NCBI RefSeq assembly: GCF_001457595.1
Contig: NZ_LN831039.1
Location: forward strand, 1,980,001 to 2,012,000
DNA from: Mycolicibacterium smegmatis
GTDB lineage: Bacteria > Actinomycetota > Actinomycetes > Mycobacteriales > Mycobacteriaceae
Reading direction: 5' to 3'
DNA: 32,000 nt
The notes beneath the pieces are model-generated. The model did not search any database, was not told the DNA's origin, and worked only from the letters and a program-made list of their open reading frames with translations. Of the stretch, positions 1-32,000 are shown piece by piece (the first letter of the stretch is position 1; every line of letters starts with the position of its first letter). The position numbers and the translations under genes were made by a program.

Positions 1-2
1 CG

Positions 3-110
3 GCGACCGGCACCGGCAGCGGCGCGGTGATCGCGCCCCCGGTGCGACAGCCCGAGCCCAACGGTCGTCGACGTGGCCATTTGCGGGTGTTGCCCGACCC
101 CACCGACTGA
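3..110 (+). CDS. 3' end of a CDS entering from the left window edge (partial, unknown product)
   Basis: Frame is open from position 3 to TGA at 108-110, with G/C at almost every third codon position. Only about 35 aa are visible and no domain is recognisable. Confidence 0.3.
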   Translation, partial: ATGTGSGAVIAPPVRQPEPNGRRRGHLRVLPDPTD

Positions 111-240
111 TCATGACGTGCCTCGTGCGGCGTCTGCGGAACTTGTGATGTCCGATGGCGTGCGAGGCCGGAGTAGTGAACGTGGAGATGTCGCCAGACG
201 GTTAGGCTGGCGCCAACGATCCCGTTTCACAAGGAGTTCT

Positions 241-1659
241 ATGTCTCGGCCAGCAGCGGCTGTTCACGGTGTCATCAAGGCCTATGACGTCCGCGGTCTG
301 GTCGGCTCCGAGTTGGACGAGTCGTTCGTCGCCGACGTGGGCGGCGCGTTTGCCCGGTTGGTCCGCGGCGAAGGCGCCCGGCAGGTCGTCATCGGCCACG
401 ACATGCGATCCAGCTCGCCGGCGCTGGCGGCGGCTTTCGCCGACGGCGTCACCACGCAGGGACTCGACGTCGTGCGGATCGGTCTCGCCTCGACCGATCA
501 GCTCTACTTCGCGTCCGGGTTGTTGGAGTGCCCGGGCGCGATGTTCACCGCGAGCCACAACCCCGCGGCCTACAACGGCATCAAGCTGTGCCGCGCGGGC
601 GCCAAACCGGTGGGCAAGGACACCGGGCTGGCCGCCATCTCCGAGGAGGTTATCGGCGGCGTACCGGCCCATGACGGCCCGCGGGGCGGCATCACCGACC
701 GCGACGTACTGGCCGACTACGGCGAGTTCCTGCGTTCCCTGGTCGATCTCAGCGGCTCACGGCCCCTGCGCATCGCCGTCGACGCAGGCAACGGCATGGC
801 CGGGCACACCACGCCCGCTGTGCTCGGGCCGATCCCCGGGGCCACGATCCTGCCGCTGTACTTCGAACTCGACGGCACGTTCCCCAACCACGAGGCCAAC
901 CCGCTCGACCCGGCCAACCTGGTGGACCTGCAGCGCTTCGTCGTGGAGTCCGGCGCCGACATCGGGCTCGCGTTCGACGGCGACGCCGACCGCTGTTTCG
1001 TCGTCGACGAACTCGGTCGCCCCGTCTCGCCGTCGGCCGTGACGGCTCTGGTCGCCGGTCGCGAACTCACCCGTGAAATCGGCGCGACGATCATCCACAA
1101 CCTCATCACCTCGCGCGCGGTGCCCGAGCTCGTGACCGAGCGGGGCGGCACCCCGGTGCGCGCGCGGGTCGGGCATTCCTACATCAAGGCGCTGATGGCC
1201 GAGACCAGCGCGATATTCGGCGGTGAGCACTCGGCCCACTACTACTTCCGCGACTTCTGGGGCGCCGACTCGGGAATGCTCGCGGCCCTGCATGTGCTCG
1301 CCGCGCTCGGCGAACAGGACCGCCCGCTTTCGGAGATCATGGCCGACTATCAGCGCTACGAGGCCTCGGGCGAGATCAACTTCACCGTCAGCGACGCATC
1401 GGCATGCGTGGACGCGGTGCTCACGTCGTACGGCACGGCCATCCACTCCATCGACCACCTCGACGGCGTCACGGTCGACCTCGGCGACGACTGCTGGTTC
1501 AACCTGCGCAGCTCGAACACCGAACCGCTGCTGCGCCTCAACGTCGAGGCGCGCACCACCGAGGAGGTCGACGCAGTGGTCGACAGAATCGCCGACGTCA
1601 TCCGCGCCACCAACGAACCCGGCAGCGTGAACGGGGCGGTGAACGAGGCGGCGACGTGA
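241..1659 (+). CDS. manB: Phosphomannomutase/phosphoglucomutase (alpha-D-phosphohexomutase family)
   Basis: The translation has the phosphoserine loop TASHNP, the metal loop DGDADR and the sugar loop GEHSAHYYF. I chose ATG at 241 (MSRPAAAVHGVIKAYDVRG) because AAGGAG lies 5 nt upstream. The 73-240 extension in the ORF track has no support. Position matches Rv3257c. Confidence 0.93.
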   Translation: MSRPAAAVHGVIKAYDVRGLVGSELDESFVADVGGAFARLVRGEGARQVVIGHDMRSSSPALAAAFADGVTTQGLDVVRIGLASTDQLYFASGLLECPGAMFTASHNPAAYNGIKLCRAGAKPVGKDTGLAAISEEVIGGVPAHDGPRGGITDRDVLADYGEFLRSLVDLSGSRPLRIAVDAGNGMAGHTTPAVLGPIPGATILPLYFELDGTFPNHEANPLDPANLVDLQRFVVESGADIGLAFDGDADRCFVVDELGRPVSPSAVTALVAGRELTREIGATIIHNLITSRAVPELVTERGGTPVRARVGHSYIKALMAETSAIFGGEHSAHYYFRDFWGADSGMLAALHVLAALGEQDRPLSEIMADYQRYEASGEINFTVSDASACVDAVLTSYGTAIHSIDHLDGVTVDLGDDCWFNLRSSNTEPLLRLNVEARTTEEVDAVVDRIADVIRATNEPGSVNGAVNEAAT

Positions 1660-2738
1660 ACGCACTGGGCGCCATGGTGGACCTCGACGACGGCGACGGG
1701 CTTCTCGCAGCCGACCGCGGCGGGCTGCTGAGGGCCGCGGCCATGGCGGGGGCCCAGGTGCGGGCCACCGCGGCCGCACTCGACGAAGGACTTTTCGACC
1801 CGCTGCGCGCGGATGATCCTGCGCGCACGGTCATCTGGGTCGCCGGCCGCGGCACGGCCGAGCACGCGGGTGCGGTGCTCGCAGCCACGCTCGGCCCGTC
1901 GGCGGCCGCACCCGTCGTGCTCGCCTCTGAGGCGCCGCCGTGGATCGGCGCGCTGGACGTGTTGATCGTGGCGGGCGACGATCCGGGCGATCCGGCGTTG
2001 GTGAACGCCGCGGCCATGGGTGTGCGTCGCGGCGCGCGCGTGGTGGTGGCCGCGCCGTACGAGGGCCCGCTGCGGGACGTCTCGGCGGGCCGCGCCGTGG
2101 TGATCGAACCGCGGTTGTGGGTTCCCGACGACTTCGCATTCGTCCGCTACCTGGCCGTCGGCCTGGCGGCACTGCACACGGTCAACCGTGACCGCAGCCG
2201 CGACCGGCACGCCGATTTGACCGCTCTGGCTGACGAATTGGACGCCGAGGCCCTGCGCAACAGCGCCGCGCGCGATCTGTTCACCAACGCGGCCAAGACC
2301 TTGGTGGAGCGCATGTCGGGCGCCGACGTGGTGCTGGCGGGCGACACCGCCGCGACGCTGGCGCTGGCGCGTCACGGCGCCACGATGATGCTGCGCATCG
2401 CCGGGGAGGTCGTGTCGGCGGTCGGACTTGCCGATGTTCTGGCCGCGCTGCGCAGCGGTGCGCGCGGTGACGCCGGTACGCGGTCGCTGTTCCACGACGA
2501 GGAGATCGACGGGCCGCTGCCCGACCGCATGCGGACGTTGGTGCTGACCACCGATGTCGAGCGGGCGGCCGTGGCCGCGCGTATCGCCGGTTACGACGAC
2601 ATCTCGGCGATCGGCGCCGACGACGTACCGGATTCCACCGAAACCACCCTGCCGGCGGGACGTCCGGAACAACAAGTGGCGATACTGGCTGTGCGACTGG
2701 AGATGGCCGCCGTCTATTCGAAATTGGTTCGAGGTTAA
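1656..2738 (+). CDS. Conserved hypothetical protein of the manB-manA cluster (Rv3256c-like, possibly SIS-fold)
   Basis: GTG at 1656 overlaps the manB stop as GTGA; ATG at 1674 is an alternative start. High GC3, co-oriented between manB and manA as in M. tuberculosis. The fold assignment is from memory only. Confidence 0.7.
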   Translation: MNALGAMVDLDDGDGLLAADRGGLLRAAAMAGAQVRATAAALDEGLFDPLRADDPARTVIWVAGRGTAEHAGAVLAATLGPSAAAPVVLASEAPPWIGALDVLIVAGDDPGDPALVNAAAMGVRRGARVVVAAPYEGPLRDVSAGRAVVIEPRLWVPDDFAFVRYLAVGLAALHTVNRDRSRDRHADLTALADELDAEALRNSAARDLFTNAAKTLVERMSGADVVLAGDTAATLALARHGATMMLRIAGEVVSAVGLADVLAALRSGARGDAGTRSLFHDEEIDGPLPDRMRTLVLTTDVERAAVAARIAGYDDISAIGADDVPDSTETTLPAGRPEQQVAILAVRLEMAAVYSKLVRG

Positions 2739-2742
2739 ACGA

Positions 2743-3969
2743 GTGCATCTGCTACGGGGAGCGGTGCGGACCTATGCCTGGGGTTCGCGTACCGCCATTG
2801 CCGACTTCACGGGCAGGCCAAGTCCGACAGTGCATCCCGAGGCCGAGTTGTGGTTCGGCGCGCATCCCGCCGACCCGGCGTGGTTGCAGACCGACGACGG
2901 TGAACGGTCGCTGCTGCAGGCCCTGGCCGACGATCCCGAGGGGCAGTTGGGCAGTACCGCGGTCGCCCGTTTCGGCGATGCGCTCCCGTTCCTCGTCAAG
3001 GTGCTCGCCGCGGACGAACCGCTGTCGCTGCAGGCGCACCCCAGTGCCGCGCAGGCGCAGGAGGGTTTCGAGCGCGAGGATCGCCTCCAGATCCCCATCT
3101 CGTCGCCCGTCCGCAACTACCGGGACCGCAGTCACAAGCCTGAATTGCTTGTGGCACTTGAGGAATTCCACGCGCTGGCCGGGTTCCGGCCGGTCGCGCG
3201 CACCGTCGAGTTGATGAGGACGCTGGCCGTCACCGACCTCGACCCGTACATCAACCTGCTGTCCGATCAGTCCGATGCCGACGGTCTGCGCGCGCTGTTC
3301 ACCACCTGGATCACCGCGCCGCAACCCGACCTCGATGTGCTGGTGCCCGCGGTGCTCGACGGCGCGATCAACTACATCCGTTCGGGGGAGAAGGCTTTCG
3401 CCGCCGAGGCCAAGACGGTGCTGGAACTCGGCGAGCGGTACCCGGGCGATGCCGGTGTGCTAGCCTCGTTGCTGCTCAACCGGATCGTCCTGCAACCGGG
3501 GGAGGGGCTGTACCTGCCCGCCGGGAACCTGCACGCCTATCTGCACGGGGTGGGCGTCGAGGTCATGGCGAACTCCGACAACGTGCTGCGCGGCGGGTTG
3601 ACCCCCAAACACGTCGACGTCCCCGAACTGCTGCGGGTGCTGGATTTCACACCGACGCCGGAGGACCGTCTGCGGCCCGTGATCGTCCACGACGCAAAGG
3701 AACTCGTGTACCAGACGCCCGCCCCGGAGTTCGCGGTGTCGGTGCTGCGTCTCGACGGCGAGCAGCTCGGACACGAGATCGACGCACAGTCACGTCACGA
3801 CGGACCCCAGTTGCTGTTGTGCACGGAGGGTTCGCTGAAGGTGCACGCCAAGGCCGGGCAACTCGAGCTGAGCCGGGGCGAGGCCGCGTGGGTGGCCGCC
3901 GACGACGGTCCGATCCGGTTGACTGCCGAACTGCCCGCCGCGATGTTCCGGGTGACCGTCGGGATCTGA
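2743..3969 (+). CDS. manA: Mannose-6-phosphate isomerase, class I
   Basis: N-terminus VHLLRGAVRTYAWGS, then LPFLVKVLAADEPLSLQAHP and NSDNVLRGGLTPKHVDV are typical PMI type I motifs. Starting at GTG 2743 gives 408 aa, the size I recall for Rv3255c. Confidence 0.92.
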   Translation: MHLLRGAVRTYAWGSRTAIADFTGRPSPTVHPEAELWFGAHPADPAWLQTDDGERSLLQALADDPEGQLGSTAVARFGDALPFLVKVLAADEPLSLQAHPSAAQAQEGFEREDRLQIPISSPVRNYRDRSHKPELLVALEEFHALAGFRPVARTVELMRTLAVTDLDPYINLLSDQSDADGLRALFTTWITAPQPDLDVLVPAVLDGAINYIRSGEKAFAAEAKTVLELGERYPGDAGVLASLLLNRIVLQPGEGLYLPAGNLHAYLHGVGVEVMANSDNVLRGGLTPKHVDVPELLRVLDFTPTPEDRLRPVIVHDAKELVYQTPAPEFAVSVLRLDGEQLGHEIDAQSRHDGPQLLLCTEGSLKVHAKAGQLELSRGEAAWVAADDGPIRLTAELPAAMFRVTVGI

Positions 3970-4001
3970 CGGCGCTGCACCGCCACCGCACGGCCACCGC
4001 G

Positions 4002-5387
4002 TCACCCGGTGGCGGCCAGGCTCTTGTCGCGGTCCGCGCGGTTGGTCTTCTCGGCCAGCCACATCGAGGCGTTGTGCCGGATCGCACGCCCGATCACCCG
4101 CGGCGACGGGGCGAGGTAGAGGCTGTCGAGCAGGCTGGTGCGTCGCAGGAACCATTCCGCCAGAACGGGATCCGTCTCGGCAGCGCCGAGGAACTGGTCG
4201 AACAGGCTGTACATCGGCCGGTACCACCACGGTTTGGGACCCTCCGCGCCGTGCGCGACATGGTCGGCGACGGCGTTCATCATCCACACCGGGAACGTCG
4301 TGCGCGCGGTGCGGTACGCCAGGCGCGAGACCAGGTCCTGTTTGCCGACCGACAACACGGTGCGCAGGTTGGCGGCCTGCAGGGCGGTCATCGTCACGCC
4401 CTGGCCGTAGGTGGGGTTGAGGCTCGCGACCGCGTCGCCGAACGGCATGATGCCCGCGGGCCACCGGCGCATCTTGTCGTAGCGGCGCCACTTGGCCACC
4501 GGGTACCGGTGAAAATTCATCCCGCCCACGGGTTCTCCGGCCCGCAGGGCTGCGCTGATGTGCGGTGGGACCATGGTGTCGGCCTGCGCGAGGATGCCGT
4601 CGAGGTCCTTCGGCGGTTCGGCCTTGGCGACCCCGAACGCCGTGACGGTCCAGATGCCGTCCTCGTGGAACAGCATGCCCATGCCCAGGCCGTCGTCGTG
4701 AGAGGCGCTGACCAGCACCATCTTCTCGGCCATCAGCCCCTCGGGGATACGCACGCGGTGCGATGCGTAGGTCACCCCGATCTTGACCGAATCCTCCCTG
4801 GGGCGCTCGAATCCCCATTCCTCCAACCACACCGGAAGCCGGCTGCCACGTCCGGAGGCGTCGACCACCAGGTCGCCCTCGACGGTCTCACCGTTGTCGA
4901 GCACCACGCCGGTGACCCGCTGGGCGGCCGCGTCGAACTCGGGATGCGCGACCCCGCCGCGCAGCACCGACACCGTGGGCAACGCGAGCACACGCTCGCG
5001 GATCTGCCACTCGAGCCTGCCGCGCGTGGGGACGTATGCGGTGAAATTGGATTCGAGGGTCTGACCGGTGCCGAGGAGGTGACCGCCCGCGGTGAAGTGG
5101 ATGGACTCCGGCTGGTTCTGCACCACGGGCACCCCGGCGCGGGCCATGTCGTCGAGCATGCCGGGGAAGATGGCCTCAAGTTCCTGTGCGCCTCTGGCCA
5201 TGAGCAGATGCACGTGCTGTCCCTGCGGTACCGCACTGCGGTTCACCGGTTCGGTGGGCAGCTCATCGCGCTCGTAGACCGTCACACGGTCGAAGTGGTC
5301 GGACAGCACCCGGGCCGCGCACAGACCCGCGACACTGCCGCCGATCACGATCGCATGGGTGGAGGAATGTTCCAGAGTCGTACTCAT
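4002..5387 (-). CDS. FAD-dependent oxidoreductase/monooxygenase (Rv3254-like)
   Basis: N-terminal dinucleotide-binding fold HAIVIGGSVAGLCAARVLS...VTVYERD. ATG at 5387 gives 461 aa. ATG at 5411 is an alternative and has a GAGG just upstream. Confidence 0.85.
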   Translation of the reverse strand: MSTTLEHSSTHAIVIGGSVAGLCAARVLSDHFDRVTVYERDELPTEPVNRSAVPQGQHVHLLMARGAQELEAIFPGMLDDMARAGVPVVQNQPESIHFTAGGHLLGTGQTLESNFTAYVPTRGRLEWQIRERVLALPTVSVLRGGVAHPEFDAAAQRVTGVVLDNGETVEGDLVVDASGRGSRLPVWLEEWGFERPREDSVKIGVTYASHRVRIPEGLMAEKMVLVSASHDDGLGMGMLFHEDGIWTVTAFGVAKAEPPKDLDGILAQADTMVPPHISAALRAGEPVGGMNFHRYPVAKWRRYDKMRRWPAGIMPFGDAVASLNPTYGQGVTMTALQAANLRTVLSVGKQDLVSRLAYRTARTTFPVWMMNAVADHVAHGAEGPKPWWYRPMYSLFDQFLGAAETDPVLAEWFLRRTSLLDSLYLAPSPRVIGRAIRHNASMWLAEKTNRADRDKSLAATG

Positions 5388-5449
5388 CGACTGCCACGGT
5401 AATGGGAACATGACCTCAGCCGGGTCGAAAACGAGAGGCAACGAGGACT

Positions 5450-6934
5450 ATGACTACACGATGGCGTACCAAATCCGTTGAGCAGTCGATAGCTGACACC
5501 GATGAGCCGAGCACCCGGTTGCGCAAGGATCTCACGTGGTGGGATCTCACCGTCTTCGGCGTCTCGGTGGTGATCGGCGCGGGCATCTTCACCATCACCG
5601 CTTCTACCGCAGGCAATCTCACCGGCCCGGCGATCTCGATCTCGTTTCTGATCGCGGCCGTGGCATGCGGGCTCGCAGCGTTGTGCTACGCCGAGTTCGC
5701 CTCGACCGTGCCGGTTGCCGGGAGCGCCTACACGTTCTCCTACGCAACTTTCGGCGAATTCGTCGCGTGGATCATCGGCTGGGACCTGATCCTGGAGTTC
5801 GCGGTCGCCGCCGCGGTGGTGGCCAAGGGGTGGTCGAGTTATCTGGGCACGGTGTTCAACTTCGGCGGCGGCACCATGCAGATCGGCGGTGGGCTGACGC
5901 TGGACTGGGGTGCACTGCTGATCATCGCGGTGGTCACGTTCCTGCTGGCGCGCGGCACCAAGATCTCGGCGATGGTCAGCCTGGTCATCACGGTCATCAA
6001 GGTGTCGGTGGTACTGCTGGTGGTGTTCGTCGGCGCGTTCTACATCAACACGGCCAACTACACGCCGTTCATCCCGCCCGCCGAATCGGGCGACGGCAGC
6101 GGCGGCGGCACCGGGGCCGAGCAATCGCTGTTCTCGTTGCTCACCGGCGCCGAGGGCAGCCACTACGGCTGGTACGGATTGCTGGCCGGTGCGTCGATCG
6201 TGTTCTTCGCGTTCATCGGTTTCGACATCGTGGCCACCACGGCCGAGGAGACGCGCAACCCGCAACGCGACGTGCCGCGCGGCATCCTGGGCTCGCTGGC
6301 CATCGTGACCGTGCTCTACGTCGCGGTCTCGGTGGTGTTGTCCGGCATGGTGTCCTACCGCGATCTCAAGACCGTCGACGGCGAATCGGCCAACCTGGCG
6401 ACGGCATTCGCGCAGAACGGCGTGGACTGGGCCGCCAAGGTCATCTCGATCGGCGCGCTCGCGGGGCTCACCACCGTGGTGATCGTGTTGATGCTCGGGC
6501 AGACCCGCGTCCTGTTCGCGATGTCGCGCGACGGACTCATGCCGCGCCAACTGGCCAAGACCGGTCCGCACGGTACCCCGGTGCGGACCACTCTGATCGT
6601 GGGTGGCGCCGTAGCGGTGGCCGCGTCGGTGTTCCCGATCGGCAAGCTCGAGGAGATGGTGAACATCGGCACGCTGTTCGCCTTCGTGCTGGTCTCGGCC
6701 GGCGTCCTCGTCTTGCGTCGGACTCGTCCGGACCTGCCGCGCGGGTTCCGGACGCCGTTGGTGCCGGTGCTGCCGGTCGCGGCGATCCTGGCGTGCGTGT
6801 GGCTCATGCTCAACCTCACGGGCCTCACCTGGATCCGGTTCCTGATCTGGATGGCGATCGGCGTCGTCATCTACTTCCTGTACGGGCGCAGGCGCTCGGT
6901 CCTGGCCACCCGCGACACCACACCCACCGCCTGA
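5450..6934 (+). CDS. APC-superfamily cationic amino-acid permease (Rv3253c-like)
   Basis: 494 aa with about 12-14 hydrophobic segments. N-terminal LRKDLTWWDLTVFGVSVVIGAGIF is typical of CAT/APC transporters. Divergent from the FAD oxidoreductase gene. Confidence 0.9.
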   Translation: MTTRWRTKSVEQSIADTDEPSTRLRKDLTWWDLTVFGVSVVIGAGIFTITASTAGNLTGPAISISFLIAAVACGLAALCYAEFASTVPVAGSAYTFSYATFGEFVAWIIGWDLILEFAVAAAVVAKGWSSYLGTVFNFGGGTMQIGGGLTLDWGALLIIAVVTFLLARGTKISAMVSLVITVIKVSVVLLVVFVGAFYINTANYTPFIPPAESGDGSGGGTGAEQSLFSLLTGAEGSHYGWYGLLAGASIVFFAFIGFDIVATTAEETRNPQRDVPRGILGSLAIVTVLYVAVSVVLSGMVSYRDLKTVDGESANLATAFAQNGVDWAAKVISIGALAGLTTVVIVLMLGQTRVLFAMSRDGLMPRQLAKTGPHGTPVRTTLIVGGAVAVAASVFPIGKLEEMVNIGTLFAFVLVSAGVLVLRRTRPDLPRGFRTPLVPVLPVAAILACVWLMLNLTGLTWIRFLIWMAIGVVIYFLYGRRRSVLATRDTTPTA

Positions 6935-7020
6935 TCTTTCGCGAACCCCCTTTTTCGACGTCACGCCCCTTCGGTGATCGCGCATACCTGCATCGCGTTT
7001 ACAAACAAGGTGCAAATGTC

Positions 7021-7049
7021 TAGACACGCGACAAACTCGCGCATATAGT
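7021..7049 (+). promoter_or_regulatory. Predicted sigma-A type promoter of alkB with an imperfect palindrome in the spacer
   Basis: TAGACA (7021-7026), a 17-nt spacer, then TATAGT (7044-7049). The spacer CGCGACAAACTCGCGCA contains CGCGAC-AAA-CTCGCG, with 5 of 6 positions palindromic. RBS GAAGGAGG lies at 7076-7083 ahead of GTG 7091. Confidence 0.45.
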
Positions 7050-7090
7050 CAAGTCATTGCGGTGATAGCACTCACAGAAGGAGGCATGTC

Positions 7091-8323
7091 GTGGTGGCAG
7101 AAGTGGACCCGTCCGCCGTGGCCGACGTCGGAGAATGGCGCGACAAGAAGCGCTACCTGTGGCTGATGGGGCTGATCGCCCCGACCGCGCTGTTCGTGAT
7201 GCTGCCGGTCGTGTGGGCGCTCAACAACGCCGGCTGGCACGCCGCGGCGCAGGTCCCGTTCTGGATCGGCCCGATCCTGCTGTACGTGCTGCTGCCGTTG
7301 CTCGACCTCAAGTTCGGCCCGGACGGACAGAACCCGCCGGACGAGGTCATGGAGCGGTTGGAGAACGACAGGTACTACCGGTACTGCACCTACGCCTACA
7401 TCCCGTTCCAGTACGCCAGCGTGATCGTCGGGGCGTACCTGTTCACCGCGAGCGACCTGGGCTGGCTGGGCTTCGACGGCGGTCTGGGCTGGCCCGCCAA
7501 GATCGGCCTGGCGCTGTCGGTCGGCGTGCTCGGCGGGGTCGGCATCAACACCGCCCACGAACTCGGACACAAGAAGGACTCGCTCGAACGCTGGCTGTCC
7601 AAGATCACCTTGGCGCAGACCTGGTACGGGCACTTCTACATCGAGCACAACCGCGGCCACCACGTGCGTGTCGCCACGCCTGAGGATCCCGCATCCGCGC
7701 GCTTCGGCGAGACGTTCTGGGAGTTCCTGCCGCGCAGCGTGTGGGGGAGCCTGCGGTCGTCGTGGGAACTGGAGGCCAAGCGCCTGGAACGGGCGGGCAA
7801 GAGCAAGTGGCACTGGTCCAACGACGTCCTCAACGCGTGGGCGATGTCGGTGGTGTTCTACGGCGTGCTGATCGCGGTGTTCGGGTGGGGGCTGATCCCG
7901 TACATCGTCATCTCCGCGGTGTTCGGCTTCACGCTGCTGGAGACCGTGAACTACCTGGAGCACTACGGCCTGCTGCGGCAGAAGACGCCCAGTGGGCGCT
8001 ACGAGCGGTGCTCGCCCCAGCACAGCTGGAACTCCGACCACATCGTCACCAACCTGTTCCTGTACCACCTGCAGCGGCACAGTGACCACCACGCCAACCC
8101 GACGCGTCGCTACCAGACGCTGCGCAGCATGGACGGCGCCCCGAACCTGCCCAGCGGTTACGCGTCGATGATCGCGCTGACGTACTTCCCGCCGCTGTGG
8201 CGCAAGGTCATGGACCACCGGGTGCTCGACCACTACGACGGTGACATCACCCGCGTCAACATCCACCCGCGCGTGCGCGAGAACGTGCTGGCCCGGTACG
8301 GCAGCCCCGAGGTTCGCGCATGA
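7091..8323 (+). CDS. alkB: Alkane 1-monooxygenase (integral-membrane di-iron hydroxylase)
   Basis: Histidine boxes HELGHK, EHNRGHH and LQRHSDHH, plus [11 protein letters not shown] 7091 lies 7 nt after GAAGGAGG. The stop overlaps the rubA start as ATGA. Confidence 0.95.
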
Positions 8324-8493
8324 GCAGCTACCGCTGCCCCGTTTGCGACTACATCTACGACGAGGCGAAAGGTGCTGCGCGGGAAGGTTTTCCGCCCGGC
8401 ACGGCGTGGGACGACGTTCCCGACGACTGGTGCTGCCCCGACTGCGGGGTCCGCGAGAAGATCGACTTCGAAGAAATGGGAGTGAAGCAGTGA
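8320..8493 (+). CDS. rubA: Rubredoxin
   Basis: Not in the ORF track because it is only 57 aa. My translation is [57 protein letters not shown], with the two CxxC iron ligand pairs. ATGA overlap with alkB. Confidence 0.92.
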
Positions 8494-8672
8494 GCGACTA
8501 CCGGTTGTTCGTGTGCGTGCAGTGCGGTTTCGAGTACGACGAGGCCAAGGGCTGGCCCGAGGACGGCATCGCGCCGGGAACCCGCTGGGAGGACATTCCG
8601 GAGGACTGGAGTTGCCCGGACTGCGGTGCGGCGAAGTCGGACTTCGACATGGTCGAGGTGTCCCGGCCGTGA
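8490..8672 (+). CDS. rubB: Rubredoxin
   Basis: GTG 8490 overlaps the rubA stop as [61 protein letters not shown] has two CxxC pairs. The longer ORF 8241-8672 in the track is an unsupported upstream extension inside alkB. Confidence 0.9.
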
Positions 8673-8719
8673 CGGTGCTGTGATCCACGCCGTGACGGTG
8701 CTGTGATCCACGCCGTGAC
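8667..8719 (+). repeat. Perfect 23-bp tandem duplication (2 full copies plus 7 bp of a third)
   Basis: CCGTGACGGTGCTGTGATCCACG occurs at 8667-8689 and again at 8690-8712, followed by CCGTGAC at 8713-8719. The first copy contains the rubB stop codon (8670-8672). Confidence 0.95.
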
Positions 8720-8804
8720 CCATGCGGTGGCCGGGGCGCAGTTCGGCGCCCCGGCGCGCGTGGTGCGAGGGCCCCTGACCGCGGAAAGCGATATTGTCGC
8801 GCGT

Positions 8805-9428
8805 GTGAGTCGTCCCCGCGCCAAGCAGCGCATGCCGTACGCAGAGGCGTCGCGCGTGCTGCTGCGCGATTCGATCCTGGACGGCATGCGCGATCTGCTG
8901 CTCACCCGGGACTGGTCGGCGATCACGCTGTCGCACGTGGCGCAGGCCGCGGGGGTCAGCAGGCAGACGATCTACAACGAGTTCGGCTCGCGGCAGGGCC
9001 TGGCCGAGGGCTACGCCATGCGTCTGGCCGACCGCCTGGTCGACGCGGTCGACGACGCGATCAACAACAACGTCGGCGACGTGTACGCGGCCTTCCTGGA
9101 AGGCTTTCGTGCGTTCTTCGCCGAGTCGGCGGCCGACCCGCTGGTGATCTCACTGCTCACCGGCGCGGCGAAGCCCGACCTGCTGCAGATCATCACCATC
9201 GGCAGCGGACCGATCATCACGCGGTGTTCGGAACGGCTGACCGCGACGTTCCAGAGCAGCTGGATCAAGGCCAGCGACGACGACGCGGGTGTGCTGGCCC
9301 GCGCGATCGTGCGCCTGGCGATGAGCTACGTCTCCATGCCGCCCGAAGCAGACCACGACGTGGCCGGTGACCTGGCCCGACTTATGTCTCCGTTCGCCGA
9401 ACGATACGGTGTTATCGACACCCCATAG
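8805..9428 (+). CDS. TetR-family transcriptional regulator of the alkB-rub cluster (Rv3249c-like)
   Basis: TetR HTH: [27 protein letters not shown]. The start is uncertain. GTG 8805 gives 207 aa, and ATG 8832, GTG 8715 and GTG 8703 are all in frame. The stop at 9426-9428 is firm. Confidence 0.85.
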
Positions 9429-9505
9429 CTGTCAGAGCGCCACACGCCGTCCGAATGCCGTAGCGCCTGTCCCGCGAGCCCGCAGGCTTTGGGTTGTCGG
9501 CATGA

Positions 9506-9533
9506 GTGTGCACGCGGCCCCCCCGCGGCACAC
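9506..9533 (+). other. GC-rich hairpin in the tetR-sahH intergenic region
   Basis: GTGTGC(A)CGCGG - CCCCC - CCGCGGCACAC forms 11 bp with one bulged A. There is no U-tract. It lies 47 nt upstream of the sahH ATG. Confidence 0.4.
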
Positions 9534-9579
9534 ATTCATGCGTTCACAGGCAATGACGAACGAAAAAAGGGGCTCTTAC

Positions 9580-11037
<1,458 letters not shown>

Positions 11038-11057
11038 TCTCCCGGTAGCCCGGACAC

Positions 11058-11097
11058 GCGAAAGTCCCCGGAACCCTTGGGTTCCGGGGACTTTCGT
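11058..11097. terminator. Bidirectional intrinsic-terminator-like hairpin between convergent genes
   Basis: CGAAAGTCCCCGGAACC ... GGTTCCGGGGACTTTCG forms a perfect stem of about 17 bp around a tiny loop. It starts 21 nt after the sahH stop and ends 3 nt before the stop of the minus-strand DUF421 gene. Confidence 0.8.
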
Positions 11098-11099
11098 GA

Positions 11100-11615
11100 T
11101 CAGTGCCCGGTGTCGTCGTCGCCCCGGGTGGGGCTGTCGACGAGCACGCTGATCATGCCGTTGGGTTCCAGGTACGCGCGCCGTACCCGGTTCATGTCCT
11201 CGATGCCGTGCAACCTCAGGTGCGAGTAGATCTCGTCGCGGCTCATGAACTCACGCCGCATGACGTGGGTGTTGAGTTCTCCGTCGGCGATCAACAGCTT
11301 CGGCCGCGCCTTCGCGAGGCGGGCGAATCCCGGGAACCGGTAGGCAATGCCGTCGACCGCGACACTCCAGAACAGCACCGTCACGACCACCACGATGCCG
11401 TCGGTCAACGTCGCGTGCGCGGGGGAGAGCGCGGGTCCGGCGGCCTGCGCGACCAGCACGATGATCAGGACGTCGGTCAACCCGAGACCTCCGGACTCGC
11501 GTTGACCCACCGCACGGATCAGCACGAGAAGCACGAGAAACGTGACAGTACCGCGGACAACGCTTTCGGCCGGCGGCGCCGCCGGTACGAAGATCGACTC
11601 CCAATCGGGCATCAT
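11100..11615 (-). CDS. DUF421/YetF-like membrane protein
   Basis: Three N-terminal hydrophobic helices, then a soluble C-terminal part (KLLIADGELNTHVMRREFMSRDEIYSHLRLHGIEDMNRVRRAYLEPNGMISV) typical of the YetF family. The start is one of three ATGs at 11624, 11615 or 11612; GGAG precedes the last two. Confidence 0.75.
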   Translation of the reverse strand: MMPDWESIFVPAAPPAESVVRGTVTFLVLLVLIRAVGQRESGGLGLTDVLIIVLVAQAAGPALSPAHATLTDGIVVVVTVLFWSVAVDGIAYRFPGFARLAKARPKLLIADGELNTHVMRREFMSRDEIYSHLRLHGIEDMNRVRRAYLEPNGMISVLVDSPTRGDDDTGH

Positions 11616-11681
11616 GCGCTCCATCCCACCGGTTCGGTTTGTCGGAGAACTACCCGGAGCGTGAGCGGCCAAACGGCGGCG

Positions 11682-12308
11682 TCAGCGCCGGCCCGGCGGC
11701 CGCGGCGCGTGCAGATCGAAACGCACGCCGACCATCCGGATCACGAAGCACACGGCCGCCGCGCTCAGTGCGGCCGCGGTGCCACGGTGGCCGAAGCTGT
11801 ACCCGGCCGCGGCGATCCCCGCGGCGATCAACGCCGGGATGGCGTAGAGCTCACTGCGCAGCACCGTGGGGATGCGGCCGATCATCACGTCGCGGATCGT
11901 GCCGCCTCCCACGGCTGTGACGGTGCCGACGATCATCGCCTGCGGCACACCGAATCCCAGATCCAGTGCCTTGTAGGCCGCGAGCACCGCGAACACGCTG
12001 AGCCCGACGGCGTCGAGCACCGTGATGGTCATCGAGAGGCGGTCGAGCGTGCGGTTGAGGACGAACGCGATCAGACCTCCGCCCGCCGCGAGCGCGAGAT
12101 ACCGCCAGTCGACGAACGTGGCGGGCGGTAGCGCGTCGAGCAGGACGTCGCGGATCGTGCCGCCGCCGAGGCCGGTGAACATGCCGAGCGTGATCACGCC
12201 GAAGATGTCGAGCCGTTCGGCGCGCACAGCCGTCAGCGCACCGTTCAACGCGAACGCGAACGTACCCACCAGATCCAGGGTCAGCAGCAGCGGCGAGTCG
12301 ATCGGCAT
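11682..12308 (-). CDS. Trimeric intracellular cation channel (TRIC)/UPF0126 family membrane protein
   Basis: Two internal repeats each carry the glycine motif (GLGGGTIRDVLLD and VGGGTIRDVMIG). About 7 TM segments. The start lies only 9 nt after the stop of the NrfD-like gene, so it may be co-transcribed with the fdh operon. Confidence 0.85.
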   Translation of the reverse strand: MPIDSPLLLTLDLVGTFAFALNGALTAVRAERLDIFGVITLGMFTGLGGGTIRDVLLDALPPATFVDWRYLALAAGGGLIAFVLNRTLDRLSMTITVLDAVGLSVFAVLAAYKALDLGFGVPQAMIVGTVTAVGGGTIRDVMIGRIPTVLRSELYAIPALIAAGIAAAGYSFGHRGTAAALSAAAVCFVIRMVGVRFDLHAPRPPGRR

Positions 12309-12317
12309 GCCCTGAAG

Positions 12318-13367
12318 CTACCGGTCGTCACCTCTGGCCGGGTGTCCGGCGTCGAGCCGTTCGCGCTGGGGAATCACGACGTACTTGGGGTCTTGTGTCG
12401 ACTGCACACCGGCCTCGAACACGCCGAACCGTTGCAGCGCACTGCCTGCGAGCAACGCTGCGCCCGACGCCGCGACCGCCCACCGGTTACGCCCCGACGC
12501 CACCGCGCCGACCGCGCCGCCGACCGTGAGGATCTCCGACCACTTGCGCAACGTGTGCGGCCTGCCGGTCGTGTAGGCCTCGCCCACCAGTCCGAGCCGG
12601 TGTTCCATCGTGCGCGACGCCGCCACCTCCAGCGCCGCGCCCGCCACCGCCATGCGGCGTGCCGGTCCGCTCTCGGACACCGGGGCCAGCAGCATGCCGA
12701 GGCCCGCACCGCTCGCGGCCGCGGACCCGGTGAAGATGAACGGTAGATAGGGGTGTGCCTCACGCCACGCCGGAACCGCGGTCTGCGACAACAACACCGC
12801 GGTGTACGAGGCGACGCCCGGTGCGACGGCGGCGGCCTCCAGCCCGGCGGGTCGCGCCGCGAAGTCCAGGAGCCGGCCGAGCCGGCTGCGGCGCAGGCGT
12901 TTCGGCATCAGCTCGGCCACCGCGGCGGCGCCCGCGCCAGGCCCGTAGCCGCTGAGGATCCAGGTGCCCATGCTCATCGGTGAGCTCGGCTTGGCGACGC
13001 GCAGCATGTGGTGGAACCGTTCGGGCCGCCCGAGATCGCCCACCAGGAAGTACATGCTGGCCAGCAGGCTCACGAGCGCGCCGACCCGGGACACCTTGCG
13101 CAGCTGTGGCCGTCCCGTCAGATCCGCACCGGCCGCCAACAGCGCCGAGCCCGCCGAGAGCCCACCGCTGAACAGGTACGCCGCGATCATCCAGTTCCAC
13201 ACCGGCGTCTTGAGGATCTGCCGTCCGTAGTACGAGCGGAATTCGGCTGGGGGAACGGCCATGTCGTCGCGCCCGCCGCGCCGGTGGCGCGTCTGGGCGT
13301 GCATGTCCGCGGCGCCGGCGTCGCTGGGCAACTCCCTCATGCGTCCTCCGTCGTGGCCTTTCGTCAT
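12318..13367 (-). CDS. NrfD/PsrC-type integral membrane subunit of formate dehydrogenase
   Basis: Polytopic membrane protein directly downstream of the Fe-S subunit. ATG 13367 overlaps the upstream stop as ATGA. The upstream extension to 13439 is rejected for that reason. Confidence 0.8.
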   Translation of the reverse strand: MTKGHDGGRMRELPSDAGAADMHAQTRHRRGGRDDMAVPPAEFRSYYGRQILKTPVWNWMIAAYLFSGGLSAGSALLAAGADLTGRPQLRKVSRVGALVSLLASMYFLVGDLGRPERFHHMLRVAKPSSPMSMGTWILSGYGPGAGAAAVAELMPKRLRRSRLGRLLDFAARPAGLEAAAVAPGVASYTAVLLSQTAVPAWREAHPYLPFIFTGSAAASGAGLGMLLAPVSESGPARRMAVAGAALEVAASRTMEHRLGLVGEAYTTGRPHTLRKWSEILTVGGAVGAVASGRNRWAVAASGAALLAGSALQRFGVFEAGVQSTQDPKYVVIPQRERLDAGHPARGDDR

Positions 13368-14278
13368 GTTCGGTGCCCCACGAACGCCGACACCGCGATC
13401 CCGACCAGCGCGCCGGCCGCCATGCCTGCGTAGCGCCACATCGCCCCGGCGTCGCGGGTGGGGACCACGGGATCAGGTGGCAGGCCGTACACCTCGGGTT
13501 CGTCGAGCAGCAGGAAGAACGCACCGTCGCCGCCCACACCGTCGTTCGGGTCGTGCCCGTACAGCCGTGCCTCGGTGACGCCACGCTCGTGCAGTTCCTC
13601 GACACGTCGCGCCGCGCGTTCACGCAGTTCGTCGAGTACGCCGAACTGGATCGAGTCGGTGGGGCAGGCCTTCGCGCACGCGGGTTCCAGGCCGTCGTGC
13701 AGCCGGTCGTAGCACAAGGTGCATTTCCAGGCCCGTCCGTCGCCCTCGCGCCGTTCGATCACGCCGTACGGGCAGCCGGACACGCAGTATCCGCAGCCGT
13801 TGCAGATGTCCTGTTGCACAACCACGGTCGAGAACTCGGTGCGGAACAACGCGCCCGTCGGGCAGACGTCGAGGCAGCCGGCGTGCGTGCAGTGCTTGCA
13901 CACGTCCGAGGCCATCAGCCACCGGAAGTCCTGCCGTGTCTCGGGTCCCGTGGCATCACCGGGACGCTCGAAGCCCGGCATGCCGAGATCCTCGGTGGTA
14001 CGGCTGGGTTCAGGGGCGGGTTGTTCGATGAACGCGACGTGGCGCCACGAGTTGGCGCCGAGGTTGCCGGTGTTGTCGAACGACATGCCCAGCAGGTTGA
14101 ACCCGTCGTCAGGCACACCGTTCCACTCCTTGCACGCGACCTCGCACGCCTTGCAGCCGATGCACACCGACGTATCGGTGAAAAACCCCACGCGTGGGGG
14201 ATGCTCGTCGTCGTAACCGGCGTCGGTCGCAGGGTCTTCGAGCGGGCCGTAGAAGCTGTTGCGGCGGTTCTCGCTCAT
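13364..14278 (-). CDS. Formate dehydrogenase iron-sulfur (4x[4Fe-4S]) subunit, FdnH-like, with a C-terminal TM anchor
   Basis: Ferredoxin-type cysteine clusters CIGCKACEVACKEWN, CKHCTHAGCLDVCP, CNGCGYCVSGCPYG and CTLCYDRLHDGLEPACAKACP. C-terminal hydrophobic helix AGMAAGALVGIAVSAFVG. ATG 14278 overlaps the alpha-subunit stop as ATGA. Confidence 0.92.
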   Translation of the reverse strand: MSENRRNSFYGPLEDPATDAGYDDEHPPRVGFFTDTSVCIGCKACEVACKEWNGVPDDGFNLLGMSFDNTGNLGANSWRHVAFIEQPAPEPSRTTEDLGMPGFERPGDATGPETRQDFRWLMASDVCKHCTHAGCLDVCPTGALFRTEFSTVVVQQDICNGCGYCVSGCPYGVIERREGDGRAWKCTLCYDRLHDGLEPACAKACPTDSIQFGVLDELRERAARRVEELHERGVTEARLYGHDPNDGVGGDGAFFLLLDEPEVYGLPPDPVVPTRDAGAMWRYAGMAAGALVGIAVSAFVGHRT

Positions 14279-17200
14279 GGCGACTCCTCGGTGTGGTCCG
14301 GCGACTCCCGTGTGGTGTCCAACCGGGTACCCGTCTCGGGCGTGATCTGCGCGCGTTCCCGGTAGCCGCGCAGATAGCCCAGCAGTTGCGGCCCGCGCGG
14401 GCGCCGGCCCGGCTGGATGTCGCACGTCGCGACCTTGCTCTCCTGGATGAACACGTTGGGATCGGCGACGACGCCCAGCAGATCGTTGACCACGTCGCCG
14501 TCGACCAGGCCGACGCTGCCCCAGTGGTACGGCATCCAGATCTGGTGCACCACATGGTCTTCGACGCGCAGCGGGCGCATCCGGTCGGTCACGAACACGC
14601 GTGCGTCCACGGCGGCGCGGCTGGTGACGACGTGCGCCCACTCCATGTGCTCCAGGCCGCGCATCCGTGCGAGTTCGGGCGACACCTCGACGAACAGCGC
14701 GGGCTGCAACTCCGCAAGGTAGGGCAGTTGACGGCTCATGCCGCCCGCGGTGTGATGCTCGGTCAACCGGGCCGCGGTGAACACGAACGGGAACACCTCA
14801 CCATGGGCGTCGGGCCACGACGGGTTCGACGGGTTGTCCTGGCGCCCATAGACTTTGCGCGCCGGGTTGGCCTGCTGGCGGTACAGCGGATTACGCACCG
14901 GTGACTCGTGTGGCTCGTAGTGCGTCGGCAACGGCCCGTCGGCCACGCCGCTCGGCGCGAACAGCCACGCCTTGCCGTCGGCCTGCATCACGAACGGGTC
15001 GTCGCCGCGCAGCGCCTCGACACCGACGGCGCTCGGCGACGGCCGGTAGTCGGGCGGCTTGGTCTTCTCGAAGTCAGGGACGTCGTACCCGGTCCACTCG
15101 CCCTTCTGCTCGTCCCACCACACGAGTTTCTTGCGCTCACTCCACGGACGGCCCTGCGGGTCGGCCGACGCCCGGTTGTAGAGCACCCGCCGGTTCATCG
15201 GCCAGGTCCAGCCCCACTCGTTGTCGTAGGGGCCCGTCTCGGTGTGCGGCGTGCGCCGCGCGGACTGGTTCACGTCGCCGGCGTAGACGCCGCTGTAGAT
15301 CCAGCATCCGCACGCGGTGGTGCCATCGGCCTTGAGCGACAGGTAGTTGTCGACGGCCCGGTCGGTGGTGAGGTCGACGCCGTTGATGCGGCGCAGCACG
15401 TCCTCGCCCGAGGGCTCGTCGCCGTCCAGTTCGTAGTCCCACCACAGATCGAGCAGCGGGCGGTCGCGCTCATCGGTTGAGCCCGCGAGCTTTTCGCGCA
15501 GGATGCGGCCCAGGTGGTAGAAGAACCACAACTCGCTGCGCGCGTCGCCGGGCGGTTCGACGGCCTGCTCGCGCCACTGCAGCATGCGTTGGGTCTGCGT
15601 GAACGTGCCCGACTTCTCCACGTGCGAGGCCGCGGGGAACAGGAACACCTCGGTGCGGCAGGTCTGCGGAGTGATCTCGCCCGTCTCCACCTCGGGCCCG
15701 TCCTTCCAGAACGTGGCGCTCTCGATCTCGACGAGATCGCGCACCACCAGCCAGTCGAGATTCGCCATGCCCAACCGCTGCAGCCGGCCGTGCGCCGAAC
15801 CGACGGCCGGGTTCTGGCCCAGCAGGAAGTAGCCGAACACCTTGCCGTCGACCATGTCCATCACCGTGCGGTACGTGCCGTGGTCGCCGTTGATGCGGGG
15901 GAGATAGTCGAAACAGAAGTCGTTGTCGGCGGTCGCGTTGTCGCCCCAGTATTCCTTGAGCAGCGACACCATGTAGGCATCTGCGTTGTGCCAGAAGCCT
16001 TTCTGGTTGGTGCTGATGATGTCGTCGAGGTAATCGGCCAGCGACTCCTGACCGGCGTGCGGCATCGCGAGGTAACCGGGCAGCAGATTGAACAGCGTCG
16101 GCACGTCCGTCGAACCCTGGATGCTGGCGTGGCCCCGCAACGCGAACACCCCGCCGCCGGGCCTGCCGATGTTGCCCAGCAGCAGCTGGATGATCGACCC
16201 GGCGCGGATGAACTGCGCGCCCAGTGTGTGCTGGGTCCATCCGACGCTGTACACCAGTGCCGTGGTGCGCTCGCGGTTGGAGTTCTCGGTCCACTTGCGG
16301 GCGATCTGGAGGAACTGTTCGGCGGGCACGCCGCACACGCGTTCGACCATCTCGGGGGTGTACCGCGCGTAGTGCCGCTTGAGGATCTGGTACACGCACC
16401 GGGGGTGCTGCAGCGTCGGGTCGTTCGGGATGTCGCCCGCCGCGCCCTCCACCGGCGGTCCGCCGGAACCGGACTGGTACGGCACCGACCGTTCCTTGGC
16501 GTCGGCGCCGTCCTCCTCGGCGTCGGTGCGTTCGTACTGCCAGGTCGACGAGTCGTACGACGCGGTGGCCTCGTCGTAGCCCGAGAACAGCCCGTCGAGG
16601 TCCTCAGCGTCCCGGAATTCTCTGTCGACGATGAACGACGCGTTGGTGTACGCGGTGACGTACTCCCGGAAGTCGAGTTCGTTGGACAGGATGTAGTTGA
16701 TCACCCCACCGAGGAACGCGATGTCACTACCGGCGCGCAGCGGCACATGGCGGTCGGCCAGCGCGCTGGTGCGGGTGAATCGTGGGTCGATGTGCACGAC
16801 CTCGGTGCCCCGCGACTTCGCCTCCATCACCCACTGGAACCCGACCGGATGGGCCTCGGCCATGTTGCTGCCCATGATGACGATGAAGTCGGAATTGACG
16901 AGGTCCTGCTGATAGTCCGTCGCCCCGCCGCGACCGAAGGAGGCTCCCAGACCGGGAACCGTGGCGCTGTGTCAAATACGCGCCTGGTTCTCGATCTGTA
17001 AGGCCCCCAGGGCGGTGAAGAGCTTCTTGATCAGGTAGTTCTCTTCGTTGTCCAGCGTCGCGCCGCCGAGGCTCGCGATGCCCATGGTGCGGCGCAACGT
17101 GTTCCGGTCCTTGTCGAACTGCTGCCAGCCCTTCTCGCGCGCGTCGAGGACACGCTCGGCGACCATCTGCATGGCCGTCTCGAGGTCGAGTTCCTGCCAT

Positions 17201-17541
17201 TCGGTGGCATAGGGCGCGCGGTACTTGATCTTGGTGAGCCGCTGCGGTCCGGTGACCAGCTGCTTGCTCGCCGAGCCCTTCGGGCACAGCCGGCCCCGCG
17301 AGATGGGGCTGTCCGGGTTGCCTTCGATCTGGGTGACCTTGCCGTCTTTGACGTAGACCTTCTGCGCGCAGCCCACGGCGCAGAACGGGCACACCGAATG
17401 CGCGATGTGGTCGGCGTCGGCGGTCCGTGGTGTCAGGGTCAGCGAGCGCTTCGACTGCGCGGCCTTACCACGGCCCAGGGCGTCGGCACCGGTGATCTGC
17501 CGGTACACGGGCCACGACTCGATCAACTTGCGGAAGTCCAT
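14275..17541 (-). CDS. fdhA: Formate dehydrogenase catalytic (molybdo/tungsto-bis-PGD) subunit, selenocysteine-containing; TGA at 16972-16974 read as Sec
   Basis: ORFs 16972-17541 and 14275-16875 are in the same frame, separated only by TGA. Read through, the junction is IENQARI-U-HSATVPGLGASFGRGGATDYQQDLVNSDFIVIMGSNMAEAHPVGFQW. As I recall E. coli FdnG, its Sec motif is DNQARV-U-HGPTV, followed further downstream by GGNAAEAHPVGFRW. N-terminal [4Fe-4S] motif CPFCAVGCAQ...CPKG. 1088 aa including Sec. Confidence 0.93.
16942..16960 (-). promoter_or_regulatory. SECIS apical stem-loop for the fdhA UGA
   Basis: The mRNA reads UGA-CACAGCGCCAC-GGUUCCC-GGUCU-GGGAGCC. That is a 7-bp stem (one G-U pair) with loop GGUCU, beginning exactly 11 nt after UGA. 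The Gly-Leu codons GGU CUG occupy the position I recall for the E. coli fdhF SECIS. Confidence 0.75.
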
Positions 17542-17613
17542 ACCGTCCTCCTACCCATCTGCTGTCGATCAAACCATCGACGGCTGGATGCCGCCTGGCA
17601 GTTGCTGCACCTC

Positions 17614-17648
17614 TGCACCGCGAGAGGCACCGCACTTTGCACCGCGAG
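17614..17648. repeat. Direct repeat TGCACCGCGAG x2 in the fdhA upstream region
   Basis: TGCACCGCGAG occurs at 17614-17624 and 17638-17648, a 24-bp period. A third partial copy CTGCACC lies at 17605-17611. The repeats sit 73-107 nt upstream of the fdhA start on the minus strand. Confidence 0.6.
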
Positions 17649-17731
17649 CGTGCGGGTCTGCCCGTCGACACCCCGGGTTTTGTCAGCAGTCGGTGCACGT
17701 TCGGCGAGGGTGAGCGGGCGCTGACCGCTGG

Positions 17732-19444
17732 TCAGTCAGCCTGGCCGGTGTCACCCGCACGGCGGACGCGGACCGTCCGGGTCCCGTCGTCCGCACGCGT
17801 GGTGACCCCGCGCGCATCGAGCTGTTCGAGCAGCGGGACCGCCACGCGCCGGGTGGTGTTCAAGGCGCGTTTGGCTTCGGCGACGGTGAACGGCTGCGGC
17901 AGCCCGACGAGGACCTCGGCGGCACGATCGAAGGCGTCAGGACCGAGTACGACGCCGTCGGCGACCCTGACGAACCGGCCCGCACGCACCGCTGCGGCGA
18001 GCTCCTTGGGCCCCAGGTTCAACTCGGCGAGCTCAGCGGCCTCGGGCGCGCGGAACGGTTCGGCCGCGAGCCATTCCCGCACGGTCTGCACGGCCTTGTC
18101 GACGCGTGGCGGCAAGGCAACACCAGGCCGCTGCACCAGACCGTCGCGCAGTTGCAGACCAGTGCCGTCGAGCAACGCCGGCACCAGTTCGACGGCGGGC
18201 AACCCGACCCGTTGGCGCAGCGTCTCGAACGGCATGCCCGCCGCGATATCGTGCTCGGCCGCCCACTGCTCGACCGCTGCCAGTGCCAGTCGCCGCCGCT
18301 CGGCCCACCACTCCGGGGACACCACCCAGTCGCCGATTCGCTCACCGACAACCTCGAACCCCATTGCGCGCAGATCTTTGGCGCGGGCACACACCGGCGG
18401 TGTGACCCGGCCGGTCGCGAGTGCGGCGGCCCGGGCGCGGGCATCGCCTCGTCGGCGCAGCGGCGCAGGCCGCACATCGAGCACCTCGACACCGGCGACG
18501 ATGCGGTGTGCGCCAGGATCTCTCAACAACCCGATATCGCCGATGCGCAACGGCAGTGCGCGCGTGAGGCGCAGGCGGGCGCCGACATCACCGAGCGGTC
18601 GCACATGTACCGGCACCGACGCCGAACCGATGTGCAGCGTCAGCTTCTGGTGCAGCTTGCCCGCCGAACGCAACACCACGTCGACCTCGGAGGTGTCCAA
18701 CCAGGCCCCCGGCGTCCGGACCGCGTCGCCGCGGCGGAGGCTCTCCCGTTCGACACCACGCAGATTCACCGCGACGCGAGCCACGGCCGACACCGCGTCG
18801 CGATCCCGGCCGAGCGACTGCAGGCCCCGTACCGTGACCAGCCGACCGTCGCGTTCGAGTTGGTCGCCGACGCGGATGGTCCCTGCGGCAAGGGTGCCCG
18901 TGACCACCGTGCCCGCGCCGCGCACGGTGAACGAGCGGTCGACCCACAGCCGCACGTCGGAGTCGGTTGCGGGAGCGGGCAATCGGTCGACCAAGGCGAC
19001 CAACTCGGCCTGTACGGAACCCAGATCGGTGCCGAGCACCACACGCGCGTCCGGAATCCGGTCGCGCACCTGGGCGATGGCGCGTGCTGGGTCGGCGAGA
19101 TCAGCCTTGCTGATCACCACCAGGGTGTGCCGCACACCGAGGGCTTCGAGTGCGGCGAGATGTTCTTCGGACTGCGGCATCCAGCCCTCGGTGGCCGCGA
19201 CGACGAACATCGTGGCCGGGACGGGCCCGACCCCCGCCAACATGTTGCCGACGAACCGTTCGTGCCCGGGCACGTCGACGAACGCGATGTCACGCCCCTC
19301 CAGCGTCGTCCACGCGAAACCGAGATCGATCGTCAGACCACGACGCTGCTCCTCGACGAGGCGGTCGGGCCACATCCCGGTGAGCCGGTGTACCAGTGTG
19401 GATTTCCCGTGGTCGACATGACCCGCGGTTGCTACGACGAACAT
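17732..19444 (-). CDS. selB: Selenocysteine-specific translation elongation factor
   Basis: GTPase motifs AGHVDHGKST, DVPGHERF and SKAD, followed by a long C-terminal winged-helix-type extension. Overlaps selA by 13 nt. Confidence 0.93.
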   Translation of the reverse strand: MFVVATAGHVDHGKSTLVHRLTGMWPDRLVEEQRRGLTIDLGFAWTTLEGRDIAFVDVPGHERFVGNMLAGVGPVPATMFVVAATEGWMPQSEEHLAALEALGVRHTLVVISKADLADPARAIAQVRDRIPDARVVLGTDLGSVQAELVALVDRLPAPATDSDVRLWVDRSFTVRGAGTVVTGTLAAGTIRVGDQLERDGRLVTVRGLQSLGRDRDAVSAVARVAVNLRGVERESLRRGDAVRTPGAWLDTSEVDVVLRSAGKLHQKLTLHIGSASVPVHVRPLGDVGARLRLTRALPLRIGDIGLLRDPGAHRIVAGVEVLDVRPAPLRRRGDARARAAALATGRVTPPVCARAKDLRAMGFEVVGERIGDWVVSPEWWAERRRLALAAVEQWAAEHDIAAGMPFETLRQRVGLPAVELVPALLDGTGLQLRDGLVQRPGVALPPRVDKAVQTVREWLAAEPFRAPEAAELAELNLGPKELAAAVRAGRFVRVADGVVLGPDAFDRAAEVLVGLPQPFTVAEAKRALNTTRRVAVPLLEQLDARGVTTRADDGTRTVRVRRAGDTGQAD

Positions 19445-20712
19445 GCGCGGACAGCCTCGACCAACTTGCCGTCGTCCTCGGGGGCGACGGTGCGCAGGTC
19501 CAGCAGGCAGCGTCCGTTTTCCAGCCGCCCGACGACCGACGGGTTGCCGACGCGCAGCGGAGCGGCATACGCCTCGGGCAGACTGACTGCCGCACTGGGT
19601 AATTCAACGTCTGGCGCCCCACCACCGCCGACAGCCGCAGTGCAGTCCACAGCCTTCGCGTCGGGAAGCAGCGATGCCAGGCGACCGGCCCGCACGCGTA
19701 GGGACTCGACGTCGACGCTCAACGCCTGTGCGACGGGCGGAGGGGGACCCGTCAGGGTCGCCTCCAACGCGGCGAGGGTCAGCTTGTCAACACGCAGGGC
19801 GCGCGCCGCGGGATGTCTGCGCAACCGCTCGATCAGATCCTCGGTGCCGAACAGCAGACCGGCCTGGGGCCCGCCGAGCAGCTTGTCACCCGACGCGGTG
19901 ACCAGATCGGCGCCGTCGCGCAGCATCGTCGTCGCATCGGGCTCGTCGGGGAGCAACGGATGCGGCGTCAGCAGGCCCGAGCCGATGTCGACCACCAGCG
20001 GTGCGCCGAGTGCGGCGAGTTCACGAACCGGCACCGACGACGTGAACCCGCTGACGGAGTAATTGGACGGATGCACCTTGAGCACGAACCCGGTGTCGGG
20101 GCCGACGGCGTCGGCGTAGTCGCGCAGGTGGGTGCGGTTGGTGGTGCCCACCTCTCGAATACGCGACCCGGTCGACTCCATAAGCGCGGGCAGACGGAAG
20201 CCGTCGCCGATCTCGATGAGCTCACCGCGGCTGACGATCATCTCCTTGCCCGGCGCCAATGTCATCGCGGCGAGCAGCAGCGCTGCGGCGTTGTTGTTCA
20301 CGACGTGTACGCCGCCTGCGGTGGGGACGGCGCGCGCGAGCGCGGCCAACGCTCCGCGGCCCCGCCGGGCCCGGCGGCCGGTCTCCAGGTCGAATTCGAC
20401 GTCGGTGGCGCCGCTGGCGGTGACGACGGCGTCGATCGCGGCGCGCGACAGCGGTGCCCGGCCCAGGTTGGTGTGTACGACGACGCCGGTGGCGTTGATG
20501 ACCGGTCGCAGGCTCGTCGCGCCTGTCGGCAGGGCGGCGACGGCGGCGTCGGCGACCTGCTCAGGAGGTATCTCACCGGCCCGCGCCTTCTGCTGCGCTT
20601 CGGCGATCACGGATTTCACCAGCGCGCGGCCCAGCAGCTGTTCGGCCGCGGCGAGGCGCGGGTCGGCGAGCAGCGTGTCGGTGCGGGGCACCCGGCGACG
20701 GGGATCAGTCAT
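19432..20712 (-). CDS. selA: L-seryl-tRNA(Sec) selenium transferase
   Basis: The N-terminus RRVPRTDTLLADPRL, VINATGVVVHTNLGRAPL and the PLP-lysine region VTASGDKLLGGPQAG are typical SelA motifs. Confidence 0.93.
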   Translation of the reverse strand: MTDPRRRVPRTDTLLADPRLAAAEQLLGRALVKSVIAEAQQKARAGEIPPEQVADAAVAALPTGATSLRPVINATGVVVHTNLGRAPLSRAAIDAVVTASGATDVEFDLETGRRARRGRGALAALARAVPTAGGVHVVNNNAAALLLAAMTLAPGKEMIVSRGELIEIGDGFRLPALMESTGSRIREVGTTNRTHLRDYADAVGPDTGFVLKVHPSNYSVSGFTSSVPVRELAALGAPLVVDIGSGLLTPHPLLPDEPDATTMLRDGADLVTASGDKLLGGPQAGLLFGTEDLIERLRRHPAARALRVDKLTLAALEATLTGPPPPVAQALSVDVESLRVRAGRLASLLPDAKAVDCTAAVGGGGAPDVELPSAAVSLPEAYAAPLRVGNPSVVGRLENGRCLLDLRTVAPEDDGKLVEAVRACSS

Positions 20713-20735
20713 GGAGGAGCGGTCCTGGCATTCGA

Positions 20736-20830
20736 TGGCGGAGGCGGACGGGAATCGAACCCGCCAGCGGCAGAAACTGTCGCTCAGCGATTTTGAAGAC
20801 CGCGCCGGTCACCAGACCGGATACGCCTCC
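20736..20830 (-). tRNA. selC: tRNA-Sec (anticodon UCA), with encoded CCA
   Basis: Minus-strand sequence: GGAGGCGTATCCGGTCTGGTGACCGGCGCGGTCTTCAAAATCGCTGAGCGACAGTTTCTGCCGCTGGCGGGTTCGATTCCCGTCCGCCTCCGCCA. It has a 6-bp D-stem with a 4-nt loop (CCGGTC-TGGT-GACCGG), anticodon loop CUUCAAA, a long variable arm and T-loop TTCGATT. These are bacterial tRNA-Sec hallmarks. It lies 23 nt upstream of selA. Confidence 0.93.
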
Positions 20831-20860
20831 GTGACCCATCGCTCCATCATTACAGGCAAC

Positions 20861-21862
20861 ATGGTCTTCATGACGTACCGACTGACCCAATACGCCCATG
20901 GTGGCGGCTGTGCCTGCAAGATTCCGCCCGGCGAATTGGAGGACGTGGTACGCGGGCTGACCCACGCCGATCCGAAGGATCCGCTCGGTGAGCTGCTCGT
21001 CGGACTCGACGACGGTGATGACGCGGCCGCGGTGCGGATCAACGGCGATACCGCGTTGATCGCGACGACCGACTTCTTCACACCCGTCGTCGACGACGCG
21101 TACGACTGGGGCCGGATCGCGGCGACCAACGCGCTGTCTGACGTCTACGCCATGGGCGGGCGACCGGTGGTGGCGGTGAACCTGCTGGGGTGGCCGCGCG
21201 ATGTGCTGCCGTTCGAGTTGGCCGCCGAGACCCTGCGCGGCGGTCTCGATGTCTGTGCGGCGGCCGGTTGCCATCTCGCGGGCGGACACAGCGTGGACGA
21301 TCCCGAACCCAAGTACGGCCTGGCCGTCACCGGCATCGCCGATCCGAAGCGGTTGTTACGCAACGATTCCGGTAAACCCGGTGTGCCGTTGTCGCTGACG
21401 AAGCCACTCGGCATCGGTGTGCTCAACAGCAGGCACAAGGCCACCGGTGAAGTGTTTCCCCAAGCGATCGAGGCGATGACGACCCTCAACGCCGCGGCCT
21501 CGGCTGCGGCACTCGCCGCCGGTGTCGAATGTGCCACGGATGTCACCGGTTTCGGTCTGCTCGGACATCTGCACAAGCTGGCCCGCGCCAGTGGGGTGAC
21601 GGCGGTGATCGACTCGAAAGCCGTGCCCTATCTGGAAGGGGCCCGCGAGGCGATCGCGGCCGGATTCGTCAGCGGTGGGTCGCGGCGCAACCTCGAGTGG
21701 GTGAGCCCGCACATCGATGTGTCCGAGGTGAAAGAGGACGAGGCGCTGCTGCTCGCCGACGCGCAGACGTCCGGTGGTCTGCTGATCGCAGGCGAGATCC
21801 CGGGCGCCCCGGTGATCGGCGAACTCGTCGCGCGTGGCGATCACACCATTGTGGTGCGGTAA
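20861..21862 (+). CDS. selD: Selenide, water dikinase (selenophosphate synthetase), Cys-type
   Basis: The N-terminal RLTQYAHGGGCACKIPP corresponds to E. coli RLTQYSHGAGCGCK; the active-site residue is Cys, not Sec. PurM-like fold motifs DDAAV and DFFTPVVDD. ATG 20870 is an alternative start. The 20132-20860 extension is rejected because it runs antisense through selA and tRNA-Sec. Confidence 0.92.
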   Translation: MVFMTYRLTQYAHGGGCACKIPPGELEDVVRGLTHADPKDPLGELLVGLDDGDDAAAVRINGDTALIATTDFFTPVVDDAYDWGRIAATNALSDVYAMGGRPVVAVNLLGWPRDVLPFELAAETLRGGLDVCAAAGCHLAGGHSVDDPEPKYGLAVTGIADPKRLLRNDSGKPGVPLSLTKPLGIGVLNSRHKATGEVFPQAIEAMTTLNAAASAAALAAGVECATDVTGFGLLGHLHKLARASGVTAVIDSKAVPYLEGAREAIAAGFVSGGSRRNLEWVSPHIDVSEVKEDEALLLADAQTSGGLLIAGEIPGAPVIGELVARGDHTIVVR

Positions 21863-21895
21863 TCGGGACTCGCGCCCGACGCGTTGCGGTCGTCG

Positions 21896-23710
21896 TCAAC
21901 CGACATCGCGGCGTAGCAACTGTGCCAGATACCACGAGTTCGCCGGACCCATGACGCGGTTGCCCTGCACGTAGATCGTCGGGGAGGCGGGCAGCCCGGC
22001 GGCCTGAGCATCGAGGTTGTCGTCCTCTACGCGCGACAGTTGGTTGTTGGTGTTGAGCGACTGTTCGAAGCGGCCCACGTCCAGGTCGACATCGCGGGCA
22101 ATGTCCGTCAGTGCGGCGTCGGGGTCGCCGCCGGGTTTGACGAGGGCGTCGTGCATGTCCCAGAAGCGGCCCTGCTGGGCGGCGGCCTCGAGGGCCAGTG
22201 CGCAGTTCAAGGCCTGGTCGTCGGTGGTGTGATGGCGGAAGACGATCCGCAGGCGGTCGCCGAACTGCTGCCTGACCTCGCGAAGTGCTTCGGCCGTTCT
22301 CGTGCGGTAGTCCTCGTCGATCGCGGCATAGACCACGACGGTGGCCGCCGCGTCGCGGGGCCCGCGCACGTGGTCTCGCTCCATATCCACGTCGCGCTGG
22401 AGGACTCGCCCCGCAGGGGTGGGCAACGGTCGCACGCGGTCGCCGATGCGGAACGTCGCCCATGCCAACAGGAACGCCACCGCGGATGCGATCAAGACAC
22501 CTACGCGGGCCTCGGCCTGCGATCGGTTGTCCCCGAGTGAAATCTTCACCACAAGCAGGGAAATCGTGAACCCCATGCCGGACAACGCGCCGATACCTGC
22601 GATCCTCGGCAGATCGAGGCCAGGCACGCGCGAAGCCGCTGAGAACCGTTCGACGAGAAACGCGGCGGTGGTGATGCCGAGCAGTTTCCCGACGACCAAA
22701 CCGACGACAATGCCCCATGTCAGTCGTGAAGCCGCCGCATCGTGAAACGCTGCACCGGTCAACGCCACCCCGGCATTCGCCAGGGCAAAGATCGGCACCA
22801 CAACGAAATTCACGTACGGCGTCAAAACCTCGGACATCCGTTGATTCAGCGGGACCGAGTAGTCCAAGGTACGACGCACCACTCTTGCGGCCCGTGGATT
22901 GGGTGCTTGACGGAAGAGATGGACAAACCGAGCGACCCGGTCGACGTCTGGCCCGTGTTGTGGATACACCGGCATGAGAAGCGCGACGAGAACACCGGCG
23001 AGGGTCGCGTGGACACCAGATGCGTGGGTCGCGAACCACGTCGCCACTGCGACGACGAAGTACGGCGTCATCCGCCACACACCGACCCGTTGCATCATCC
23101 ACACCACGAACAGGCCCGCGCCCGCCAGCGCCAGTGCGCCGACGTCGAGGTCGGCGGTGTAGAAGACGGCGATCACCGTGAGTGCCCCGATGTCGTCGAG
23201 GACGGCGAGGGTCAGCAGGAATATCCGCAACCGCGGGGCATTGCTCGGGCCGACGAGAGCCAACATGCCGAGCGCGAAGGCCGTGTCGGTCGAGATGACC
23301 GCACCCCATGCCGAAGACGACGGCAGGCCCTGTGTGAACGACAGGAAAATGACCACGGGAACCACCAGTCCGCCGAGCGCACAGCAGGCCGGCAAGATGG
23401 CACGGCGGCGTTGCCGCAACTCGCCGATGGTGAGTTCACGTCGTACGTCCAGGCCGACCGCGAAGAAGAAGACGGTCATCAGACCCTCGTTGACCCACTC
23501 GGCAAGCGGCAAGGTCAGGCCGAGTCGCCCTACCTCGATCGAGGCCGTGGTCTCCCACAACGACGAGTAGGTGGAGCCGATGTTCGCCCAGATGAGCGCC
23601 GACGCGGTGGCTCCCGCGAGCGCGAACGCCGCGTAGGTGTCGTTGTTGAAGAAGCGGTTCAACACCAGACGGTGACGCAGAACGGCTGCGTCGTCCCGGC
23701 TGATGGTCAT
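21896..23710 (-). CDS. nhaA: Na+/H+ antiporter NhaA fused to a C-terminal DsbA-like thioredoxin-fold domain lacking CXXC
   Basis: NhaA motifs WVNEGLMTVFFFAVGLDVRRE, ISTDTAFALG and VLDDIGA. The C-terminal roughly 170 aa match the DsbA-like pattern DHVRGP...FWDMHD...SPTIYVQG. I chose ATG 23710 (MTISRDD); the 70-codon upstream extension is unsupported. Confidence 0.88.
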   Translation of the reverse strand: MTISRDDAAVLRHRLVLNRFFNNDTYAAFALAGATASALIWANIGSTYSSLWETTASIEVGRLGLTLPLAEWVNEGLMTVFFFAVGLDVRRELTIGELRQRRRAILPACCALGGLVVPVVIFLSFTQGLPSSSAWGAVISTDTAFALGMLALVGPSNAPRLRIFLLTLAVLDDIGALTVIAVFYTADLDVGALALAGAGLFVVWMMQRVGVWRMTPYFVVAVATWFATHASGVHATLAGVLVALLMPVYPQHGPDVDRVARFVHLFRQAPNPRAARVVRRTLDYSVPLNQRMSEVLTPYVNFVVVPIFALANAGVALTGAAFHDAAASRLTWGIVVGLVVGKLLGITTAAFLVERFSAASRVPGLDLPRIAGIGALSGMGFTISLLVVKISLGDNRSQAEARVGVLIASAVAFLLAWATFRIGDRVRPLPTPAGRVLQRDVDMERDHVRGPRDAAATVVVYAAIDEDYRTRTAEALREVRQQFGDRLRIVFRHHTTDDQALNCALALEAAAQQGRFWDMHDALVKPGGDPDAALTDIARDVDLDVGRFEQSLNTNNQLSRVEDDNLDAQAAGLPASPTIYVQGNRVMGPANSWYLAQLLRRDVG

Positions 23711-23900
23711 CGCCGCACCCTCCGATGGTGAACAGGCTGGGTCGCAAAGCGTGCCTGGCATGGATGGGTGATCCGGACCGCCGAGGTGCGCCGCCGTATG
23801 AGGCCACCGGATACCCGCGTGGTTGCGCCCGAAACGTCTGATTGGCGACGTTCCCCACCCGGTGCGCCCGATAGGATCGCCACAGATCGAGGGGGTGCGC

Positions 23901-25100
23901 ATGGCTGACGACGCGGTCATCGATGAGTTGGCTGCGGCTGTCGTACGCAGCCCCGAGTTGACCGAGCTTCGGCTGCACCTGGCCGCGTTGTTGGTCGAGC
24001 GTGGACGCTACGCCGAGGCGCTGGCCCATTGCAGCACCGTCCTGGCGCAGGATGCCGGTAACAGCCGCGCCGTGGACCTTCTACAGACATGCAGCGCAGC
24101 GTTGTCGTCGACACCCCGTCCCGAGCGGTTCGACTGGTCGGCAGCCGAGGAGCAGGTTGCCGATATCGTCAAGCCCGCGTTCGTCGAAGAGCCTGCGCAG
24201 GTGGTCGATGAAAACGATTTCGACGCCGTGCGGTCCAGCGGTGTGCGACTGTCGGACGTCGCTGGGATGGCCGATGTGAAGAGGCAGCTCGAGCTGTCGC
24301 TGCTCGGGCCCATCCGCAATCCCGAACTGATGAAGGCCTTCAAGATGTCGGCCCGTGGCGGCCTGCTGCTCTACGGTCCGCCCGGCTGCGGCAAGACCTA
24401 CATCGCGAAGGCCGTGTCGGGCGAGCTTGGCGCGAACTTCTATCAAGTGGGCATCGCCGACGTGCTCAGTCGGTGGCTCGGCGAGAGCGAACGTGCGGTC
24501 CGCGCGGTGTTCGACACTGCACGTCGTAAGGCGCCGTGCGTGCTGTTCTTCGACGAGGTCGACGCCCTGGGGCATCGTCGCTCGGCTCTCGGCGGCAGTT
24601 CCGGGTTGCGTCCGGTGGTGAACACGCTGCTGGAGGAGATGGATTCGGCCGCGTCGAGCAATGACGGTGTCTACGTTCTCGGTGCCACGAATGCACCGTG
24701 GGATGTCGACGTCGCACTGCGGCGGCCGGGCCGGTTCGACCGGATGATCTTCGTGCCGCTGCCGGATCCTGATGCGCGGGCGGCGATCGTGCGTCTGCAT
24801 CTGCAAGATCGTCCGGTGGAGGGCATCAACCTGGCCACCGTCCTCAATCGCACGGACGGTTTCTCCGGGGCAGATCTCGCTCATATCTGCGACACCGCAA
24901 CGCAATTGGCCATGTCGCACTCGTTGCGCACAGGCCAGGTCCGACCGGTGCAGATGCACGACATCGATGCCGCCCTGGCGCAGATCCGCCCATCGGCCGG
25001 CGCGTGGTTCGACACCGCCCGCAACGTGGTGGAATTCGGCAACCGTGACGGCGCCTTCGATGATCTCGCGAACTACATGCGGCGCAGGAGGATCCGATGA
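23901..25100 (+). CDS. Classical-clade AAA+ ATPase with an N-terminal TPR-like helical region
   Basis: Walker A GPPGCGKT, Walker B VLFFDEVD, second region of homology ATNAPWDVDVALRRPGRFDR. The N-terminal roughly 90 aa are TPR-like (LHLAALLVERGRYAEALAHCSTVLAQDAGN). ATG 23901 follows GAGGGGG. Confidence 0.88.
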   Translation: MADDAVIDELAAAVVRSPELTELRLHLAALLVERGRYAEALAHCSTVLAQDAGNSRAVDLLQTCSAALSSTPRPERFDWSAAEEQVADIVKPAFVEEPAQVVDENDFDAVRSSGVRLSDVAGMADVKRQLELSLLGPIRNPELMKAFKMSARGGLLLYGPPGCGKTYIAKAVSGELGANFYQVGIADVLSRWLGESERAVRAVFDTARRKAPCVLFFDEVDALGHRRSALGGSSGLRPVVNTLLEEMDSAASSNDGVYVLGATNAPWDVDVALRRPGRFDRMIFVPLPDPDARAAIVRLHLQDRPVEGINLATVLNRTDGFSGADLAHICDTATQLAMSHSLRTGQVRPVQMHDIDAALAQIRPSAGAWFDTARNVVEFGNRDGAFDDLANYMRRRRIR

Positions 25101-26119
25101 CATCGACAACTGGCGGCGCCAGGGATGTCGCGCAGGCGTACTTCGATTCCGGCAACTACATGCGCGCCGAAGAAGTCCTGAGGTCGGCGCTTGCCCAAGA
25201 CCCGGACAACCCGGAACTGCTCGCGGGCTACGCTCAGGCCCGGCTCGGACTCAACGATTACCAAGGGGCGGCCTGGGCGGCGCATTCCGCAATAACGAAA
25301 GCCCCGACCAACGAGCATGCCAAGCGCATCTACGCGTTCGCCTTGAGCGGTCAGGGACGCAACGCCGACGCTCTACAGGTCGCGTGGAAGTCCGTCACCG
25401 AGCATCCGGACGTCTATATCGCCCATTACGCGTACGCGAACCTGTTGTTGTCTGCCGGGCAGGCACAGCAGGCGTTGACAGCGATCAACGAGGCATTGCG
25501 GCTGAATCCCACGGCCCCTGACTCATGGGTGCTGCGTGGTGACATCTACCGGGCCCTGAACTGGATGGCCCCAGCCGAGGCCGACTATCGCGAGGCGCTG
25601 CGATTGCAGCCCGACAACGCCGCTGCGGTGAACAATATGGCGGTCAACCAGCTCCAACGCGGAGATACCCGCGCTGCGATCGGTGGTTTCATCGGTGCCG
25701 GCCGACTCGACCCCGGGGTGGGGGAGTTGGTCCGCTACAACATCGGCGCGGCCTTGACGAGGTGGTTGCGGCTGGCGAACACGTGCGTGATCTTCTTGTT
25801 CGCGGCAGCCGTCGTTGTGATGGCGCTGCACGACGAAGGCCGGCCGACGGTCATCCCGAGGATCATCGCGGGGTTGATCACTGTCGGGTTCGTCGCTGTC
25901 CTCGTGTGGATCCTTCGTCGGGTGCCGACGCCCGCCTTGCGTGCCGTTGTCGGACAACGAAAGATGCTCGCGGTCCGGATGCTGTTTCTGGTTTTCGCGG
26001 TGATCGCCGGTCTCGGCATTTCGCTGCTGGGGCCGAATGTGGTGACCAGCACGCTTGCGGGACTGTTGTTGCCCGGCGTGATCCTGATGACGCTGATCCG
26101 GTGGTTCACCAGACACTGA
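25097..26119 (+). CDS. TPR-repeat protein with four C-terminal transmembrane helices
   Basis: At least four TPR-like units, possibly up to six (AQAYFDSGNYMRAEEVLRSALAQDPDN, ...ALTAINEALRLNPTAPD, ...AEADYREALRLQPDNAAA). Four hydrophobic helices follow from about residue 225. Its ATG overlaps the AAA+ stop as ATGA. Confidence 0.8.
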   Translation: MTSTTGGARDVAQAYFDSGNYMRAEEVLRSALAQDPDNPELLAGYAQARLGLNDYQGAAWAAHSAITKAPTNEHAKRIYAFALSGQGRNADALQVAWKSVTEHPDVYIAHYAYANLLLSAGQAQQALTAINEALRLNPTAPDSWVLRGDIYRALNWMAPAEADYREALRLQPDNAAAVNNMAVNQLQRGDTRAAIGGFIGAGRLDPGVGELVRYNIGAALTRWLRLANTCVIFLFAAAVVVMALHDEGRPTVIPRIIAGLITVGFVAVLVWILRRVPTPALRAVVGQRKMLAVRMLFLVFAVIAGLGISLLGPNVVTSTLAGLLLPGVILMTLIRWFTRH

Positions 26120-26144
26120 CGGTCACAACGTCATTCGTCGTCGC

Positions 26145-26414
26145 TCACACCTCTTCGACGTGCTCGTCGCGCAACGCCCACCCCAGCAGATAACCCAGGG
26201 CGTAGCCGAGCACAGGAAAACCGAACAGCGGCAGGGAACTCACCGCGCCGACGGTGGCCGGCACGAATTGTCCGCGCACGATCGAGTTCCCGCGTCGACC
26301 GTCGCTGATACCTGCGATGAACAGACCGCCACTCAGCAGAGTCGTGCCTACCACGATGGGCGCGGCCCACCCGCCGAGGTACGCGCCAAGGGCAATCTGG
26401 CGAGTCCCCGATAC
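26145..26414 (-). pseudogene. 3' fragment of a membrane-protein gene interrupted by an IS element
   Basis: The hydrophobic, Gly-rich ORF (...GTRQIALGAYLGGWAAPIVVGTTLLSGGLFIAG...LPLFGFPVLGYALGYLLGWAL) has its apparent GTG start inside the IS terminal repeat. The frame continues in phase with the fragment at 27663-27920. Confidence 0.6.
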
Positions 26415-26456
26415 TGAGTCCACCCGGTTCTGGAGTCGGGTTGGTGTGATCCAGTT

Positions 26457-27290
26457 TCAGTTGATGCTGCAGGCCACCGGTGTGTGGGTGCAGCTGCAGA
26501 CGGCAGCGTACTCGGCCGGCGTGCGGTAGCCCAGCGCCGAGTGTCGGTGTCGGTGGTTGTGCTCGTCTTTGAAGTCGCCGATGACCACCCGGGCCTCGAG
26601 CAGGGTGTTCCAGTGGTTGCGGTTCAGGCACTCCTTGCGCAGTCGGTTGTTGAACGATTCGATGTGTCCGTTGTTCCACGGCGTCCCTGGCGGAATATAG
26701 GACATACCGATCCTTCCGTCGCAAAACTGTTGCAGTGCTTGAGAAATGAATTCCGGCCCGTTGTCCATCCGCAGCACCCTCGGCGGCCCACCCGCCGCGA
26801 CGAACACCTTCTTCAACTCCTCAACGAGTCGGTCGGCGGTGATCGAGCGTTCGACGATGTTGAGCAGCGAGACGCGGGTGTGTTCGTCGATCATCGAGGC
26901 GATCTTGATGGCCTTGCCGTCGATGGTGGAATCGAACTGGAAGTCGATCGCCCACACCACGTTCGGGGCGTCGGCCTCGATCGGCGGGATGGAGGACACC
27001 CCGGCCCGCTTACGCGGACTGTGCACCCGCACCTGCAGGCCCTCCTCGCGCCACAGCCGGTGGATCTTCTTCTTGTTGACCTCACGGCGTTCGTCGTAGC
27101 GCAGCGCTGCCCAGGCACGTCGGAACCCATGGCAGGGGTGTTTGGTGGCGTAGGAACGCAGCCAGCCCCGCATCTCAGCATCGGGATCAGCGGGGGTCTC
27201 CGCCAGAGGGAGGCGACGGCAGGTGGAGCGGGCCAGCCCAACGGCTTTGCAGGCCAGCCGTTCCGACATGCCCATCGTGGTGGTGAGCAT
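26457..27290 (-). CDS. IS3-family transposase OrfB (DDE/rve integrase core), probably expressed as an OrfAB fusion by -1 frameshifting
   Basis: The rve-type core contains WAIDFQFD, LRMDNGPEF and PWNNGHIESFNNRLRKE. The slippery heptamer G_GGA_AAA at 27326-27332 sits at the end of orfA. The -1 frame reads GK-ILSPAAKRRAVDMLTTTMGMSERLAC. Confidence 0.9.
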   Translation of the reverse strand: MLTTTMGMSERLACKAVGLARSTCRRLPLAETPADPDAEMRGWLRSYATKHPCHGFRRAWAALRYDERREVNKKKIHRLWREEGLQVRVHSPRKRAGVSSIPPIEADAPNVVWAIDFQFDSTIDGKAIKIASMIDEHTRVSLLNIVERSITADRLVEELKKVFVAAGGPPRVLRMDNGPEFISQALQQFCDGRIGMSYIPPGTPWNNGHIESFNNRLRKECLNRNHWNTLLEARVVIGDFKDEHNHRHRHSALGYRTPAEYAAVCSCTHTPVACSIN

Positions 27291-27319
27291 GTCGACGGCG
27301 CGGCGCTTGGCAGCTGGGC

Positions 27320-27601
27320 TCAGAATTTTCCCTTCGCGACCTCCCGCAGGGCGTCTTTGACCAGCTCGGCCTCGGCGAGCAGTCGCTTGAGTCGGGCGTT
27401 CTGCTCGCGCAGTTCCTTGAGTTCTTTGGCGGCGTCGGTGTCCATGCCGCCGTAGGAGCGGCGCCAGTTGTACAGCGTCGCGGGCGAGACCTCGAGTTCG
27501 GCGGCGATTTCCTCGCCGGTCTTGCCTTCCGCGGTCAGTTCGTCCGCACGGCGCAGTTTGCGCACGATGTCTTCTGCAGAGTGCCGCTTCCGACCAGCCA
27601 T
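27320..27601 (-). CDS. IS3-family transposase OrfA (HTH plus leucine zipper)
   Basis: MAGRKRHSAEDIVRKLRRADELTAEGKTGEEIAAELEVSPATLYNWRRSYGGMDTDAAKELKELREQNARLKRLLAEAEL is the typical IS3 OrfA pattern. Confidence 0.9.
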   Translation of the reverse strand: MAGRKRHSAEDIVRKLRRADELTAEGKTGEEIAAELEVSPATLYNWRRSYGGMDTDAAKELKELREQNARLKRLLAEAELVKDALREVAKGKF

Positions 27602-27662
27602 ACGTTCATCGTCCCTTCTCGCCCGACATCGGGCTACAGGACTCTAGAACTGGTTGGACTCA

Positions 27663-27920
27663 ATCAGTGGGAACACGCCAAATCAACGCGGCAAAAACGG
27701 TCATCAGCCACCAGAACTTCGGGGCCGTCATGCTGCCGTAGCCGTTCTCGACTGTCATCACTTGGCGCAGTGGTCGATCGGTGTCGCCGTCGGAGTCTTC
27801 CGGCAGATCCCTCGGTTCGTAAGTCCCCAAGCTGATCACGCGCCCGCCGACCACCAGGTACGGGGTGCGGACGAAGGCATAGAACACCGGGATGATCACC
27901 ACGATCGGAATCAGCCACAC
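27663..27920 (-). pseudogene. 5' fragment of the IS-interrupted membrane-protein gene
   Basis: GTG 27920 opens VWLIPIVVIIPVFYAFV..., an acidic loop and a second TM, KFWWLMTVFAALIW. The frame runs into the IS end, where the first stop (TGA 27660-27662) lies inside the IS repeat. Confidence 0.55.
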
Positions 27921-27975
27921 AACGGTGTCCCAGCCGCGGAACGGAATTTGTCAAGGTGTTTGAGTCCAGTGGGTG

Positions 27976-28989
27976 TTAAGCGGCTTCCGTTTCGGTCTCC
28001 TGTTCGGCCGGTTTGGGTGGGTTGATCGCCGCGGATTCAGGTAGGTCGATGACCTTGGGTGCGGTGTCGCGGCCGAATCGGCGTGGGTGGCGCGCCCTGG
28101 CGTCGGCGAGCACGGCTCGGCGCTGGGTGTCTTTCCCGCCGGCGAGGCCGTAGAACACATCGGCGGGTGTGTGCAGCCCGATGCCGCTGTGGCGGTGTTC
28201 ATGGTTGTACCACTGCACGAATCGGTCCATGAAATCCCTCGCGTGATGGATGGATTCGAAGCGTTCCGGGAACGCCGGCGCATACTTCAAGGTCTTGAAC
28301 CAGGACTCGCTGTAGGGGTTGTCGTTGGATACCTTGGGCCGCGAATGCGAGCGGATGACGCCCAGATCCGAGAGCAGTCCGGCGACGGTGTTGCTGGTCA
28401 TCGAGGTGCCCCGATCAGTGTGCACGACGTGTGGGATGCCGTAGGTGCCGAAGATCTGTTCCATCATCTCCTTGGCCAGCTGGCCGCATTCGCGGGCGTG
28501 CACATGGACCCCGACGATGTAACGCGAGTAAATGTCGATCATCACGTAGGCGTCGTAGTAGACCCCTTTGACCGGGCCGGCCAGTTTGGTGATGTCCCAC
28601 GAATACACCTGCCGCGGCGCGGTGGCCACCAGTTCCGGGCAGACCGCTTTGCGGTGCCGGGCCAGCCGACGGCGCTCCTTGACCAGCTTGTTGGCATTGA
28701 GGACGCGGTACATCGTCGACACCGAACACAGGTAGCTGCCTTCATCGAGCAACGTGGCCCACACCTGCATCGGCGCGGCATCGACGAACCGGGCACTGTT
28801 GAGCACCTCAACCACCCGGGTGCATTCGGACTCGGTGAGCTTGTTGACCGGGACCGGTCGTGGTGCCCGATCGGCAGGCGCCGGCGCGGGTTTGGCGCGT
28901 CGAGTGGCCGTCGAGCGGTGCATGCCGGTCACCTCCGCGGCCTTGCGGGTCGGAATCTGGATATCCCGCAGATCGTTGTAGGCATCCAT
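27976..28989 (-). CDS. IS3-family transposase OrfB (DDE/rve integrase core)
   Basis: YSWDITKL...YDAYVMIDIYSRYIVG...HTDRGTSMTS...NPYSESWFKTLKY...WYNHEHRHSGIG is a DDE(35)E-type rve domain. Its frame is open 36 codons upstream into orfA. The slippery heptamer G_GGA_AAA lies at 29055-29061. Confidence 0.9.
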   Translation of the reverse strand: MDAYNDLRDIQIPTRKAAEVTGMHRSTATRRAKPAPAPADRAPRPVPVNKLTESECTRVVEVLNSARFVDAAPMQVWATLLDEGSYLCSVSTMYRVLNANKLVKERRRLARHRKAVCPELVATAPRQVYSWDITKLAGPVKGVYYDAYVMIDIYSRYIVGVHVHARECGQLAKEMMEQIFGTYGIPHVVHTDRGTSMTSNTVAGLLSDLGVIRSHSRPKVSNDNPYSESWFKTLKYAPAFPERFESIHHARDFMDRFVQWYNHEHRHSGIGLHTPADVFYGLAGGKDTQRRAVLADARARHPRRFGRDTAPKVIDLPESAAINPPKPAEQETETEAA

Positions 28990-29417
28990 CAGCGCTTGGT
29001 CGGCGGCGTGTCGGTGTCCGCGCTCTCGGAGAGAGACTCCAAGAGCGCGTGTGCTTTTCCCATGATCCCCAGGGCAGCCTCGGTGGTCGCCAGCCGATTA
29101 TTGGCCTGGGCGAGTTCCTTTTTCAGGCGGGCGATCTCGGCCTGCTCGCGGGTGAGTTTACCGACCTTCTCCCCAGGTGCCTTGCCTTCCAACACCCCAG
29201 CATCGCGTTGTTTGCGCCACTCGGCGATCTGCGAGGAATACAACCCCTCACCGCGCAGGTACGCCCCACCATCGTTGGTCGTACAGGCCTGCTCATAGGC
29301 ATCCAGGTGGGCCAGCTTCTGCGCCGGAGAAATCGAGCGCCGCCGGCGCGGGCCATCAGATCGCGGTGAAGGTGCCACCGCTCCAGTCTCGCGCACAGCA
29401 GCCATCGTCGTCGTCAT
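28989..29417 (-). CDS. IS3-family transposase OrfA
   Basis: 142 aa with a coiled-coil segment, LTREQAEIARLKKELAQANNRLATTEAALGIMGK, containing the frameshift site. Located directly upstream of OrfB. Confidence 0.85.
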   Translation of the reverse strand: MTTTMAAVRETGAVAPSPRSDGPRRRRSISPAQKLAHLDAYEQACTTNDGGAYLRGEGLYSSQIAEWRKQRDAGVLEGKAPGEKVGKLTREQAEIARLKKELAQANNRLATTEAALGIMGKAHALLESLSESADTDTPPTKR

Positions 29418-29452
29418 GGTTCAGGTGATTCCGTTCTCGCCCCGAGATCAAG

Positions 29453-29490
29453 CCAAGTTGCCAAGTTGCTAAGTTGCTAAGTTGCTAAGT
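29453..29490. repeat. 8-bp tandem repeat (CCAAGTTG x2, CTAAGTTG x2, CTAAGT) just inside the right end of the second IS
   Basis: Read directly from the sequence: ccaagttg ccaagttg ctaagttg ctaagttg ctaagt. It lies between the terminal repeat (ends 29503) and the orfA start (29417). Confidence 0.9.
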
Positions 29491-29549
29491 ACCAGTGGAC
29501 TCAACTCACCCTGACACCCAGGGAACTGCTGGAGCGCGACTCCTTCTAC

Positions 29550-29843
29550 TCAGCGCATCAAATACGTGTAGTAATTGCCGATACATTCGAGCGCTTTCGG
29601 GGAGAGTTCGGGATGCCTCGCATGCATCTCTGCCTCGACGAAATCGCCGGCGTCGTTGAGGGTCATGTGAGACCAGTCAGGACGGAGGCTCATGGCTTCG
29701 TCGAGTAGTTCGCGAACGAGGGCTCTCGCAGCCTGCGCGGATTGGGTGCCGTAGAAAGCGTCGAACTCGGTGTCATTCTTACCCGGGTAATGCTTGAGGT
29801 AGAGCGTGAGTGCCTCGCTCGCATCAATGTCGATGCCGGTCAC
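29550..29843 (-). CDS. Small hypothetical protein, third gene of the low-GC operon (candidate immunity/accessory protein)
   Basis: 97 aa. GTG 29843 lies 4 nt after AGGAGGA. Acidic, predicted helical, with no family I recognise. Begins 36 nt downstream of the previous gene. Confidence 0.65.
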   Translation of the reverse strand: MTGIDIDASEALTLYLKHYPGKNDTEFDAFYGTQSAQAARALVRELLDEAMSLRPDWSHMTLNDAGDFVEAEMHARHPELSPKALECIGNYYTYLMR

Positions 29844-29879
29844 GATGTCCTCCTGCGGAGCAAAGAAAGAAGAGAGCCG

Positions 29880-30629
29880 TCAGATTACGTCACGTCCGAG
29901 CAATATCCAGTCGTCAGCTTCATTGACGACTCGAACTCCGGGTATATCCGGGTTGCTCTTGATCATGTTTACTAGAGCGTCCCAAGTGATGCCGCCGTAG
30001 GAGATACCGGGGCGGTTTCGCGTCGTGTAGGTCAGCACCCATCCGGCCCGTCCGGCTGCCGACGAAGTCACAATGTCCGGCTGTCCCGCGTTGGCACCGT
30101 CCTTCAGGTGGAGGTACAGCTCTCGTCCACGAAGGTGAGTTATTGCTGATCCGTACCAACCGTCTGATGTCATTTCTGCAGCATCCGAGATCACTCTCTC
30201 GAGGTCGTCGGCTACCACCAGTGGATTGGGGGTTCGGTCTGCCTCGGGTGTGGAAAGGTCGGCCAGGATGACAGGGAATTGGACGCGCGGGATCGCAACA
30301 GTTTCGTTTCTCATGTTCGCGACGACGAGCCAGTCTGGGCGTACGGTTTCGTAGGCCGCCTTCAGGATGTTCGACCATTGCGAGGCGACGAAACGATCGG
30401 GAAGATCGGGATGGCGTCTCGATGTGTAAACGACCATCGCCGAACTGTCATCGTCCAGTTTGCGCAACCGCGTGGACAGGACACGGTTGCCGTCGATCTC
30501 CCGCTCGGTGGCGACGTAGTACAGCGTCACACCATCGAGTGCTCGAAACAACTCCAATCGAGCACGACCGTCGCCGGTGTCCTGGGCGGCCGAGGAGAAT
30601 ATTCGCGCGCGCTGGTCTTTATCGATCAC
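29880..30629 (-). CDS. Hypothetical protein with two tandem homologous modules, second gene of the low-GC operon (candidate immunity protein; faint SseB-like pattern)
   Basis: 249 aa. GTG 30629 lies 7 nt after GAGGA. The internal repeat pairs AMVVYTSRRHPD...SQWSNILKAAYETVRPDWLVVANMRNETVAIPR with WVLTYTTRNRPG...ITWDALVNMIKSNPDIPGVRVVNEADDWILLGR. Confidence 0.7.
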   Translation of the reverse strand: MIDKDQRARIFSSAAQDTGDGRARLELFRALDGVTLYYVATEREIDGNRVLSTRLRKLDDDSSAMVVYTSRRHPDLPDRFVASQWSNILKAAYETVRPDWLVVANMRNETVAIPRVQFPVILADLSTPEADRTPNPLVVADDLERVISDAAEMTSDGWYGSAITHLRGRELYLHLKDGANAGQPDIVTSSAAGRAGWVLTYTTRNRPGISYGGITWDALVNMIKSNPDIPGVRVVNEADDWILLGRDVI

Positions 30630-30703
30630 TGTGAGGTCCTCGGAGTCGGTTGTCGATCGGTAGTCCGGAGAACAAAGGCGACAGGTAGGTGTTCGGGCAT
30701 GGC

Positions 30704-32000
30704 TTACCAGTCATCATCGCCGAGGTTTTCAGGTTCAGGCCAGGGATACTTCTCAATGAAATCGTAGGTGTCCTGGTGGTAGATCCCGTGGACGTCGAAA
30801 ACTCTGTGGTTCCAGGAACCGAGGCACGCCACGAAGTCAACCGCTCCCATGTTCGGCTGTAGAAGGTCACTGAGTGTTGTCGCTCGATCAACCGTGTGCG
30901 GAGTACCTACAATGTTCATGTCGTCGGGCGGCAAAAGTGTGTAGTTGGGCATCGTTTCGCCTGGGTAGTACGTCTTCTTGAAGACGCGGGAGGTGTCCCC
31001 ACCCGACTCGATGAGATTCCCCAGCGACTGCGTGATCGGAGAACCATGTTCGCCGTACACCGTCACGGATGTGTCTGCGGGGACGGTGAACGTTCCATCG
31101 CCGCTGTGGTAATCACCATGCCCGCTTATCTTGTAGCGGCCGTCTGGCCCGACGGCGTTCTCGCGCGGACCGTCGTCGTCGCTGTAGCCACGATCATCGC
31201 CCCGCTGTTGATCGGTGTCGTCCCGCCAGCTATGGCTTGGCTCTGCGCGCACATCCGCGTCAGGCTTGTTCGATGCTCGATCGATTGAATCCTGATCTGT
31301 ATCCCGAAGAGTACGACTATCTGTCTCCGAAGTGAGTCCGTCGTGTCTTGCGGTTGGTTCCATCTGGCCATTCGGCGCAGGACCATCGGCAGATGTCGTT
31401 CTGTGGAACAACTCGGTTGCCCTGCCCGTGTCCGGGTCGATCTGGACAATTCGAGTGACATTCGGGTTATCCATCAGACGTGGAATCTCGACCGTCTGCC
31501 AGATGTTGCCTGGCCGAAGGTCGCTGCCCACGATCGCCGTAACGTCGCCGCGAGCATTCTCAGCATATGCCGCCGAAGCGTCTTCCCAGAACCTGACTGA
31601 TTCGGGATCGTGACGGTTCCATGCGGGCAACGGATGCACGCCGTTGCGCTCAAGCGTCATCTCGAGCGTTGTCCCGTTCGAGCCCTCCGCAATTCGCTCG
31701 GCAATTCCAGAGCCGTCCGGTCCTACGCCGACCCCGTTCGCGTCGCGTCCTGACCAATAGTGAGCCGAATCAGGTTCTGTTCTTGTCAGACGAAGGAGTT
31801 CGTCATAAGACGGCAGGCTGCCCGGAACGTAGTGGCCATTCTCATCGAGCATCGGGTTGTAGTCGAGATCTGACTTTGCAGGATCCGTGAATGCGTCGCC
31901 GTCGTGCACAGGCGGCTCCAGCCCACTGGAGTCGTGCGGTGGTTCGGGTTTCGGGGGTGGGGAGTTGTGGTGAGAATCGGACGGCGGCACAGACGAACCC
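30704..32000 (-). CDS. Multidomain putative secreted toxin (5' end outside the window): Pro-rich linker, ADP-ribosyl cyclase/CD38-like domain, acidic linker, C-terminal His/Cys domain
   Basis: The frame is open to the window edge; GTG 31990 is only the ORF finder's start. Residues about 45-196 carry YWSG, TTLEMTL, RFWEDASAAYAENARGDVTAIVGSD and IWQTVEIPRL, matching the four conserved ADP-ribosyl cyclase/CD38 motifs as I recall them. TAA stop at 30704-30706. Confidence 0.75.
   Translation of the reverse strand, partial: GSSVPPSDSHHNSPPPKPEPPHDSSGLEPPVHDGDAFTDPAKSDLDYNPMLDENGHYVPGSLPSYDELLRLTRTEPDSAHYWSGRDANGVGVGPDGSGIAERIAEGSNGTTLEMTLERNGVHPLPAWNRHDPESVRFWEDASAAYAENARGDVTAIVGSDLRPGNIWQTVEIPRLMDNPNVTRIVQIDPDTGRATELFHRTTSADGPAPNGQMEPTARHDGLTSETDSRTLRDTDQDSIDRASNKPDADVRAEPSHSWRDDTDQQRGDDRGYSDDDGPRENAVGPDGRYKISGHGDYHSGDGTFTVPADTSVTVYGEHGSPITQSLGNLIESGGDTSRVFKKTYYPGETMPNYTLLPPDDMNIVGTPHTVDRATTLSDLLQPNMGAVDFVACLGSWNHRVFDVHGIYHQDTYDFIEKYPWPEPENLGDDDW

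Follow-up and report, generated by a model that had tools for sequence, protein, structure and literature searches.

What do three consecutive genes of atypical base composition, one large and two small, encode beside two insertion sequences in the chromosome of Mycolicibacterium smegmatis? The window, meaning the whole 32,000-nt stretch of DNA that was analyzed, cuts the large gene at its edge, and a comparison of M. smegmatis genomes shows the window to be 99.99% identical to CP082846.1. The preliminary description of this DNA had proposed a polymorphic toxin with two effector domains and one small immunity gene for each of them. On the basis of sequence comparison, we consider the region to be the payload-encoding end of a chromosomal ESX polymorphic toxin operon of M. 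smegmatis together with its two immunity genes, and we assign this reading a probability of about 0.78.

The gene trio and the full-length toxin

The ORF map of the window bears out the layout first described, namely, three co-oriented genes on the minus strand, intergenic gaps of exactly 74 and 36 nt, and a large ORF that is open to the window edge. The 3′ part of the toxin gene (30704..32000, minus strand, as are all features below) comprises codons 835-1265 of 1265 and the stop codon. A 74-nt spacer (30630..30703) carries the SD-like sequence GAGGAC (30636-30641) before the GTG start of a 249-aa gene (29880..30629), and a 36-nt spacer (29844..29879) carries the strong SD AGGAGG (29849-29854) before a 97-aa gene (29550..29843), as the preliminary description had stated for both small ORFs. 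The 36-nt gap is in frame (12 codons); therefore, a single TGA (29880-29882) and 12 codons part the two small ORFs. We rejected the possibility that they are one frameshifted gene: both the split and the fused form turn up repeatedly, in different genomes, and a strong SD of its own precedes the second ORF. No terminator-like site was found on this strand between the toxin gene and the small genes. Upstream of the operon, a SigM/ECF-type promoter was not found, and pattern matches elsewhere occurred at chance level; a link to the ESX-4 regulon is therefore unsupported. A search of NCBIfam with all three proteins returned no match. Chance does not account for this pattern of ORFs, as dozens of independent loci contain the same gene pairs.

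The low GC content that had been noted is real, with 0.586 in 29550-32000 compared with 0.677 in positions 1-26000 of the window, and the two adjoining insertion elements both belong to the IS3 family. One of them (27942..29474, with ORFs of 142 and 337 aa at 27976-29417) bounds the cassette, and the other (26398..27680, with ORFs of 93 and 277 aa at 26457-27601) lies beyond it; both are context only and stand outside the system.

The full-length toxin of 1265 aa was recovered from M. smegmatis genomes (loci L001-L008), and its translation ends with the fragment encoded in the window. The truncated gene is probably MSMEG_1870, which is given as the counterpart of Rv3903c (CpnT) in a review; the literature on MSMEG_1868-1872 yielded nothing beyond the naming of MSMEG_1870 as a CpnT homolog in that review. 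The N-terminal 834 codons beyond the window edge contain a WXG100_2 domain (PF25547, E 7e-9), which the homologs of the toxin have as well, and two WXG100 genes lie directly upstream of the toxin gene, encoding proteins of 289 aa (E 1.9e-20, with an additional EspC match) and 92 aa (E 2.3e-16). The suggestion that the missing N-terminus carries a WXG-type T7SS domain was thus correct. Upstream WXG100 genes and a WXG100-like toxin N-terminus also occur in loci L009-L017 and L043-L045, and the homologous locus L013 abuts eccE/mycP genes. A profile search of the toxin N-terminus against PDB sequences returned nothing. The WXG100-like domain is followed by a Pro/Ser-rich linker of ~400 aa, the end of which lies within the window (31829..31999), and then by two tandem payload domains; the Pro-rich linker peptide NSPPPKPEPPHDSSGLEPP singled out earlier is present in the toxin translation.

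The N-terminal ~800 residues are common to at least 120 homologs, including relatives annotated as 'outer membrane channel protein CpnT-like', and the C-termini are TNT, Gln-amidase (glutamine deamidase), ART, ARC or Stv. In a near-identical strain, the same tmk-mtrAB site shows 98% DNA identity to codon ~802, beyond which the toxin ends in TNT and has Imm61 as its downstream partner. This break point is located ~33 codons upstream of the window edge, and the GC content falls there from 0.64-0.75 to 0.55-0.62. The M. goodii orthologs are 76-86% identical over the full length. The locus therefore combines the three marks of a polymorphic toxin, namely, a trafficking N-terminus, variable C-terminal domains and a co-varying downstream gene, and the TNT and Imm61 allele at the same chromosomal site upholds the original classification.

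Two payload domains and their downstream partners

The first payload had been described as an enzyme-like domain; an enzyme domain is indeed present, and it can now be placed in a known toxin family, Tox-ARC/Tac1. The ARC domain (31400..31828; residues 892-1034 of the full-length protein) matches Tac1 (PDB 9OUF) with a phmmer E of 2.1e-33 and the Pantoea ananatis ARCtox (9RO8) with 1.7e-32, and the homology spans the whole domain at ~45-50% identity, as judged by eye; Pfam PF02267 matches weakly. Both Tac1 and ARCtox have been demonstrated experimentally to be NAD(P)+ glycohydrolase toxins, and ARCtox is toxic to yeast and bacteria alike. Glu1005 (codon 31487..31489), kept in 17/17 ARC copies, aligns with the essential catalytic glutamate of these enzymes (Tac1 E573, ARCtox E356, CD38 E226). 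Glu947 (codon 31661..31663) aligns with a second glutamate (Tac1 E516 / CD38 E146) that drives hydrolysis of the cyclic intermediate, is replaced by Ala in the non-toxic cyclase Nac1, and separates NAD(P)+-hydrolysing toxins from cyclase-type enzymes. W916, E947, W972, W1001 and E1005 are conserved in 15-17 of the 17 copies. With its catalytic residues all intact, the ARC domain is predicted to hydrolyse NAD(P)+.

An acidic interdomain linker (31145..31399) follows. Its D/R/T/S-rich composition (17 D, 9 R, 8 T and 8 S) agrees with the preliminary description, whereas its length is 85 aa rather than 88. ARC-only toxins terminate 2-3 residues past the motif ELF[HK]R, and the linker begins exactly there in this toxin.

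The last domain of the toxin is Stv (PF21527; 30707..31144), which scores 76.6 bits in Pfam, above the gathering score of 24.2, and ends in a DDDW tail. Stv is an uncharacterised His/Cys domain that is suspected to be a toxin or a protease. Among 28 Stv copies (38-59% identity), His1128 (codon 31118-31120), His1152 (31046-31048), Asp1169 and Cys1226 (30824-30826) are invariant in 27-28, and the motifs TVYGEHG and DFVACLG are invariant as well. Clan CD (caspase-type) peptidases are marked by a His-Gly ... Ala-Cys dyad in that order, each part after a hydrophobic strand. The Stv residues follow this order, a resemblance at the motif level only. The Pfam search of Stv detected no peptidase family, a profile search against PDB sequences returned nothing, and one of five AF2 models reached a pLDDT of 70, with no Foldseek match in the PDB. 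The preprint on Stv describes Rhs-Stv architectures, C80-Stv proteins and Shigella small-plasmid Stv proteins and reports no partner gene; the success of Shigella lineages has been associated with Stv.

Downstream partners sort with these two domains. A gene of the 249-aa family lies directly downstream of Stv-ending toxins in 25/25 ARC-free loci (22/22 genome loci together with L010, L011/L012 and L013), none of which has ARC or a 97-aa gene and whose toxins carry no other C-terminal domain; the family is absent from ARC-only loci. The 97-aa family lies directly 3′ of ARC-ending toxins in six further mycobacterial contexts (loci L009, L017-19, L043-45 and L046-47) and in six non-mycobacterial metagenome loci of Rhs/CdiA type. 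ARC-only toxins are thus followed by the 97-aa family only and Stv-only toxins by the 249-aa family only, which supports the earlier proposal of one immunity gene per effector domain. We accordingly predict, from this co-occurrence, that the 249-aa protein is the cognate immunity protein of Stv and the 97-aa protein that of ARC. Because of this pairing, the two immunity genes stand in nested order, with the Stv partner first and the ARC partner second.

In the clusters P0122, P0124, P0125 and P0128, the stop codon is replaced and the 249-aa and 97-aa proteins are fused, matching the 'polyimmunity proteins' of Zhang et al. (2012), who also described several toxin domains on one polypeptide. ARC is likewise an internal domain ahead of other C-terminal domains in L014 and L015; L015 has a fused 97-aa-like module, and the short contig of L014 holds no 97-aa relative. 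An ARC-only 'before' state occurs at the same chromosomal site.

The 97-aa family is unnamed, measures ~100 aa, has DW...RHPEL motifs and comprises 327 clusters. The immunity families earlier tied to Tox-ARC are Imm74 (Tci1) and Imm63, and neither assignment holds at the sequence level, with 0/38 family members, nor any distant members, matching at E <= 10. The family may correspond to the 'alternative immunity', likewise unnamed, that has been described for T6SS ARC toxins. Its profile found nothing among PDB sequences, and ARC was not detectable upstream of several distant members. Two apparent multi-repeat relatives, P0264 and P0310, were dropped as repeat-driven false positives. Orphan copies of the 97-aa gene are kept in the TNT-allele strain and in mc2155, and the window strain has lost the neighbouring orphan-immunity region.

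The 249-aa protein consists of two homologous alpha/beta lobes that arose by internal duplication (HHalign 92.8%, E 4e-7), and its AF2 model has a pLDDT of 81.6. No known immunity family or fold was detected for it: its fold has no match in the PDB, and the family profile found nothing among PDB sequences. Neither this protein nor the 97-aa protein has a signal peptide.

Proposed mechanism and competing explanations

According to our explanation, the toxin would complex with its WXG100 partners and leave the cell through an ESX system, most likely ESX-4, as the analogy with EatA and CpnT suggests. Once in the target cytoplasm, ARC would deplete NAD+ and NADP+, and Stv, probably a cysteine protease, would be the second enzymatic toxin. 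The producer would be protected by the 97-aa protein, which would bind and block ARC, and by the two-lobed 249-aa protein, which would bind and block Stv. We propose that an older form of the toxin ended in ARC and that a module of linker, Stv and 249-aa gene entered it at the stop codon, in front of the existing immunity gene; both warheads and both antidotes would have been preserved by this nested insertion. The most specific form of this proposal is that Stv is a new enzymatic toxin, probably a caspase-like protease, which has its own new immunity fold in the 249-aa protein and shares one M. smegmatis polypeptide with an NAD(P)+-depleting ARC; we put it forward tentatively, at somewhat less than even odds.

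Stv could instead be an auto-processing cysteine peptidase that cuts the acidic linker and frees ARC in the target, with the 249-aa protein inhibiting premature processing in the producer. The His-Gly...Ala-Cys order and the invariance of His and Cys are reminiscent of clan CD peptidases, the Stv preprint reports a likeness to the CPDs of MARTX toxins (such domains also occur in large clostridial toxins), caspase-like domains in polymorphic toxins are mostly releasing peptidases (Zhang et al., 2012), and Stv lies directly C-terminal of a long flexible linker. However, 25 Stv-only loci stand against three ARC-Stv protein clusters; most Stv relatives thus have no other payload, and there would usually be nothing for Stv to release. 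Moreover, Stv is always at the extreme C-terminus and has a downstream gene to itself, as is characteristic of a toxin tip, and Rhs-Stv architectures put it in the position of the encapsulated toxin. We therefore regard a releasing role as unlikely. The roles of toxin and of releasing peptidase are compatible with each other. A different function has also to be weighed for the 249-aa protein, which might be a secretion chaperone that keeps the Stv-bearing toxin export-competent and neutralises nothing. Among 14 family members, 8 match the SseB N-terminal domain (PF07179) weakly (best E 2.4e-4), the window protein not being among them, and one shows EspG-like similarity (E 0.034). These similarities could point to a chaperone, as could the two-lobed, internally duplicated architecture and the lack of a detectable immunity family. 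Yet the presence of the gene tracks the C-terminal Stv rather than the N-terminal secretion domain. The gene is likewise found behind the Gln-deamidase/Stv toxin of strain HK-90, and several genomes encode its product and the ARC partner as a single fused protein, in the manner of polyimmunity proteins. Furthermore, the position after Stv is occupied in Streptomyces and Ralstonia by an unrelated small protein, DUF7919, a replacement that is usual for immunity genes. We find the chaperone function improbable.

A further question is the target of the system. The toxin belongs to a CpnT-like family, MSMEG_1870 being the Rv3903c counterpart, and the P. ananatis ARCtox is toxic to yeast as well; the operon might therefore act mainly on eukaryotes (amoebae, other predators or host cells), as CpnT/TNT of M. 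tuberculosis does, and its small genes would then serve only to shield the producer before export. Self-protection is consistent with this use since the anti-host toxin TNT likewise has an immunity gene (IFT/Imm61). On the other hand, different strains have different toxin-immunity cassettes as alleles at this site, and orphan 97-aa copies persist in the TNT-allele strain and mc2155; both features would be expected if strains fight one another. EatA has been shown to mediate inter-mycobacterial killing that depends on ESX-4, and M. smegmatis is a soil saprophyte. A mainly anti-eukaryotic role therefore appears doubtful to us. The two adjoining insertion sequences, the atypical GC content and the loss of the neighbouring orphan-immunity region in this strain might suggest that the cassette is a decaying, non-functional remnant. 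This seems very improbable because all three ORFs are intact, the catalytic residues are conserved, the identical 249-aa sequence occurs in 673 assembly-collection blocks, some of them from complete M. smegmatis genomes, and the M. goodii orthologs retain the identity given above.

Relation to known systems and significance

An ESX polymorphic toxin with immunity is a kind of system already known in mycobacteria. The closest relatives of the ARC payload are Tac1-Tci1, which involves a T7SSb LXG toxin of Streptococcus parasanguinis, and ARCtox-ARCimm of the P. ananatis PAAR/T6SS system (PANA_2924/2923); both have a homologous ARC with the same catalytic Trp/Glu set as a polymorphic-toxin payload, with a small gene directly downstream. 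In contrast to their LXG and PAAR N-termini, that of the M. smegmatis toxin is WXG100-like (T7SSa/ESX-type), its ARC is internal and followed by a second domain, and the ARC partner is not detectably Imm74. The CpnT/TNT-IFT system of M. tuberculosis (with EsxE-EsxF) shares the N-terminal family, the upstream WXG100 genes, an NAD+-destroying payload (here predicted) and a downstream immunity gene. However, the NADase of the M. smegmatis toxin has an ARC (CD38-like) fold unrelated to TNT, and there are two payload domains and two predicted immunity genes. Because M. smegmatis is a saprophyte, its likely target also differs from that of CpnT.

The Eat loci of M. abscessus (EatA-TapA1/TapA2-EatI, ESX-4) and the prophage PEST cassettes resemble our locus in that WXG100/Tap-like gene(s) precede the toxin and an immunity gene follows it, and in that the toxin joins a helical N-terminal domain to a C-terminus that varies. 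Loci organised in this way are widespread in Mycobacteriales and recombine; the main texts on these systems make no mention of ARC or Stv payloads. EatA is an arabinanase that acts in the periplasm and has a lipoprotein inhibitor, whereas neither M. smegmatis partner has a signal peptide and ARC, the known one of the two payloads, acts on a cytoplasmic metabolite. Unlike the prophage-borne PEST cassettes, the M. smegmatis locus is chromosomal and lies next to tmk-mtrAB. The Stv proteins described previously share the extreme C-terminal Stv with its conserved His and Cys. In contrast to them, every mycobacterial Stv has a dedicated downstream gene, as in all of the Stv-only loci, and the M. smegmatis Stv is fused behind another toxin domain. 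The multi-toxin and polyimmunity proteins of Zhang et al. (2012) resemble our case in their several toxin domains and fused unrelated immunity domains; here, the fused and split 249-aa/97-aa forms are alleles of one two-gene unit that differ by a single stop codon, and each immunity module can be paired with a single domain of a single toxin.

The first demonstration that mycobacteria compete by means of toxins came in 2026, with EatA. The M. smegmatis locus is a second, easily tested candidate in a standard model organism, and the chemistry of its ARC payload, NAD(P)+ depletion, is known. The 249-aa gene is the first candidate immunity partner of Stv and provides the most direct handle for proving the toxicity of this domain and finding its target. 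In addition, the comparison defines an unnamed ~100-residue family found alongside ARC toxins in T7SS, Rhs and CdiA contexts, and the split and fused immunity forms, together with the ARC-only state at the same site, show how a two-warhead toxin can originate through nested insertion. If the two-toxin proposal is true, one ESX substrate would attack two cytoplasmic targets that are unrelated to each other, and a resistant cell would need both immunity modules simultaneously. The fact that ARC has been kept inside the protein more than once would then mean that mycobacteria stack warheads by nested cassette insertion without displacing the old one.

Organization of the locus and its exchangeable cassette

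Three open reading frames lie on the minus strand: a large toxin frame (30704 to >32000, left open where the window ends), a 249-aa frame (29880..30629) and a 97-aa frame (29550..29843). The preliminary description had placed these frames correctly, with gaps of 74 and 36 nt, and the other features it read from the sequence were also recovered, namely the proline-rich peptide in the toxin translation, an interdomain linker rich in D, R, T and S (85 aa, against the 88 aa of that description), and SD-like sites ahead of both small frames (GAGGAC, 30636-30641; AGGAGG, 29849-29854). The 36-nt gap is in frame, and the two small frames are kept apart by one TGA and 12 codons (29844-29882). On the strand that carries the three genes, no terminator-like site was detected between them, and this agrees with co-transcription.

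Complete genomes of Mycolicibacterium smegmatis, including that of strain mc2155 (CP001663.1), encode exactly this 249-aa protein, and over 12.1 kb the window shares 99.99% identity with CP082846.1. The complete toxin gene encodes 1265 aa, and residues 835-1265 fall inside the window. This gene is probably MSMEG_1870, which is given in a review as the counterpart of Rv3903c (CpnT) of M. tuberculosis, with 24.5% identity. A WXG-type T7SS domain had been guessed for the missing N-terminus, and the N-terminus does match the WXG100-like Pfam family PF25547 (E 7e-9). Two WXG100 proteins are encoded immediately ahead of the toxin, one of 289 aa (WXG100, E 1.9e-20) that also matches EspC and one of 92 aa (WXG100, E 2.3e-16). 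The operon adjoins the divergent tmk-mtrA-mtrB-lpqB genes, and a search upstream of it for a SigM-type promoter found none. In Mycolicibacterium sp. HK-90, a homologous toxin of 1836 aa with glutamine deamidase and Stv domains (locus L013, 1-2525) adjoins eccE and mycosin genes; this adjacency to an ESX locus is the sole physical link to a secretion apparatus seen among the loci examined.

At least 120 homologs have the N-terminal ~440 residues and the linker in common, and their C-termini, among the matches listed, vary between TNT, glutamine deamidase, ADP-ribosyltransferase, ARC and Stv. One assembly has, at this tmk-mtrAB site, a gene with 98% DNA identity as far as codon ~802; beyond this point it encodes TNT, and an Imm61 gene comes next, where the window has ARC-Stv and two small genes. 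The polymorphic character proposed for the toxin is borne out by these exchanged C-termini. GC content drops from 0.64-0.75 to 0.55-0.62 at this break, and the low-GC stretch noted earlier (0.586 at the locus vs 0.677 for window positions 1-26000) therefore corresponds to the exchangeable cassette, whose boundary lies ~33 codons outside the window edge.

The neighboring IS elements were identified as two IS3-family elements, which come next after the cassette. An 8-nt tandem repeat, AAGTTGCT (4.5 copies, 96% matches, window 29455-29490), sits at the boundary between the IS element, which ends at about 29474, and the short unique spacer behind the 97-aa gene. Between the two IS elements, a 263-bp stretch (window 27681-27943) matches a gene situated past the orphan-immunity region of other strains, with 99% identity to mc2155 and 97% to locus L016, and may reflect an IS-associated deletion or rearrangement that took place in the strain of the window.

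The ARC and Stv domains

Residues 58-200 of the toxin fragment match two solved ARC toxins, 9OUF (E 2.1e-33) and 9RO8 (E 1.7e-32). The former is Tac1 from Streptococcus parasanguinis, an LXG toxin with type VII secretion, and it kills via hydrolysis of NAD+ and NADP+; the latter is ARCtox, the ARC toxin carried by a PAAR protein in Pantoea ananatis, and has the same activity. All residues found important by mutagenesis in these toxins (W273, E299, W323 and E356 of ARCtox; E516, W540 and E573 of Tac1) are kept in the window ARC domain as W916, E947, W972 and E1005, and these are conserved in 15-17 of 17 ARC copies, including relatives down to 44% identity. E516 of Tac1, the equivalent of E947, is responsible for hydrolyzing the cyclic intermediate; the non-toxic cyclase Nac1 has Ala in its place. 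Because E947 is present, the ARC domain is predicted from its active site to be of the toxin type. According to Zhang et al. (2012), Tox-ARC domains with T7SS (LXG, WXG) delivery occur in Actinobacteria.

[quoted passage not shown] The only paper found on Stv is a preprint, which defined the family from a gene of a Shigella small plasmid, located the domain at C-termini only, including those of Rhs proteins and beside C80 peptidases, and suggested that it is a toxin bearing a His-Cys dyad of the caspase/CPD type, with no function or partner gene given. Among 28 Stv copies (38-59% identical to the window), H1128, H1152 and D1169 never vary; 27 copies have C1226, and the exception is a truncated locus. 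The TVYGEHG and DFVACLG motifs have the order His-Gly...Ala-Cys, which is the signature of clan CD. A search for a peptidase family match of Stv by sequence returned none; the AF2 model was weak, and a search for PDB neighbors with it also returned none. An acidic tail with a terminal Trp, (D/N)DW, closes six of the six mycobacterial Stv proteins in our alignment A1 (window 30707-30721).

Partner genes and their pairing with the domains

The preliminary description suggested one small gene per domain, and natural variants agree with this suggestion. Toxins that end in ARC are followed, 4-35 nt behind, by a relative of the 97-aa protein without any 249-aa relative (L009, M. kansasii L017-19, M. 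frederiksbergense L043-44, L045 and M. riyadhense L046-47). Stv-terminal toxins lacking ARC are followed by a 249-aa relative without a 97-aa relative in L010, L011/L012 and L013, and the same pairing holds in 22/22 additional loci that a genome-wide scan for Stv recovered. These pairings imply a nested immunity order, in which ARC precedes Stv in the toxin and the Stv partner precedes the ARC partner downstream. Furthermore, ARC-only toxins end two to three residues past ELF[HK]R, precisely where the acidic linker of the window toxin starts, and L009, which occupies this same site in the chromosome, represents the "before" state (ARC-only). In the simplest history, a module comprising the linker, Stv and the 249-aa gene would have been inserted where an ARC toxin had its stop codon.

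An internal ARC followed by another C-terminal domain of ~230-290 aa was observed in L015 (4001-9481) and L014 (631-4796). The second downstream gene of L015 (385 aa) ends in a 97-aa-related module (E 1e-8), again a nested layout; the short contig of L014 yielded no such module.

An exhaustive profile search placed the 97-aa family at 327 clusters (50% identity). The family is unnamed in Pfam, and it matched neither Imm74 nor Imm63. Distant members on metagenome contigs (46-62% GC) lie 10-25 nt behind ARC domains joined to Rhs cores or CdiA/Maf-like pretoxin regions, and the link to ARC thus extends outside mycobacteria; some distant members have no detectable upstream ARC. The non-Imm74 protein downstream of T6SS-associated ARC toxins (Colautti et al.) may belong to the same family. 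Orphan 97-aa copies occur several kb downstream in mc2155 (L004, 17306-17551) and downstream of the TNT-Imm61 allele in the strain carrying it (L016, 9073-9357), and this orphan-immunity region is missing from the strain of the window.

The 249-aa protein is confined to mycobacteria and related Actinomycetota. It is an internally duplicated alpha/beta module (HHalign 92.8%, E 4e-7) with weak SseB-like similarity, and a search for a solved relative found none. In four protein clusters, a sense codon takes the place of the TGA and the two partners form one polypeptide of 344-359 aa; in another fused form, of 220 aa, the 97-aa protein is attached to only the first lobe of the 249-aa protein (P0122, P0124, P0125, P0128, P0139 and P0140 for all fused forms). 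Fusions of this type have been described as polyimmunity proteins (Zhang et al.). Additional predicted Imm35 and Imm61 genes without an adjacent matching toxin lie near several of these loci (L012 9001-9309, L017 2474-2668 and L043 5793-6311), an arrangement like that of polyimmunity islands.

Distant Stv domains of Streptomyces and Ralstonia are followed by a different small protein, DUF7919 (PF25535, E ~5e-27), on a Streptomyces anulatus plasmid (L069, 4471-4797) and a Ralstonia megaplasmid (L070, 4412-4894). These proteins show a CxxC...HxIExHxYxPP pattern, and DUF7919 is a possible second immunity family for Stv.

Proposed function and alternatives

Features read from sequence support the toxin-immunity interpretation: what the domains are, an ARC active site that is intact, a secretion-type N-terminus accompanied by WXG100 partners, allelic polymorphism and the strict co-occurrence of domain and partner. 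At the sequence level, the locus is assigned to the polymorphic toxin systems and the Tox-ARC/Tac1 family. We propose that the toxin and its WXG100 partners would be exported as a complex via an ESX system, with ESX-4 the likeliest route by analogy with EatA and CpnT, although the upstream search had shown no SigM-type promoter. ARC would deplete NAD(P)+ inside the target cytoplasm, Stv would add a second, probably proteolytic, activity, and each domain would be neutralized by its own partner within the producer. Neither the 97-aa nor the 249-aa protein has a signal peptide, and cytoplasmic partners fit cytoplasmic targets.

Stv could be a releasing peptidase instead of a toxin; however, most Stv proteins hold no other cargo for release. 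The 249-aa protein could likewise serve as a chaperone and not as an immunity protein. The target could be eukaryotic instead of bacterial, in that ARCtox is toxic to yeast and the toxin family takes in CpnT. It is unlikely that the locus is a decayed remnant, given its intact frames, conserved catalytic residues and wide conservation.

The predicted two-domain toxin with its nested candidate immunity genes has a layout like that of the mycobacterial ESX toxin loci CpnT-IFT, Eat and PEST. Unlike these, it unites ARC and Stv within one protein, its immunity pair is nested and sometimes fused, and its partner families are without names. Among the papers searched, none gave a functional account of this locus. 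The kind of system is already known in mycobacteria. The locus offers a ready experimental system in M. smegmatis and a first handle on the function of Stv.

Follow-up and report, generated by a model that had tools for sequence, protein, structure and literature searches.

The minus strand at one end of the window, the 32,000-nucleotide stretch of Mycolicibacterium smegmatis DNA analyzed here, is best explained as the 3' end of a polymorphic-toxin operon that lies on the chromosome and is built like esxF-esxE-cpnT-ift. The toxin of this operon would carry a tandem ADP-ribosyl cyclase (ARC) NADase and Stv toxin, and would be followed by two nested immunity genes. A probability of about 80% may be attached to this reading. 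The complete operon would consist of two WXG100 genes, then a 1265-aa toxin, and then the immunity genes. The toxin itself would be composed of a WXG100-like secretion region, a disordered linker of ~400 residues, and two tandem C-terminal toxin domains.

An ORF on the minus strand extends from the window edge at position 32000 to a stop codon at 30704–30706. The frame is open to the edge and the 431 visible residues, encoded by the 3' part of the toxin gene (30704..32000), form the C-terminal part of the protein. They are identical (100%, 431/431) to residues 835–1265 of a 1265-aa protein from M. smegmatis mc2 155. An exact-sequence look-up of the full toxin identified ABK69844.1/AFP38303.1/A0QTJ8, and the gene of the identical full-length toxin is found at locus L026 (L026:6129-9926). 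In public records, A0QTJ8 is named either a 'putative adhesin' or an 'ADP-ribosyltransferse'; its Pfam matches are WXG100_2 and Stv, plus a sub-threshold match to Rib_hydrolayse.

The first of the two toxin domains, a predicted NAD(P)+ glycohydrolase of the ARC (CD38) fold, is encoded at 31400..31864 on the minus strand (visible residues ~46–200, full-length residues ~880–1034). The original prediction had placed an ADP-ribosyl cyclase/CD38-fold domain at about 31403–31858, an assignment that is now well supported by matches to 9OUF/9RO8 (E ~1e-34) and by superposition of a structural model. In a phmmer search of visible residues 30–215 against PDB sequences, the E-values were 3e-34 for 9ouf_A (Tac1) and 2.5e-33 for 9ro8_A (Pantoea 'ADP-ribosylcyclase toxin'); a profile of 30 ARC sequences matched 9OUF with E=2.8e-47 and 9RO8 with E=2.3e-47. 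The same profile reached Aplysia cyclase (1lbe) with E=0.037, and the resulting alignment (FW..AS..YA..GEV...YELPNL..VTR) reproduced the one given for this enzyme in the original prediction. The eukaryote-based Pfam profile PF02267 (Rib_hydrolayse) scored the ORF at 17.3 bits against a cut-off of 25 and aligned just residues 134–183. In the comparison with a family profile that had been proposed as a check, PF02267 fell short of its cut-off and the bacterial ARC profile gave a strong match (~2e-47). Since the PF02267 score is under the cut-off, a direct sequence match to CD38 or Aplysia cyclase is marginal by itself; the link to the CD38 family is secured by way of the bacterial structures and the predicted fold.

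An AlphaFold2 model of the ARC domain (pLDDT = 88.2) presents a two-lobe, minimal CD38-like fold and agrees with the bacterial structures 9ouf and 9ro8 to within an RMSD of 1.5–1.8 Å. A Foldseek search matched the model to 9ouf (E=2.5e-16, TM 0.75/0.84, RMSD 1.5 Å), 9ro8 (E=4.5e-16, TM 0.71/0.91), Aplysia cyclase (E=1.4e-5), and CD38 and CD157 (E=1e-4 to 1e-3), with a probability of 1.00 for all of these matches alike. Structure prediction and superposition on CD38, the second check that had been put forward, supports the assignment; the model superposes less closely on Aplysia cyclase, CD38 and CD157 than on the bacterial structures. CD38, CD157/BST-1 and Aplysia cyclase (PF02267) share with the model the two-lobe fold and the active site (CD38 W125, E146, W189, E226); however, sequence identity to the M. 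smegmatis domain is ~20–25% and the TM scores are ~0.5 when normalized to the query and 0.32–0.40 when normalized to the target. At ~150 residues, the M. smegmatis domain is ~100 residues smaller than its eukaryotic counterpart (~250) and is without the extra helices and the disulfide cysteines. The absence of the latter had been anticipated, and the ARC domain contains no cysteine at all. The eukaryotic cyclases are also signaling ecto-enzymes and not delivered toxins.

Both sequence comparison and the predicted model confirm the ARC domain as a member of the bacterial Tox-ARC (Tac1/ARCtox) toxin family. As an enzyme family, this is already known. Tox-ARC toxins with T7SS/WXG delivery were predicted in Actinobacteria in 2012, and the structure and enzymology of ARC toxins, as fast NAD(P)+ hydrolases, were published in 2025 (PMC12356396, PMC12605009); with respect to novelty, the domain had been overrated. 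One of the two characterized systems is Tac1-Tci1 from Streptococcus parasanguinis (PDB: 9OUF; Colautti, Kim & Whitney, J Biol Chem 2025, PMC12356396). The M. smegmatis domain is 43% identical to Tac1 in the Foldseek alignment, and shares with it a minimal CD38 core without disulfides, the same Glu pair and three cleft Trp residues, a position toward the C-terminal end of a (here predicted) T7SS substrate, and a small (here predicted) immunity gene that follows. In contrast, Tac1 terminates an LXG protein exported by the T7SSb of Firmicutes, whereas the M. smegmatis carrier is WXG100-like and CpnT-type (T7SSa/ESX), a second toxin domain follows ARC, and the 97-aa partner is without similarity to Imm74/Tci1. 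The other system is PANA_2924 ARCtox / PANA_2923 ARCimm from Pantoea ananatis (PDB: 9RO8; Martinkus et al., J Biol Chem 2025, PMC12605009), where the toxin is 45% identical to the M. smegmatis domain. ARCtox hydrolyzes NAD+ and NADP+ with no release of cADPR, and differs in being a T6SS PAAR-linked single-toxin effector from a Gram-negative bacterium. The ARC survey in the same paper includes EsxA-fused (T7SS) toxins in Actinobacteria, among them a Gordonia example; in its searched text, neither a mycobacterial ARC example nor a tandem second toxin is described (PMC12605009).

The delivery region of the toxin lies outside the window. WXG100_2 matches residues 142–244 of the identical mc2 155 protein (33.7 bits; cut-off, 27). 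The N-terminal 480 residues had no match among PDB sequences. Ahead of the toxin in L026 are two WXG100 genes, encoding proteins of 289 aa (73.4 bits) and 92 aa (60.3 bits). Locus L010, which encodes a 64%-identical relative, has the same layout of two WXG100 genes and then a toxin with a WXG100-like N-terminus. A Pro/Ser/His-rich, disordered linker joins the WXG100-like region to the toxin domains; the whole of it (residues ~481–875) is visible in L008 and L026, and its end part was recognized by composition at 31865..32000 on the minus strand. The linker is fast-evolving, with indels, 47% identity and a dN/dS of 0.44. Through the WXG100-like N-terminus, the ARC domain is fused to a predicted secretion/trafficking module.

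A close parallel for this organization is CpnT-IFT from M. tuberculosis (esxF-esxE-cpnT-ift), likewise mycobacterial, with two upstream WXG100 genes, a WXG100-like N-terminus, a long linker, and, as predictions in the present case, a C-terminal NAD+-destroying toxin and a downstream immunity gene. The NADase folds differ, being TNT in CpnT and ARC/CD38 here, and TNT (PF14021) had no Pfam match in the M. smegmatis toxin. CpnT has one toxin domain and one immunity protein versus two and two here, and its host contrasts with M. smegmatis, which is a saprophyte. CpnT is ESX-dependent and, by analogy, the M. smegmatis toxin may be exported by an ESX system as well. The ESX systems of M. smegmatis are ESX-1, -3 and -4. 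The prophage PEST / PT-Imm cassettes from the Hatfull laboratory (PMC10654092, PMC8092301) also combine one or more WXG100 genes, a toxin with a WXG100-like N-terminus, and immunity. In PEST3, two WXG100 genes are accompanied by a CpnT-like N-terminal domain, and across the cassettes toxin ends are exchanged by recombination (PMC10654092, PMC8092301). These cassettes reside in prophages with a single toxin domain per protein, whereas the locus described here is chromosomal, lying outside prophage between tmk/mtrAB-lpqB and IS elements. Neither paper mentions ARC or Stv ends, and the word 'cyclase' is absent from both.

The toxin-immunity region has a GC content of 56–61% compared to 66.5% for the window, and from this lower value it is considered to be horizontally acquired. 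An IS3-family insertion sequence (orfA + orfB; 27976..29417, minus strand) lies directly downstream of the predicted immunity genes, identified by rve domains and by the NCBIfam model transpos_IS3 (168 bits versus a cut-off of 160), and a second IS3-type transposase is found at 26457–27605. The IS3 elements are context and stand outside the toxin system. A defense system or phage origin was considered and rejected, with PADLOC and PHROGs returning no match for the toxin or for either downstream gene.

CpnT, which kills macrophages through its NADase, has a comparable operon layout and N-terminal region. By this parallel, the targets of the toxin might be eukaryotes (predators or hosts, for example amoebae or macrophages) and not competing bacteria. 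The literature on MSMEG_1867-1872, A0QTJ8 and the MSMEI tags yielded one review table entry only, where MSMEG_1870 is given as the M. smegmatis gene that best matches Rv3903c. From gene order (mtrA/mtrB/lpqB/tmk as neighbors) and not from a look-up, we infer that MSMEG_1870 is the toxin gene described here; the review entry would then also favor a eukaryotic target. Pantoea ARCtox is toxic in yeast, and also in E. coli. The sequence does not discriminate between targets and NAD(P)+ is universal, while the characterized ARC toxins have been shown to act against bacteria and immunity genes would be needed either way. A eukaryotic target is therefore possible, if somewhat doubtful. Such a target would leave the proposed mechanism unchanged and does not conflict with the explanation of a tandem toxin.

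Two minus-strand genes follow the toxin, a 249-aa gene at 29880..30629 (ABK74082.1/AFP38302.1) and a 97-aa gene at 29550..29843 (ABK73125.1/AFP38301.1). Each tracks one toxin domain in single-domain loci. Homologues of the 249-aa protein (52–53% identity) are encoded directly 3' of the Stv-only toxin genes in L006 and L007, and a homologue of the 97-aa gene begins 17–35 nt past the ARC stop codon in all of the ARC-only loci (16/16; L001-L005, L011-L021). Where ARC is part of a tandem, the 97-aa gene is kept, one gene farther downstream; the protein is 61% identical to the M. chelonae copy. In L010, the 249-aa and 97-aa families are fused in frame as one 351-aa protein, a joining of unrelated immunity domains that is known from the polyimmunity proteins (Zhang et al. 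2012). From synteny and fusion, the 249-aa and 97-aa proteins are predicted to provide immunity to Stv and to ARC, respectively. Both would act in the cytoplasm, the former neutralizing Stv and the latter neutralizing ARC, presumably by occluding its cleft as has been predicted for Tci1 and ARCimm.

The 249-aa protein had no match in Pfam, NCBIfam, PADLOC, PHROGs or the PDB, and neither it nor the 97-aa protein matched Imm74 or Imm63. For the 97-aa family, an assignment to Imm74 or Imm63 was unsupported in a scan of 13 members with E-values up to 10, which yielded no Pfam relative either; among PDB sequences, the family profile matched nothing apart from designed helical repeats. Non-Imm74 immunity is already known among the T6SS-linked ARC toxins (PMC12356396) and, as a result, an Imm74/Imm63 partner is not strictly defining for ARC toxins. 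A tblastn alignment to L002 past the ARC stop codon had suggested a relic of the 97-aa gene, read through after ARC; this was dropped since, when the window was searched by tblastn with the 97-aa protein, just the real gene was matched.

The ORF runs ~230 residues beyond ARC into a second toxin-type domain that was absent from the original prediction. This domain, Stv (PF21527; 76.6 bits versus 24.2), is predicted at 30707..31141 on the minus strand, with the Pfam match covering visible residues 291–392, and is the last domain of the protein. The motifs SGHG, IExG and AAC are kept across 13 homologues and the Cys is invariant; from the homologue alignment, the conserved His of SGHG is encoded at 31118–31120, the Glu at 31007–31009, and the Cys at 30824–30826 (minus strand). 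The C-terminal tail is acidic (...DDDW). A single preprint has put Stv forward as a toxin, with a His-Cys dyad, and the domain is possibly a cysteine hydrolase. It would supply a toxic activity separate from that of ARC.

Between ARC and Stv lies an acidic, disordered linker (31142..31399, minus strand). DNA similarity to ARC-only loci stops at ~31416–31425 and similarity to Stv loci begins at ~31174; within the linker, DNA similarity to either group of loci was not found. At the protein level there is weak conservation with the pre-Stv linker of L007, and just 33% identity, with many indels, to L010. The gene order that follows from [ARC–Stv] through the 249-aa gene to the 97-aa gene is nested, the reverse of the toxin-domain order. 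It is proposed to have arisen because a module of linker, Stv and immunity gene recombined between the ARC end and the ARC immunity gene.

Comparable layouts were identified elsewhere. In L028, ARC is followed by an AHH nuclease, then by a 180-aa gene and Imm74; in L030 and L031, by an unknown domain, an ankyrin gene and Imm74; and in L033, by Endonuclea_NS_2, a YezG-like gene and an Imm74-like gene. As judged from these sequences, an arrangement of ARC, a second toxin, predicted immunity to the second toxin, and predicted immunity to ARC recurs in unrelated metagenomic loci. The domains found behind ARC are thus varied, being Stv in M. smegmatis and AHH or NS_2 nucleases or unknown domains in other loci. 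A third mycobacterial-type tandem, P0159 (locus L027), consists of ARC and an unknown domain. It is neutral with respect to the nested rule since its contig is short, the downstream gene is a different one (145 aa), and no 97-aa gene is present before the contig ends. The tandem architecture is possibly undescribed. The WHIX 'double-blade' T6SS effectors (Fridman et al., PLoS Biol 2025, PMC12135965) are similar in that one secreted polypeptide bears two toxic domains, each with its own immunity protein, as is predicted for the M. smegmatis toxin. In WHIX, however, the two toxins are separated by a central secretion domain, with immunity genes to either side of the effector, whereas the predicted M. 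smegmatis toxin domains follow one another at the C-terminal end of a T7SS-type carrier, with the immunity genes nested downstream. Since the carrier is WXG100-type (T7SS), the M. smegmatis toxin is at most an analogue of WHIX and not a member.

With its invariant Cys after Ala-Ala and the SGHG His, Stv is reminiscent of His-Cys dyads and could instead be a clan-CD-like cysteine protease that processes the polypeptide to release ARC, with the 249-aa protein as an inhibitor or chaperone. The model for such a role is the CPD domain of MARTX and large clostridial toxins, and the Stv preprint notes both a resemblance to the MARTX CPD and a co-occurrence with Peptidase C80; a disordered linker between ARC and Stv would also suit it. 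A Foldseek search of the PDB identified no structural neighbor of Stv, with no CPD or caspase similarity. Stv also occupies the payload position, as the sole C-terminal domain, in WXG100-type toxins (L006, L007) and in Rhs proteins. It is always accompanied by its own conserved downstream partner, for which an autoprocessing module has no obvious need, and the domain behind ARC in the parallel tandems belongs to a bona fide toxin type (AHH or NS_2 nuclease). A processing role for Stv is accordingly unlikely, and a second toxin is the preferred reading.

The predicted active site of ARC is intact. The predicted catalytic Glu is E1005 of the full-length protein (E168 visible; TVEIPRL, codon GAG, 31487..31489) and the second active-site Glu is E947 (E110 visible; TTLEMTL, GAG, 31661..31663). 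They are joined by W972 (W135 visible; RFWED, TGG, 31586..31588), W916 (W79 visible; HYWSG, 31754–31756), and a third Trp, W961 (PAWNR, 31619–31621), all on the minus strand. In the phmmer alignments, E1005 corresponds to Tac1 E573 and ARCtox E356 (= CD38 E226), E947 to Tac1 E516 and ARCtox E299 (= CD38 E146), W972 to Tac1 W540 / ARCtox W323, W916 to ARCtox W273, and W961 to the third Tac1 cleft Trp. Among 30 homologues, the E1005 position is nearly invariant and Trp is strictly kept in three columns (W43, W88 and W99 of alignment A3). Mutagenesis has validated E573, E516 and W540 in Tac1 (PMC12356396) and W273, E299, W323 and E356 in ARCtox (PMC12605009), and the residues whose mutation kills or cripples these toxins are all kept in the M. 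smegmatis domain. The motifs quoted in the original prediction were all found where it had put them, and its equivalences for E168, E110, W79 and W135 match the experimentally validated residues.

In a target cell, NAD+ or NADP+ would be bound within the interlobe cleft of ARC. Catalysis by Glu1005 would release nicotinamide and yield a cADPR-type intermediate, whose hydrolysis to linear ADP-ribose would be promoted by Glu947. The net result would be rapid NAD(P)+ depletion and growth arrest without release of a signaling nucleotide. The Glu that drives cADPR hydrolysis is CD38 E146 / Tac1 E516 (PMC12356396); this position is Ala in Nac1, the one bacterial enzyme shown to release cADPR (PMC12356396). 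Since E947 is present at the same position, sequence favors NAD(P)+ depletion over cADPR signaling for the M. smegmatis domain. It had been suggested that the domain could either act as an NAD+-depleting toxin or produce cADPR/NAADP-type nucleotides; the first suggestion is favored and the second disfavored. The relevance to immune signaling by cADPR isomers that was also raised found no link, with PADLOC giving no match.

A genuine cyclase, whose cADPR or NAADP-like product would be a signal in the producer or the target, is permitted by fold and chemistry given that CD38 and Aplysia cyclase make cADPR, the Tac1 route includes a cADPR intermediate, and Nac1 releases cADPR and ADPR in roughly equal amounts (PMC12356396). 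However, Tac1 and ARCtox, with the same Glu as the conserved E947, release no detectable cADPR (PMC12356396, PMC12605009). Nac1 (Actinophytocola oryzae; PMC12356396) is an actinobacterial ARC with the same fold and catalytic Glu, but it is a non-toxic, stand-alone Sec-signal protein with Ala at the second-Glu position and no immunity gene. More generally, Nac-type enzymes are without immunity genes or trafficking domains (PMC12356396), whereas the M. smegmatis protein has Glu at this position, a WXG100-type delivery region, and a syntenic partner gene. Together with the lack of a defense-system model match in PADLOC, these differences make a signaling cyclase very improbable.

Compared to its L010 orthologue, the ARC domain is 84% identical with no gaps and a dN/dS of 0.071, and the catalytic residues are intact in both lineages. 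The dN/dS of Stv in the same comparison is 0.073, while the linkers are saturated or contain indels. Both domains are maintained under purifying selection. That ARC is a displaced, non-functional passenger, with a newer Stv cassette behind it as the sole working toxin, is hardly credible: polymorphic toxin loci evolve through cassette replacement, the other close ARC homologues all end right after ARC, and the region has atypical GC and flanking IS elements, but ARC is conserved to the extent just described, its partner gene is kept and in L010 is fused in frame to the Stv partner, ARC is in frame upstream while displaced toxin ends are reportedly, as a rule, found downstream of the active gene, and unrelated loci show the same ARC-first tandem with the predicted ARC immunity gene kept, there as Imm74.

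By itself, identification of the ARC domain is a modest gain, in which a toxin family of known chemistry is extended by a mycobacterial, ESX-linked protein. The toxin gene is present in mc2 155, the standard laboratory strain of M. smegmatis, and the combination of a CpnT-like build with an NADase of another fold and a second toxin may offer a safe and tractable model for CpnT-type export and for the roles of such toxins outside pathogens. Candidate partners are now assigned to two uncharacterized families (97 aa and 249 aa), and the likewise uncharacterized Stv domain is given a candidate toxin-immunity pair. The nested layout, found independently with Imm74 in unrelated loci, suggests that polymorphic toxins may have a general way of gaining a second warhead. 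There is perhaps an even chance that, in part of the ARC family, the NADase serves not as an exchangeable toxin tip but as a constant internal 'first blade' behind which variable second toxins and their immunity genes are swapped in, giving rise to the nested order. If so, A0QTJ8 would be the first case in which an ESX (T7SSa) substrate combines two active toxin domains with two dedicated immunity proteins, and this in a genetically tractable model organism. Speculatively, NAD+ depletion paired with a second activity may disable recovery, for example the NAD+-dependent ligase repair that would follow a nuclease attack.

The minus-strand open reading frame that enters the window at its edge (32000) runs to a stop codon at 30704–30706 and presents 431 visible residues. 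The original prediction placed a CD38-type ADP-ribosyl cyclase (ARC) domain within it, and this assignment is confirmed. On Pfam score alone, the match to CD38 and Aplysia cyclase is marginal: PF02267, a model built from eukaryotic ADP-ribosyl cyclases, covered 50 residues with a score of 17.3 bits (E = 0.003; cut-off 25). In a search of the sequences of solved structures, however, the domain (31400–31864, minus strand) matched 9ouf_A (E = 3e-34) and 9ro8_A (E = 2.5e-33), and a profile made from 30 homologues improved both values to about 2e-47. The same profile reached Aplysia cyclase with E = 0.037 through exactly the alignment given in the original prediction. 9OUF is Tac1 from Streptococcus parasanguinis (PMC12356396) and 9RO8 is the toxin domain of PANA_2924 (ARCtox) from Pantoea ananatis (PMC12605009); both were published in 2025 as antibacterial NAD+/NADP+-hydrolysing toxins with a CD38 core fold (PMC12356396, PMC12605009). 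An AlphaFold2 model of residues 40–205 of the visible frame had a mean pLDDT of 88. When searched against the PDB with Foldseek, the model resembled Tac1 (E = 2.5e-16, RMSD 1.5 Å, TM 0.75/0.84), ARCtox (E = 4.5e-16, TM 0.71/0.91), Aplysia cyclase (E = 1.4e-5, probability 1.00), and both CD38 and CD157 (E = 1e-4 to 1e-3, probability 1.00). The resemblance is far beyond chance. The novelty originally claimed for the enzyme family itself has been overtaken by the work on Tac1 and ARCtox.

The motifs that had been read from the sequence are all present where they were placed: HYWSG (W79, codon 31754–31756), TTLEMTL (E110, codon 31661–31663), RFWED (W135, codon 31586–31588), and TVEIPRL (E168, codon 31487–31489), all on the minus strand and numbered along the visible frame. 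The domain contains no cysteine at all, which bears out the reported absence of the disulfide cysteines. The active site was mapped from phmmer alignments to 9ouf_A and 9ro8_A together with published residue numbers (PMC12356396, PMC12605009). E168 aligns with the essential glutamate (Tac1 E573, ARCtox E356, CD38 E226), E110 with Tac1 E516, ARCtox E299, and CD38 E146, W135 with Tac1 W540 and ARCtox W323, and W79 with ARCtox W273; the original mapping of these four residues was accurate. A further tryptophan (codon 31619–31621) aligns with the third cleft tryptophan of Tac1. In Tac1, an E573A substitution abolished activity and toxicity and an E516A substitution led to the release of cADPR (PMC12356396). 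Native release of cADPR has been shown for a single bacterial enzyme, Nac1 from Actinophytocola oryzae, which has an alanine in place of E516 and neither an immunity gene nor a trafficking domain (PMC12356396). Since the glutamate is kept at this position, the M. smegmatis domain is predicted to perform a net hydrolysis of NAD(P)+ to ADP-ribose, serving depletion rather than signalling.

The visible residues correspond to residues 835–1265 of a 1265-aa protein from M. smegmatis mc2 155 (ABK69844.1/AFP38303.1/A0QTJ8, 100% identity). By exact-sequence look-up, the 249-aa protein encoded downstream (29880–30629, minus strand) is identical to ABK74082.1/AFP38302.1 and the 97-aa protein that follows (29550–29843, minus strand) to ABK73125.1/AFP38301.1 of the same strain. 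SelA, SelB, and a TPR protein encoded in the window likewise have identical M. smegmatis entries, which assigns the window to this species. Public names for the large protein are either 'putative adhesin', transferred from its Stv domain, or 'ADP-ribosyltransferse'. Standard annotation thus misses the ARC domain, as the precomputed Pfam record of A0QTJ8 gives only WXG100_2 and Stv. The WXG100_2 domain spans residues 142–244 (33.7 bits, cut-off 27), and the protein also contains a Pro/Ser/His-rich linker of about 400 residues. In full-length numbering, ARC covers residues of about 880–1034, with E168 and E110 of the visible frame as E1005 and E947, and Stv covers about 1118–1265, with H1128 and C1226 as its putative dyad. 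In mc2 155, the gene order is lpqB-mtrB-mtrA-tmk, a pair of WXG100 genes scoring 73 and 60 bits, and then the toxin gene. The esxF-esxE-cpnT-ift operon of M. tuberculosis is laid out in this way, and so are the PEST3 cassettes found in mycobacterial prophages. In other species, operons of the cpnT type are under SigM control. In a review table, the closest match to the ESX toxin CpnT in M. smegmatis is MSMEG_1870; from the gene order, we infer that MSMEG_1870 is the toxin gene studied here.

The GC content over the toxin tip and the two downstream genes (29500–32000) is 56–61%, compared to 66.5% for the window, and third-position GC is low as well; both fit cassettes that are exchanged horizontally. 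Immediately downstream are two transposase units of the IS3 family (26457–27605 and 27976–29417, both minus strand). Since the IS elements that occupy this spot vary among M. smegmatis strains (L023–L026 compared), the region is a rearrangement hotspot. Among the IS elements a few kb downstream in mc2 155 (L026, CP001663.1) are an extra paralogue of the 97-aa gene, 72% identical (17303–17593), as well as two short fragments of this gene (11140–11208 and 19951–20004), which look like orphan immunity genes. The strain in the window lacks the fragment that adjoins the 97-aa gene in mc2 155. Elsewhere in the window, a formate-dehydrogenase-like molybdopterin oxidoreductase (14275–17550, minus strand) is split by an in-frame TGA (16972–16974, minus strand) within the motif ARI-U-HSAT, a selenocysteine codon. 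Together with tRNA-Sec (20736–20830, minus strand), selB (17732–19444), selA (19432–20712), and a selD-like AIRS gene (20132–21862), the oxidoreductase forms a complete Sec-decoding island, its decoding genes spanning 17732–21862.

No close ARC homologue extends more than a few residues past the domain; one such ending is '...IFSRDK'. [quoted passage not shown] A preprint (2022–2026) describes Stv as confined to the C-terminal ends of toxin-type proteins, Rhs proteins among them, with a conserved histidine and cysteine. In our alignment, SGHG is conserved while IExG and the cysteine of AAC are invariant. Neither the PDB nor BFVD yielded a structural neighbour for the Stv model (pLDDT = 84). 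Stv proteins of the actinobacterial group share a conserved C-terminal tail of acidic and aromatic residues (…DDDW, …YDDW, …DFDEF; 30707–30740 in the window, minus strand) for which no described function was found. An Stv-only toxin adjoining eccE and mycosin genes (L006, CP050191.1, 4352–6720) is encoded by two genes with a 4-nt overlap, one for a WXG100_2-like protein of 550 aa and one for a linker and Stv (239 aa), representing either a split toxin or a frameshift.

Comparison loci bearing one toxin domain suggest which downstream gene belongs to which. Each of the 16 ARC-only loci examined, from five genomes and eleven metagenome contigs, has a homologue of the 97-aa gene that begins 17–35 nt past the ARC stop codon. 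In two other loci, one of them inside an ESX locus of a 6.4-Mb genome, a homologue of the 249-aa gene (52–53% identity) comes directly after a toxin gene that encodes Stv without ARC. The toxin of locus L007 has the long linker in common with the M. smegmatis protein and has no ARC. From this synteny, the 97-aa gene tracks ARC and the 249-aa gene tracks Stv, making the order in the window nested: [ARC][Stv], 249, 97. Neither protein matched Imm74, Imm63, other Pfam or NCBIfam families, or solved structures. In M. chelonae, the 97-aa gene is followed by a member of a 145–148-aa family (MKTLL…FLYLDPRYRIT…; L002, 10864–11310). The same family directly follows P0159, a toxin with ARC and an unknown domain (L027, 4359–4796); it is probably the immunity family for the second domain of P0159 and an orphan in M. 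chelonae.

That Stv might be an autoprocessing protease rather than a toxin is disfavoured, since Stv-only toxins carry a partner gene of their own. Of the two roles first proposed for ARC, NAD+ depletion is favoured by the glutamate at the Tac1 E516 position. The other, a signalling cyclase producing cADPR-type nucleotides, is unlikely given that this second glutamate, a delivery region, and a partner gene are all present.

A 360-kb metagenome contig (L010) contains an orthologous operon in which two WXG100 genes accompany an ARC-Stv tandem toxin, 64% identical over its full length. In this relative, the 249-aa and 97-aa proteins are fused in the same order into a 351-aa protein (7168–8223) by a short Ala/Pro linker (…GRDVIEAPAPVAANSGIDASQ…), seemingly a natural bi-immunity protein that matches the predicted bi-toxin. 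Between M. smegmatis and L010, the ARC domains are 84% identical with no gaps (dN/dS 0.071) and the Stv domains 73% identical (dN/dS 0.073). In contrast, the long Pro/Ser-rich linker is 47% identical with 83 gaps (dN/dS 0.44) and the inter-toxin linker 33% identical with 31 gaps (dS saturated). With dN/dS near 0.07 next to fast-changing linkers, both domains are therefore kept by selection; a dead passenger ARC is unlikely on these values and also since its immunity gene is retained here and fused elsewhere. The tandem is not a product of misassembly either, since many genomes of M. smegmatis and several metagenomes contain identical copies.

A phmmer search of 1.84 billion cluster representatives with ARC and Stv as the query found 1324 relatives (E ≤ 0.001), of which only one representative had the ARC-Stv tandem. 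Among the best 150 of these, about seven of about 105 ARC representatives have 180–230 residues after ARC: an AHH nuclease in two, an Endonuclea_NS_2 nuclease in one, and an unknown domain in the rest, including the CpnT-like mycobacterial-type protein P0159. Contigs of sufficient length show the nested order again, with Imm74, the classical immunity family of ARC toxins, in second place: [ARC-AHH], a 180-aa gene, and Imm74 (L028, P0238); [ARC-unknown], an ankyrin protein, and Imm74 (L030/L031, P0230); and [ARC-NS_2], a YezG-like protein, and an Imm74-like frame interrupted by the contig end (L033, P0234). The 180-aa, ankyrin, and YezG-like genes are candidates for second-toxin immunity. As a rule, this order would put the ARC immunity gene, from Imm74 or the 97-aa family, second in every locus whose toxin has another toxin domain after ARC. 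Low-GC metagenomic tandems share a conserved junction right after ARC, 'VIFERKAGGKVY[IV]KPNETL[VI]KNGEWDK', which suggests a recombination point for swapping a second toxin along with its immunity gene. In a Microbacterium-like MAG (L004, 9039–12700), ARC stands alone as a protein of 214 aa whose N-terminus is short and helical; its gene shares one base with the end of the gene for a WXG100_2 protein of 257 aa. A second copy of this two-gene module with a different toxin end comes next, making an array of split polymorphic toxins. Two-toxin effectors are already known from the WHIX 'double-blade' T6SS effectors (PMC12135965), and multi-toxin and polyimmunity proteins from a 2012 survey; no mention of tandem second toxins, nuclease fusions, or mycobacteria was found in the text of the 2025 ARC papers (PMC12356396, PMC12605009).

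By analogy with CpnT, the toxin would be exported through an ESX system with the aid of its two WXG100 partners. In the target, which may be bacterial or eukaryotic, ARC would hydrolyse NAD+ and NADP+ through a cADPR-type intermediate, as proposed from the conserved residues and from characterised enzymes at 43–45% identity, and Stv would add a second activity. In the producer, synteny and fusion suggest that the 97-aa protein would neutralise ARC and the 249-aa protein Stv. The nested order may have arisen in one step, when a [linker-Stv + immunity] module was inserted between the end of ARC and the ARC immunity gene. With functions predicted from sequence, the M. smegmatis locus belongs to a recurrent nested architecture of two toxins and two immunity genes. 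The interest now lies in this setting: an unannotated, predicted ARC NADase inside a CpnT-like toxin made by a model mycobacterium, where it forms a tandem with another predicted toxin and comes with a new candidate immunity family.
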